Part shown: piece by piece, positions 1 to 42,243 of the stretch
How positions within the stretch are numbered: position 1 is the stretch's first letter
Layout of the letters: the number at the start of each line of letters is the position of its first letter
Assembly: GCA_016935075.1 (NCBI GenBank)
Contig: JAFGRP010000025.1
Location: forward strand, 1-42,243
Length of the DNA: 42,243 nucleotides
Direction of reading: 5' to 3'
Source of the DNA: Deltaproteobacteria bacterium
Lineage (GTDB): Bacteria; Desulfobacterota; Syntrophia; Syntrophales; UBA5619
Program-made: the position numbers and the translations under genes
The notes under the pieces: model-generated
What the model was told of the DNA's origin: nothing
Databases searched by the model: none
What the model saw: only the letters and a program-made list of their open reading frames with translations

Positions 1-1
1 G

Positions 2-250
2 ATCGGTCTCGCCTTCCAGATCGCCGACGACATCCTCAATGTCGAGGGGGATCCGGCCCTTCTTGGAAAGGGAACAGGGAGCGACGCGGCCCGCGGAAAA
101 ATCACTTTTCCCGCCCTCCTGGGGATCGACGCCTCGCGCACCCGGGCGGAGGAACTCGTCATGGAAGCGGTTGCATCGTTGGCTCCCTTCGGCGATGGGG
201 CGGCGCCGCTCCGGGCGATCGCACGGTATATCCTGGAACGGAGGTCCTGA
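2..250 (+). CDS. ispA: polyprenyl (farnesyl) diphosphate synthase, last 82 codons (5' end outside window)
   Basis: Frame 2 reads IGLAFQIADDILNVEGDPALLGKGTGSDAARGKITFPALLG...YILERRS*. FQIxDDxL is the second Asp-rich motif of trans-prenyl diphosphate synthases. The TGA at 248-250 lies 7 nt before the dxs ATG, the classic ispA-dxs linkage. It is absent from the ORF track because no start lies in the window. Confidence 0.8.
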   Translation: MGLAFQIADDILNVEGDPALLGKGTGSDAARGKITFPALLGIDASRTRAEELVMEAVASLAPFGDGAAPLRAIARYILERRS

Positions 251-257
251 AGAGACC

Positions 258-2156
258 ATGGCGGAAGAAACAAAACAGGATATTCTGTCAAAAGTTGACG
301 ATCCCAAAGATATCCGGATTCTCAGCCTGCCGGAGCTGAACCGTCTCGCGGAGGAGATCCGGGAGAGGATGATCGAGACCGTTTCGAAGTGGGGCGGCCA
401 TCTTGCCTCCTCCCTGGGAACGGTGGAACTCACGCTCGCCCTCCACTACGTCTTCGACACGCCGCGGGACCGCCTCATCTGGGACGTGGGGCATCAAGCC
501 TACACCCACAAGATCATCACCGGCCGGAAGGGACGCTTCAGCACGCTTCGCCAGCGTGGGGGAATCAGCGGTTTCCCGAAACGGGAGGAAAGCCCTTACG
601 ACACCTTCGACGTGGGACACAGCGGAACTTCCATCTCCGCGGCGGCGGGGATGGCCGAAGCGCGCTGTCTCACGGGCGAGGATTTCCGGATCATTGCCGT
701 GATCGGCGACGGAGCGATATCCGCCGGGATGGCCTTTGAAGGGCTGAACTGGACCGGAGACCGCCGCAAGAACCTGATCATCATCTTAAACGACAACGAG
801 ATGTGCATCTCCCCCAACGTCGGCGCCCTCTCCTCCTACCTGAACCGGATCATGACCGGCCAGACGGTGAACCGGATCAGGGCGGAGGTTAAGACCTTTC
901 TCAAATCGGTTCCCGGCATCGGCGAACAGATGCTGAAGTTCTCCCGCCAGGTGGAGGAGTCGCTCAAGACCTTCTTCGTCCCCGGGGCGATTTTTGAAGA
1001 GCTGGGCTTCACCTATGTGGGTCCCCTCGAGGGACATCGCCTTGATCACCTGATCCGTAATTTGAAGAACGTGAAGTTACTGGAAGGACCCATCCTGGTC
1101 CACGTCGTCACACAGAAAGGGAAGGGCTACAAATTCGCCGAAGACGATCCCTCACGGTTTCACGGCATCCCGCCGTTTGACATCGACACGGGGGAAACCG
1201 TTGCCGCCGGCGGAACGCCCACGCCCCTTTCCTATACGAAGGTGTTTGGCCAAACGATCATGAAGCTGGCCGAGGAAGATCCGCGGATCGTTGCGATCAC
1301 GGCGGCTATGTCCGAGGGAACGGGGCTTGACCGTTTCGCCGGCAAATTCCCCTCCCGGTTCTACGACGTGGGAATGGCCGAACAGCATGGGGTAACTTTT
1401 GCCGCCGGGCTTGCCACGCAGGGGTTCGTCCCGATCGTCGCGATCTATTCCACATTCATGCAGCGCGCCTACGACCAGGTGATCCACGATGTCTGCCTGC
1501 AGAAGCTGCCCGTAGTCCTGGCGTTGGACCGGGGCGGCTTCGTCGGGGCCGACGGCCCCACCCACCACGGCCTGTTCGACTTCGCCTTCCTCCGTACCGT
1601 TCCAAATCTGATCGTCATGGCGCCGAAGGACGAAAACGAGCTCCAGCACATGCTGAAAACCGCCTCAGGTTGCGGCAGTCCCGTTTCCCTGCGCTACCCC
1701 CGGGGCAAAGGGGTTGGCGTTCCGCTGGACGAGAATCCCCGGATTATCCCCGTCGGAAAAGGCGAAATTCTTTTCGATCCGCCGGGTGCGACGGCCGCCG
1801 TGGTCGCCATCGGAAACTGCTGCTACCCCGCCATGACCGCTGCCGGAATGCTCCAAGCCGAAGGGATCCCCGTTCGGGTCATCAACGCCCGGTTCGTCAA
1901 ACCCCTCGACGCGGAGATCCTCTGCGCCGCCGCGCGGGAGTTCAAGAGGATCGTTACCGTCGAAGAGAATACCCTGATGGGAGGATTCGGCAGCGCCGTC
2001 CTCGAACTCTTCGCGGAAAAGGGGATCATCGACGTTTCCGTCCGACGCCTCGGTATCCCGGATGAATTCGCCCCGCAAGCCACCCAGAAGGAGCTCCGGC
2101 GTATGTATGGGATTGATGCGGAGGGGATTGTCAAGGCCGTCCGCGAACTGTCCTAA
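258..2156 (+). CDS. dxs: 1-deoxy-D-xylulose-5-phosphate synthase
   Basis: The 632-aa product from ATG 258 (MAEETKQDILSKVDDPKDIRILS...) carries Dxs hallmarks: GGHLASSLGTVELTLALHYVFDTPRDRLIWDVGHQAYTHKIITGR, the ThDP motif GDGAISAGMAFEGLN...NDN, and AEQHGVTFAAGLA. The track ORF start at 39 overlaps ispA and is rejected. Confidence 0.95.
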   Translation: MAEETKQDILSKVDDPKDIRILSLPELNRLAEEIRERMIETVSKWGGHLASSLGTVELTLALHYVFDTPRDRLIWDVGHQAYTHKIITGRKGRFSTLRQRGGISGFPKREESPYDTFDVGHSGTSISAAAGMAEARCLTGEDFRIIAVIGDGAISAGMAFEGLNWTGDRRKNLIIILNDNEMCISPNVGALSSYLNRIMTGQTVNRIRAEVKTFLKSVPGIGEQMLKFSRQVEESLKTFFVPGAIFEELGFTYVGPLEGHRLDHLIRNLKNVKLLEGPILVHVVTQKGKGYKFAEDDPSRFHGIPPFDIDTGETVAAGGTPTPLSYTKVFGQTIMKLAEEDPRIVAITAAMSEGTGLDRFAGKFPSRFYDVGMAEQHGVTFAAGLATQGFVPIVAIYSTFMQRAYDQVIHDVCLQKLPVVLALDRGGFVGADGPTHHGLFDFAFLRTVPNLIVMAPKDENELQHMLKTASGCGSPVSLRYPRGKGVGVPLDENPRIIPVGKGEILFDPPGATAAVVAIGNCCYPAMTAAGMLQAEGIPVRVINARFVKPLDAEILCAAAREFKRIVTVEENTLMGGFGSAVLELFAEKGIIDVSVRRLGIPDEFAPQATQKELRRMYGIDAEGIVKAVRELS

Positions 2157-2168
2157 CACCTAACGTCA

Positions 2169-2229
2169 GCCATGGACAGCGACGAGGGATGGCGCGCATC
2201 GAGCGCCATCCCTCGTCGCTGTCCATGGC
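2169..2229. terminator. 27-bp perfect inverted repeat with a 7-nt loop between convergent dxs and the STAS-like ORF; probable bidirectional stop or REP-like hairpin
   Basis: 2169-2195 GCCATGGACAGCGACGAGGGATGGCGC is the exact reverse complement of 2203-2229. The loop is GCATCGA. It starts 13 nt after the dxs stop and ends 17 nt before the stop of the - strand ORF. There is no clean U-tract, so the call is structural. Confidence 0.55.
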
Positions 2230-2245
2230 ATTGTTGGGGTTCCTT

Positions 2246-2614
2246 TTACTTGTATAGAAGCCACTGCCTGGCTTCTTCGACGGTGCTGAATTCACCGGTT
2301 GTTTTGCCTCGGTTCGCTTCCACGGTGGAGGTGAATCTCACGTCCTGGCTGGACTTCGCATCCGAGGGCAGAACGTGCGCGATTTTCAGGTGCGTCGTGG
2401 TTTCGGCTAGTTTCTTGCCGAATGTGAAACAGCCTGTTGTAGAAAACGCTTCAGTACTAAGTTCTCGCAGATCAACGAGAAGACTTGAGCACACATGGCG
2501 CTCGGTCAAGGTGACAGCTTGATTCATCGCTGAATAATGATCGTCCCTCGTGCAGGGGCTTGACACAACCACAAGAACAAACCCTTCCTCAGCAAATGAA
2601 ACTGAGTATGGCAT
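2246..2614 (-). CDS. hypothetical protein, STAS/SpoIIAA-like (function unknown)
   Basis: 122-aa ORF with a strong RBS (GGAGAAGGAGGAAGACG-ATG). The pattern LLVDLRELS...IAHVLPSD...FTSTVEANRGKTTGEFSTVEEARQWL resembles small SpoIIAA-like/STAS proteins that end in ..eeA..WL. The segment is visibly AT-richer than its neighbours. Confidence 0.55.
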   Translation of the reverse strand: MPYSVSFAEEGFVLVVVSSPCTRDDHYSAMNQAVTLTERHVCSSLLVDLRELSTEAFSTTGCFTFGKKLAETTTHLKIAHVLPSDAKSSQDVRFTSTVEANRGKTTGEFSTVEEARQWLLYK

Positions 2615-2673
2615 CGTCTTCCTCCTTCTCCAGCCCCAACGATTAATATACCCAATGATTGGTATCCGATATT

Positions 2674-2682
2674 TGATATAAT
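2674..2682 (+). promoter_or_regulatory. candidate extended -10 promoter element (TGaTATAAT) upstream of tlyA-ispH
   Basis: TGATATAAT at 2674-2682 sits in the AT-rich spacer about 185 nt upstream of tlyA. I found no convincing -35. This is a sequence match only. Confidence 0.2.
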
Positions 2683-2865
2683 CCTATAGTAAATTATCAG
2701 AGAATGCCAAGGAAAACATCCTTAATATCAACGCAAATATCCTATCACCATTGAGCATTTTGTGATACTAAGAGCCCCATAGGTAAACTATGGGGAAAAC
2801 CTCCACTTAACGGTCGGTAGTACATCCTTCGGGGTTCGGGAGGCGTGATATTTACGGGGTTTGGA

Positions 2866-3660
2866 ATGACAAATCCGAAGACGCGGAAAATCCGGCTGGA
2901 TTGCCTGCTCGTCGATCGCGGCCTGGCGGAGAGCCGCCAACGGGCGAAGGCGCTCATCCTCGCCGGGGCAGTCCTCGTCGGCGATCGTCCGGCGGACAAG
3001 GCGGGAAGCGCGGTTCCCGTAGATGCGGAGATCCGGATCCGGGGTGAAGAGAACCCTTACGTCAGCCGGGGCGGCCTCAAACTTCGGGGCGCCCTCGAGA
3101 CGTTCGGCCTATCCGTCCGGGGCCTGATCGCCCTCGACGTCGGGGCCTCCACCGGAGGCTTCACCGACTGCCTCCTCCAAGCGGAAGCAACGAAGGTCTA
3201 TGCGATCGATGTCGGCTACGGCCAGCTCGCCTGGAAGCTCCGGGAGGATCCCCGGGTCGTCTGCATCGAACGGACAAATATCCGCCATTATGACGGCGAA
3301 GGCATCACGGACGGGATCGACATCGCCGTGATCGACGCATCCTTCATTTCGCTCCGATTCGTGATTCCCCCTGTTTTAAAGCTGATCGGAAATGGCGCCA
3401 TCGTCCTCGCCCTGATCAAGCCGCAGTTTGAGGTGAAAAGGAACGAGGTCGGCAAGCGCGGCGTCGTCCGGGATCCGGCACTCCATGAACGGGTTCTCGC
3501 GGAGACGGTATCCTTCTGCCGCGACCTCGGTCTCGATGTCCTGAAGAGCTGCGCATCCCCGCTCACCGGACCTGCAGGAAACCGGGAGTTTTTCATCTAT
3601 CTGAAAAAACCACCGGAAGGTGAAATCGCCGGTGACACGGGAGAAACAAGATGGCCATAA
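2866..3660 (+). CDS. tlyA: TlyA-family 16S/23S rRNA (cytidine-2'-O)-methyltransferase (hemolysin A-like)
   Basis: It has an N-terminal S4-like RLDCLLVDRGLAESRQRAKALILAGAVLV and the FtsJ-type SAM motif ALDVGASTGGFTDCLL...YAIDVGYGQLAWKLR. Start choice is ATG 2866 or GTG 2845; the GTG lies directly against its GGAGG, so ATG is preferred. The stop overlaps the ispH ATG. Confidence 0.85.
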   Translation: MTNPKTRKIRLDCLLVDRGLAESRQRAKALILAGAVLVGDRPADKAGSAVPVDAEIRIRGEENPYVSRGGLKLRGALETFGLSVRGLIALDVGASTGGFTDCLLQAEATKVYAIDVGYGQLAWKLREDPRVVCIERTNIRHYDGEGITDGIDIAVIDASFISLRFVIPPVLKLIGNGAIVLALIKPQFEVKRNEVGKRGVVRDPALHERVLAETVSFCRDLGLDVLKSCASPLTGPAGNREFFIYLKKPPEGEIAGDTGETRWP

Positions 3661-5396
3661 AGCTTGCAAAGACGGCCGGCTTCTGCATGGGGGTAAAGCG
3701 GGCCGTCGATGTGGTTCTCGATATGGCCGGCCGCCGGAGCGGGGAGGCCATCTACACGTATGGTCCCCTGATCCACAACCCCCAGATGATAGAGCTCCTC
3801 CGGAAAAGGGGCATCATCCCCATCGGGAGTCTGGATGAGATCAAATGCACCCCCGCCGGGGCGGCGATGGTAATCCGCGCTCACGGGATCTCCCCCGACG
3901 AAAGAAAGAAAATCAAGGAAAAGGGGTTCCGGATTATCGACGCCACCTGTCCCAAGGTGGCCCATGTCCAGGCGATCATCCGGAAACAGGTGGCGGCAGG
4001 CTTTACGGTCCTGATCGCAGGGGATTGGGAGCATCCGGAGGTAAACGGTCTGCTGGGATTTGCAGGCGAGGCGGGGATCGTTCTCGGCGTTCCCGAAGAT
4101 GTGGATCGCCTCCCTGCTTTGCCGAAGGTGTGCGTCGTCGCCCAGACGACGCAGAGCCTGAAGGATTACGCAGCCATCGTCCGGCGGGTGAAGGAGCGAT
4201 TCCCGGAGGCGGTCATCTTCGACACAATCTGCGACTCCACAGAAACGAGGCAGACCGAGATCAAGGCGCTCGCCGCCGAAACGGACGCCGTCCTCATCAT
4301 CGGAGGCCTGAACAGCGCGAACACACGGCGCCTTGCGGAACTCGCGAAACTTCAGGGTAAACCCGCTTTCCATATCGAGACCTCCGGTGATCTCCAGGGG
4401 ATCGACATCGAACCTTACCGGAGGATCGGCGTCTCCGCCGGTGCCTCGACCCCAAACTGGATCATCGACCAGGTGGTGGATCATCTGACCGGCCGCCTGG
4501 GAAAGAGGGAGGAATTCCTCCGGTATCTCTTCAAGATCTGGGTTTTTGCCGTCCGCATGGATATTTACTCAGCCACGGGGGCGGGTTGTCTCTCATTTGC
4601 CGCCATGCTCCTCCAGGGACTGCCGGTGACCTTCCTTCCCATCCTGACCGCCTCCCTTTACGTCTACGCCATGCACGTCCTCAACCGCTTCACCAACCGG
4701 AAGGCCAGCAGCATCAGCTCCTTCCGCGAGGAGTCCTATCTCCTCCACGAAAAGATCTACGTCGCACTGGCCGTTTTCTCGATGATCCTTGCGCTCAGCG
4801 CCTCCTTTGCCGCAGGGACGGCGCCTTTCATTCTCCTGTTCGTCATCTCCCTCTCCGGTATTCTTTACAATACGAAGATTTTGCCGCCGGGATGGCGATT
4901 TCAGAGTCTGAAGGACATCCCGGGATCTAAGAACATCGCAACCGCCATTGCCTGGGCATCCGTCACGGCGCTGCTGCCGTGGATCGAGGCCGGACCGATC
5001 CCCGCACCCGGGGTTGTGACGGCCTTCCTTTTCATTGCCGCCATCGTCTTCATCCGTTCCGCGCTGTCGGATATCCTCGATATCCAGAGCGACAGGCTGA
5101 TCGGCCGGGAAACCCTCCCCGTTCTCATCGGCGAGGGGAAAACCCTCACCCTCCTTCAGGGGATCTCCGGCCTCCTGTTTGTCCTGCTCTGCGTTGCCCC
5201 TTCGGCCGGATGGTCGACCTCGCTCAGTTTTTTTCTATTAGCCTGTGTATTTTATATATGGATTTGTTTCAAACTTTATGATAGAAGGTCCGGGTTTTCC
5301 GGAGTCGTTCTGGAAGGCCTCCTGGAGAGCGGTTACATCATCGCCGGAATCATTGCCTTTTTATGGCTCGCGGCGGTTCGGGGTCTGTCTGCCTGA
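3651..5396 (+). CDS. ispH: 4-hydroxy-3-methylbut-2-enyl diphosphate reductase (IspH/LytB) fused to a C-terminal UbiA-superfamily polytopic membrane domain
   Basis: aa 1-285 carry the IspH Cys ligands GFC12MGV, ATC100PKV and TIC194DST, plus GGLNSANT and SAGASTP. aa 290-581 hold about 8 hydrophobic spans, LKDIPGSKN, and D474ILDIQSD481-RLIGRETLPV (the UbiA second Asp motif). The ATG overlaps the tlyA stop (ATGGCCATAA). Confidence 0.9.
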   Translation: MAIKLAKTAGFCMGVKRAVDVVLDMAGRRSGEAIYTYGPLIHNPQMIELLRKRGIIPIGSLDEIKCTPAGAAMVIRAHGISPDERKKIKEKGFRIIDATCPKVAHVQAIIRKQVAAGFTVLIAGDWEHPEVNGLLGFAGEAGIVLGVPEDVDRLPALPKVCVVAQTTQSLKDYAAIVRRVKERFPEAVIFDTICDSTETRQTEIKALAAETDAVLIIGGLNSANTRRLAELAKLQGKPAFHIETSGDLQGIDIEPYRRIGVSAGASTPNWIIDQVVDHLTGRLGKREEFLRYLFKIWVFAVRMDIYSATGAGCLSFAAMLLQGLPVTFLPILTASLYVYAMHVLNRFTNRKASSISSFREESYLLHEKIYVALAVFSMILALSASFAAGTAPFILLFVISLSGILYNTKILPPGWRFQSLKDIPGSKNIATAIAWASVTALLPWIEAGPIPAPGVVTAFLFIAAIVFIRSALSDILDIQSDRLIGRETLPVLIGEGKTLTLLQGISGLLFVLLCVAPSAGWSTSLSFFLLACVFYIWICFKLYDRRSGFSGVVLEGLLESGYIIAGIIAFLWLAAVRGLSA

Positions 5397-5408
5397 ACCG
5401 GAGGGATC

Positions 5409-5999
5409 GTGATAAAAAAACCGTGGACAACGGCCATCATTGCGCCCCTTTTCCTGGGCATTCTGAGCTGTGGCGGGCTCCGCTATTCGGAGGTGTCACC
5501 GGATGCACGGGATTTTCATCCCCAACGGATCGCGGTCCTTCCCGCCGATACCAGGGCCTTTGCGGAAGCCAAGGGCGACGTCGATCGTCTTTTCGCCGAG
5601 GTCCTGAGCGAAAAGAAGTGGTTCGCCGGCGTGGTCGGAGGGGAAACCATCAGCCGCCGTATGGAATCGGATGGAACGTTCAGGCAGGTTATCACGGACT
5701 ACCTGGCGAAGCTTGCGAACGTCAATTTCTCCGATCCGGCGCTGAGCGGAACGATTGGCGGGATGACCGGCGCCGAGGCTTTTCTGCTCGTCCGCGTCGA
5801 TTACTGGAACTACACGACGCAGAGCAGCGATAAGATTGCCAAGGTCAGCCTCAGCATCAGGATGATCGAGGCGAAGACGGGAAAGACCCTCTGGACGGCG
5901 GGTCATCACAGGATCAGCGACTATATGATCATCAAACCGGACCTTCCCGATGTGGCGAGGGCTCTCATCCGCGAGATGATCGGCTATATGCCGCACTGA
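5409..5999 (+). CDS. lipoprotein of unknown function
   Basis: GTG start 4-5 nt after GGAGGG. The signal peptide plus lipobox is MIKKPWTTAIIAPLFLGILS-C. The mature part, an alpha/beta-looking ...FLLVRVDYWNYTT...SLSIRMIEAKTGKTLW, loosely resembles DUF799/LpoB-type lipoproteins. Confidence 0.7.
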   Translation: MIKKPWTTAIIAPLFLGILSCGGLRYSEVSPDARDFHPQRIAVLPADTRAFAEAKGDVDRLFAEVLSEKKWFAGVVGGETISRRMESDGTFRQVITDYLAKLANVNFSDPALSGTIGGMTGAEAFLLVRVDYWNYTTQSSDKIAKVSLSIRMIEAKTGKTLWTAGHHRISDYMIIKPDLPDVARALIREMIGYMPH

Positions 6000-6024
6000 C
6001 AGTCTATTTAGAAAATCGCTGATC

Positions 6025-6174
6025 CAGGCTGTTCAAAAATGTCTGGATGCAAGGCCCCCGAATTCGAAGAATCGTGGAGCAAAGCGGGACCAATCCTGAG
6101 CCGTGAGGCGTAATGGTACGGTGAACGACGAAGGATGAGGGAAACGCAGCAGACAGGCGTTTTTCAACAGCCTG
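6025..6174. repeat. 150-nt MITE/REP-like element bounded by 15-nt imperfect terminal inverted repeats
   Basis: CAGGCTGTTCAAAAA (6025-6039) pairs with TTTTTCAACAGCCTG (6160-6174) at 14/15 complementary positions. The pairing is extended by TGTCTG (6040-6045) and CAGACA (6150-6155). It lies in the spacer between the lipoprotein and nifU-like genes. Confidence 0.45.
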
Positions 6175-6217
6175 CTGACAAACCGTTAGATACCGATGTA
6201 AATGGAGAGAAGAACAA

Positions 6218-6439
6218 ATGAAGGAAGAAGTGAAGAAGGTAATCGACCGGATCAGACCCGGTCTCCAGGCGGATGGCGGGGATGTGGAATTGATCGACGT
6301 GGGCGACGACGGCGTGGTTAAAGTGAGGCTTGTGGGGGCCTGTCACGGCTGCCCGATGGCCCAGATAACCCTGAAGAACGGGATCGAAAAATCTCTTAAA
6401 CAGGAGGTTCCCGCCGTTAAATCGGTGGTTTCCGTTTAA
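6218..6439 (+). CDS. NifU-like (Nfu C-terminal domain) Fe-S cluster carrier protein
   Basis: 73 aa: VIDRIRPGLQADGGDVELIDVGDDGVVKVRLVGACHGCPMAQITLKNGIE. This is the canonical NifU C-terminal domain with a CxxC motif. An RBS GGAGAG is present. Confidence 0.85.
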   Translation: MKEEVKKVIDRIRPGLQADGGDVELIDVGDDGVVKVRLVGACHGCPMAQITLKNGIEKSLKQEVPAVKSVVSV

Positions 6440-6491
6440 AAGACCGAACCGGAAGGGTCGGTCAATATAAAAAATAGCAAAGGAGAAGAAT

Positions 6492-6671
6492 ATGGCGTAT
6501 TTTATTACCGATGAATGCATTGCATGCGGTTCCTGTCAAGATGTATGTCCGGTGGAGGCGATCAGCGAGGGGGATGACAAATATGTCATCGATCCCAATT
6601 TGTGCACGGATTGCGGCACCTGCGCGGAACAGTGCCCGGTCGAGGCGATCAAGCCCGGGGAAGAGAAATAG
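6492..6671 (+). CDS. 2x[4Fe-4S] ferredoxin (59 aa)
   Basis: My own translation gives MAYFITDECIACGSCQDVCPVEAISEGDDKYVIDPNLCTDCGTCAEQCPVEAIKPGEEK*. It has two canonical CxxCxxCxxxCP motifs and the RBS AAAGGAGAAGAAT-ATG. It falls below the 60-aa cutoff of the supplied ORF track. Confidence 0.85.
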   Translation: MAYFITDECIACGSCQDVCPVEAISEGDDKYVIDPNLCTDCGTCAEQCPVEAIKPGEEK

Positions 6672-6695
6672 ATCCGCATCGGGTTTTTTCTTCGA

Positions 6696-6746
6696 AGAGG
6701 GGAAACGCCACGCCGCCGAGAGGCTGAGGCTTTCCCCTCTCTTTTA
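6696..6746 (+). terminator. candidate intrinsic terminator of the nifU-like/ferredoxin unit
   Basis: AGAGGGGAAA (6696-6705) pairs with TTTCCCCTCT (6731-6740), followed by CTTTTAT. The 25-nt loop is long for a textbook terminator. Confidence 0.45.
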
Positions 6747-6816
6747 TGGTATGGAACCCTTGAAAATCGTGATCCCTCCGCGCGCCGGACATTTTTCGAC
6801 CCTGTACCGGAAAATG

Positions 6817-6860
6817 GGGACAGCTCCCTATTTTCCTGCGGAAAAATAGGGAGCTGTCCC
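6817..6860. repeat. intergenic palindromic element (18-bp perfect stem), member of the AATGGGG-anchored family
   Basis: GGGACAGCTCCCTATTTT (6817-6834) is the exact reverse complement of AAAATAGGGAGCTGTCCC (6843-6860). It is preceded by GGAAAATGGG and flanked by the direct repeats TTTTCCTGCGG / TTTTCCTGCAGG. Confidence 0.6.
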
Positions 6861-6990
6861 TAATTTTCCTGCAGGGTGCCCCGAAAAATCTCCAATGCGC
6901 GCTTTAAGGGATCCGATTTTCAAGTTGCACAAAGCGATCTCCATCATAAGAACCGATTTGAAACGCGGGTTTGATTGAACAGGCGGGAGC

Positions 6991-7626
6991 ATGGGAAAAT
7001 TTATCACCTTTGAGGGCGGCGAGGGATCCGGCAAAACCACCCAGATCAAACTCGCGGCGGACTGGTTGAAGGAGCGCGGCATTCCTGTCCTTGCGACCGC
7101 CGAGCCCGGGGGAACACCACTCGGCCGGAAGATCCGCGAGATCCTGCTCAGCCGGAAATCTTGCGCCATCGGCGCCGAGGCGGAACTTCTTCTCTTTTCC
7201 GCCGCCCGCGTCCAGCATGTGCGGGAAACCATCCTCCCCGCGCTGGAAGCGGGGCAGTGGGTCCTCTGCGACCGTTTTACGGATGCGACGCTGGCCTATC
7301 AGGGCTTCGGCCGGAAGCTTGATGTCGAATTCATCCGCACATTGAATGACTTTTCCACATGTTCGCTCAAACCGGATCTGACCCTGCTCCTCGATCTCCC
7401 CGTGGAGGCCGGTCTTGCGCGGGCTAAAAAGCGAACGGCCGGCATATGCCCGGAGGCGGCTGAGGACCGTTTCGAGCGGGAGGAGAGAATCTTTCACGAG
7501 AGAATCCGTGAAGGGTATCTGAGTTTTGCAGCGAATGAACCGGAACGTTTCCGGATCATCAACGGCGCTGCGGATGTCGAGTCGGTCCGGCGCGAGGTCT
7601 GCCTTCACCTGTCGGCCCTGCCTTGA
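6991..7626 (+). CDS. tmk: thymidylate kinase
   Basis: MGKFITFEGGEGSGKTTQ P-loop, LATAEPGGTPLG, DRFTDATLAYQG, 211 aa. Confidence 0.95.
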   Translation: MGKFITFEGGEGSGKTTQIKLAADWLKERGIPVLATAEPGGTPLGRKIREILLSRKSCAIGAEAELLLFSAARVQHVRETILPALEAGQWVLCDRFTDATLAYQGFGRKLDVEFIRTLNDFSTCSLKPDLTLLLDLPVEAGLARAKKRTAGICPEAAEDRFEREERIFHERIREGYLSFAANEPERFRIINGAADVESVRREVCLHLSALP

Positions 7627-7653
7627 AATCTTTTTCCGGAAAGAAATGACGGC

Positions 7654-8619
7654 ATGAGGTTCAAAGAACTCTACGGCCACGAAAAACCGATTTCCATCCT
7701 GAAAAACGCGATGGCCGGGGAACGCATCGCGCATGCCTATCTCTTCTATGGGATTGAGGGGGTCGGCAAGAGGACCGCAGCATCCATCTTTGCCAGGGCG
7801 CTCAACTGCGGCGGGGAAGACCCGCCCTGCGACGCCTGCGCCTCCTGCCGGAAGGCGGCGCATAACAATCACCCCAACATCATCACGATCCGCGCGGAGG
7901 GGCAGTTCATCAAGATCGGGGCCATCAAGGAACTCCAGGGGCGGATGGCGTTCCGTCCCGGGGAGGGGAAACGGGTTTCCATTCTCGAAGAGGCGGACCG
8001 GATGAACGCACCCGCGGCCAACGCCCTCCTCAAGACCCTGGAAGAACCGGCCGCGGGGAATGTCCTTCTGCTGACCACCGCCCGGTCCCATGCCCTTCCC
8101 ATGACGATCCTCTCCCGCTGCCAGCATCTCCGCTTTGCGCCGCTTCCGCGGGAAGAGGTGGCCCGTTTCCTCCGGGAGAAGGAAGGACTGGACGCCGCAG
8201 CGGCGGCGGCACTTGCCGCGGCGTCCGGCGGCAGCATCGGCAGGGCGATTGAGATGAACCGGGAGGATTACCTCATCCTGCGGAACGGCATCCTGGAACA
8301 CCTCGCACAGGATGATCCGGCCGATCTGCTGAAAAGGATCGCGTTTGCCGGCCGCTTCGGAACGGAGCGGGAAGAGATCCTTGAACGCCTCCGGATCCTC
8401 CGGGGCGGTTACCGGGACAGCCTGATCCTCCGGGAGACGGGAGAAACGGAAAACCTGATGTTCCGGGACCGGGCCGGGGTGATCGAAGCGATTGCAACAC
8501 GCCTGTCGGGGATAGACCTTCTGCATAACATCGCAACGGTTACGACGGCCATGAACGCCATCACCCAGAACGCCAATAAGCCGTTGACTTTGGAGACCAT
8601 GTTGATTAAGCTCACATGA
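7654..8619 (+). CDS. holB: DNA polymerase III subunit delta'
   Basis: HAYLFYGIEGVGKRT, the zinc module CGGEDPPCDACASCRK, HPN, NALLKTLEEP and TILSRCQHLRF. It follows tmk as in many bacteria. Confidence 0.9.
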   Translation: MRFKELYGHEKPISILKNAMAGERIAHAYLFYGIEGVGKRTAASIFARALNCGGEDPPCDACASCRKAAHNNHPNIITIRAEGQFIKIGAIKELQGRMAFRPGEGKRVSILEEADRMNAPAANALLKTLEEPAAGNVLLLTTARSHALPMTILSRCQHLRFAPLPREEVARFLREKEGLDAAAAAALAAASGGSIGRAIEMNREDYLILRNGILEHLAQDDPADLLKRIAFAGRFGTEREEILERLRILRGGYRDSLILRETGETENLMFRDRAGVIEAIATRLSGIDLLHNIATVTTAMNAITQNANKPLTLETMLIKLT

Positions 8620-8647
8620 AAAAACAACCGCCCTGGGGTGACTCGGC

Positions 8648-9430
8648 TTGAAAAATATCGTCGGCGTCAAATTCAAAAAAGAAGGGAAGATTTACAGCTT
8701 TCATGCGGCAGATCTCCCTTTGAAGCGGGACGACCTCGTCGTGGTCATCACGGACAACGGCCAGGCTATCGGCACCGTCGCAACGGAGGTCAAGGCCGTC
8801 CCGGATGAACAGTCTGCCGCCAATCTGAAGGATGTCCTGCGTCCGGCCACGGAAGAGGATTTCCGGATCCGGGAAAACAATCAAAAATTAGAGCAGGAGG
8901 CAATGCAGTTCTGCGTCCGGAAAATCGCGGAGCGGCAGCTGCCCATGAAGATGATCGACGTGGAATGTCTCTTCGACAAGAGCAAGATGCTCTTCTCCTT
9001 CGCAGCGGAGACCCGGGTGGATTTCCGGGATCTGGTGAAGGATCTCGTGCAGCGGTTCCGGACCCGCATCGAGCTCAGGCAGATCGGCGCGCGGCAGGAA
9101 GCCCGCATCATCAAGGGACTCGGGATATGCGGGCGGGAGGTGTGCTGCGCGACTCTCCTGCACACCCTGGGCCGGGTTTCGGTCAAGATGGCGAAGGAAC
9201 AGAACATGTCTCTGAACCCCGAGAAGATCTCCGGCCTCTGCGGGAGGTTGATGTGCTGCCTCGGCTTCGAATATGAGGCGTACGCGGATCTGAAGAGAGA
9301 CATGCCAAAGTGCGGGAAGATGGTCCAGACCCCCGAGGGAAAGGGAAAGGTGATCCGCCAGAGCGCCCTCAAGGGAGAGTTCGTCGTCGTTCTCGAAAAC
9401 GGGAAGGAGGCGACTTTCAAAACGAAATGA
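8648..9430 (+). CDS. ricT: PSP1-domain protein (YaaT/RicT homolog)
   Basis: TTG start, then VGVKFKKEGKIYSFHA and the C-terminal Cys cluster GICGREVCCATLL...LCGRLMCCLGFE typical of PSP1/YaaT. The tmk-holB-yaaT order is conserved. Confidence 0.8.
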   Translation: MKNIVGVKFKKEGKIYSFHAADLPLKRDDLVVVITDNGQAIGTVATEVKAVPDEQSAANLKDVLRPATEEDFRIRENNQKLEQEAMQFCVRKIAERQLPMKMIDVECLFDKSKMLFSFAAETRVDFRDLVKDLVQRFRTRIELRQIGARQEARIIKGLGICGREVCCATLLHTLGRVSVKMAKEQNMSLNPEKISGLCGRLMCCLGFEYEAYADLKRDMPKCGKMVQTPEGKGKVIRQSALKGEFVVVLENGKEATFKTK

Positions 9431-9466
9431 TAAATAGCGCGCGAGTCTCCGTTAATGGGAATAAAT

Positions 9467-9509
9467 GGGGACATGTTCCGTAAGCCCGGAGGGATCGGAA
9501 CGTGTCCCC
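9467..9509. terminator. 14-bp stem-loop after ricT, AATGGGG-family palindrome
   Basis: GGGGACATGTTCCG (9467-9480) pairs with CGGAACGTGTCCCC (9496-9509) with one G-U position. It is preceded by ATAAATGGGG. It sits between the ricT stop (9430) and the metG start (9525). Confidence 0.5.
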
Positions 9510-9524
9510 GGAATCAGGTGAATT

Positions 9525-11435
9525 ATGGATGACGCTTTTTATATCACGACACCGATCTATTATGTGAACGCCTCGCCCCACATCGGGCACGCCTATACGA
9601 CCATCGTCGCCGACGTCCTCGCCCGCTACCACCGCCTCCGCGGCTGCCGGACCTTCTTCGTCACCGGAACGGACGAGCACGGCGACAAGATCGTGGAGGC
9701 GGCGCAGAAGGCGAGTGTCACGCCGAGGGAATACGCCGACCGGATCAGCGCCCAGTTCCGTGCCCTCTGGCCGGAGCTTGCGATCACCAACGATTACTTC
9801 ATCCGGACGACCGATGTGAGCCATGAGGAGACGGTCAGACAGATCCTCCGAAAGGTTCATGACGCGGGTGACATCTACTTCGGCCAGTATGAAGGATTCT
9901 ACTGTGTGGGTTGTGAACGCTTCTACATGGAGAAGGAACTGGTCGACGGGAAGTGTCCCGACCACCAGACCGCGCCGGAATTCCGGAAAGAGAGCAACTA
10001 CTTCTTCCGGATGGGGAAATACCAGGAGTGGCTCATCCGGCACATTGAGGAGAATCCGGAGTTCATCCGGCCGGAACGGTACCGGAACGAAGCCCTCGCT
10101 TTCCTGCGCGATCCCCTGGAGGACCTCTGCATTTCGCGGCCGAAAAGCCGCCTTACCTGGGGGATCACACTGCCGTTCGACGAAAATTACGTGACCTACG
10201 TCTGGTTCGACGCGCTGATCAACTACGTCACGGCGGTTGGGTATCCGGACGGCGAAAATTTCAAAACCTTCTGGCCGGCCGCGCAGCACCTGATCGCCAA
10301 GGACATTCTGAAGCCCCACGGAATCTACTGGCCCACGATGCTCAAGGCGGCCGGGATCGAACCCTACCGGCGCCTGAACGTGCACGGATACTGGAACGTC
10401 GATCAGAGCAAGATGTCCAAAAGTCTGGGCAATGTCGTAAAGCCCCTCGATCTGAGGGACAAATACGGACTCGACCCCTTCCGTTATTTTCTTCTCCGGG
10501 ATATGGTTTTCGGCCTCGATTCCAGCTTCAGCGAGGAGGCTTTCGTCCAGCGGATCAACTCGGATCTCGCCAATGACCTGGGGAACCTCGTCAGTCGGAC
10601 GATGCAGATGGCCGTAAAATACGGTAACGGACAAGTCCCGGAGCCCGCGGTTGTCGTCGGCGAAGACCTTATTCTCCGGGAGGCAGCCGCAAAGACGGTC
10701 ACCGAGGTGGAGGCCTGCTTCGAAACCTTAAGCCTTCACAAGGCGCTCATTTCCATCTGGGAGTTCATCAATGTGACCAACAAGTACATCGTCGAGCGCG
10801 AACCCTGGGTCCTGGCCAAGGATCCGGCCAACCACGCCCGTCTGGAGACGATTCTCTACAACCTGCTGGAGGCCCTGCGGATCACCGCCGTCCTGATCGC
10901 CCCCTTCATGCCGGGTTCGGCCACAAAGATCCTGGAGCAACTGGGCATTGCCGATCCCGCCGGCCAGAATTTTCAGGGCATCCGGAACTGGGGCGGTCTT
11001 GAGGCGGGGAGCGGACTGAAACGCGGGGAACCCCTCTTTCCCCGGGTGGAGATCCGCGTGGAGGAGGCAAAACCGGAAGAGCCCCCAAAGGCGGCTGCAC
11101 CACCGCCCATCAAACCGGAGATCTCCTACGAGGAGTTCGAGAAGGTGGACCTCCGGGCGGCAAAGGTCCTCGCGGCGGAGCGGGTTCCCAAATCGAACAA
11201 GCTGCTCCGGTTGACGGTGGAAATCGACGGGGAGCGGCAGATCGTGGCAGGCATGGGAAAGGATTACAAACCGGAAGATCTCATCGGCAAAACCATCGTC
11301 GTCGTGGCCAACCTGAAGCCGGCAAAACTGATGAGGGTCGAATCCCGGGGCATGCTTTTGGCGACGGATACGGAAGACGGCCTCACGCTCCTGGGCTTCG
11401 ACCGGCCGCCGAAAACCGGCGCAAAGATCCGCTGA
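9525..11435 (+). CDS. metG: methionine--tRNA ligase with C-terminal Trbp111/EMAPII-like tRNA-binding domain
   Basis: YITTPIYYVNASPHIGHAYT (HIGH motif), KMSKSLGN (KMSKS motif), and the C-terminal ISYEEFEKVDLRAAKVLAAERVPKSNKLLRLTVEIDGERQIVAG. Confidence 0.95.
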   Translation: MDDAFYITTPIYYVNASPHIGHAYTTIVADVLARYHRLRGCRTFFVTGTDEHGDKIVEAAQKASVTPREYADRISAQFRALWPELAITNDYFIRTTDVSHEETVRQILRKVHDAGDIYFGQYEGFYCVGCERFYMEKELVDGKCPDHQTAPEFRKESNYFFRMGKYQEWLIRHIEENPEFIRPERYRNEALAFLRDPLEDLCISRPKSRLTWGITLPFDENYVTYVWFDALINYVTAVGYPDGENFKTFWPAAQHLIAKDILKPHGIYWPTMLKAAGIEPYRRLNVHGYWNVDQSKMSKSLGNVVKPLDLRDKYGLDPFRYFLLRDMVFGLDSSFSEEAFVQRINSDLANDLGNLVSRTMQMAVKYGNGQVPEPAVVVGEDLILREAAAKTVTEVEACFETLSLHKALISIWEFINVTNKYIVEREPWVLAKDPANHARLETILYNLLEALRITAVLIAPFMPGSATKILEQLGIADPAGQNFQGIRNWGGLEAGSGLKRGEPLFPRVEIRVEEAKPEEPPKAAAPPPIKPEISYEEFEKVDLRAAKVLAAERVPKSNKLLRLTVEIDGERQIVAGMGKDYKPEDLIGKTIVVVANLKPAKLMRVESRGMLLATDTEDGLTLLGFDRPPKTGAKIR

Positions 11436-11602
11436 CACCCACCTGACCTTCCGGTCTTGCGCCAAGCCGGCCTCGATCGTCTCCCGGACCACACCCTTGA
11501 CGCCCTGGACCTCCGCCTCCGGATCCTTCGTGATAAGCCTTCGCTCTTGACGTCTTGGACACCCTGCAGCTTACTTCAGGTTATTCCATTTCTTCACATT
11601 TC

Positions 11603-12916
11603 TCAATTCATCAAACTGGGAAGCCACATAACGAGCCATGGGAAAAGAAGCAGCGCAAAGACACAGAAGGTATTCACGAAAAAGAACGGAATACAGCCAC
11701 GGTATATTACCCCCATGGTAACCTCCGGAGGGGCAATCGTCTTCAAATAGAAGGCAGAATACGCAAACGGGGGTGTCATGTTCGAAATGGTTAAGGTTGT
11801 GCAGAAAAGGATGCCAAAGTAAACCGGGTCGAGATGGATGGCATTGCATAAAGGTCCGAAAATGGGTGTAAGGATGAAGATCAGGGCGATCCAATCCATG
11901 ACAAACCCCAGCAACCACACAACCCCAAGCATGATCATCGTTGTGCCTATGGGTCCGGCCTGAAATGAAAGTATGATTGTCCTCAGGGCCACATCACCAC
12001 CTGTCGCTATGAAAACCCCGGTAAAAAGCTGGCCCCCAAGACAGATCATAAGGACGGCAGCCGTGATCTTGAATGCGCTTGCGGTCGCTTTCGTGAGGGT
12101 TTCCAGATTGAATCTTCCCTCTATTGCAACAAGGATCATGGCACCCAGTACACCCATTGCGCCTGCTTCTGAAGGGCCTACGAGACCGAAGAAGATGGAT
12201 CCCATGACGGCAATAATCAGAAAAACCGGTGGTATCAGAGACCGCATGACCAAACGGGCTAATGCTTTTCCGTAAATTCTCTCTTCCTTCGCTATCGGCT
12301 TTCCTATTTTGGGGTCAACAAGAGACCATATATACACAAATATCATGTACATCACCCCAAGAACTATCCCGGGAAGAAGAGAGGCGACATAAAGGGTAGA
12401 AATAGACACCCCTGCGGCGCAGCCGTATAAAATCAACATGAGACTGGGAGGGATCATCACCCCCAAGCCACCTCCAACCATTACGCTTCCTGTTGCCAGG
12501 CTTTTGTTATACCCGCGGGATAGCATGGAAGGCAGAGCAAGCAGTCCGATCAGAATCACCCCTGCCCCGACAATTCCCGTACAGGCTCCAAAAATTATCG
12601 CCATTGCAATCGTGGCGAGTGCAAGGCCACCTCGAACAGGCCCCAGCAACTGATAAAACGCCTCGTAAAGTTTTTCAGCCACTCCTGCATGTTCCATGAG
12701 CGTTCCCATATAAATAAATAAAGGAGCCGCCACAAAGGCATAATTTGTCGCCATGCCAAAGGCCTGAACGGGATAGAGGGGGAATACCCGGTCTCCCATC
12801 AGAAAGTACCCAAAAATCAATGAGATGGTGGAAAGGGCGAAGGCAACATGAACGCCCATGACGATGGCGCCAACGATAACCGCAAGCATGATCAATGACC
12901 ACATTTCGGGTCCCAT
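11603..12916 (-). CDS. dctM: TRAP transporter large permease subunit (DctM family)
   Basis: 437 aa, about 12 TM spans, with a typical DctM N-terminus and the ...GPVRGGLALATIAMAIIFGACTG motif region. It lies directly downstream (1-nt gap) of the small subunit gene. Confidence 0.9.
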   Translation of the reverse strand: MGPEMWSLIMLAVIVGAIVMGVHVAFALSTISLIFGYFLMGDRVFPLYPVQAFGMATNYAFVAAPLFIYMGTLMEHAGVAEKLYEAFYQLLGPVRGGLALATIAMAIIFGACTGIVGAGVILIGLLALPSMLSRGYNKSLATGSVMVGGGLGVMIPPSLMLILYGCAAGVSISTLYVASLLPGIVLGVMYMIFVYIWSLVDPKIGKPIAKEERIYGKALARLVMRSLIPPVFLIIAVMGSIFFGLVGPSEAGAMGVLGAMILVAIEGRFNLETLTKATASAFKITAAVLMICLGGQLFTGVFIATGGDVALRTIILSFQAGPIGTTMIMLGVVWLLGFVMDWIALIFILTPIFGPLCNAIHLDPVYFGILFCTTLTISNMTPPFAYSAFYLKTIAPPEVTMGVIYRGCIPFFFVNTFCVFALLLFPWLVMWLPSLMN

Positions 12917-12917
12917 C

Positions 12918-13421
12918 TTATTGCCTCCTTAAAGATTTAACAATGCGAATAAAATCCGCAATACTTTGAAGAAGGAATAAGAGGAAAGCCAACGGAATCA
13001 TGAATCTCCATGGCCAAATGATTTCGCCCCATTGACTTGTGTTGCTGATCTCCTCACCCACCATCGAAAGGATCGCAACCTTGGTTCCAAACCATACCAT
13101 CACAAATGCAAAAGGGAAAATGATGATGACTAAATTAACCAGTTCTATGATCGCTTGGGTTCGGGAAGAGAGCATATTCAGGATGACATCGACCCTAATA
13201 TGTCCCTTTTTGAGTTGAATGTAAGCTGCGCCTCCCATAAAGAATGTAGAATAGATCATCATGGCCACATCAAATCCCCAGTCGGTTGGACTATTGAAGC
13301 AATACCGCGCAAATACTTCATACAGCACCACCGCGCTCAGGATCACCGCCAGCCAGAGCAGGATCTTTCCACTCCAGAGACTGATGTTATCGATACAATC
13401 CAGAATCCTCATTCGAATCAT
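12918..13421 (-). CDS. dctQ: TRAP transporter small permease subunit (DctQ family)
   Basis: 4-TM protein, RILDCIDNISLWSGKILLWLAVILSAVVLYEVFARY. Start is ATG 13421 or ATG 13412 behind AAGGAGAGGG. The track start at 13475 has no RBS. Confidence 0.8.
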   Translation of the reverse strand: MIRMRILDCIDNISLWSGKILLWLAVILSAVVLYEVFARYCFNSPTDWGFDVAMMIYSTFFMGGAAYIQLKKGHIRVDVILNMLSSRTQAIIELVNLVIIIFPFAFVMVWFGTKVAILSMVGEEISNTSQWGEIIWPWRFMIPLAFLLFLLQSIADFIRIVKSLRRQ

Positions 13422-13571
13422 CCCTCTCCTTAGTACCTTATCCTTATATGGCGCAGTACTACGGTGCTGCGCCATATAAGGATTTCATAAACTTTCCCTA
13501 ATGTTGCAACATGGTCTAACCGGAAACGGACAAGCGGTTAGTTTACCCTCGCCCTTTTTTGCTCCCGGGGT

Positions 13572-14684
13572 TTATGATGCCCCTTTCACGAGTCCCAACT
13601 CGCCGCCCGTCATATTGAGGTAATCTATCCAGCGCGCGTACTTCCCGTAATCCTTCTGAAATTTAGCCCAGGATTCCAAAATCACGGCAAGATCCTTATG
13701 TTTTTTGGCTTGTTCATACGAGTAATCTGCGGTTGCTTCATCCACCGCCTTAACCACGCTCTCCGGCAACATCAGGATCTCACACTTCTTCTCTTCCGCA
13801 GCCTTCTTTAACGTCAAGAAATCCTGCTCAACATTCCATGTCAATGAACGCAGAACAGAATCTCGGCTCGCCTTTTCAACCGCCTTCTTCATATCGGCAG
13901 GAAGTTTATTCCATTTATCAAGATTGACGGCCCAGATCATAAAGGGGGAAGTCGATTTCTTCGGGTGAAAATAGAGATATTTAACCACATCGCAAAATCC
14001 GACGGGGTAGGTGCAGCTCAGGTTTCCGTACTCCATGGCATCTATCACTTTTCTTTCTAATGCCGGAACCATTTCCGCTTCGGAAAGCACAACGATAGAC
14101 ATCCCCATCTTCGTGAGAACCTCCCCCCTGGCTCCCGCAGCTCGCATCTTCAAGCCCTTGAGGTCGGCTACCGTATTAATCTTCTTGTTTGAATAGATCC
14201 ATACCTCCGTCGAGACGCAGTTCATGTAAAGGGGATGGGTATGGTAGCGTTTGTGGTAAATATCTTCGAGAATTTCTTTACCGCCCCCATTGTAATACCA
14301 GATGATCTTTTCAATGGGACTTTGGCTACCGGGTGCATCGCAAAACCACTGGCCTCCATAAGCCTTGGATTTGCCAACGCAGGTGCACCCCATTCCAAAA
14401 TCAATGATGCCCTGACCGGCCGCATCAAATACCTGTCCTGCCGGGCAGAGCTCACCGGCCTGATGCAATTCAATCTGGAGGCGCCCGTTCGTGTATTTTT
14501 CAATCAGGAATTCGAAGTCTTCATTGGTATCATAAAATCTGTTCGCACGGGTACAGAAAGCTTGACCCTTCCATTTGAATTGCTCTTCTGCAGCTTGGGC
14601 AAGTGGAAGGCCGCCCATTACAGCCCCTGCGGCTACAGCGCCGATCCCGGCACTCTTTAAAAAATCCCTTCTGGTCTTTTTCAT
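13572..14684 (-). CDS. dctP: TRAP transporter solute-binding subunit (DctP type, FcbT1/COG4663-like) with twin-arginine signal
   Basis: The Tat signal is MKKTRRDFLKSAGIGAVAAGAVMGGLPLAQA. The mature part, FKWKGQAF...GRLQIELHQAGELCPAGQVFDAAGQGIIDFGMG, matches the Tat-exported DctP subgroup. Confidence 0.9.
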   Translation of the reverse strand: MKKTRRDFLKSAGIGAVAAGAVMGGLPLAQAAEEQFKWKGQAFCTRANRFYDTNEDFEFLIEKYTNGRLQIELHQAGELCPAGQVFDAAGQGIIDFGMGCTCVGKSKAYGGQWFCDAPGSQSPIEKIIWYYNGGGKEILEDIYHKRYHTHPLYMNCVSTEVWIYSNKKINTVADLKGLKMRAAGARGEVLTKMGMSIVVLSEAEMVPALERKVIDAMEYGNLSCTYPVGFCDVVKYLYFHPKKSTSPFMIWAVNLDKWNKLPADMKKAVEKASRDSVLRSLTWNVEQDFLTLKKAAEEKKCEILMLPESVVKAVDEATADYSYEQAKKHKDLAVILESWAKFQKDYGKYARWIDYLNMTGGELGLVKGAS

Positions 14685-14893
14685 TTGAGCCTCCCTGTAT
14701 TAAAAATTGTTTTTTAATGGCTGATTGTTCTCTCTCCCATCCGTAATTTTTACCATACTCATGGCACCTCGATTCCGATTAGATTAACGCCAATCACCTC
14801 CTCTGTATGAATTTTCCGCATTCTTTTATAATTTCTTATACGACACTGCAGCATCGCCGGTTAATACTCGAACAACTTCATTGGAATCAATGC

Positions 14894-14916
14894 CTATTGT
14901 TTATTGTATATTGTTA
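14894..14916. promoter_or_regulatory. three tandem TATTGT heptads (CTATTGT TTATTGT ATATTGT TA); candidate operator upstream of dctPQM
   Basis: Read directly from the sequence. The same three heptads, permuted, recur at 26097-26119 in front of the GntR gene. It lies 210-232 nt upstream of the dctP ATG, and extra ATTGT copies sit at 14706-14710 and 14724-14728. Confidence 0.4.
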
Positions 14917-15152
14917 GGTTGTTTTTATCCCAAGAGGCAACCCTCCGTCAAGAAATTTTTTGAGTTTTCTTTGAATTTTTTCGGATTTTTATCGCGGCGG
15001 GCATGGGAAAGAATTACAAAGCATAGCGACACCCTCCCCCGGGAGGAACCGGAGCATCTTTGGGCTACAAACGTAAGGCTGCTTGAGCCCTCCGGGCTGC
15101 CGCTACAACTCCAGACAGGAGTCTGGAGTTTTGGGCGGAAGAAAATGAACAA

Positions 15153-15172
15153 CCCCGCAACAAGCTGCGGGG
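15153..15172 (-). terminator. candidate intrinsic terminator of the OYE-type reductase gene
   Basis: On the - strand, CCCCGCA-GCTTGT-TGCGGGG is followed by TTGTTCATTTTCTTCC. It lies about 100 nt downstream of the stop at 15271. Confidence 0.45.
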
Positions 15173-15270
15173 TATCCAGGACATCTTATTTTTTCTCTTT
15201 TAGCGTTTCCGATAAGCCACATTTGCACACCCATCGAACATCCTACCGGACCGGATTTGCGTGATTCCTT

Positions 15271-17217
15271 CTATATCTCCCGTGCAATCCGTGCGGCATC
15301 GGCAATGGCCGCCAGGGCGTTGGCCGGCTTGAGGGCGTCTCCCACCACATGGACTTGAGCAACTTTACCCTCCAAGGTTCTGGCCAATTCGTCGCGGGGT
15401 CTTGCGCCGACGGCCAGGACCATCGAATCGAAGGAACCGATATTCTTTTTTCCGCATTCTTTCCCGTTCACCATGACCCCATCGCCGGACACGCGCTCCA
15501 CCTTGGTGGAGACGAATATTTCGACACCGTGATCGGAGAGACATTGATTCATGTATGGTTTTCTCACGATACCGATTTCTGACGCGATTTCGTCCAACAT
15601 CTCGACGACGGTCACTTTTTTCCCCTGTTCCGACAGAAATTCTGCGGTCTCGATGCCCACCATCCCGCCGCCGATCACGAGCACCCTGTTTCCGACATTA
15701 CCTGCATTGCCCGCCAGAACGTCATGCGCGGTCACGACCTTGAGATCCTCCGACCCGGGGATTTTGAGGAGGATGGGCGTTACGCCCGTCGCAACGATTG
15801 CGACATCCGATCCCGCCGCCGCAATATCTTCCGCCGTCGCCTTTTTGCTGAGCAAAACCTTTACCCCAAGCTTTTCGATCTGGTTTTTGTACCAGCGTAT
15901 CACTTCGAGATATTCCTCTTTACGGGGGGGAACACAGGCGAGGATCCACTGGCCGCCCAATCGATCCGTCTGTTCGTAAAGCGCCACATCATGGCCCCTC
16001 AGTGCGGCGACCCTCGCCGCTTCCAGACCGGCGGGTCCGCCGCCGATCACAGCGACTTTTTTCGGACTCTCTGTCTTGGTGATTTCGTATTCATCCTCCT
16101 TGCCCACTTCAGGATTGTAGAGGCACGTCCAGGATCTCCCGGCCCGGACCTCGTCGTAACATCCCTGGCAGCATCCGATACATCGCCGTATTTCGTCCGG
16201 GATGCCATCGACAACCTTCTTCGCCCAATCGGGATCACAAACAAGCGCCCTGCCAAGGCCGATGATGTCGGCCTGTCCTTTTTCCAGAATCTCTTCCGCT
16301 TGCCGGGGAGTGATGATTCTCTGGACAACGATCACGGGTACATCGACGAACGGTTTGATCTGCGCGACGAGGTCCACGATACAGCCTTGACCCGCATCGA
16401 CGGGGGGCATACCAAGGTGCCTCACGTGATGCCCGGCGCCGGCGGTAAAGTGCAGGGCGTCCGCACCCGCCTCGACCAGCATGGGCGCCATCCTTTTGGC
16501 CTCTTCAACCGTAATCCCCCCTTCGACGAGATCCGAGGCCACCATTCGGAAGACCACCGGATAAGCCCTCCCGGTCCTCTTCTTGATCCGCTTGACGATC
16601 TCCAGGGGGAATTTCATGCGGCCTTCAAGACTGCCGCCGTACTCGTCGGTCCTCTTGTTGAAAAGCGGCGTCATGAAATTCTGCACGAGGAATCCCTGCA
16701 CCCCCTGAATTTCGACCATGTCCGCCCCGGCTTCTTTTGCCCGGGCGGCGGCGGCGGCAAAGTGTTCCACGATCTCCTCGATCTCCCCTTTGGTCAGGGC
16801 GCGGCATTTCTCCCCCGTGACCGGGGAAACCATCTCCGATGGCGCAACGGCCTCGGTATGCGTCACGTGGAAGTGGGATTGACTCCCGGCGTGACACAGC
16901 TGCAGCGATACCTTCATGTCGTAATCGTGCATGGCCGCCACAAAGTCTTTCCATGCCGGAATGAACCTGTCGTCCCAAATTGCGTCGTGACGATCCTCAG
17001 GTTGGACATTCGGCATGATCGTACAATTGCCCACAGTGGCCAGCGCGATGCCGCCCTGCGCACGCCTCAGATAGAACCGTTTTTCCTTTGCCGTAACGAA
17101 ACCGTCCGCAGCTCCCAGACGCGTGACCATGGGCGCCTGGATAATACGGTTCTTCAACTTGACGGAACCGATTTGAATCGGAGAAAATAGACGATGGAAA
17201 TCCCGCTGATTCGACAT
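15271..17217 (-). CDS. OYE-family FMN / [4Fe-4S] / FAD-NAD(P) oxidoreductase (2,4-dienoyl-CoA reductase / enoate reductase family)
   Basis: 648 aa. The N-terminal OYE barrel is LFSPIQIGSVKLKNRIIQAPM. The FadH-type cluster motif is C-IG-C-CQG-C-x11-C (RCIGCCQGCYDEVRAGRSWTCLYNP). The Rossmann motif is KKVAVIGGGPAGLEAA, with a second GxGxxG (RVLVIGGGMVGIE). Confidence 0.9.
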   Translation of the reverse strand: MSNQRDFHRLFSPIQIGSVKLKNRIIQAPMVTRLGAADGFVTAKEKRFYLRRAQGGIALATVGNCTIMPNVQPEDRHDAIWDDRFIPAWKDFVAAMHDYDMKVSLQLCHAGSQSHFHVTHTEAVAPSEMVSPVTGEKCRALTKGEIEEIVEHFAAAAARAKEAGADMVEIQGVQGFLVQNFMTPLFNKRTDEYGGSLEGRMKFPLEIVKRIKKRTGRAYPVVFRMVASDLVEGGITVEEAKRMAPMLVEAGADALHFTAGAGHHVRHLGMPPVDAGQGCIVDLVAQIKPFVDVPVIVVQRIITPRQAEEILEKGQADIIGLGRALVCDPDWAKKVVDGIPDEIRRCIGCCQGCYDEVRAGRSWTCLYNPEVGKEDEYEITKTESPKKVAVIGGGPAGLEAARVAALRGHDVALYEQTDRLGGQWILACVPPRKEEYLEVIRWYKNQIEKLGVKVLLSKKATAEDIAAAGSDVAIVATGVTPILLKIPGSEDLKVVTAHDVLAGNAGNVGNRVLVIGGGMVGIETAEFLSEQGKKVTVVEMLDEIASEIGIVRKPYMNQCLSDHGVEIFVSTKVERVSGDGVMVNGKECGKKNIGSFDSMVLAVGARPRDELARTLEGKVAQVHVVGDALKPANALAAIADAARIAREI

Positions 17218-17247
17218 TCGATCACTCCTTCATTTCTCTTGCTCTTC

Positions 17248-17271
17248 GGATTCCGTTCGGAAACGGAATCC
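17248..17271 (-). promoter_or_regulatory. 10-bp perfect stem-loop between the TAXI permease stop and the reductase start
   Basis: GGATTCCGTT-CGGA-AACGGAATCC. It has no U-tract and ends 30 nt upstream of the reductase ATG. It may be an mRNA processing, stability or attenuation element. Confidence 0.3.
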
Positions 17272-17306
17272 TGCCTTTACCTTCTCGATATTTTCGATTG
17301 AAACCC

Positions 17307-19367
17307 TTATCCTACGGCATCTTCCGATTCGGCAATATTCCTGCCGCTTTCGTCCAGAAAATGTTTAACTTCCTCCTGGTCCACATCCAGCTTGTCCATT
17401 TCGACCAGAGGCGCCTGCTCGGCCCTCTTGCAGATCAAAGGAATGGGCGAAACCGGAAGGAAGAAATGGGAGAGCAGACCGATACCGACCAAAACGAACC
17501 CGATAAAATCGGTCATCAGACTTGAAGACATCAGGAGCAAACCTCCCCCGAAAAAGAGAAAACGCTCAAGCACCGTTGTCGGTCTTTTAATATGGCCGAA
17601 TGTGGCCGCCTCGATAAAAAACATCGCCACCATGCAACCGATCAATACCCTCAGCGATTCCATCACTGTACCTTCCATGAGTATGGCAGGTTGAAAAATG
17701 AAAAAATAGGGGACGATATATCCGCCGAGGCTCAAACCCATGGCATAAACGGCAACACGCAACCAGGATCCTCCCGATATGGCACGCGCCGTGAAAACAG
17801 CCACGCAGACGGGCGGCGTGATTGCCGCCGCGATCGCGAAGTAGAAGATGAACAGATGCGTAGCCAGCAAGGGCAAATCCAGGCTCTTCATGATCGGCAT
17901 CAAGGCGGCGGCGGCCACCACGTAGGCGGCCGTCGTCGACATGCCCATGCCAAGGACGATTGCGACGATCATAACGCCAAACAGGGCGTAAATTTTTATC
18001 CCTCCGGCGATTTCCATGATGAACTGGGAGATCATGATGCCGAATCCCGTCGCGTTGATGATGGTGACCACCACCTGGACGCAACTCATCATGACGACCA
18101 GCATGACGAGAGACCCGTTGACGCCGCTGTAAAACGCCTTCAAAATTCCCTTGACCCTCGGCCATATTACCGAGGGTTTCCAGGAACCGTAGAACAGAAA
18201 AATGGCGATCGCCGAAATCATCGCAATGGCGCCGCATTTCTCAGGCTGGACATAGGTTATCAGCAGATACACCAGGAGCCCGATGGGTACGACCGTGCCC
18301 AGAATTTCTTTCAGATTCGACAATTCCTCGGCCTTCGGAATCAGACGGGTCGGGAGCTTGCCCAAACCGTTTCGCCCGGCGAGACAATAGACCCCGGCGG
18401 CGATTCCGAATACGAAACAGATGGAGGGAATGATCGCTGCCTTCACGACCGAGGCGTAGCTGATGCCCACCAGCTCCGCCATAATGAAGGCGCCGGCCCC
18501 CATGATCGGTGGCAGGATCTGCCCGCTGCAGGATGCCGCCGCCTCGGTCCCGCCCGCAATTTCCGGTTTGTAGCCGAACTTCTTCATGGTGGGAATCGTG
18601 AAAGTCCCTGTCGTGGCGACGTTTGCCACCGTAGCGCCCGTGATCATTCCCAAAAATGAGCTCGCAATAACGGCGATCTGCGCTGCGCCACCGCGAATCC
18701 TGCCTCCAATGAAACGAGACAGTTTAATGAAGAAGCTGCCAAGACCCGTCGCAAAAAGGACCGGGCCCAAAAGAATAAAAATGGCGACGAGACGGCTGAC
18801 CATATCCGTCAGGACTCCCCAGACGCCCTCTGTTGTAAGATAAAAGACGTAAAACAGTTCGTAGACGGGGTAATGGGCATGGCCCCATTCGCCCGGGATA
18901 TGATGGCCGAGCAGCATGTAGGCGGTGAAGACGCCTACCAGAATGGGAACCATGATCCCGATGGTCCTCCGCGTCGCTTCAAGAAGAACGAAAAACAGTA
19001 TCCCGCCGAGGTAAAGATGGTACGTCTCAAAGCTGAACGGCATGAGAACAAACGTTTCCCAGAAAAGGCTGATGATCAGGCAGGGAACAACCCCCATAAC
19101 CGTCAAGAGAATATCCAGCACCGAGGGATAATTTTTCGTTCCGTAGACCAACAGGGCGCAGGATTTCGACTGTTCTTCCGCAAGATGACGTTTGCTCATG
19201 GGGAAATTGATAAAAACGATGGACAAACCCATGGCCACCATCAACGAACCCTGAAGAGCGGGGTGAAAGGCGCCCAGCAGACAAGTCCCGATTACGAAAA
19301 CGACAGTGATGACCGTAATGACGACCGTGTAACCCATCCAGAATCCGGTAAGATTTCTTTTGTTCAT
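17307..19367 (-). CDS. TAXI-type TRAP transporter fused (4TM/12TM) permease
   Basis: 686 aa from ATG 19367 (MNKRNLTGFWMGYTVV...), preceded by GGAGG about 11 nt upstream. It is polytopic throughout and sits downstream of a TAXI binding protein gene. The track start at 19451 adds an Arg-rich non-membrane leader. Confidence 0.9.
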   Translation of the reverse strand: MNKRNLTGFWMGYTVVITVITVVFVIGTCLLGAFHPALQGSLMVAMGLSIVFINFPMSKRHLAEEQSKSCALLVYGTKNYPSVLDILLTVMGVVPCLIISLFWETFVLMPFSFETYHLYLGGILFFVLLEATRRTIGIMVPILVGVFTAYMLLGHHIPGEWGHAHYPVYELFYVFYLTTEGVWGVLTDMVSRLVAIFILLGPVLFATGLGSFFIKLSRFIGGRIRGGAAQIAVIASSFLGMITGATVANVATTGTFTIPTMKKFGYKPEIAGGTEAAASCSGQILPPIMGAGAFIMAELVGISYASVVKAAIIPSICFVFGIAAGVYCLAGRNGLGKLPTRLIPKAEELSNLKEILGTVVPIGLLVYLLITYVQPEKCGAIAMISAIAIFLFYGSWKPSVIWPRVKGILKAFYSGVNGSLVMLVVMMSCVQVVVTIINATGFGIMISQFIMEIAGGIKIYALFGVMIVAIVLGMGMSTTAAYVVAAAALMPIMKSLDLPLLATHLFIFYFAIAAAITPPVCVAVFTARAISGGSWLRVAVYAMGLSLGGYIVPYFFIFQPAILMEGTVMESLRVLIGCMVAMFFIEAATFGHIKRPTTVLERFLFFGGGLLLMSSSLMTDFIGFVLVGIGLLSHFFLPVSPIPLICKRAEQAPLVEMDKLDVDQEEVKHFLDESGRNIAESEDAVG

Positions 19368-19466
19368 AAAAAACGGCGCCTCCGTTGCTCTCCGATCCCC
19401 TCGCAGTTGGGTATTGCCGGGGGAACGACCTGCTCTGTTTTCAGGAAGCAAGTCCTGCTGAATAAC

Positions 19467-19533
19467 CTGTTCCTGCGGGAGCCGGCGATCCCGTTTTTGA
19501 AAAAACGACGGGTATAGGCTCTCGCAGGAACAG
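19467..19533 (-). promoter_or_regulatory. 17-bp intercistronic stem-loop between the lipoprotein/TAXI-SBP genes and the permease gene
   Basis: CTGTTCCTGCGGGAGCC (19467-19483) pairs with GGCTCTCGCAGGAACAG (19517-19533) at 16/17 positions. The loop itself holds CCCGT...ACGGG. Hairpins after binding-protein genes commonly set the SBP:permease mRNA ratio. Confidence 0.5.
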
Positions 19534-19556
19534 ATATTATGAAATGGAATTTCCGC

Positions 19557-19958
19557 TTATTTTAATTTCATGGGAACCTTGCACTGCGCTTTGCTTCCCT
19601 TGTTCCCGTTCGCGTAAAGGTCCCATGTCCCTGGAACAAGAACCGCCTTGTCCGGATAGGCCGATTTTCTCTGAAGTGTGCCCTTGTCTGACGCGACGAC
19701 GGGCTTGTTTGCCTGTTCGCCGATAAGCATGGGAAGACCGTTTATATTGAGTTCCAGTTCTATGGTTTCGCCGGGCTTGAAGCCTGAACCCGTGATGAGC
19801 ATATCCGCCTTGGGGAGTCCGGTTCCCGTGACGGATATCTGGGCGGCTGATCCCGCGGATTCCTTGACTGGCATCGTGGAACAGGCGGAAAACAGGAACA
19901 GCCCCAAAACGATCAAAATTCCCGCGTAACGGTACGAGGTCCTAAAACGATTATTCAT
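19557..19958 (-). CDS. small lipoprotein of unknown function embedded in the TAXI-TRAP operon
   Basis: 133 aa from ATG 19958, with AGGAGG 8 nt upstream. The lipobox is MNNRFRTSYRYAGILIVLGLFLFSA-C. The mature part is beta-rich (ISVTGTGLPKADMLITGSGFKPGETIELELNINGLP), suggesting an Ig-like fold. Confidence 0.7.
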   Translation of the reverse strand: MNNRFRTSYRYAGILIVLGLFLFSACSTMPVKESAGSAAQISVTGTGLPKADMLITGSGFKPGETIELELNINGLPMLIGEQANKPVVASDKGTLQRKSAYPDKAVLVPGTWDLYANGNKGSKAQCKVPMKLK

Positions 19959-19994
19959 CGCACACACCTCCTTTAATGTCTTTGGATGCCCTGA

Positions 19995-20978
19995 CTATTT
20001 CGCTTCGGGCGGGATCAGTTTGTCGGGAATCTTGTAGCCGAGTTCGGTGTAGGCCTTCACCGCGCCCTTGTGCAGGGGCACGTTTACATACTTGACCGTT
20101 TGTTCGAACATCTTCGCCCACTCCCCGACTTTGGTTACCTGGACGGTGTCGGCGATTTCCTTTCGATGGGAATATGCCGACTTTACGATCTTGTAGATGA
20201 CGTCCTCGGGAACGCTGGTGTTGGTGTAGTCCCCGCAGGTATATGCCTGGAACATCACGTCGTTCGGTTGATCCCTGTACGTTTTGGCAGGCAAAATATA
20301 GGGGATCGCATGGTTGGGAAATGCCTTTTCCATGATAGCCAGTTCTTCTTTTGTGGTTCCCAAAAATTTCAGTTTCTGCACAGCCTCGATTTCCAGAACC
20401 GAGGCATCAAGGGGCCCAATCCGATAATAGGCGTCGATCGTACCACCTTTCATCGCATCGATGGTGGCGCTGGTCCCCATGAGCTTGAGATCCGGTTTGA
20501 TACCCAACGAATCCCATAATCTTTTAATGATAATGGCTCCGTAGGTGCCCGGTATAAAACCGACACGCTTGCCGTGAAGATCGTGCATGGTCTCAATCCC
20601 CCTGCCCGCGATGGCAATGTTCATGATGGGACCTACGTATCCGCCCCAGAGGCTCCGGATCGTCGGAACGGGTTTCCCTTCAAACTCTAAGATTCCCTTG
20701 TACATCGCATACGCACCGATATTGTTTGTCAGACCGACCTGACAAAGGCCTCTTGAAACACGCACCAAATTGTCGAGCAAACCGCTGGTTTCCATGGGAA
20801 CGATGGAAACCTGCCCTTTCAAGTCCTGGTTCACGTAGCGGGCAAGCGTGGCGACGTAAGTGAACATCGCGATACGAGGCGTCTGAGCCCCCCACTTGAT
20901 CCGGTACGCCTCGGCAAACGCGTCCGTGGAGAACACGGTTGCCAGGAAAATAACCGCCAATATCCATGTTTTTTTCAT
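19995..20978 (-). CDS. TAXI-family TRAP transporter solute-binding protein
   Basis: 327 aa from ATG 20978 (MKKTWILAVIFLATVFSTDAFA signal peptide). METSGLLDNLVRVSRGLCQVGLTNN...LHGKRVGFIPGTYGAIII...DAMKGGTIDAYY matches the TAXI (TIGR02122-like) pattern. Confidence 0.9.
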   Translation of the reverse strand: MKKTWILAVIFLATVFSTDAFAEAYRIKWGAQTPRIAMFTYVATLARYVNQDLKGQVSIVPMETSGLLDNLVRVSRGLCQVGLTNNIGAYAMYKGILEFEGKPVPTIRSLWGGYVGPIMNIAIAGRGIETMHDLHGKRVGFIPGTYGAIIIKRLWDSLGIKPDLKLMGTSATIDAMKGGTIDAYYRIGPLDASVLEIEAVQKLKFLGTTKEELAIMEKAFPNHAIPYILPAKTYRDQPNDVMFQAYTCGDYTNTSVPEDVIYKIVKSAYSHRKEIADTVQVTKVGEWAKMFEQTVKYVNVPLHKGAVKAYTELGYKIPDKLIPPEAK

Positions 20979-21198
20979 AATCATACCCTCCCTCTCAAAG
21001 CAATCTTTCTTTTGGTTTTCAAACCGTACACCCGGACCGAAACAAGCAATTTGCACTTCCGTTTCCAACCCCGCATTAAAAACCTCCGCAACATCGCTTA
21101 TATTGAAACGGGCCTCTTACAACACCGGCAGATGGAATGGAATAATTCCGCCTGCCGGTTGTTCATTTTCGGATTGCAGACCCTCTGCTGATAAGGGT

Positions 21199-21678
21199 TT
21201 ATGCCTTCGGAATCTGATTCTTCGTGAAATAGGTATAAGCCTTCCGCGTCGCTTCATCCGTCGCAACGAGTTTGAGCGCCTCCTGCCATTCGGGAGAATC
21301 CCACGACCCTACCGCCTGATGCGATGCCCAGAAATTGGAATCGATGGGGTGCGTTCCCATGACCACCTTCATCCCGTAGGATTTCTCGCAGAGGTCTTGC
21401 ATATATTTCAAGTTAGGGCAAGGCGGATATGCACAGTGGAAACCCGATGCAAAGAAGGCAAGTTCGATCCCCGCTTTTTTCCATTCGGCGAAGATCTTGT
21501 TGCCTGCGGACGAGTTACATCCGCTGCAGCCGACATAGGACACCAGTTCAAGGTCGACGTCCTTGTAAGGGGCAAACGCGCCTTCCCTGTCGTTTAATGC
21601 CCTGAAACACTTCATGCCGGGGCACCTGAAACAATGCTTTTCGCAGAGCAAAATACCGATTTTCTTTTTTTCTTTCAT
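21199..21678 (-). CDS. CGGC-domain protein (Cys-rich, unknown function)
   Basis: 159 aa. KIGILLCEKHCFRCPGMKCFRAL...VSYVGCSGCNSS...FHCAYPPCPN matches my memory of the CGGC domain family (the conserved GC-x-GC core is here GCSGC). Confidence 0.65.
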   Translation of the reverse strand: MKEKKKIGILLCEKHCFRCPGMKCFRALNDREGAFAPYKDVDLELVSYVGCSGCNSSAGNKIFAEWKKAGIELAFFASGFHCAYPPCPNLKYMQDLCEKSYGMKVVMGTHPIDSNFWASHQAVGSWDSPEWQEALKLVATDEATRKAYTYFTKNQIPKA

Positions 21679-21848
21679 TTTATGCCTCCTGATTTATTAA
21701 GTTATCCCTTTTTATATCTTACGATTCGATTCGAAAAAGCCAACAAAAGTGAGGGAGCAACTATCATATTCGGCTGTTCTGATCAAGTCATTTCAACCGT
21801 CCTGAATATGAATAGGCAAAAACATTTTTCAAGGCAGCCGCGCCCCGC

Positions 21849-21897
21849 TCCGGAGCGGCAAATCGATTTTTCCCGTTCTTCGGTTTGCCGCTCCGGA
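21849..21897 (-). terminator. 14-bp perfect stem-loop just downstream of the CitE-like gene
   Basis: TCCGGAGCGGCAAA (21849-21862) is the exact reverse complement of TTTGCCGCTCCGGA (21884-21897), with a 21-nt loop. It begins 11 nt after the stop at 21908 on the - strand. The U-tract is weak. Confidence 0.4.
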
Positions 21898-21907
21898 ATC
21901 CGTCCTA

Positions 21908-22804
21908 TTACCCCTTTTTCCGCATGGCTTCCATATCGGCGATTTCCTTCATGGTCGCCAGGATCTGCCGGGCATTCTCATAAACCGGCGTATCGACCAT
22001 CTTCCCCTTGTAGGAAACGGCGGCGGCGCCCTTGGCGATACCCTCTTCCTCGAAGATCTTCACGATGCCGGTCGCCCACTCGACATCGTCCGCCGACGGC
22101 ATGTAGAGCCGGTGCGAAGGCTCGATCTGGCTCGGATGGATCAGCATCCTGCCCTCATACCCCATCTGCCGGCCCTGCAGGACGCTCGCCTCGAACGCCT
22201 CGACGTTCTTGTAATCGACGAAGGGGCAGTCGATGGCAACGCAGCCGGCGGCGCGGGCTGCCACGGCGGTGTAGTAACGCCCGTAGAGCTGTTCGGTACC
22301 CTCGGAGGTCAGCTTCACCCGCATGTCCTTCGTATAATCCACGGCGCCGAAGATCAGCGAGTTCACCCGTTTGCTGGCGGTGGCCGAGGGGTAAGCGTTG
22401 GCCATCCCCTTGGCCGTTTCGATCAGAAGCTGAATGGCGATGCTCCCCACCTTGAGGCCCCTTCTGCGCTCCAGCTCCTCCAGCTTCCAGTCGAGCCGCT
22501 TGACATTGTCCGCCTCGCCGGTCTTGGCCAGACAGACACCGGAGAGCCCCTCATGGACGATCGCTTCGAGATCGTCGTTCGTCATCAGGGTTTCCCAGTT
22601 GTTGACCCGGGAATAGACCTTCGATCCGCCTGTTCCGGCGTGTTTGAGGTTTTCGCGGACGATTTCCCTGGCCTTCGGCTTTTCAGCGGGCGGAACGGAA
22701 TCCTCCAGGTCCAGGGTGATGATGTCCGCCGGAAATTCCGGCGCCTTGGCAACCATCTTTTCGTTGTTGCCCGGAACATAAAATACCGATCTCATAACTG
22801 CCAT
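21908..22804 (-). CDS. CitE/HpcH-family acyl-CoA lyase (citryl-/malyl-/citramalyl-CoA lyase-like)
   Basis: 298 aa. RSVFYVPGNNEKMVAKAPEFPADIITLDLEDSVPPAEK and ...MLIHPSQI are citrate lyase beta-like hallmarks. An RBS AGGAG lies inside the end of the upstream gene. Confidence 0.85.
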   Translation of the reverse strand: MAVMRSVFYVPGNNEKMVAKAPEFPADIITLDLEDSVPPAEKPKAREIVRENLKHAGTGGSKVYSRVNNWETLMTNDDLEAIVHEGLSGVCLAKTGEADNVKRLDWKLEELERRRGLKVGSIAIQLLIETAKGMANAYPSATASKRVNSLIFGAVDYTKDMRVKLTSEGTEQLYGRYYTAVAARAAGCVAIDCPFVDYKNVEAFEASVLQGRQMGYEGRMLIHPSQIEPSHRLYMPSADDVEWATGIVKIFEEEGIAKGAAAVSYKGKMVDTPVYENARQILATMKEIADMEAMRKKG

Positions 22805-22808
22805 AATC

Positions 22809-23747
22809 CTAATCTCCTTTCTTGACGTTGGGTTGTTTTACCCTCAATTTTCCCCGCTCTTTGAGTTCCCTGAGCTTCCCGGGGATCTCGTTGGGATTGT
22901 CCACCACGATGATCCCCGCTTCCCTGAGCCGTGTAATCTTGTCCTGAGTGGACCCGCTGCCGCGCTCGACAATCGCACTGGCATGGGAAAACTTCATCCC
23001 CGCCGGCGCCCATGCGCCGGACACGTAGATGATAATCGGTTTGGTAAATTTGCCGGCCTTGACCAATTGCGCCGCCTCTTCCTCGTGCGAACCGCCCATC
23101 TCGCCGAAGATCGCCATCACGTCCGTATCCGGATCTTCCTCAAACAGCGGCAGGACGTCCGCAAAGGACATGCCGGTGATCGGCTCCGTTCCGACATGAA
23201 GGACGGTACTGATGCCGAACCCCGCCTGGGTGATCACGTAGGGAAGCGTCCCCGACTGTCCGCCGCTGCGGGAGATGACCCCGACATGGCCGGGCACGAA
23301 ATGCCTGCCGGCGAATTCGACCGATCCGCCCAGCCAGCCCAGGGCGCCGATCCCCGGAGTATTCAACCCGATGGAACCCGGCCCCAGAAGCATCGCGCCC
23401 TTCCGTTTCCCGTAGGCGACCATCTCGAGAATATCGTACAGGGGAACGCGCTCGACCGGCATCACGATCCATTTGATGTCGGAGTCCAGCGCCTCGAAAA
23501 CGGCGTCCTTCAAACCCGTCCCCGGGATGAATGTCACGGAAACATCGAAGAGACCGTGGTTTTTCACCGCATCCTTCACCGTATTGTATACGGGGATTCC
23601 ATCCACCTCCTCGCCGCCGCGGCCGGGTGTGACCCCGGCAACCACATTCGTACCGAGGCGCCGCATGAACTTGGCCCGCATCGACCCTTCCCTCCCCGTG
23701 ATCCCCTGAACCACCACTTTCGTTGATTTCGTCAACAAGATAGCCAT
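22809..23747 (-). CDS. SucD-like CoA-binding (alpha) subunit of an ADP-forming acid--CoA ligase
   Basis: 312 aa from ATG 23747. ILLTKSTKVVVQGITGREG...VAGVTPGRGG aligns with the SucD N-terminus. VGVISRSGG and MKFSHASAIV align with the SucD phosphohistidine loop MGHAGAII. Confidence 0.85.
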   Translation of the reverse strand: MAILLTKSTKVVVQGITGREGSMRAKFMRRLGTNVVAGVTPGRGGEEVDGIPVYNTVKDAVKNHGLFDVSVTFIPGTGLKDAVFEALDSDIKWIVMPVERVPLYDILEMVAYGKRKGAMLLGPGSIGLNTPGIGALGWLGGSVEFAGRHFVPGHVGVISRSGGQSGTLPYVITQAGFGISTVLHVGTEPITGMSFADVLPLFEEDPDTDVMAIFGEMGGSHEEEAAQLVKAGKFTKPIIIYVSGAWAPAGMKFSHASAIVERGSGSTQDKITRLREAGIIVVDNPNEIPGKLRELKERGKLRVKQPNVKKGD

Positions 23748-23767
23748 ATTTTCACCACCTTTTCTGG

Positions 23768-24043
23768 TTAGGATATTCCGTGCTTCTTCCGGTACTCTTC
23801 CAGCCCCGGGATGGGCGCCTCGATCCGGATGGCCCCTTTCCCCCTGAACCAGCACTCATATTCACATGCCAGGCACTCCGTCCCGAGGCGCTTGGCATCC
23901 CCCTCCACGACGGGCTTGCCGTCCTTCAGAACCAATATCCCCCGGGCGTAGGTCTTGCAGGCTGCAATGCAGGCCTTGGATTCGCACTCCTTGCACTTTT
24001 CGTCATCGATGATGACTCTGATCGTCTGTTCTTGAAACTCCAT
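23768..24043 (-). CDS. 7-Cys ferredoxin-like small protein encoded between the two ligase subunits
   Basis: 91 aa with C17-x2-C20-x4-C25-x3-C29 and C57-x2-C60-x3-C64. It lies 12 nt after the SucC-like stop and 20 nt before the SucD-like start. Confidence 0.7.
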   Translation of the reverse strand: MEFQEQTIRVIIDDEKCKECESKACIAACKTYARGILVLKDGKPVVEGDAKRLGTECLACEYECWFRGKGAIRIEAPIPGLEEYRKKHGIS

Positions 24044-24055
24044 GGGTGGCCTCCT

Positions 24056-25309
24056 TTACCCTTTTTGTTCCTTCTTGTATTCGAGCACCATCTCCTTCAT
24101 CTCCGCGGCAAGCCCCAGCGTGTCGTATACGCGTTCACCGCCGTAGATCCGGATCCGGGCGTTGAGATCCTTCGTCCCCTCCCTCAAAATTTCCAATGAC
24201 TCCTTTTCCTTGTTGCCGGCCAAAAGCAACAGCACGGGGAATCCGGGACGCTTGGGAAGTTCCTCCCGGAGCGCCTTGACGACGCCGTGGGCGTGGTGCC
24301 ACTGCTCCTGATTGGCTGCCATGAAGCCGCCCAGCATGTAGCCGTCGATCCCAGGCTGGGAAAAGACGAGCTTGGCGGCGCGATAAACCTTGGAGGCCGG
24401 CGGATTGCCGCTCGTATCGGCGAAATCGGGGACCCTCAGCCCCTGTTTGTTGAGACCGTCGACGCCGAGCATGGCGCCGCCGCCGCCCATACCGTGATAG
24501 CCGATCGTCCCGAAGCACTCGCCCTGGATCCGGTTGTCCATCTCGGCAAAGTAGCAGGTGCCGCGCAGGTCCTTCTCCTCCACCCACCAGGCAATCCGGT
24601 CCAGTTCCGTGGGGGGGGTACCCGATTCGCGGGCCACCTCGATCCCCAGCTCCGGATGACGGATCACGGAAGAATCGTCTATGGAAATTCGGCAGTCGCC
24701 GGCCAGAACCTTCCCGTCCCTGGTGACGACCATGGGGTTGATCTCGATGAGACGGGCGCCATAATTCTTGAAGGTATCGTAGAGACCGACCATCAGCCGG
24801 GCCACCTGCGCGATGTGCTTGCTGGGCACCTTCACCTTGTTCGCAAGGTTGAGGGCATCGTAGATCTTGAAGCCGCGGATGACATCCACGTTCATCAGGG
24901 CGATCTTGTCGCCGGGGACCGACTCGATGTCCATGCCTCCCTCCGTCGAAAACATGACCACCGGACAGCGCGCATCCGCCTGGGCGTTGACGATGATCCC
25001 GGCGTAGTATTCCCGGTCGATATCCAACTTCTCCTCAACCAGGACTTTCTCCACCAGGTAACCCTTGATCGTGGCGCCGATCAGCAGGGCCGCCATTTTT
25101 TCGGCCTCCGCAGGCGTATCGGCGAACTTCACACCGCCCGCCTTCCCGCGGCCGCCGGTCCATATCTGAACCTTGATAACCACGGGCTTCCCGATCTTTT
25201 CCGCAATCTTTCCTGCCTCTTCCGGCGTCTTGGCCACATCCCCCTGCGGGATCGGCATCTTGGCAATCTTGAACAACGCTTTACCTTCATGCTCATGCAA
25301 TCGAGCCAT
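24056..25309 (-). CDS. SucC-like ATP-grasp (beta) subunit of an ADP-forming acid--CoA ligase
   Basis: 417 aa. RBS AGGAGGATGGT-ATG. MARLHEHEGKALFKIAKMPIPQG...VIKVQIWTGGRGKAGGVKF aligns with MNLHEYQAK...VHAGGRGKAGGVK of SucC. The C-terminal half is divergent. Confidence 0.85.
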   Translation of the reverse strand: MARLHEHEGKALFKIAKMPIPQGDVAKTPEEAGKIAEKIGKPVVIKVQIWTGGRGKAGGVKFADTPAEAEKMAALLIGATIKGYLVEKVLVEEKLDIDREYYAGIIVNAQADARCPVVMFSTEGGMDIESVPGDKIALMNVDVIRGFKIYDALNLANKVKVPSKHIAQVARLMVGLYDTFKNYGARLIEINPMVVTRDGKVLAGDCRISIDDSSVIRHPELGIEVARESGTPPTELDRIAWWVEEKDLRGTCYFAEMDNRIQGECFGTIGYHGMGGGGAMLGVDGLNKQGLRVPDFADTSGNPPASKVYRAAKLVFSQPGIDGYMLGGFMAANQEQWHHAHGVVKALREELPKRPGFPVLLLLAGNKEKESLEILREGTKDLNARIRIYGGERVYDTLGLAAEMKEMVLEYKKEQKG

Positions 25310-25403
25310 ACCATCCTCCTTCTGAAAAACAATCTATGGGTTGATAACCCCGTCCGATTTCTCGGGCTTCATCCTTTGCCGTTTACTTGATGACGCGAAT
25401 ATT

Positions 25404-26063
25404 TTACTCGGCATTAATGCTGACCTTTAATAGTGTTACCGTCCTGTCGATGTGGGCTTTTAGACATTTTTTGGCATCTTCGTAGGACCCCACCTTGATC
25501 AAACTCAGAATTTGATGATGTTCTTCGATAGAGGGAGACGATGCGCCGGGTAAATATATGTACCTGAATTGATATCGGCGTAGAGTCGTTTCAAGCGACC
25601 TGTAAAATTTATTCAACCAACTGTTACCGGCTGCCTCTACGATTTTAGCGTGAAAGTCGAAAAATATCTTATGATGTCTCAAACGTTGATCTGTATCGTC
25701 TTTTGGTGAGATCGATAAACCGGCTAATATTTTTTGGATAGAAGAGGCTTCCGGAAGATCCGAGATTTTTTGTTCTTTCAAAAGATCAATCGCACAGCAT
25801 TCAAGCATTTCTCTGACTTTGTAAACCTCCTGGCAATCCCGAACCGTCAGTTTATTTACACAAACTCCTTTTCTGGGTATGCTTATTATCGCACGCTCAT
25901 GTTCAAGTATCCTAAATGCCTCCCTTATGGGCGGACGACTTATACCGAGATTTGAGGAAAGCTGACTTTCGGTCAGTTTCTGCCCGGGTCGCAGTTCTCC
26001 CGTAATGATTTTCGATCTTAAATAATCAACGATACTATCGGTGACGCTCAAAGGCTCTATCAT
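25404..26063 (-). CDS. GntR-family transcriptional regulator (FadR/FCD-type C-terminal domain)
   Basis: 219 aa. The wHTH LRPGQKLTESQLSSNLGISRPPIREAFRILEHERAIISIPRKGVCV is followed by an all-helical domain. The segment is markedly AT-rich. Confidence 0.9.
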   Translation of the reverse strand: MIEPLSVTDSIVDYLRSKIITGELRPGQKLTESQLSSNLGISRPPIREAFRILEHERAIISIPRKGVCVNKLTVRDCQEVYKVREMLECCAIDLLKEQKISDLPEASSIQKILAGLSISPKDDTDQRLRHHKIFFDFHAKIVEAAGNSWLNKFYRSLETTLRRYQFRYIYLPGASSPSIEEHHQILSLIKVGSYEDAKKCLKAHIDRTVTLLKVSINAE

Positions 26064-26096
26064 GATTTGTCATCACTCTTTCACATTGCCTAAAGT

Positions 26097-26119
26097 CTAT
26101 TGTATATTGTTTATTGTTA
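26097..26119. promoter_or_regulatory. three tandem TATTGT heptads (CTATTGT ATATTGT TTATTGT TA); candidate autoregulatory operator of the GntR gene
   Basis: It lies 34-56 nt upstream of the GntR ATG (26063). It is a permuted copy of 14894-14916. Confidence 0.4.
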
Positions 26120-26167
26120 TATTAATACTAATCTAAGTGAAAACATAATGTCAAGAAATTTTTTTAA

Positions 26168-26293
26168 CCGGTGATCTGCTATGAGGAGTTCGAGAAAGCG
26201 GACCTCCGGGCGGTAAAGGTCCTCGCGCAGGAGAGGGTCCCCAAATCGAATAGACTGCTCCGATTGACGGTGGAAATCGTCGGGAAGCGGTAG
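26168..26293 (+). pseudogene. relic copy of the start of the metG tRNA-binding domain (40 codons, then a stop)
   Basis: A hand alignment with metG nt 11115-11240 gives 109/126 identical positions and no gaps. It translates as (V)ICYEEFEKADLRAVKVLAQERVPKSNRLLRLTVEIVGKR* against ISYEEFEKVDLRAAKVLAAERVPKSNKLLRLTVEIDGERQ in metG. Homology stops 3 nt before the fba stop codon. Confidence 0.75.
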
Positions 26294-26296
26294 AGA

Positions 26297-27688
26297 TTAC
26301 GTCAGGCCGGCCGGGGGCGGCAGCGGGACGTCCACAGGCGTGACAAAGCGGTTCACCGTCTCGAGGGTGCTGCCCACGTTGAGCTTCCCGAAAAGGAGCG
26401 CAAATTGCGCCTCCAGTTCCTTGCCAAGTGCCGTCCGGATCGTCTCCGGGAGATCCCACATCTCCCGTTTGAAGGGGCCGATCCCCTTCTTCCGGGTCTT
26501 GTAGAGGAACTGCTCTTCCGTATCGCTATCCTTCCGCTCGGAAGCCGCTTCCCGTTTCAGGTAGTCGTAGATCTGCCCGCGGAGCGCGGGCGGAAAATTC
26601 GGGCTGTCATAAACAATGTTCTGGAATCCCGTTGCCAGGTGGACCTCCGCCGTTCCCGTCGCGGGGAAACGGTCGAACGCCTCGTCTGGCAACGTGGAGG
26701 CGCCGTGCTGGACCGCGCCGGCCAGGCCGTATTCCTTCTTCGCCGCGGCGGAGAGCTTTTCGAGCGTGTCAAAATCGAGCTTGACCTTCGCGATACTCCC
26801 GTCGGCCAGGGGGATCCCGCCGTGGGTCGTCCCTGTCTGGATGCTGATCTTGCTGATCCCCTTCAATCCCGTTCCGCTCTTGCGGAGGGTTTCCAGATAC
26901 CCCTCCATGAAGGCGTGGAGCTCCTCGACCGTGCTGTTTTTCCCCCCGACCTCGCCGATCTCTCCGCCGACGGAGATCGTGATGCCCGCCGGTTCCAGAT
27001 CCCGGATCATCGTCGTCATTTCTGCGGCCAGGCCGTAGTTGAGTCTCTGCTGCTGTTTTACGGTCGCCTCCGCGAGATCGACGAGGGTCGAGGTGTCGAT
27101 ATCGATGTTGTAGAAGCCTGCGTCGATGGCCTCCCAGATGAGGTCTTTGACGGCCTTGACTTCGCCCCCCGGATCCTTCGCGTATTTCTTCGCCCCCACC
27201 TGGAAGTGGTCGCCCTGGAGGAAAAGGGGCCCCCGGTATCCCGTCTTCAGAGCGGCCGCCGTCACGGCGCAGGTGTACTCCGCCGGCCGCTGGCGGGTGT
27301 AATCGATCTCAGACCGCGCGATCTCGAAGATCATCGCCCCGACCCCGGAAACCTGAGCGGCCCGGAAAACGGCCTGGGCCGTGTCGTAGGTCAAGGCGCG
27401 GATGTTGATCGCCGGCACTGTAAACCCGGAAACCTCTCCCCGTCCCATCGCCTCGTAAAGCCCCTGAATCGAGGCGGATCGGATGCCCGCCGCCGCCCCG
27501 GACCGGCGGATCAGCCAACGGGCGGCCGCCCGCGTCTTCTCCTCGGGGGCAAATACCGCCGTCCAAATCAGATCGTCTATCCGCTCTTCCCGCAGACGTT
27601 TTTCATCCAGAATCCTGACGCCGTTTCCATTGAATGCCAGAGCATCCTCCATTGTCTTCTTCAGCATATCCGTATTATTGCAGATCAT
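26297..27688 (-). CDS. fba: class II fructose-1,6-bisphosphate aldolase family protein (long form)
   Basis: GFTVPAINIRALTYDTAQAVFRAA, LFLQGDHFQV (metal His), GGEIGEVGG, and VQHGASTLPDE. The 463-aa length is longer than E. coli FbaA, so the exact subclass is uncertain. Confidence 0.8.
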   Translation of the reverse strand: MICNNTDMLKKTMEDALAFNGNGVRILDEKRLREERIDDLIWTAVFAPEEKTRAAARWLIRRSGAAAGIRSASIQGLYEAMGRGEVSGFTVPAINIRALTYDTAQAVFRAAQVSGVGAMIFEIARSEIDYTRQRPAEYTCAVTAAALKTGYRGPLFLQGDHFQVGAKKYAKDPGGEVKAVKDLIWEAIDAGFYNIDIDTSTLVDLAEATVKQQQRLNYGLAAEMTTMIRDLEPAGITISVGGEIGEVGGKNSTVEELHAFMEGYLETLRKSGTGLKGISKISIQTGTTHGGIPLADGSIAKVKLDFDTLEKLSAAAKKEYGLAGAVQHGASTLPDEAFDRFPATGTAEVHLATGFQNIVYDSPNFPPALRGQIYDYLKREAASERKDSDTEEQFLYKTRKKGIGPFKREMWDLPETIRTALGKELEAQFALLFGKLNVGSTLETVNRFVTPVDVPLPPPAGLT

Positions 27689-27746
27689 GGCCTCACCTCG
27701 CTCATGGTACGCATAAGGCCCGGATTCCGGACCCTCTCCTTATTCT

Positions 27747-28691
27747 TTATGATCCTGCTGCCAGAAATTCCATCGCCTTTTCCACCTCGAACCGGCTTCC
27801 GATATAGATCGGACAGCGCTGTTCAAGATCTTCCACCCGAACCGAGAGGATTTCCTCCTTGCCGTCCGTGGCAATTCCCCCGGCCTGTTCAATGATGAAG
27901 GCCATCGGCTGAAGCTCAAACAACAGCCGCAGTTTTCCGCGGGGGCTCTTTTTCAGTGCCGGATAGGTGAAAATCCCTCCCCGTTTGATCAGGACCTGGT
28001 TGATGTCCGGAACGAAACCGCCGCTGTAGCGCAGCTTGTATCCCTCCGCCTCGAGATACTCGAGAAACCTCACATGCTTTTCGATGCAATCCTTCCGGAG
28101 CCCTCCGGGGCTGTAGATGGAGCCGCGCTCCTCGAGCATGATGTGCTCCTGGGAAAGGACGTATTCCCCCTCCCGGTTCAGGACGAACTCGTGGGCCCCT
28201 TTGCCTGCGGAATAGACCATCGTGATGAGCGGTCCGTAAGTAATGTAGAGGGCCGCCACCATCGAATCCCTTCCCCGCGAGAAGATCGATTCCTTGTGGA
28301 TGCCGATGATCGTCCCGATGGCCAGGTTCGTGTCGACCAGGGAGGAGCCGTCCAGCGGGTCCGCCGTGACAAAGTATTTCTCCCGGCCCTTGCCGAGCAT
28401 CACGACGGCATCCTGCTCCTCCGAGGCGTACTCCCGGACGAAGCCCGAAAACTGAAGCTGGTTCTTCATGATCTCGTCCGAACTCCGGTCGAGCGAAAGC
28501 TGTTCCTCACCGTAGACGTTCTTGAAACCGGCCAGTTTCCGGTTCGATTCATGAATCTTGGCGGAGATATATTTTCCCGTCACCGCAATCTGCCAGATGA
28601 GACGGCGGAGCTCCTCCTCCACGCCGGCCATCCACATCTGGCGCCGCAGATCCACAGCAAATCTGGTGTAATCCGATATCCCCTCGCCCAT
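27747..28691 (-). CDS. fbp: class 1 fructose-1,6-bisphosphatase
   Basis: 314 aa from ATG 28691 (GGAGG RBS). VTADPLDGSSLVDTNLAIGTIIGI, YSPGGLR, and LRYSGGFVPDINQVLIKRGGIFTYPA...GKLRLLFELQPMAFIIEQAGG. Confidence 0.9.
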   Translation of the reverse strand: MGEGISDYTRFAVDLRRQMWMAGVEEELRRLIWQIAVTGKYISAKIHESNRKLAGFKNVYGEEQLSLDRSSDEIMKNQLQFSGFVREYASEEQDAVVMLGKGREKYFVTADPLDGSSLVDTNLAIGTIIGIHKESIFSRGRDSMVAALYITYGPLITMVYSAGKGAHEFVLNREGEYVLSQEHIMLEERGSIYSPGGLRKDCIEKHVRFLEYLEAEGYKLRYSGGFVPDINQVLIKRGGIFTYPALKKSPRGKLRLLFELQPMAFIIEQAGGIATDGKEEILSVRVEDLEQRCPIYIGSRFEVEKAMEFLAAGS

Positions 28692-28995
28692 GATTCTTTT
28701 CCTCCGTGAATTGATGAGAGATGCCGCCTGATCGACCCGCTGTAATCGTATCGTGTTTTTTAAAGCCCGACAAATGGTTTGCGTCGACTTTCTTTTCCGC
28801 CCCACGCTTTCTCAACAGAATATAGATAAAAAATTATCGGTCAGAATGCAACCTCTTTTTACCTCTTGTTTTTCGGGATGAGGGGAGGTCGGCTGACCAT
28901 CGCGGATTGGAAACCGATTCTGACTGATTCCGGCCGTTGTCTATGGGCAAATTTCGTGTAAACTTCTAACGGAAAAATCGTGGAAAGGGGAAACG

Positions 28996-29238
28996 ATGGA
29001 TCCTTTGCTGAAAATCGCGCACCGGGGATATTCCGCGAGATATCCGGAAAATACGCTTCTGGCGTTTAAGAAGGCCACCGCGGCCGGCGCGGACATGATC
29101 GAGCTCGACGTGCGCCTCTCGCAGGACGGACGGCTGGTGGTCATCCACGACGAGAGGATCGACCGCACGGCAAAACGGATTCAGCGGCTCCCGCGAACAA
29201 CCGATCCCGGGACCGCCCTCAATCATCGCCGAAACTGA
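28996..29238 (+). pseudogene. 5' fragment of a glycerophosphodiester phosphodiesterase (GDPD) gene
   Basis: [58 protein letters not shown] is the GDPD N-terminus (HRG..PENT..E.D). After about 58 aa the similarity ends, and the frame runs 20 nt into the 3' end of pfkA. Full-length GDPDs are around 240 aa. Confidence 0.6.
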
Positions 29239-30316
29239 TCCCCATATCGCGGGCGGTCAGGATCGAATCGGAATCGAGGGGCACCGATTTCATCTTTTCG
29301 ACGGCCTCCGCCAGCGGTACCGCCACCATATCCGGCGGCCGCAGGGCCACCATCACGTTGCGCCGGCCCTCCGCGATGAAACGGACGGCTGCGGCGCCGA
29401 AGCGCAGGGCTACAAGACGGTCGAACGTGGTGGGGGAACCGCCGCGCTGCAGATGTCCCAGAACCAGAGAGCGCGTGTCCTTTCCTGTACGCTGATGAAT
29501 TTCCCGGGCCACCCACTCGCCGATGCCGCCCAGCAGAACCTCCTGACGGCCCTCCTCCCCGGTTCCCTTGTGGACCAATTCGCCCCCCTCGGCCTTGGCC
29601 CCTTCCGCGACGACGACAATCCCGTAGTCCTTGTCATGCAGCTCATTGTCCATGATCTTGTTGCAGACGCTGTCGATCTTGAACGGAATCTCGGGAATCA
29701 GGATCGCATCCGCTGATCCGGAAATGCCGCTGTTGAGCGCGATCCAGCCCGCGTATCGTCCCATCACCTCGACCACCATCACCCGCTGGTGGGCACTGGC
29801 TGTGGAGTGCAGTTTGTCGATCGCCTCCGTCGACGTGGTCACCGCCGTATCGAAACCGAAGGTGATGACCGTACTGGCCAGATCATTGTCGATCGTCTTG
29901 GGTACGCCCACCACGGACATCCCCAACCCGGAGAGGCGGTGGGCGAGGCGCAGTGAGCCGTCGCCGCCAACGGCGATCAGAACATCCAGACCCAGACGCT
30001 TGAAGTTGGAGACGATTTTCGCGGAGACATCCCGGACCTCGACATCGCCGACGGCATTCTTGACAGGCATTGCAAACGGATCCCCCTTGTTCGTCGTACC
30101 GAGGATCGTTCCTCCCAGCGAGACGATGCCCGCCACCTTCTCGGGGCTCAGCCGGGTGATCTCATCGATATTGAACAATCCCTTATAACCGGTGTGGATT
30201 CCGTAAACCTCCCAGCCGCGGCGGTCGGCCGCCATCGTCACAGCATAGATGACGGCATTGAGTCCGGGCGCATCCCCGCCGCCGGTGTTGATCGCGATCT
30301 TCAAACGGTCACCCAT
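29219..30316 (-). CDS. pfkA: 6-phosphofructokinase, ATP-type signature (Gly at the E. coli G104 position)
   Basis: [45 protein letters not shown], and [10 protein letters not shown]. Confidence 0.9.
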
Positions 30317-30650
30317 TGCAGCCTCCTTATTTCAGTGGTGAATGATTATAACGGTCAAGCAACGGGGCGTCAAGAAATATGGCACGGATCATCCGCCCCG
30401 TACAATTGAAGATCTCCGCAGCAAGCTGCGAAGAATCTTCGATCCTTAAGGGGAACAAACCATCTTGATCTTCACGCGCCGGCACCGCGGCAAGCCGCGG
30501 GAAATTCTCTCGTGGGAGGATTCAAAGCGGCACCCTCGACTTCGGCAACCCCGGAAGAAAAAAGACCGGTGGGCAAATTTTCGTTCTGGTTTTCTTTTTA
30601 TATCTGTCATAAAATCGAGGCCATCCGGAAAATGGAAGGAGGGAATCAAA

Positions 30651-31856
30651 ATGGCAAGCATCAAAAGAAAAAAAGGGACCATTGGCATCCTGACGGGGGG
30701 AGGAGATGTTCCCGGCCTTAATCCGGCGATCCGGGCCGTCACCATCCGGGCCATCCGGGAGGGTTTCAAGGTGATCGGACTCCGCAGGGGATGGAAAAGC
30801 CTGGTCTCCTGCTTCCGGGAAAAGAACCTTGACCAGGCTGAATGCTTCCAGATTCTCACGGAAGAGATCGTCAACAAGGTCGGCCGAACCGGCGGGACCT
30901 TCCTCCATACGTCCCGTACCCGCCCCAGCCACATCCCCAAGGATGAAGTTCCCGACCACCTGCAGGGCAAATATACCGATCCGATCAACGACCTCACGCC
31001 GGAGGTCTTGAAGAATCTCGATTTTCTGGGAATCGATCATCTGGTTGCCATCGGCGGTGACGACACGCTAAGTTACGGTGTACATTTGTCGAAAAATGGC
31101 GTGAACGTCATCGCAATCCCCAAGACCATGGATAACGACGTCCCCGGAACGGACTACTGTATCGGGTTCAGCACCTGCATTACCCGTACCATCGAAATGA
31201 CCCACAGTCTGCGCACCACGGCCGGCTCCCACGAGCGGATTCTGGTGATTGAGGTATTCGGGCGGTATGCCGGATTTACGGCCCTGCTGCCCACGATGGC
31301 AGGGGCGGCAAACCGGTGTGTCATCCCGGAGTACCGGTTCAGGATCGAACGGTTGACCGAGCTGCTCGTCCGGGACCGGTTCACCAATCCAAGCCACTAT
31401 TCGGTCGCTCTGGTCTCGGAGGGGGCCATGTTCGAGGAGGGGGAGATGGTCTTCGAAAAAGGGGAAAGCGACCAGTACGGACATCGGAAGCTGGGAGGTG
31501 TCGGGGATCTGGTCGCCACGGAGATCCACGAAACTTCCGCCAAGTTCAACAACGGCAGAAAGATCAATGTCATCAAGCAGAGACTGGGTTATCTGGTGCG
31601 GTCCGGGGATCCCGACGCCATCGACTCCATCGCCCCGATGGCCTTCGGGAACGTGGCCCTGAGCCTGATCATGAACCACTCTCACGGAAGGCTGGTGAGC
31701 CTGCGGAACGGCCGGTATGACAATGTCCCGATCGATGTGGTCACCAGTATGAAAAAAGTTGTGGATGTAAAGAAATATTACAACTCAGACCGGCTGCGAC
31801 CCTATTATGAGAGCTTCGAATCGAAACCGCTGTTTATTATGACGAGCGATTATTAG
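30651..31856 (+). CDS. pfp: phosphofructokinase, PPi-type signature (GGDDT + PKTMDND)
   Basis: 401 aa from ATG 30651 (GGAAGGAGGG RBS). IGILTGGGDVPGLNPAIRAV, VAIGGDDTLSYG, IAIPKTMDNDV, and FGRYAGFTAL. Confidence 0.8.
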   Translation: MASIKRKKGTIGILTGGGDVPGLNPAIRAVTIRAIREGFKVIGLRRGWKSLVSCFREKNLDQAECFQILTEEIVNKVGRTGGTFLHTSRTRPSHIPKDEVPDHLQGKYTDPINDLTPEVLKNLDFLGIDHLVAIGGDDTLSYGVHLSKNGVNVIAIPKTMDNDVPGTDYCIGFSTCITRTIEMTHSLRTTAGSHERILVIEVFGRYAGFTALLPTMAGAANRCVIPEYRFRIERLTELLVRDRFTNPSHYSVALVSEGAMFEEGEMVFEKGESDQYGHRKLGGVGDLVATEIHETSAKFNNGRKINVIKQRLGYLVRSGDPDAIDSIAPMAFGNVALSLIMNHSHGRLVSLRNGRYDNVPIDVVTSMKKVVDVKKYYNSDRLRPYYESFESKPLFIMTSDY

Positions 31857-32767
31857 CTGCTTTCAAAATACCTGTGGACGTACTTCTTTCTCCCGGTCAC
31901 CCTGACGTATCTTTCATCCGGATGTCCCAGGGCAACGACCGCATGCACCCTTTCGTTGTCCGGAATGCCCAGTGATCTCGGTATCCGGATATCCCTGACC
32001 ATCGGGATTGCGGCAAACCCGATCAGGCAGGTTCCCAACCCCATGCTGTGGGCGGCGAGAAGCATATTCTGCGTTGCCAAAAGGGCGTCTTCCTTCAGAG
32101 TGGTTCCTCCCGGTCTCGATCCCACGACAACGGCGGCCGTCGCTCCATGGAACAAACGGTCCCTGCCGCCGTTCTGCCTTTCTGCCAATGCCTCGCTCAC
32201 GGATTGGTGGTAATCGCGATAATAAAGGTCCAGCTCAGGCTTGCCGATGAGTCTCAATAAATTGCGCAGCCACTGATTTTCAGCCAGTTTATTCAAACGC
32301 TTGAAAAACACGGCTACCTGATCCCCCAGGGCCGTGACCGATTCCCGGTTGGGAAGGATCGTGAATGTCCACATCTGGCTGTTGGTTCCCGAAGGGGCGG
32401 TCGCGCCGATTTTTATAAGGTCTTCCAGCAATGCACGATCCACCGTTTTATCTTTGAAATTTCGGCAGGACCTTCGAGAAGCCATTAACCGGACCAGTTG
32501 GACGGTGTCGAATTCTCCGTGGGGCAGCCAACGGCCGTCGGCATGGAACGTAGCAAACCTTGAAGCTTCCGGATCCATGGCATGAACCGTTATCGCATCG
32601 ACGGGGCAAACCGCCGCACAATGACCACAGGAAAGAGAGCGATTGCCGCTGACAACGGCCTTGCCTCCCTGCATGGATATCGTTTCCGATGGACAAACCC
32701 GGACGCAGAGACCACATCCGATGCATTTGTCCGCCTCGATCACCGTTGAAACTTCCCGATCGATCAC
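31853..32767 (-). CDS. nitroreductase-family protein with N-terminal 2x[4Fe-4S] ferredoxin domain
   Basis: CIGCGLCVRVCP and CGHCAAVCP motifs are followed by SRRSCRNFKDKTVDRALLEDLIKIGATAPSGTNSQMW (nitroreductase fold). Its stop overlaps the pfp stop by 4 nt (convergent). Confidence 0.85.
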   Translation of the reverse strand: MIDREVSTVIEADKCIGCGLCVRVCPSETISMQGGKAVVSGNRSLSCGHCAAVCPVDAITVHAMDPEASRFATFHADGRWLPHGEFDTVQLVRLMASRRSCRNFKDKTVDRALLEDLIKIGATAPSGTNSQMWTFTILPNRESVTALGDQVAVFFKRLNKLAENQWLRNLLRLIGKPELDLYYRDYHQSVSEALAERQNGGRDRLFHGATAAVVVGSRPGGTTLKEDALLATQNMLLAAHSMGLGTCLIGFAAIPMVRDIRIPRSLGIPDNERVHAVVALGHPDERYVRVTGRKKYVHRYFESS

Positions 32768-32825
32768 AGATCAACCCTGCCCGGCAAACATTCGTTTAGA
32801 ACGCATATCTTCCATGCAAATCGGA

Positions 32826-33107
32826 TCAATCGTTTACAGTGCCCTTGAGCACCTGAGACGGTCTGAATGTAACCACTTTTCTTGCATCGATCATCAATTC
32901 CTTTCCCGTCTGTGGATTTCTGCCCTTCCGTTTTTTCTTGGTTTTGACCGTCCATTTTCCGAATCCGGAAATCATGACGTCATTGCCGCTTTCGAGATCA
33001 TCCTTGATGATTTCAAAAACACTTTCAACGATACGGACACACTCTTGTTTGGGAATACCGATTTTCTCGTAAATGGAGTCGATGATGTCAACCTTCGTCA
33101 GGCTCAT
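32826..33107 (-). CDS. ihfA: integration host factor alpha-like HU/IHF DNA-binding protein
   Basis: MSLTKVDIIDSIYEKIGIPKQECVRIVESVFEIIKDDL...SGFGKW...RKGRNPQTGKELMIDARKVVTFRPSQVLK aligns along its length with E. coli IhfA ([26 protein letters not shown]...VVTFRPGQKLK). Confidence 0.8.
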   Translation of the reverse strand: MSLTKVDIIDSIYEKIGIPKQECVRIVESVFEIIKDDLESGNDVMISGFGKWTVKTKKKRKGRNPQTGKELMIDARKVVTFRPSQVLKGTVND

Positions 33108-33247
33108 GATGGTTCTCCTTTTCGTAAAGATTGCCGGTTAGTCGATAGCCATTTTACCGCCTATTTTGCGATTTTCCTTTTTCTGTTCATGATTTAGATA
33201 ACACACTTTTCAAGTTTTTGTTAGTTTGTTCTGAAGTGATTGATCCT

Positions 33248-33898
33248 TCATTTTTCGGCCCTTTCAAAATGGTGGTAATCCCGGATGTGGGTGAAATCCC
33301 CGCCCCAGCGCCAGCCCTTCTCCCGGAAGGCCCCGACCACCGGATGGTCCTCCGTGAAGGTCCCGGGTTTTCCGGGCCGCCAGACGGCCCCCGCGGGGGC
33401 GATCCGGCCGTCCGGATAAACCGCCGGGTTTTCCCGCGGGTTGATGTCCACCGCCCGGCCCAGGGCGTGCCGGGAGAGCCGGGCCGTCCCTGCGATGAAC
33501 CGGTAATTGAAGGCAGAGCTGTTGTCCGCGGCCATCGATGTTTCGTCGGACCAGCCGAAACAAACGATCGGCGCCGCGCCGGCGACAGGGAACCGCAGTT
33601 GCTCCATTAGAGCGAAGAGTTCCTGCAATTCCGCTGCGAGGTCACGGTGAACAACGATCTGGCCTTTGTGCCGGCGGCCGTCGAAACCGCAATACGGGAT
33701 GTCAATCAGGCAGAGTCTATCCAGAACCTCCCGCGGCGCCGCCGTGCCGGCCACGGCCCGTAAAAAGTCCAGATCGCTGTCGACGACCACGCCGCCATCC
33801 GCCATTGCCCTGCCCCTCTCCGTACCGGATCTTCCCCCGCCGCCGGCCCCGCCGTACCGTGCTTTGCGGAGTGGATCAACCGGGAGTATTTCGCCCAT
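33248..33898 (-). CDS. M15-family zinc D-Ala-D-Ala peptidase-like protein
   Basis: SRHALGRAVDINP (H-x6-D) and GGDFTHIRDYHHFE (C-terminal His) are the M15 metal ligand pattern. The N-terminal 35 aa are Gly/Arg-rich, so the start may instead be the internal Met (MADGGVVV). Confidence 0.7.
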   Translation of the reverse strand: MGEILPVDPLRKARYGGAGGGGRSGTERGRAMADGGVVVDSDLDFLRAVAGTAAPREVLDRLCLIDIPYCGFDGRRHKGQIVVHRDLAAELQELFALMEQLRFPVAGAAPIVCFGWSDETSMAADNSSAFNYRFIAGTARLSRHALGRAVDINPRENPAVYPDGRIAPAGAVWRPGKPGTFTEDHPVVGAFREKGWRWGGDFTHIRDYHHFERAEK

Positions 33899-34169
33899 TA
33901 ATTCTGGATTCTATAACGATTTTTGCAATGGATCAACCGGGAAAATCCCCGGATGGCCATCCCTTCCTGCTTGTCCCTTCCCGCCTGCCTTGACACACGG
34001 GGATCTTTTCCGTACATTGACGCCATCCCTGGGAGCCGATTGACGAATAACCGGGCGCTGGATTCCATGCCATTGCAAATCATTATTGATATTTGTTGCG
34101 GGTTCGCATAGAAGTGCGGCGGCGTCCGTCCGCATCGGATCGGATCCCGCTCAACCCAAAGGGAGGCAC

Positions 34170-35066
34170 ATGAAAGCGGGCAAGGCGATCGGTTTCATTT
34201 TTCTGGCGTGGCTTTATCTTCTCCCGGCACCGCCGGCGCGGGCTGCTGCGGACGATCAGACCCTCTACGAGGGAGATTCCATCTATCACCACATCACGAT
34301 CCGCCAGTGCGGCGGGGAGCGATGCATGATTTTCGGCCGCCAGCGGGATCTCCGCCAGACCTGTATCGACCTGGCACGGCCGGATGCCGCCATCTTCGAA
34401 TACCCGGCGATGATGTTCGCCGGCTTCCTTTTCAAGCCGGACGCCGGGAAAATCTGCCTGATCGGCCTCGGCGGAGGTTATATCCCCACGGTCTTCCGGA
34501 TGCACCTCCCGCAGGTTCGACTCCAGACCGTTGAGGTCGACCCCCTCGTGGAAAAGCTGGCGAAGCAGTATTTCCGTTTCACTGTCCCGCCCGGACAGGC
34601 GCTGGCCATCGACGACGGCCGCCAGTTCCTCAAGAAGAGCCGGGAGCGTTACGATCAGATCTGGCTCGACGCCTTCAACTCCGACTACATTCCCGCGCAC
34701 ATGACGACAAAGGAGTTCCTGCAGCTGGTCAAATCGCGCCTGAACGAAGGGGGAATCGTCATCCAGAACCTCTTCTGCTGGAACAACCTCTTCGACGCCC
34801 AGATCGCGACCTTCCGGACCGTCTTTGCGAAGGTGTTCGTCTTCGAGGGGCAGAAAAGCGGGAGTTGCATCATCATCGCCTCCGACCGGCCCGCCTGCGG
34901 ACCCGAGGGACTTCGGAAACAGGCGAAGAGAGCGGGCGGGAGAATCGGCCGGATCGACCTCGTCGCCGAGGCGGGAAAATGCAAGGTTGCCCCGGCCCTG
35001 AAAAACACCCCGGTCCTGACGGATGACTTCAACCCGGCAAACCTGCTCCTGATGCAGAAAAAATAA
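34170..35066 (+). CDS. spermidine synthase-fold (PABS/class I MTase-like) protein with N-terminal signal peptide or anchor
   Basis: 298 aa from ATG 34170 (GGGAGG RBS). The N-terminus is MKAGKAIGFIFLAWLYLLPAPPARA-AADD. Further motifs are ICLIGLGGGYIP, VEVDPLVEKLAKQYF, DDGRQFL, and YDQIWLDAFNSDYIPAHMTTKEF. Confidence 0.8.
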   Translation: MKAGKAIGFIFLAWLYLLPAPPARAAADDQTLYEGDSIYHHITIRQCGGERCMIFGRQRDLRQTCIDLARPDAAIFEYPAMMFAGFLFKPDAGKICLIGLGGGYIPTVFRMHLPQVRLQTVEVDPLVEKLAKQYFRFTVPPGQALAIDDGRQFLKKSRERYDQIWLDAFNSDYIPAHMTTKEFLQLVKSRLNEGGIVIQNLFCWNNLFDAQIATFRTVFAKVFVFEGQKSGSCIIIASDRPACGPEGLRKQAKRAGGRIGRIDLVAEAGKCKVAPALKNTPVLTDDFNPANLLLMQKK

Positions 35067-35159
35067 GGGGACAGAGCTCTTGTTCCCCCTCGACGGGGAA
35101 GATCCGGCTGGAAGGAACAGAATACCCTTCGGGCAGGCGACAGCAAAGGAGGAATGGGC

Positions 35160-35768
35160 ATGCGGATCGTTTATACCGTTTTCATTCTGCTTCTGGTCAC
35201 GTTCGGCGCGGTGGTGATGAGCCTGGAGATCCTCTCCTCAAACCTGATGTCCCCTTACTTCGGGGGCTCCATCTACATCTGGGGAAGCATCATCAGCTCC
35301 TTCATGGTCCACTTCTCCGTGGGCTACGTCCTCGGCGGATACCTGTCGCGGCGCTTCCCCCGGATTGCGGTCCTTGCCGCCTTCCTCGTCGTCTGCTCCC
35401 TCTGGGTGACTCTCATTCCGGTCTTCTACAAGCCCGTCTGCGAACTGCTCTCCGAACGCATCGATGACGTCCGTTTCGGCTCGCTTGCCGCCATGAACCT
35501 GATCTTCTTCGTGCCGGTCTCCATCATGGCGATGGTCTCCCCCTACATCATCGGAATCACGGCTGCCTGGCGGCGTCAATCCGGTCTCACCGCCGGCATG
35601 GTCCTGTTCATCTCCACCGTCGGTTCGTTCTTCGGGACGAACATCACGGCTTTCTATCTGATCAGCCTTTTCCCGGTCTCCCGGATCGTCACAGGTCTCG
35701 GGTTGATCTGCCTTTGCGTCTCGCTCTTCACGTTCGCCCTGCGTGCCGACCGCCGGATGGAAGGATAG
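35160..35768 (+). CDS. polytopic membrane protein resembling the membrane module of fused MFS/spermidine-synthase proteins
   Basis: About 6 TM spans. VVMSLEILSSNLMSPYFGGSIYIWGSIISSFMVHFSVGYVLGGYLSRRFPR matches the N-terminal module of that fused family. Start is ATG 35160 (7 nt after AGGAGG) or ATG 35154. Confidence 0.65.
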   Translation: MRIVYTVFILLLVTFGAVVMSLEILSSNLMSPYFGGSIYIWGSIISSFMVHFSVGYVLGGYLSRRFPRIAVLAAFLVVCSLWVTLIPVFYKPVCELLSERIDDVRFGSLAAMNLIFFVPVSIMAMVSPYIIGITAAWRRQSGLTAGMVLFISTVGSFFGTNITAFYLISLFPVSRIVTGLGLICLCVSLFTFALRADRRMEG

Positions 35769-35795
35769 AAAAAAAGGCGGCCGTCCTTTTTCCCC

Positions 35796-36542
35796 CTATG
35801 CCTCCAGCGTGAATCGCCAGGCGCAGAACCACTCCTCCGGATGGGCGTCCGGCGGGCAGGCGATGCACGAGGTCCTGATCCTGGAATCGATGGCCTCGGC
35901 AAAACCGCGGTACTCGACGAGTCCGCCGGACTTGCAGGGATAATCGGCAAGCCCCCTCTTTTTCCTCGCCGCCTGGACACGGCAGTTGTCCATGCGGAAA
36001 ATGAGATTCTCCGGGCCGTCCTCAACGATCGTCTGAATGTTGATCCCGGCGTAGAGGCGGAAGCCGAGCGCCTTCTTCAGGCCCGGAAGTCCCGGATTCT
36101 CAGGCAGGTCAAGAAACCGCCGGATCGACCAGGCCTCGAAGGGAGAGAATCGGGTCCAGCAGGAGTCGTTGCAGCGCTTGGCGTCCCAGATCCCGTCCAG
36201 CGCCTCGACCGCCTGGAACCAGACCCCGTCGCCGGCGATCCAGTTCCGGCCCAGCTCCTGAAGCAGGAGGACCAGATCCTCCTTCGGCATTGCCAGGAGC
36301 GCCTTCGGGACGCCGTTTTCCATTTCAAAGCCGAGCGCCCGGGAGAGCCTCTTCATCTGTGCGGCATAGCTTTTCTCCCAGGCCGTCCCGAGGACGTCGA
36401 GGGCCTTTGCCATGCCCATCTGGTGCTCCACCTCTCTGAACCAGAGGGTGTGGTGAACCATCGTCCGGTGAAAGAAATCGATCACCAGACGGGCAAGATC
36501 TTCCCGGTCCAGCTCCTCCGGCTTTTCAATCGTATCATCCAT
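35796..36542 (-). CDS. hypothetical cytosolic Cys-rich protein (DUF6125 / ATC-hydrolase-like, low-confidence family call)
   Basis: 248-aa ORF with coding-like composition. The C-terminus, DNCRVQAARKKRGLADYPCKSGG...IRTSCIACPPDAHPEEWFCAWRF, is reminiscent of that family. The call is from memory, not from a search. Confidence 0.6.
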   Translation of the reverse strand: MDDTIEKPEELDREDLARLVIDFFHRTMVHHTLWFREVEHQMGMAKALDVLGTAWEKSYAAQMKRLSRALGFEMENGVPKALLAMPKEDLVLLLQELGRNWIAGDGVWFQAVEALDGIWDAKRCNDSCWTRFSPFEAWSIRRFLDLPENPGLPGLKKALGFRLYAGINIQTIVEDGPENLIFRMDNCRVQAARKKRGLADYPCKSGGLVEYRGFAEAIDSRIRTSCIACPPDAHPEEWFCAWRFTLEA

Positions 36543-36637
36543 AATTCTTCTCCTTTTTTTAAAAACCGGGCGAGGCTCCTTGACCCCGATCCCTTTGGGG
36601 TGCTATGGTCGTCCAAAACTTTTCAGGAGAGACAGAC

Positions 36638-37120
36638 ATGATCATCCTATCGACCAGTTTGGGGGACATGACGATCGCGTTTTTCGATGCCGAGGCGCCC
36701 GTCACCGTTAAGAACTTTCTTCAGTACGTGGACGACGGTTTCTTCGACGGCACGATCTTCCACCGCGTCATCCCCGGATTCGTCCTCCAGGGCGGAGGCT
36801 TCACGACCGACATGAAGCAGAAGAAAACCCGTCCGCCAATCCAAAACGAGGCCGGAAACGGTCTCAGAAACGAACGGGGCACCCTGTCCATGGCAAGGAC
36901 CCATGACATTCACAGCGCCACCTCCCAGTTTTTCATCAATCTCAAGGACAACGCTTTTCTCGACCACGGTACGCGGGATTTCGGGTATGCCGTCTTTGCA
37001 AAGGTCACAGACGGCATGGAGCTCATCGACCGGATCGCCTCGGTCACAACAGGCACGGTTGGGATGCATCAGGACGTTCCCCTGGAACCGGTCGTCATCC
37101 TTTCCGCAAAGCGGTTGTAA
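36638..37120 (+). CDS. ppiB: cyclophilin-type peptidyl-prolyl cis-trans isomerase (cytoplasmic)
   Basis: 160 aa from ATG 36638 (AGGAGA RBS). [40 protein letters not shown]...[11 protein letters not shown]. No signal peptide. Confidence 0.9.
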
Positions 37121-37354
37121 ACAATCCGGGGGCATCCATGACTGACGGCTTTTAAGACTTTTTACCGGGATCGTCAATACTGAAGTCAGGGTAAAGACCA
37201 CCGGCGGCGACCGCCGGAAAATATTAACAACCTTGTGCCGACGTCCAAAAGGTACCGGAAATCAGGATGTGATCCGCATCTGCGCAAGAGGTTGCAACCC
37301 CATTTTAAAATAGACAATTTGCCCGGCGTTTCAGACGGAAATGGGGGATATTTC

Positions 37355-37384
37355 TTGACAGGCGGCGCGGCACTGAGATAGAAA
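37355..37384 (+). promoter_or_regulatory. candidate sigma70-type promoter TTGACA-N18-TAGAAA
   Basis: TTGACA at 37355-37360 and TAGAAA at 37379-37384 lie in the 516-nt gap upstream of meaB. This is a sequence match only. Confidence 0.2.
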
Positions 37385-37424
37385 TCAGACGCTGCATCAC
37401 GCCGCCCGGCGATCCGGCCGCATT

Positions 37425-37640
37425 GTGCAGAATTCCGGTCGGTCGCTGAACTTGAGACACATCCTGGTCGCAATCGGCACCCTCGGCGATTTCCCGACCT
37501 TGATGGAACGAATTTCGATGGACCGGGTGGAGAACATGGATCTGGCGGGACCGGGTTGCCCCTCCTGCATCACCGCTGTCCTTCTCCTCCGAATGGTTGA
37601 ACTTCTGAAAGAACCGGGGTACGGTATGGCAGACACATGA
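37425..37640 (+). CDS. possible small CxxC protein (up to 71 aa) translationally coupled to meaB
   Basis: Its stop overlaps the meaB start (ATGA at 37637-37640). Third-position GC looks coding-like. It contains GPGCPSC and ...RMVELLKEPGYG. No clear RBS precedes the first ATG, and internal Met starts are possible. Confidence 0.3.
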   Translation: MQNSGRSLNLRHILVAIGTLGDFPTLMERISMDRVENMDLAGPGCPSCITAVLLLRMVELLKEPGYGMADT

Positions 37641-38614
37641 CACAGAAACGAGAAGAGATGGAACAGCTCCGCAAGATCCGCGCGGGCGACGTCCGGACCG
37701 CCTCCCGCCTGATCCGGAACCTGGAGGAGGACCTCCCCGAGGCAAAAACCGCAATCATGCGGATCTTCCCCCACACCGGCCGCGCCCATGTCGTGGGGAT
37801 CACCGGCGCACCAGGGGCGGGGAAGAGCACGCTCGTCGATGCCCTGATCGCCTCCTTCCGGAAAAAGGAGAAGACCGTCGGCGTCCTCTGCGTCGATCCG
37901 ACCTCTCCCTTCACCGGCGGCGCGATCCTCGGCGACCGGCTCCGGATGCAACGCCACGCGGAAGACCCCGGCGTCTTCATCCGCAGCCTCGCCACACGCG
38001 GCGCGCTCGGAGGTCTTTCAAAGGCCGTCGGCGACGCTGTCCACGTCATGGATGTCATGGGGAAGGACCTCATCCTGGCGGAAACCGTGGGAACCGGACA
38101 GCAGGAGGTGGAGATCATCAACCACTCCCACACGGTGGTCGTCGTTCTCGTTCCGGGGATGGGGGACGAAATCCAGACGATCAAAGCGGGCATCATGGAG
38201 ATCGCCGACATCTTCGTGATCAACAAGGCGGACCGCAACGGAGCGGACCAGCTCGCAAACGAACTGGCCTCCATGCTGAACATGGTCCCCGAGTTCCCCG
38301 GCGGCTGGCGTCCCCCGGTACTGCGGATCGGAAACTGTTTTGACCCCGTTCCCTTCGGGGAGAGCATGGAGGAACTGTCCACCGCAATCATCGGCCATCA
38401 CCGGCGCCTTGTGGAGACGGATCTTCTCGGCGACCGGATGAAACGCAAGACAATGGTCGAGATTCATGAGGCGCTTCGCGATGCAATCCTGGAGCCGATC
38501 CTCAAGGAGATGACCCAAAGCGGGGAGATGGAGGAGATCGCCGGGCGCCTCCTCCGGAAGGAGACGGACCCCTACACGATCGCCGGGGAGGTCGCCCGTC
38601 GCCACCTGAAATAG
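37637..38614 (+). CDS. meaB: methylmalonyl-CoA mutase-associated G3E GTPase (MeaB/ArgK)
   Basis: VVGITGAPGAGKSTLVDAL, VLCVDPTSPFTGGAILGDRLRM, ETVGTGQQE, and FVINKADR. Confidence 0.9.
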   Translation: MTQKREEMEQLRKIRAGDVRTASRLIRNLEEDLPEAKTAIMRIFPHTGRAHVVGITGAPGAGKSTLVDALIASFRKKEKTVGVLCVDPTSPFTGGAILGDRLRMQRHAEDPGVFIRSLATRGALGGLSKAVGDAVHVMDVMGKDLILAETVGTGQQEVEIINHSHTVVVVLVPGMGDEIQTIKAGIMEIADIFVINKADRNGADQLANELASMLNMVPEFPGGWRPPVLRIGNCFDPVPFGESMEELSTAIIGHHRRLVETDLLGDRMKRKTMVEIHEALRDAILEPILKEMTQSGEMEEIAGRLLRKETDPYTIAGEVARRHLK

Positions 38615-38622
38615 CAAGTAAC

Positions 38623-38684
38623 GGGGTCAGGTCTTTAGATTTAGCGTTTTTCGCGCAAAACGCTAAATCTAAAGACCTGACCCC
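38623..38684. repeat. 28-bp perfect palindrome (6-nt loop) after meaB; REP-like element or terminator
   Basis: GGGGTCAGGTCTTTAGATTTAGCGTTTT (38623-38650) is the exact reverse complement of 38657-38684. It is followed by the tandem CTGACCCCCATTTA / CTGACCCCCATTCA (38677-38704). Confidence 0.7.
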
Positions 38685-38729
38685 CATTTACTGACCCCCA
38701 TTCACCCGTTTATTCATGAAGGGATAAAG

Positions 38730-39302
38730 ATGTCGGAAATGGAACCAACACCGGATGCACGGAAAACCGTTCTGGAAAAATACAACAAAGGTCTCGTTCA
38801 AATCTACACGGGAAACGGCAAGGGGAAAACGACCGCCGCCTTTGGCCAGGCGCTGCGCGCCGTCGGCCAGGGTTTCCGGGTCTGCATCATCCAGTTCATG
38901 AAAGGGAGGAAGTACGGCGAATGCCTCGCCGCCGAGCGCTGCCTTCCAAACCTCACCGTTCACCTCTCCGGCCTCGACAGCTTCGTCATGCGCGACCATC
39001 CCGCACCGCCGGACATCGAACTCGCAAAACAGGGTCTTGATCTGGCGCGGAAGGCTGTCGCCTCCGGCGACTACGACATGGTCATCCTGGATGAGATCAA
39101 TGTCGCCGTCGACTTCAAACTGATTCCCCTTGCCGATGTCATCGATATCATCCAAACCAGGCCGCCCACTCTCGATCTCATCCTCACCGGCCGCTACGCC
39201 GCGCCGGAAATCGTCGATCTCGCCGACACAGTCAGCGAGATCCGGGAAATCAAACACCACTACAACGCCGGCATCAAGGACCGGGCCGGGATCGAATATT
39301 AG
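38730..39302 (+). CDS. cobO: cob(I)yrinic acid a,c-diamide / cob(I)alamin adenosyltransferase (CobO/BtuR type)
   Basis: GLVQIYTGNGKGKTTAAFGQALRAVGQGFRVCIIQFMKG, ILDEINVAV, and LILTGRYAAPEIVDLADTVSEIREIKHHYNAGIKDRAGIEY. Confidence 0.9.
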   Translation: MSEMEPTPDARKTVLEKYNKGLVQIYTGNGKGKTTAAFGQALRAVGQGFRVCIIQFMKGRKYGECLAAERCLPNLTVHLSGLDSFVMRDHPAPPDIELAKQGLDLARKAVASGDYDMVILDEINVAVDFKLIPLADVIDIIQTRPPTLDLILTGRYAAPEIVDLADTVSEIREIKHHYNAGIKDRAGIEY

Positions 39303-39382
39303 AACTCTTTCCCCGGGACCGCCCGGATTCGGAATTAGGTATTATAACTACCAAGCTGGCTCTGCCGGACCATCGCACCGCA

Positions 39383-39676
39383 ATGCCGTTGCGAGAAAAC
39401 AGACCGCGACTGCAGCGGATCGGTCCGCCGCTGTTAAAAAAACATCTCCTCAACCCCGACGGTTTGACCGCCGCCCACAAATACCTGCCCCTGCCCATTT
39501 TCGTGCGGGTCACTAATCTCTCCAACCGACGAAGCATCATCGTCCGGGTGAACGATCGCGGTCCATTTGTGGACGGCCGCATCATCGATCTGAGCACAGG
39601 AGCCGCCAAGAAATTGGGTTTTTATAAACAGGGAACGGCCAAGGTGCTGGTAGAGACGGTGAACATAGAAGACTGA
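39383..39676 (+). CDS. RlpA-like double-psi beta-barrel domain protein, N-terminally truncated or decayed
   Basis: LTAAHKYLPLPIFVRVTNLSNRRSIIVRVNDRGPFVDGRIIDLSTGAAKKLGF is the RlpA DPBB core. It has no signal peptide or lipobox. The expected upstream YYG..F.GR.TA.GE segment is only recognisable as fragments in two frames (GIRYYNYQ / DHRTAMPLRE). Confidence 0.55.
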   Translation: MPLRENRPRLQRIGPPLLKKHLLNPDGLTAAHKYLPLPIFVRVTNLSNRRSIIVRVNDRGPFVDGRIIDLSTGAAKKLGFYKQGTAKVLVETVNIED

Positions 39677-40289
39677 TGGGCGCATATGCCGTTGATTGAT
39701 GCGGCATAGCTTCGACATCATTGAGAAACCCGGAACGGCTTCTTGTCCGGAACTTCACAGAAAACAGTCACCGGCATTCTCATTGACAAGAACGGCATCC
39801 ATTGATTCTCATCGATGTGGTCAGTTATGACATTGTAGATAGCATCACATTCCAGCCATCAAAGATCAAATATAATTGTTAACTGATCACACCATTTCAA
39901 TTCCAAAGCGAGAGGCGAGATGATCCAGACAGACCATTGAATATGGTTTGAAAGCTTGTAGAAACCGGACAGCCCCTTTTCTTTCTTGTTCTTGGAGTGG
40001 GCAGACATCCTTCCTGCTATCAAGTGTCCGACAATGCTTGAAGAGATCCACTTTTTCGAGCGGTAATCTGCATTGGCTGAAGTCCTCAATCTGCTCCGCT
40101 CGAATGGAATCAAATCCCGTTCCACCATAGTAGGTTGTGAGAAATTTGGTTGTTAGAAATTTTCTTGACGTACAAGATATTTTCCCATATCTTCGAACCG
40201 TAAGAAAGCAAGTTCTTATCAATCCATTATCAATTAATTTACTGGAAACAAGCGATGCTTTATCAAACAAAGGATGAAGGATAAATCAA

Positions 40290-40835
40290 ATGGGAATATT
40301 TCTAAGTTTTTTGCCTTGGATAGCATTTTGGATTCTAAGCGGGAATGGTCGTTATCAAATTGCCAGCCTGGTAGCGGTATGCGTAGTTATTGTTTTGAAC
40401 ATACGGGATTTGGGTAAAGGTAAGGTTAAAATTCTCGACCTGGGAACTTTAATTTTTTTTATTGTTCTCACGATTATCTCGTTTACCACTGAGGCGATCT
40501 GGATCGATCATTATTCTGCGCCATTGAGCGATTCCGCCATGTTTCTGATTGTTTTGATCTCTCTGGTAATGCACAAACCTTTCACATTGCAGTATGCTTA
40601 CGAACGAGTTGATAAGCAATTCTGGAATACGCCGGGATTCTACAAAACGAATCTTACGATCAGTGTGGTCTGGTGCATTGCCTTCGCCGTTAACGCAGTA
40701 TTGTCATTTTTATATGTAAAGCATCCTTATCTGATAGATTGGATTATACATATTCTTGTTCTGATAGCAGCAATTAAATTCACCGCCTGGTATCCGGAGT
40801 ATGTGAAAGCAAAAGCAGGCAAACAGCAAAATTAA
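40290..40835 (+). CDS. hypothetical 5-TM membrane protein in an AT-rich islet
   Basis: 181-aa ORF with regularly spaced hydrophobic spans (MGIFLSFLPWIAFWILSG...). The composition is much more AT-rich than the flanking DNA. I do not recognise a family. Confidence 0.6.
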   Translation: MGIFLSFLPWIAFWILSGNGRYQIASLVAVCVVIVLNIRDLGKGKVKILDLGTLIFFIVLTIISFTTEAIWIDHYSAPLSDSAMFLIVLISLVMHKPFTLQYAYERVDKQFWNTPGFYKTNLTISVVWCIAFAVNAVLSFLYVKHPYLIDWIIHILVLIAAIKFTAWYPEYVKAKAGKQQN

Positions 40836-41024
40836 TTGCCCTGATCTTTGGTTTCAGATGTATCAGGGGGGGGGCAATTCCCGTCTTTATTGGTTTAATT
40901 GTAGATAGCTTCGAAGGGTTTACCAAGGAAAGATTCTTTTAAAATCGGACTTTCCGGATGGACACTATTTATACGAGGCGCAAACAAATATAAACCAATG
41001 GTATCGTTAGAAGGGGGGTTGCTT

Positions 41025-42243
41025 ATGTGTGGCCTGACCTGGGGCATTTTGAAAACGTATATCGGGGAAAAGCACTTCTGGAGATTTCTCCTCATAATAG
41101 TTTTCACGGCAGTTGCCATGATGGCCAATGGAATGGAACCGGCCATAGCCCGGACCGATCCGACTTCCGGCATGGCACACAGGGATGCGGATTACGGAAA
41201 CATCCCGCTCTTCTTCATCCCCAACAAGGGCCAGCTCGATGAGCGGGTGGCCTATGCGATCCGGGGCAGGGACAAGTCGGTCTACTTTACCCCGGAGGGG
41301 CTGACCTTTGTTCTCTCGGAGCCGGTGAAGGCCTTACCGGCAAATAAGAAGCGTTTTCTGCGGGAGATCGAGCCGGGAGAGGTCGAGCAAGTGGTTCATC
41401 AGAAGCGCTGGGTGGTCAAGCTCGGTTTTGTCGGTTCCCGCCGTGATGTCCGGCCGGAATCTCTCGAGCAGGCGGACACGTTGATCTCCTACTTCAGGGG
41501 CCGGCCCGGGGAGTGGAAGGCCGGTTTGCGGACCAGCTCCAAAATCATCTACCGCGACCTCTGGCCGGGGATCGACCTCGTCTACTACGGGACGGTGAAC
41601 CGCATGAAGTACGAATTCATCGTCCACCCCGGTGCCGATCCGGAAAGGATCAGGCTTTCCTGGCGTGGGGCCGACCGTGTGGAGGTCACGCGGGAGGGGC
41701 GTCTGGAGCTGACCACGCCCGCGGGCATACTGCAGGATGACATCCCCGTGGCCTGGCAGGAGACGGACGGGCAACGGACGGGCGTTCCGGTGGCCTATGC
41801 CCTGGAGCGGATGCCCGGTGTCCATTTGGCCGATCTCTCCTTGAGCGCGGACGACTCCGCGGCATTTTACGGGACCTGTCCACAATACGGAGACCATGTT
41901 TACGGGTTCAAAGTGGGCGCATACGACCGGTCCAGGACCCTGGTCCTCGACCCGGCGATGCTCGTCTACTGCGGCTATATCGGCGGCTCAAACGGCGATA
42001 TAGGAATCGGGATCGCCGTGGACGGGGCGGGCAACGCCTACGTCACGGGTTACACGGCCTCCACCGAGGCCACCTTTCCGGTTGCGGTGGGGCCGGACCT
42101 GACGTTCAACGGCCTTATTGACGCCTTCGTGGCCAAGGTCAACGCGTCCGGCACGGCTCTGGCCTACTGCGGCTATATCGGCGGGTCAGGCCTTGACATT
42201 GGCTATGGGATCGCCGTGGACGGGGCGGGCAACGCCTACGTCA
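41025..42243 (+). CDS. secreted SBBP (beta-propeller) repeat protein, 5' part (runs off the window)
   Basis: My own translation from ATG 41025 (AAGGGGGG 6 nt upstream) shows no stop to 42243. The hydrophobic N-terminus is FLLIIVFTAVAMMA. YGNIPLFFIPNKGQLDERVAYAIRG is a DUF7948-like head. The SBBP repeats read YCGYIGGSNGDIGIGIAVDGAGNAYVTGYTASTEATFP. It is absent from the ORF track because it has no stop in the window. Confidence 0.8.
   Translation, partial: MCGLTWGILKTYIGEKHFWRFLLIIVFTAVAMMANGMEPAIARTDPTSGMAHRDADYGNIPLFFIPNKGQLDERVAYAIRGRDKSVYFTPEGLTFVLSEPVKALPANKKRFLREIEPGEVEQVVHQKRWVVKLGFVGSRRDVRPESLEQADTLISYFRGRPGEWKAGLRTSSKIIYRDLWPGIDLVYYGTVNRMKYEFIVHPGADPERIRLSWRGADRVEVTREGRLELTTPAGILQDDIPVAWQETDGQRTGVPVAYALERMPGVHLADLSLSADDSAAFYGTCPQYGDHVYGFKVGAYDRSRTLVLDPAMLVYCGYIGGSNGDIGIGIAVDGAGNAYVTGYTASTEATFPVAVGPDLTFNGLIDAFVAKVNASGTALAYCGYIGGSGLDIGYGIAVDGAGNAYV

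Follow-up and report, generated by a model that had tools for sequence, protein, structure and literature searches.

IspH catalyses the final step of the MEP isoprenoid pathway, and is both essential and a drug target. In the window (i.e., the whole stretch of 42,243 nucleotides analysed here) the ispH reading frame continues without a stop into a UbiA-like membrane domain in which the first Asp-rich motif is degenerate, which raises the questions of whether the two halves form one protein and what the membrane half does. The first-pass annotation had described one uninterrupted 581-codon ORF in an isoprenoid gene context, with ispA and dxs upstream and an ATG overlapping the tlyA stop by 10 nt; all of this was confirmed for the following genes:

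2..250, + strand: ispA (FPP synthase), 3' end only, truncated at the edge of the window; frame-2 translation IGLAFQIADDILN...ILERRS*; an ORF (FQIADDILN...) that we take to be ispA from its FQxxDDxxD second motif; context gene
258..2156, + strand: dxs (DXP synthase); Pfam DXP_synthase_N 404 bits plus transketolase domains; context gene
2845..3660, + strand: tlyA-type S4 and FtsJ methyltransferase gene; Pfam FtsJ 148 bits, S4 33 bits
3651..5396, + strand: ispH::ubiA-like fusion gene, a single unbroken ORF of 581 codons plus stop
5409..5999, + strand: predicted lipoprotein of 196 aa, 12 nt downstream of the fusion gene
6218..6439, + strand: NifU-like (Nfu-type) Fe-S carrier domain protein of 73 aa; Pfam NifU 101 bits; context gene

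An additional ORF (2246..2614) could not be assigned to any family with Pfam and NCBIfam profiles.

One possible explanation for such an ORF is an assembly or sequencing artefact, i.e., a lost stop or a frameshift that joins two genes, and the frame change at aa 295-305 in one relative (L077) would be in line with it. A first scan recovered the fusion family in 356 species-level genomes, the best 80 of which were all Syntrophales; among these best 80 of 356, however, 75 independent genomes showed one HSP across both domains in the same frame, and thus neither the stop nor the frameshift at the junction that had been named as evidence against a true fusion. GC content was flat over the IspH-UbiA junction, an exhaustive phmmer search yielded hundreds of clusters of approx. 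580 aa, and the IspH-UbiA architecture has been published (PMC4746011). Frame continuity, cluster count and flat GC rule out an artefact, the probability of which we regard as negligible.

The family is large and widespread. In addition to the 356 genomes of the first scan, phmmer found 429 sequence clusters (E <= 1e-10), most of them 560-600 aa long and matching UbiA over approx. 290-580, while matches of approx. 300-470 aa were mostly fragments with IspH C-terminal sequence remaining. A second scan added more lineages; its query was a single distant protein (P0106), which replaced a 16-sequence alignment of distant members that was too diverse, and both halves were present in 73 of the 79 distant loci. 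Further members come from Desulfobulbia, Desulfobacterales and Thermodesulfobacteriales and, beyond sulfate reducers, from Scalindua/Brocadiaceae (anammox Scalindua) and Nitrospinota. Only P0102, P0220 and P0226 (and possibly P0203) are apparently truly unfused.

The first-pass annotation knew only of IspH-S1 fusions and thereby implied that the architecture was novel; this has to be withdrawn. Rao, O'Dowd, Li, Wang and Oldfield (2015, Chem Sci 6:6813; PMC4746011) described 47 IspH-UbiA hybrids of the PT_UbiA_5 class, placed them "all in sulfate-reducing anaerobes", took "two DXXXD repeats" as an argument for prenyltransferase activity, weighed membrane localisation as a possible function of the UbiA domain, and did not achieve expression of the full-length hybrid. 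NCBI and JGI annotations of relatives also exist, with JGI calling some fragments "4-hydroxybenzoate polyprenyltransferase". Like the published hybrids, the window protein is approx. 580 aa long and begins with an IspH that has three Cys ligands, followed by a 9-TM UbiA-like domain at the C-terminus, and an exhaustive search places it in the same protein family; it differs in coming from Syntrophales and in that the first DXXXD is absent while the second is present. The IspH-UbiA family is therefore already known, and the window gene is, on sequence grounds, a routine Syntrophales ortholog of it (the assignment to PT_UbiA_5 being taken from PMC4746011). In the IspH-RPS1 fusions of Clostridia and Fusobacteria, IspH likewise comes first of two modules, whereas the partner consists of soluble S1 RNA-binding repeats with no membrane domain; the IspH activity of these proteins does not depend on the S1 repeats (PMC4746011). 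The match of NF000907 to the window protein is confined to the IspH part.

Among the 80 Syntrophales loci (best 80 of 356 genomes) the isoprenoid gene context around the fusion is conserved, with dxs syntenic in 62, tlyA in 71 and the nifU-like gene in 75, while the lipoprotein gene lies directly 3' of the fusion in all 80. The lipoprotein showed a weak GNA1162-like Pfam match (21 bits, under the cutoff) and no NCBIfam match, and was not next to the fusion in the 79 distant loci; it is possibly an operon partner in Syntrophales only. Linkage to the lipoprotein, nifU and tlyA genes was also considered as a family-wide functional clue and was rejected, as it is strict in Syntrophales and missing in the 79 distant loci and in L086. 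In those same loci outside Syntrophales, a conserved partner or acceptor-pathway gene beside the fusion was not found, an observation that speaks against a ligand-handling role of the membrane half.

The coding region of the fusion comprises the following domains and sites:

3651..4493, + strand: IspH (LytB) domain, aa 1-281 (TIGR00216, E. coli IspH alignment, Foldseek)
3684..3686, + strand: Cys12, Fe-S ligand (GFCMGV), conserved in all family members whose N-terminus is present
3948..3950, + strand: Cys100, Fe-S ligand (ATCPKV), in 85/85 aligned sequences
4230..4232, + strand: Cys194, Fe-S ligand (TICDST), in 85/85 aligned sequences
4494..4562, + strand: basic linker from IspH to TM1, aa 282-304, with a helix at 288-302 (AF2 secondary structure) and 6 K/R in the segment
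4563..5393, + strand: UbiA-fold 9-TM domain, aa 305-581 (Pfam UbiA, AF2, Foldseek, positive-inside count)
4683..4709, + strand: degenerate first motif N345-R-F-T-N349-R-K-A-S353 at the canonical NDxxDxxxD position (hhalign), with zero acidic residues
4866..4868, + strand: Tyr406, the near-universal UbiA-family Tyr (AfUbiA Y139; HMMER alignment to 4tq3)
4908..4934, + strand: TM4-TM5 loop L-K421-D-I-P-G-S426-K427-N, aa 420-428, a family signature, in which K421 corresponds to AfUbiA K146 (HMMER, 4tq3)
5070..5132, + strand: second Asp-rich motif and loop, D474-x-x-D477-x-x-x-D481-x-x-x-G485-R-E487-T488-x-P490...G494, intact and canonical

All IspH hallmarks of the first-pass annotation (C12, C100, C194, GGLNSANT and SAGASTP) were located. 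The three [4Fe-4S] ligands align to C12/C96/C197 of E. coli IspH (36% identity to the IspH domain of the fusion); H42, H78, H128, E130 and T166/T167 align to H41, H74, H124, E126 and T167/T168, and S222, N224 and S266 to S225, N227 and S269, with Ala at the position of E. coli S226. The domain matches Pfam LYTB over aa 3-279 with 294 bits (gathering score 24.5) and TIGR00216 with 273.7 bits (cutoff 187.85), and the trefoil alpha/beta fold of the AF2 model matches IspH structures 3szu/3ke8 in Foldseek (E 1e-19, TM 0.83). By residues, profile and fold, the N-terminal half is predicted to be a complete [4Fe-4S] HMBPP reductase.

The C-terminal half matches Pfam UbiA (PF01040) over aa 314-546, with 40.0 bits for the full-length protein and 40.7 bits for the C-terminal half (gathering score 34.2), and Foldseek matches it to UbiA-fold structures 4tq3, 4od4, 6m31 and 8djk (E 1e-5 to 5e-4); the UbiA profile and fold matches that had been called for are thus present. 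Searched against the PDB as a single sequence, the C-terminal half matched nothing, and a 19-sequence profile gave a weak partial match to 4tq3 that did not cover motif I. In the AF2 model (pLDDT 82.6 overall, <50 in the loop after the first motif) the approx. 8 hydrophobic spans counted earlier become nine TM helices (305-321, 328-349, 367-388, 390-407, 426-447, 453-476, 495-518, 525-544 and 551-580), with the N-terminus in and the C-terminus out, and with 16 K+R in cytoplasmic loops vs 0 in periplasmic loops. The conserved loops after TM2, TM4, TM6 and TM8 all lie on the cytoplasmic side, where IspH is. The model thus places IspH on the cytoplasmic face of the inner membrane, with the predicted 9-TM UbiA-fold domain as its covalent tether.

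To locate the motifs we used hhalign profile-profile alignment against E. coli UbiA/MenA/CyoE (NC_000913.3; probability 95.6%, E 1.3e-8), and, for the second motif only, alignment against E. coli UbiA alone, which was weak (probability 2%). The former maps N345 to N67, R346 to D68, N349 to D71 and S353 to D75 of E. coli UbiA, with only the Asn kept; because of this mapping, loss of the first motif is real and no alignment slip, and the Asp-free stretch reported by the first-pass annotation stands. So do its LKDIPGSKN loop and its second motif (D474-ILD477-IQS-D481, 5070-5093), in which D477 and D481 correspond to E. coli D191 and D195.

The motif loss is not confined to the window protein. Among 85 family representatives, the equivalent of E. 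coli D68 is never Asp, a strict D..D first motif occurs in 3 and acidic residues at both positions in 11, and the AfUbiA D72 equivalent was lost repeatedly and independently, in Syntrophales, Scalindua, Desulfurivibrionaceae and Nitrospinaceae-type members. In Syntrophales (window included), N345 and R346 are present in 76/76 sequences, and position 349 is N in 44, D in 12, S in 11, G in 6, T in 2 and A in 1 (non-acidic in 64/76), a tolerance that would be unusual for a catalytic ligand. As judged from these alignments, the first motif is degenerate throughout the fusion family, and one step more so in Syntrophales, and the argument from two DXXXD repeats (PMC4746011) fails family-wide. The pocket would not be able to use the canonical two-motif Mg2+-diphosphate site, as the equivalent of AfUbiA D72 (E. 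coli UbiA D71) is Asn and drifts freely within the clade. In AfUbiA, Ala substitution of N68, D72 or K146 abolished GPP binding, and E. coli MenA mutants in the equivalent first-motif, second-motif and Tyr residues lost function (PMC4106721, from which the role of the UbiA-family Tyr is also taken). The D72A result speaks against prenyl-diphosphate handling, in that an Asp-free first motif may mean no binding and no catalysis.

The remainder of the pocket is conserved. Family-wide, D481 is kept in 85/85 representatives though the sequences are only approx. 30% identical, and we found Y406 in 84, G485 in 83, S426 in 80, E487 in 79, P424 in 77 and T488 in 76 of the 85, with K427 as K in 78 and R in 7. 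Nine polar residues (N345, R346, R359, Y406, S426, K427, D481, E487 and T488) are invariant in 76/76 Syntrophales sequences. Canonical UbiA enzymes (E. coli UbiA/MenA, AfUbiA 4TQ3, ApUbiA 4OD5, DGGGPS 6M31/7BPU and UBIAD1 8DJK) share with the fused domain the 9-TM fold (TM-score to target 0.6-0.72), motifs on the cytoplasmic side, and the equivalents of N345 (N67/N68), Y406 (Y139), K421 (K146) and D477xxxD481 (D191/D195 and D198/D202). Unlike them, the fused domain has a first motif without any Asp (D68 to R, D71/D72 to N, D75/D76 to S) and additional residues, K-D-I-P-G-S-K, inserted in loop 4-5, and it is approx. 15% identical to them. Pairwise dN/dS within Syntrophales (529 pairs) was 0.176 for the UbiA domain vs 0.146 for IspH, indicating that the UbiA domain is under purifying selection, evolves nearly as slowly as IspH and is no relic. 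The IspH value and the ispA-dxs-tlyA context are suggestive of a housekeeping IspH role.

With a probability of about 0.5, we read the protein as a membrane-tethered housekeeping IspH with a functional, non-canonical UbiA domain that handles an isoprenoid (di)phosphate. The domain would still bind this ligand via N345, the second-motif metal site (D477/D481) and Arg/Lys residues replacing or flanking the first motif (R346, R350, K351, R359, K421 and K427), and would use IPP/DMAPP from the adjoining IspH in a non-canonical step of prenyl transfer or prenyl-phosphate handling. A canonical UbiA/MenA-type quinone prenyltransferase merely fused to IspH would fit the Pfam score above the gathering threshold and the JGI labels on some fragments. 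It is very improbable, as the first motif departs from the canonical one and the scores fall far short of every NCBIfam prenyltransferase equivalog cutoff: the top-scoring model, that of the uncharacterised PRK13591-like prenyltransferases (NF010117), gave 58.8 vs 238 bits, the DGGGPS and MenA models gave <=27 bits vs cutoffs >260 (MenA-type E >=0.006), and the UbiA (4-hydroxybenzoate) model gave zero match. Separate UbiA/MenA genes occur in hybrid-bearing genomes (PMC4746011), which also argues against this explanation, and the nearest relatives that are not fused are uncharacterised proteins of archaeal type. These relatives (P0102, P0220 and P0226; PRK13591 model 72-86 bits vs 238), of which one lies among archaeal-type genes, resemble the fusion in that their first motif begins with N-R and that they have a K-E-I-P-x-x-K loop and the second motif; unlike it, they have a length of approx. 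310 aa and a first motif, N-R-K-T-D-E-x-E-D, in which neither Asp has been lost.

The earlier alternatives of product channeling with atypical diphosphate binding and of a dead UbiA fold acting as membrane anchor or sensor fared differently. An inert anchor, dead for catalysis and ligand and only holding IspH at the membrane, would be in line with the absent first Asp-rich motif and with the localisation role weighed by Rao et al. (PMC4746011). Hydrophobic helices would suffice for this purpose, yet the nine invariant polar residues lie in cytoplasmic loops, D481 is universal despite the sequence divergence, and the dN/dS is near that of an essential enzyme domain; because of the constraint (dN/dS 0.18) and the invariant cytoplasm-facing polar pocket, we consider a mere anchor improbable. 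Channeling or sensing may apply instead. A UbiA-fold pseudo-enzyme might bind a membrane isoprenoid (e.g., polyprenyl (di)phosphate or quinone) and tune or position the attached IspH, by analogy a covalent bacterial counterpart of UBIAD1 binding HMG-CoA reductase; we hold this to be possible but not probable. UBIAD1 is a GGPP sensor for HMGCR, and the fold of the fused domain matches UBIAD1 in the HMGCR-UBIAD1 complex (8djk, Foldseek), but UBIAD1 itself is still an active enzyme with canonical motifs, and we know of no evidence for allosteric regulation of IspH. Repeated, independent loss of the D72 equivalent while the remaining pocket is fixed, abolition of GPP binding by D72A in AfUbiA (PMC4106721), and the failure to find linked acceptor-pathway genes in the 79 distant loci would suit a sensor; retention of Y406, N345 and both second-motif Asp would not, as ligand binding alone would not require the full set.

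Overall, what is new here is the family-wide degeneracy of the first motif in a domain that is nonetheless conserved, and a taxonomic and ecological range beyond sulfate reducers. Across the family, the sole argument published in favour of prenyltransferase activity fails, yet the domain is strongly constrained, and the question shifts from which quinone or lipid is prenylated to what a UbiA fold does without its first metal site, with N345, R346, Y406, K427, D477, D481 and E487 as candidate key residues. More tentatively still, the PT_UbiA_5 domain might represent a new functional class of the UbiA fold, common to Syntrophales, many Desulfobacterota, Scalindua and Nitrospinota, that would bind isoprenoid (di)phosphate with no Mg2+ site in the first motif, relying on Asn345, one metal site in the second motif and Arg/Lys, and would then either make a new prenylated membrane compound from the C5 products of IspH or sense a membrane isoprenoid to gate the last step of the MEP pathway.

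The fusion gene is a single uninterrupted open reading frame of 581 codons (window 3651..5396, + strand), as the first-pass annotation had claimed, and the landmarks read from its translation, i.e., C12, C100, C194, GGLNSANT and SAGASTP for IspH, and LKDIPGSKN (aa 420-428), D474-ILD-IQS-D481 (nt 5070-5093) and N345-RFTNRKASS (starting at nt 4683) for UbiA, were all recovered at the positions assigned to them. The gene begins within the 3' end of the S4+FtsJ (tlyA-type) gene before it, its ATG sharing with that gene's stop the 10-nt overlap previously noted; dxs and ispA are also present, as proposed, dxs farther upstream and ispA in frame 2 at the window edge, where its final ~80 codons are visible.

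When genomes were scanned at one per GTDB species, 356 were seen to encode a relative; the best 80 all come from MAGs of Syntrophales, Syntrophaceae or Smithella. A single tblastn HSP in one frame covers aa 1 to about 575 in 75 of the 80 loci, and a further four loci are cut by contig ends. Locus L077 (7121-8837) is the only one with the IspH and UbiA halves in different frames; its HSPs overlap and the frame changes at aa 295-305, which could represent either a sequencing indel or a true split where the domains join. With the UbiA half as query, an exhaustive phmmer search of 1.84 billion representatives yielded 1123 matches (E<=1e-3), of which 429 reached E<=1e-10, and the top 150 matches were mostly 560-600 aa long, with the aligned region at about residues 290-580. 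As relatives keep a continuous frame, fusion-length homologues are abundant and GC content is flat across the IspH/UbiA junction, we rejected an assembly or sequencing artefact joining two genes, the probability of which is negligible. The fused proteins form a real and widely distributed family.

Both domains were matched in Pfam, as anticipated, i.e., LYTB at aa 3-279 (294 bits) and UbiA (PF01040) at aa 314-546 (40.0 bits, above the gathering score of 34.2). The IspH half also exceeds the cutoff of TIGR00216 (IspH, NCBIfam) and aligns end to end with E. coli IspH (36% identity); the three Cys ligands and the equivalents of E. coli IspH H41, H74, H124, E126, T167, S225, N227 and S269 are all kept. 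No NCBIfam prenyltransferase equivalog scored near its cutoff, the best being PRK13591 (58.8 bits vs 238). An AlphaFold2 model built from a 51-sequence alignment (mean pLDDT 82.6, pTM 0.73) has nine TM helices rather than the roughly eight hydrophobic spans first counted; pLDDT is mostly >90 in the membrane helices and <50 in loop 351-356. In Foldseek searches, the N-terminal half matched IspH crystal structures (E 1e-19, TM 0.83), while the C-terminal half matched AfUbiA (4tq3), ApUbiA (4od4; TM 0.72), DGGGPS (6m31/7bpu) and UBIAD1 (8djk), with E from 1e-5 to 5e-4. The predicted loops contain 16 Lys/Arg on the cytoplasmic side vs 0 on the periplasmic side, and IspH and all conserved UbiA loops are therefore placed on the cytoplasmic side. 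The 9-TM UbiA fold tethers a complete IspH to the cytoplasmic face, with the conserved polar pocket of the fold on the same side of the membrane as IspH.

A profile-profile alignment of 84 full-length family members against E. coli UbiA, MenA and CyoE (annotated K-12 record; probability 95.6%, E 1.3e-8, 204 columns) gave the following correspondences between the window protein and E. coli UbiA:

N345: N67
R346: D68
N349: D71
R350: R72
K351: K73
S353: D75
D477: D191
D481: D195

The loss of the first Asp-rich motif, which had been suspected from the sequence, was thus correctly recognized; only the Asn of NDxxDxxxD is kept, and the second motif is canonical. Among 85 full-length sequences, none has Asp at the position of E. 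coli D68 (R in 36, H in 18, N in 8, Q in 7, and others); the D71 position is acidic in 58 and the D75 position in about a quarter, both being acidic in 11 sequences and strictly D..D in three. These data indicate that the first motif is degenerate across the whole IspH-UbiA family, which is new relative to Rao et al. 2015. At position 349, the 76 Syntrophales sequences have N (44), D (12), S (11), G (6), T (2) or A (1); the remaining motif-I Asp is dispensable in the clade of the window. Asp is also missing at this position in Scalindua (NYFANKEAA), in Desulfurivibrionaceae and Desulfobulbaceae (NRFSGEHSR) and in the Nitrospinaceae type (NNLIGTKAD), through losses independent of Syntrophales. 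The closest unfused relatives, i.e., the phmmer matches P0102, P0220 and P0226 (about 310 aa), keep N-R-K-T-D-E-x-E-D and match the same uncharacterised model, PRK13591, below cutoff; one of them has an archaeal-type neighbourhood.

Asp at the position of N349 is functionally important in canonical enzymes. In AfUbiA, two Mg2+ are coordinated by N68 and D72 of motif I and D198 and D202 of motif II, and GPP binding is abolished in N68A, D72A, R22A and K146A; equivalent mutants and a conserved-Tyr mutant of EcMenA lose function (PMC4106721). In the fused domain, the canonical motif-I metal ligand is both missing and unconstrained. The rest of the domain is not: N345, R346, R359, Y406, S426, K427, D481, E487 and T488 are each found in 76/76 Syntrophales sequences, and across the whole family D481 never varies, with near-invariance at Y406, K427 (K or R), S426, G485, E487, W435 and G494. 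The UbiA half has a median dN/dS of 0.176 (Nei-Gojobori, 529 unsaturated pairs), compared with 0.146 in the IspH half. The domain is strongly constrained despite the motif-I loss, and the pocket apart from that ligand is under purifying selection.

We hypothesize, with a probability of about 0.5, that an isoprenoid (di)phosphate is still handled in the pocket, where N345, the metal site of motif II and six basic residues (R346, R350, K351, R359, K421 and K427) would hold it, and that IPP/DMAPP made locally would serve as substrate for a non-canonical transfer there. A less probable explanation, though the main rival, is a pseudo-enzyme role, in which the domain would bind a ligand and regulate or position IspH; this would resemble UBIAD1, which has a sensor role with HMG-CoA reductase and whose structure in that complex (8djk) is among the fold matches. 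An inert membrane anchor is improbable, as the invariant polar loop residues are hard to reconcile with such a role, and a canonical quinone prenyltransferase is less probable still, since the motif and equivalog tests both failed.

Gene order in Syntrophales is rigid (ispA-dxs-tlyA-ispH::ubiA-lipoprotein-nifU-tmk-holB-PSP1-metG); among the best 80 loci, the lipoprotein gene is kept in 80, nifU and tmk in 75 each, tlyA in 71 and dxs in 62. This order fits a housekeeping role in the MEP pathway. Features of the window in this region are:

39-2156, + strand: dxs mechanical ORF, likely true start M74 (nt 258)
2246-2614, - strand: ORF of 122 aa in the dxs-tlyA spacer
5409-5999, + strand: predicted lipoprotein, 196 aa, beginning 12 nt past the fusion stop
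6218-6439, + strand: NifU-like (Nfu-type) Fe-S carrier domain protein, 73 aa, syntenic in 75/80 Syntrophales loci

The lipoprotein, encoded immediately 3' of the fusion in all 80 Syntrophales loci, has no NCBIfam match and only a sub-threshold Pfam match (GNA1162-like). IspH is itself an Fe-S enzyme, and the NifU-like gene, second in line after the fusion and followed in locus L085 by a small ferredoxin, may have a bearing on how IspH receives its cluster. The dxs-tlyA spacer (window 2200-3000) exceeds that of relatives by about 650 nt (GC 43-52% vs about 60% in the flanks); its ORF, with no match in Pfam, NCBIfam or, by tblastn, the 80 related loci, is either a lineage-specific insertion or spurious. 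The dxs ORF starts 73 codons before the likely true start; the added N-terminal stretch overlaps the 3' end of ispA, which is read in a different frame, and does not belong to DXS. None of the Syntrophales neighbours, including the lipoprotein gene, is found beside the fusion in 79 loci of other clades, and a 28%-identical member is located between rsfS and a DUF116 gene; gene context thus does not point to an acceptor for the family as a whole.

The premise that IspH fusions involve only S1 repeats is out of date, because exactly this architecture was described by Rao et al. 2015 (Chem Sci 6:6813, PMC4746011), who reported separate UbiA/MenA in hybrid-carrying genomes and failed attempts to express full-length hybrids, and suggested that IspH is brought to the membrane by the UbiA domain, which would draw on isoprenoids derived from IspH products. 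The family is therefore already published. Its taxonomic range is wider than published, including Syntrophales, Candidatus Scalindua, Brocadiaceae, Nitrospinaceae, Nitrospinota, Desulfobulbia, Thermodesulfobacteriales and Desulfofervidaceae; while hybrids were reported from sulfate-reducing anaerobes only, full-length fusions occur in Nitrospinaceae/Nitrospinota and Candidatus Scalindua/Brocadiaceae (loci L100, L153, L127-L132, L140 and L142). Another full-length fusion (L096, 4745-6433), 48% identical to the distant family member P0106, was binned as 'Promethearchaeota archaeon'; its contig measures 6.8 kb, and mis-binning of bacterial DNA is more likely here than a true Asgard archaeal gene. 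Even with its Asp-free first motif, the window locus is not a system of a new kind; what this motif and the family-wide analysis do correct is the published argument for activity of the UbiA domain, i.e., the presence of 'two DXXXD repeats'.

Follow-up and report, generated by a model that had tools for sequence, protein, structure and literature searches.

The citryl-CoA synthetase CcsAB and the lyase Ccl of Hydrogenobacter thermophilus (6HXQ/6HXP) combine a two-subunit, SucCD-like, ADP-forming ligase with a separate lyase, and in the methylotroph serine cycle MtkAB and Mcl (4L9Y, 4L80, 5UGR) interconvert malate, malyl-CoA and acetyl-CoA plus glyoxylate, again with a SucCD-like ligase gene adjoining the gene of a CitE-superfamily lyase. 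Succinyl-CoA synthetase itself (SucCD of E. coli, Thermus and archaea) pairs an ATP-grasp beta subunit with a CoA-binding alpha subunit that carries a phosphohistidine. CcsA is a 429-aa chain without an Fe-S domain or partner, MtkAB is not known to have an Fe-S subunit, and we found neither a paper nor a solved structure in which such ligases carry an Fe-S subunit or domain, in line with the preliminary description of this DNA, which knew of no such pair with an Fe-S protein encoded between its two thiokinase subunits. Here we report that in a 42,243-nt stretch of DNA from a Syntrophales bacterium (the window, analysed as a whole) a ligase of this superfamily and a CitE-type lyase appear to come with just such a dedicated third ligase subunit, predicted to be an iron-sulfur protein.

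The module consists of four tightly clustered minus-strand genes separated by 12, 20 and 4 nt, exactly as the preliminary description had read them. Along that strand they encode beta, the ATP-grasp large subunit of a CcsA/SucC-like ADP-forming acid-CoA ligase (24056..25309, 417 aa; from the ORF and Pfam/NCBIfam matches); a 7-Cys ferredoxin-like small subunit (23768..24043, 91 aa; from the ORF, its homologues and dN/dS); alpha, the CoA-binding phosphohistidine subunit (22809..23747, 312 aa; from Pfam/NCBIfam and alignment); and a CitE/HpcH-family acyl-CoA C-C lyase, proposed to be a malyl-CoA lyase (21908..22804, 298 aa; from Pfam/NCBIfam and aligned residues). All four are preceded by a Shine-Dalgarno-like motif, AGGAGG in the case of beta. 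We start alpha at the ATG at 23747 (MAILLTK...); its longest ORF, from the GTG at 23855, would run into the small gene. At the DNA level, the similarity of related loci to the window starts and stops at the module edges, and the four genes are one self-contained enzyme module.

The beta subunit begins MARLHEHEGKALF..., carries GGRGKAGGVK and matches Pfam ATP-grasp_2 (179 bits), with weak matches to Citrate_bind and Citrate_synth_N. In NCBIfam it scores 235 bits on sucC (cut-off 370) and 165 on mtkA (cut-off 604), and alpha, with the Pfam domains CoA_binding, Ligase_CoA and Succ_CoA_lig, scores 271 on sucD (cut-off 336); by these cut-offs the ligase is neither SucCD nor MtkAB, and the earlier view that this is no bona fide SucCD holds. 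The best PDB scores were to a Thermus beta (214 bits) and an Aeropyrum alpha (273 bits). In alpha, the histidine of KFSHASAIV aligns with that of MGHAGAII in three solved succinyl-CoA synthetase alpha chains, so the phosphohistidine context noticed before is retained; the FSHA(S/G)A motif and an insertion before SRSGG, which SucCD lacks, are common to the alpha subunits of other ferredoxin-bearing clades. The divergent C-terminal half of the SucC-like beta was also correctly recognized: GYHGMGGGGAML and DFADTSGNP are present, and they resemble CcsA (GGGG, GNPPAEKMY) and not random drift. The C-terminal domain shares a PPTE..D.RG insertion, GGGG and GNPPA.K.Y with H. thermophilus CcsA (6hxq_B), and beta branches next to CcsA; the ligase belongs to a large clade of ferredoxin-bearing enzymes and is not a lone oddity. 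Relative to SucCD the acid-binding loops are replaced, with GGGG for NGAG and TSGNP for GGGA; in two solved SucC betas the segment aligned with TSGNP is the GGGA loop, which we take to contribute to the succinate site. The window enzyme further differs from SucCD in its predicted Fe-S subunit and its obligatory coupling to a lyase.

The fourth gene product proved to be the CitE/HpcH lyase that had been proposed (Pfam HpcH_HpaI 138 bits, DLEDSVPP), predicted to be an Mg-dependent CitE-family acyl-CoA lyase. It has the fold and catalytic residues of CitE of CitDEF, CLYBL, RipC and the Deinococcus radiodurans protein 1SGJ, its best PDB match, with human CLYBL third. The positions aligned to the family's catalytic Arg/Glu/Asp/Asp set, as found in Mcl, are intact (D32/E34/D35, R66, E129, D156, D271; reference PMC3832036), whereas the insertion after beta-strand 6 that characterizes the two known subgroups of malyl-CoA lyase (PMC3832036) is absent. 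Its best curated match is NCBIfam citE (TIGR01588, 204 bits; cut-off 443); RipC scores 133 bits. Unlike CitE, it pairs with a thiokinase and not with an acyl-carrier or transferase system, and neither citD nor citF turned up in the module or in our catalogue of its conserved neighbours; unlike Ccl, which has a citrate-synthase fold, it has a CitE fold.

The small protein carries cysteines at positions 17, 20, 25 and 29 and at 57, 60 and 64, precisely as first described, and all seven are invariant in an alignment of 26 homologues. With 285 close homologues, these invariant cysteines and a dN/dS of 0.05-0.17 in comparisons with 14 relatives, the small ORF is a genuine gene; the doubt whether it is conserved at all can be set aside. 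Its only Pfam match, Fer4_11, falls at 20.3 bits, under the cut-off of 26.2. In relatives the domain has eight cysteines, CxxCxxxxCxxxC...CxxCxxCxxxC, like bacterial-type 2x[4Fe-4S] ferredoxins and Fe-S subunit domains of the NrfC/PsrB type, HdrA and DPD, and the 7-Cys pattern is derived from it by replacement of the first cysteine of block 2 by the invariant Gly54. Thus the earlier idea of a genuine conserved partner stands, while its peculiar cysteine pattern is better read as a variant of this 8-Cys domain. Compared with 2x[4Fe-4S] ferredoxins, the window protein also has no Pro after either block and an x4 spacing in block 1, falls under the Pfam cut-off and is dedicated to a non-redox enzyme. 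The order of its predicted secondary structure is compatible with a ferredoxin fold and its Foldseek matches are weak but all to ferredoxin domains; the stand-alone model is weak as well (pLDDT 65.7).

In relatives the same domain, with eight cysteines, is fused to the C-terminus of beta, both within the window's own type (P0170 and P0173) and, in a large sister family, in P0205 with >100 relatives (508-558 aa). The AF2 model of such a fusion is confident (pLDDT 91.7 overall, >90 in the ferredoxin part), and only ~410 of its 521 columns align with any solved beta. Because of these fusions we assign the small protein to the ligase; they are strong evidence that it is a ligase subunit, whose probable position is the C-terminal side of beta. 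The predicted Fe-S subunit descends from a two-cluster domain with eight cysteines that a whole clade of CcsA-like ligases has in common. It has no obvious chemistry in the lyase or the ligase step; we infer that it most likely serves as a structural element or redox sensor, or else provides docking or an electron connection for partners that depend on ferredoxin.

A carrier of the free ferredoxin type, serving GlcDEF, PFOR or OFOR and not belonging to the ligase, would explain why the module often adjoins GlcDEF, PFOR or 2-oxoacid:ferredoxin oxidoreductase (the last in another related ligase group) and why the fold matches, however weak, are all ferredoxin domains. Yet the place of the small gene between beta and alpha is invariant, the domain is covalently fused to beta in many lineages with a confident intramolecular model, and the gene is kept without an adjacent redox enzyme in the window and at loci L085 and L088, so we regard such a carrier as improbable. 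Much the least probable reading, and one already disfavoured, is a plain succinyl-CoA synthetase operon to which neither the small ORF nor the lyase is related: the top names overall in NCBIfam and the PDB are indeed succinyl-CoA synthetase subunits, but the sub-cut-off scores and the TSGNP substitution speak against it, as does the strict co-conservation of lyase and small gene with the ligase genes.

The module is conserved in hundreds of anaerobes. The four-gene order is kept in essentially all of 160 related loci, which supports the proposed coupling of a three-component thiokinase with a CitE-type lyase and shows that the beta/small Cys/alpha triplet is no local accident. The loci inspected, all MAGs or metagenome contigs, come from Syntrophales, Syntrophorhabdales, Desulfocapsaceae, Desulfatiglandaceae and Nitrospirota. 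Essentially all 80 GTDB loci show the invariant order beta, ferredoxin-like gene, alpha, CitE, and loci found independently through CitE contained the small gene in 42/45, sucD in 49/52 and sucC in 33/35 cases. Among the 41 loci with >=4.5 kb on both sides, GlcD-like genes were found in 35, GlcF-like in 31, GlcE-like in 22, DctP in 20 and GntR/FCD regulators, matched with a query of the L058 type and not with the window's own regulator, in 19; in the CitE-anchored set GlcD/E was present in 36/41. Against the glcD equivalog TIGR00387 (cut-off 568) the neighbouring GlcD proteins reach 528-574 bits. TRAP transporters and GntR regulators are frequent neighbours of the window-type module, and Desulfocapsaceae loci read DctPQM, then beta, ferredoxin-like gene, alpha and CitE, and further on GlcDE, GlcF and PFOR. 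Fmt-like, Thiamine_BP and methyltransferase genes often accompany the module as well and have no place in the pathway proposed below.

The substrate had been considered unreadable from the sequence; the neighbourhood narrows it, since GlcDEF, GntR/FCD and TRAP genes flank most relatives and so point to glyoxylate, malyl-CoA and malate. We therefore lean, slightly and with the substrate taken from the gene neighbourhood only, towards a malyl-CoA lyase and an ATP-forming malate-CoA ligase, whose reactions would be the two steps at the heart of an anaerobic malyl-CoA pathway for oxidizing glycolate and glyoxylate. GlcDEF would oxidize glycolate to glyoxylate, the lyase would condense glyoxylate with acetyl-CoA to (S)-malyl-CoA, and the ligase made up of beta and alpha, an ADP-forming member of the SucCD/CcsAB superfamily of acid-CoA ligases, would convert malyl-CoA, ADP and Pi via the phosphohistidine to malate, CoA and ATP; malic enzyme and PFOR would then regenerate acetyl-CoA. 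If so, thioester energy, which goes to waste with malate synthase, would be captured as ATP. The chemistry would be that of MtkAB and Mcl, here likely run in the ATP-forming direction and in strict anaerobes. Contrary to the initial picture of a thiokinase feeding a lyase, the physiological direction is likely from lyase to thiokinase, condensation and then ATP formation, although chemically the module could just as well cleave malate to acetyl-CoA and glyoxylate. One of our loci (L073) is from a Desulfofustis sp. MAG, and PMC6313629 names Desulfofustis glycolicus as one of the cultured anaerobes that utilize glycolate, reportedly through the malyl-CoA pathway; the title of Sakai et al. (2008), as cited in PMC8092247, links the malyl-CoA pathway to ATP synthesis in Moorella. 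Against the malyl-CoA reading stand, besides the missing MCL insertion, the absence of GlcDEF from the 42 kb window, whose module has lost these usual neighbours, and of malic enzyme from the conserved neighbours surveyed, and in some Desulfobacterota the GlcDEF-like flavoproteins are suspected to serve purposes other than glycolate oxidation (PMC13101534, PMC13416013).

The main rival, which we consider unlikely, is a split ACL-like citrate system that joins a citryl-CoA synthetase, the ligase, to a citryl-CoA lyase, CitE, working either in ATP-driven citrate cleavage or from acetyl-CoA and oxaloacetate to citrate with net ATP gain, the latter as reported for the reversed ATP-citrate lyase of Desulfobacter postgatei. 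The CcsA-specific motifs and position of beta, its weak Citrate_bind and Citrate_synth_N matches and citE as best family of the lyase all suit this, as they count against malyl-CoA, and the nearest sister clade, with fused beta, adjoins aconitase, in one locus IDH, and a true citryl-CoA lyase (238.8 bits, over the NCBIfam cut-off of 212). The domain order of ACLY, beta-part, linker, alpha-part and lyase module, is mirrored by the gene order, with the Fe-S protein gene in the linker's place between beta and alpha; however, the window proteins are separate polypeptides, the lyase is an unrelated CitE TIM barrel and the similarity to AclB is low (78 bits). Aconitase, IDH and citrate transporters are not conserved near the window-type module, which instead has GlcDEF, without a role in citrate metabolism, beside ~85% of loci; the citE score lies far under its cut-off; and the pocket-lining motifs differ from those of the citrate-linked sister (AANQEQW for VASQEQF, LLLAGNKE for VRLGGNGE), the Arg of the V-R-(R/L)-G-G segment, kept in CcsA, the sister clade and SucC, being lost. 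Compared with CcsA, the VVRR segment is without its second Arg, and other pocket motifs differ too. Another 2- or 3-hydroxy di- or tricarboxylate within reach of a CitE-fold lyase, such as citramalate (giving pyruvate and acetyl-CoA from citramalyl-CoA), beta-methylmalate (giving propionyl-CoA and glyoxylate) or an itaconate-derived acid, is in our view less probable again. CitE-family enzymes are promiscuous towards malyl-, beta-methylmalyl- and citramalyl-CoA (PMC3832036), the RipC and CLYBL matches would fit, and the window's surroundings (TAXI-TRAP, CGGC protein, OYE-like reductase, no GlcDEF) are not glycolate-specific. Conserved GlcDEF nonetheless favours a reaction that yields or consumes glyoxylate, and itaconyl-CoA hydratase and CoA-transferase are not conserved near the module; beta-methylmalyl-CoA would fit GlcDEF, but propionyl-CoA-handling genes are not conserved there either.

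Around the window module itself, a stable hairpin (21849..21897, minus strand, from RNA folding) lies directly 3' of the citE stop codon (-32.7 kcal/mol, z = -3.4; 0/200 shuffles fold equally well) and may mark the 3' end of the operon or stabilize the mRNA; a classical intrinsic terminator was rejected, as no T-run follows it. A CGGC protein and TAXI-TRAP genes flank the module on one side, and an OYE-like reductase is also among the neighbouring genes. On the other side, immediately upstream and on the same minus strand, is a GntR/FCD regulator (25404..26063; Pfam GntR and FCD), given here for context only; it is of a different type from the regulators beside the relatives' modules, and its GC3 is 0.42, against 0.73-0.80 in the module.

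All four genes of the module lie on the minus strand. The gene for the beta subunit of a SucCD-like acid-CoA ligase (24056-25309, 417 aa; ATP-grasp_2, 179 bits) is followed by those for a 91-aa cysteine-rich protein (23768-24043; Fer4_11 at 20.3 bits, under the cut-off of 26.2), the alpha subunit (22809-23747 from the ATG, 312 aa starting MAILLTK; CoA_binding and Ligase_CoA) and a CitE-fold lyase (21908-22804, 298 aa; HpcH_HpaI, PF03328, 137.7 bits). The longest reading frame for alpha (22809-23855) has GTG as its first start and overlaps the small gene; with the start at ATG 23747, the intergenic gaps are 12, 20 and 4 nt, the values given in the preliminary description, and the Cys it had placed at residues 17, 20, 25, 29, 57, 60 and 64 of the small protein match exactly. 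A purine-rich Shine-Dalgarno-like motif lies 5' of all four genes, and a stable hairpin (-32.7 kcal/mol, z = -3.4) lies 3' of the citE stop codon. Gene, spacing, Cys and conservation data together confirm what had been observed there as a whole.

At E <= 1e-3 the small protein has 285 homologues, mostly of 91-95 aa. An alignment of 26 sequences with identities down to 68% shows no variation at any of the seven Cys or in the block GTECLACEYEC, and dN/dS against 14 relatives is 0.05-0.17. Homologues, invariant Cys and dN/dS rule out a chance ORF, and they settle in the affirmative whether the small ORF is conserved, on which the earlier interpretation had been made to depend. A GTDB scan with one genome per species found relatives in at least 269 species-level genomes. 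The 80 loci listed from that scan are MAGs without exception, from Syntrophales, Syntrophorhabdales, Desulfatiglandaceae, Desulfocapsaceae (including Desulfofustis sp.), Desulfohalobiaceae and Nitrospirota; among them the order beta, small protein, alpha, CitE is kept wherever the contig is long enough, and the beta/small Cys/alpha triplet that had been suggested as a search target is thus a conserved arrangement. As an independent check, metagenome contigs were anchored on CitE and only loci with enough upstream sequence were counted: 49/52 have alpha, 42/45 the small gene and 33/35 beta. The exceptions are one locus with an internal deletion and two or three in which CitE is followed by an Fmt-like gene and no ligase lies upstream.

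The Cys protein appears to be part of the ligase itself. A profile of the small protein, run against 1.8 billion representative proteins, gave 139 matches, about ten of which, 470-540 aa long, are SucC-like beta subunits with the Cys domain (hereafter Fdx, split or fused) as their last ~90 residues, as judged by Pfam and the sequences. The beta-Fdx fusion is real and widespread, because one fused protein (P0205) has more than 100 relatives among the matches listed, of 508-558 aa at 98-100% coverage (one 460-aa partial sequence aside), in Zixibacteria, Acidobacteriota, Gemmatimonadota, Anaerolineae, KSB1 and others. Two other fused proteins (P0170 and P0173) belong to the window's own subtype, of which they are basal branches in the tree. 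An AlphaFold2 model from the fused-family alignment reached a mean pLDDT of 91.7 and a pTM of 0.79, with the ferredoxin-like part (~428-520) above 90; in a Foldseek search of this model against the PDB, ~410 of 521 columns aligned with SCS (succinyl-CoA synthetase), CCS and ACLY (ATP-citrate lyase) beta chains, and none of these covered the Fdx domain. Given the fusions and the invariant position between beta and alpha, we disfavour a free-standing ferredoxin as the identity of the small protein.

Fused and many stand-alone relatives (58 of the 139 family representatives) have an 8-Cys pattern, CxxCxxxxCxxxC ... CxxCxxCxxxC. Seven Cys are found in 117/120 close homologues of the window protein, and in the alignment the first Cys of the second block has become an invariant Gly54 in this family; the window protein, having seven, therefore lacks the two complete four-Cys cluster motifs of a 2x[4Fe-4S] ferredoxin. 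The ligand assignment of dicluster ferredoxins served as the template for the predicted cluster sites. On this basis one [4Fe-4S] cluster would be ligated by C17, C20, C25 and C64; C29, C57 and C60 would make up a three-Cys site, either for a [3Fe-4S] cluster or with a non-Cys group as fourth ligand. The AlphaFold2 model of the stand-alone protein is of low confidence (pLDDT 65.7), and its Foldseek matches were weak and all to ferredoxin domains (best E = 0.046, the ferredoxin domain of HdrA). Neither the small-protein profile against PDB sequences (best E = 0.88, NrfC) nor an NCBIfam search gave anything significant.

The ligase retains the phosphohistidine, ATP-grasp and CoA-binding domains of SucC/SucD, and the His of KFSHASAIV in alpha aligns with that of MGHAGAII in three solved alpha chains. 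However, neither subunit reaches its NCBIfam equivalog cut-off (beta, sucC 235.1 bits against 370; alpha, sucD 271.1 against 336), and we reject plain SucCD on these grounds; the subunits therefore do not fall inside bona fide succinyl-CoA synthetase, as had earlier been considered. The malate thiokinase model mtkA is further off still (164.7 against 604 bits). In total score against solved structures, beta reached 214 bits with Thermus SCS beta, 145 with Hydrogenobacter thermophilus CcsA (citryl-CoA synthetase) and 122 with E. coli SucC. Its C-terminal, acid-binding domain is CcsA-like in the alignment to 6hxq_B: a PPTE..D.RG insertion, GGGG and GNPPA(S/E)K(V/M)Y are common to CcsA and the window beta, whereas SucC has NGAG and GGGA at the positions of the latter two. 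The loops N-G-A-G-L and G-G-G-A/V of SucC, which we take to be its succinate site, are absent, and G-G-G-G-A and T-S-G-N-P stand there instead. Weak Pfam matches to Citrate_bind and Citrate_synth_N were also seen in beta. In a neighbour-joining tree the Fdx-associated betas form one clade, the next branch being CcsA, followed by Thermus and E. coli SucC, and the window alpha shares with the alphas of other Fdx-bearing clades the motif FSHA(S/G)A and an insertion before SRSGG. The earlier interpretation thus holds in part, as a three-subunit, predicted Fe-S acid-CoA ligase coupled to a CitE-fold lyase, and can be sharpened to a CcsA-related one.

Fdx-bearing ligases occur in three contexts. Type I, that of the window, is always found with CitE. 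Type II, in two related loci outside the window (L085:8001-15133 and L088:8001-15111), comprises a fused beta-Fdx, alpha, a 258-aa protein above the NCBIfam citryl-CoA lyase cut-off (238.8 > 212), a 177-aa protein and aconitase, with isocitrate dehydrogenase in L085 only; from its gene content it looks like a putative citryl-CoA synthetase/lyase system, and an Fe-S domain on citryl-CoA synthetase appears to be undescribed so far. In type III (L177:1991-7200 and L178), beta, an 8-Cys stand-alone Fdx and alpha lie directly 3' of a four-subunit 2-oxoacid:ferredoxin oxidoreductase (OFOR) and there is no lyase, which suggests an OFOR-coupled, ATP-forming acyl-CoA ligase with an Fe-S subunit of the same kind. 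The conserved motifs lining the acid site are GGFMAANQEQWHHAHG in type I versus GSGSGVASQEQFHSARG in type II, and the second acid-site segment is LLL(A/C)GNKEKE versus V(I/V)RLGGNGE. Since all three contexts carry it, the predicted Fe-S module is a feature of the entire Fdx-bearing clade and is not tied to one substrate.

The lyase has the features of the CitE-like/HpcH superfamily, namely the TIM-barrel HpcH_HpaI domain, a conserved Arg, Mg-binding Glu and Asp, an ED pair and a catalytic Asp near the C-terminus; its D32/E34/D35, R66, E129, D156 and D271 align with the catalytic residues named for the superfamily (PMC3832036). It does not reach the cut-off for CitE proper (TIGR01588, 204.5 bits against 443.4; RipC, 133), and no citD or citF turned up, either within the module or among those conserved neighbours that were catalogued. 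Both subgroups of malyl-CoA lyase (MCL), the R. sphaeroides and C. aurantiacus types, have an insertion of ~30-40 residues after the sixth barrel strand (PMC3832036). In our alignments this insertion is present in 4l9y and 5ugr only and has no counterpart in the window lyase, whose match to 4l7z ends at residue 170. The window lyase, if it is a malyl-CoA lyase, would be of a third, independent type.

Glycolate is a major exudate of phototrophs, and its anaerobic oxidation via malyl-CoA, with a gain of ATP, has been shown enzymatically in a few isolates. In the pathway reportedly described by Friedrich and Schink, glyoxylate and acetyl-CoA give malyl-CoA, which with ADP and Pi yields malate, ATP and CoA; malic enzyme and PFOR are said to restore acetyl-CoA at its end. 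In E. coli, glcC-glcDEF is followed by the gene for the malate synthase GlcB, whose place is taken here by the CitE-fold lyase and the thiokinase. In the 41 genome loci that extend 4.5 kb or more to either side of the module, neighbours were GlcD-like in 35, GlcF-like (Fer4_8 and two CCG domains) in 31, GlcE-like in 22, DctP in 20, a GntR/FCD regulator in 19 and an Fmt-like formyltransferase in 17, the GlcD-like gene usually lying directly 3' of citE on the same strand. GlcD/E also accompanied 36/41 loci of the CitE-anchored set. On the glcD equivalog TIGR00387 (cut-off 568) the neighbouring GlcD proteins reach 528-574 bits, and the fused GlcDE of the Desulfocapsaceae locus L080 exceeds the cut-off. 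Further conserved neighbours, malic enzyme included, were not found beyond housekeeping genes common to Syntrophales. In Desulfocapsaceae the order is DctPQM / beta, Fdx, alpha, CitE, Thiamine_BP, methyltransferase, GlcDE, GlcF, PFOR. Users of the malyl-CoA pathway include Syntrophobotulus glycolicus, Desulfofustis glycolicus, Moorella and a Lachnospiraceae strain (PMC6313629); it has been described for S. glycolicus (PMC8092247), in a paper that cites Sakai et al. (2008) for ATP synthesis in Moorella.

On balance we lean towards the view that the module provides the malyl-CoA lyase and ATP-forming malate-CoA ligase steps of anaerobic glycolate metabolism. The CitE-type lyase would condense glyoxylate and acetyl-CoA to malyl-CoA, and the Fdx-bearing ligase would convert malyl-CoA, ADP and Pi to malate, CoA and ATP. 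Type I would then most likely supply both central enzymes of the malyl-CoA pathway within a locus for glycolate uptake and oxidation in Desulfocapsaceae, the family of Desulfofustis. The missing MCL insertion speaks against malyl-CoA. A citrate-specific function, resembling a split ATP-citrate lyase, is the main alternative and would agree with the CcsA-like beta, the citrate-linked sister clade and CitE as the best curated match of the lyase. Unlike CcsAB, however, the window type is paired with CitE rather than a citrate-synthase-fold citryl-CoA lyase (Ccl), its neighbours are GlcDEF, TRAP and GntR genes in place of a TCA context, and it lacks the Arg pair of the VVRR segment (LLLAGNKE against VVRRNGPE in CcsA), presumably equivalent to the citrate-binding Arg of ACLY. 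Predicting the substrate residue by residue from the ACLY/CcsA citrate-site positions is ambiguous, since at these positions the citrate-linked sister clade, too, departs from both. We regard the citrate-specific function as unlikely. Malyl-CoA is citryl-CoA with H for the carboxymethyl arm, so it can be argued that a shift from citrate to malate would be chemically small in both ligase and lyase.

Other observations bear on the malyl-CoA assignment. GlcDEF is absent from the 42-kb window, which carries genes for a CGGC-domain protein, an OYE-type reductase and a TAXI-TRAP system, and where the GntR regulator differs in type from that of relatives (GC3 0.42, against 0.73-0.80 in the module). 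Other roles are suspected for the GlcDEF-like flavoproteins of some Desulfobacterota (PMC13101534, PMC13416013). The Fmt-like gene (Formyl_trans_N and C; 173 bits on the fmt model against a cut-off of 201.5; for example, L058:12630-13541, L089:6976-7893, L112:7227-8132 and L162:7190-7801) is found in roughly half of the related loci, directly 3' of citE or next to the TRAP genes; it adjoins citE even in the two loci without the ligase genes, and has no place in the proposed pathway. Cluster and contig look-ups aimed at cultured Desulfofustis glycolicus gave records from MAGs or metagenomes alone, Desulfofustis sp. MAGs among them. No genes of the malyl-CoA pathway are named in the genome paper on Syntrophobotulus, and the literature searched contained neither an assignment of the lyase and thiokinase genes in Desulfobacterota or Syntrophales nor a description of the module or of any Fe-S-bearing thiokinase, a precedent that the preliminary description had allowed for. 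The component families and the chemistry are known already; what appears not to have been described before is the Fe-S subunit, the pairing with CitE and the assignment of the genes.

Neither the lyase nor the ligase reaction is a redox reaction, and the putative Fe-S subunit has no obvious chemical role on a thiokinase. Fe-S clusters act as gates or sensors in some non-redox enzymes. The Fdx might be a structural cluster domain at the beta C-terminus, a redox or O2 sensor gating the ATP-linked step, or a link, by docking or electron transfer, to neighbours that depend on ferredoxin (PFOR, OFOR, GlcF), and all three roles are compatible with the fusions and the three contexts. A broader reading, which we offer tentatively and consider doubtful as a whole, is that a large, unrecognised clade of CcsA-like ligases bears an obligatory Fe-S subunit or domain, comprising a malate type with CitE, a citrate type with Ccl and an OFOR-linked type. 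The module would then make substrate-level phosphorylation or ATP-dependent cleavage responsive to redox state (ferredoxin), or physically wire the ligase to ferredoxin-dependent oxidoreductases, and the window version would represent the hitherto unassigned genes of the ATP-yielding malyl-CoA glycolate pathway in Syntrophales and sulfate reducers. Split or fused, the predicted Fe-S domain is kept across three or more functional contexts, among them that of the putative rTCA citryl-CoA synthetases found in Zixibacteria, Acidobacteriota, Gemmatimonadota and Anaerolineae, and this suggests an unrecognised regulatory or structural principle in the central carbon metabolism of anaerobes. As a specific candidate for the lyase and thiokinase genes of the glycolate pathway in at least 269 species-level genomes, the module would therefore mark where glycolate is turned over anaerobically, and possibly syntrophically, in peat, sediment and digesters.

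The DNA similarity that the window shows to close relatives (84-90%) is bounded by 21908/21914 and 25320, the module edges, and relatives have GlcDEF in place of the window's CGGC and TAXI-TRAP genes. These limits and differing flanks, with the GC3 contrast between the module and the adjacent GntR gene, suggest that the module may be a cassette that was acquired or has changed place. Between citE and the fused GlcD-GlcE, Desulfocapsaceae have genes for a Thiamine_BP-domain protein and a UbiE-like methyltransferase (L089:12192-13263, L080:12160-13251); upstream lie a further fusion, GlcD-GlcF of 955 aa, and a TauE-like exporter.

Elsewhere the window is ordinary chromosomal DNA of a Syntrophales-like bacterium, judging by the taxonomy of the closest loci, with Dxs, IspH, MetRS, PFK, FBPase, MeaB and two TRAP systems. 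The Cys-rich CGGC-domain protein (21199-21678 (-), 159 aa) lies directly 3' of the module and 5' of the TAXI-TRAP binding protein, an adjacency to the module that is not conserved elsewhere. A 648-aa fusion of OYE (Oxidored_FMN) and Pyr_redox_2 domains, of the 2,4-dienoyl-CoA reductase type (15271-17217 (-)), is flanked by the DctPQM TRAP (11603-14684 (-)) and TAXI/fused-permease TRAP (17307-21068 (-)) systems; in the latter, a 136-aa lipoprotein-like ORF with no family match (19557-19967) sits between binding protein and permease. A divergent class II aldolase-like protein, long at 463 aa and with an F_bP_aldolase score of only 61 bits (26297-27688 (-)), adjoins FBPase (27747-28805 (-)) and two phosphofructokinase-family genes on opposite strands (29219-31856). 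At 3651-5396 (+), a 581-aa ORF joins a LytB/IspH domain (3-279) to a UbiA prenyltransferase domain (314-546), an unusual pairing, in one protein, of a membrane prenyltransferase and an enzyme of isoprenoid precursor synthesis.
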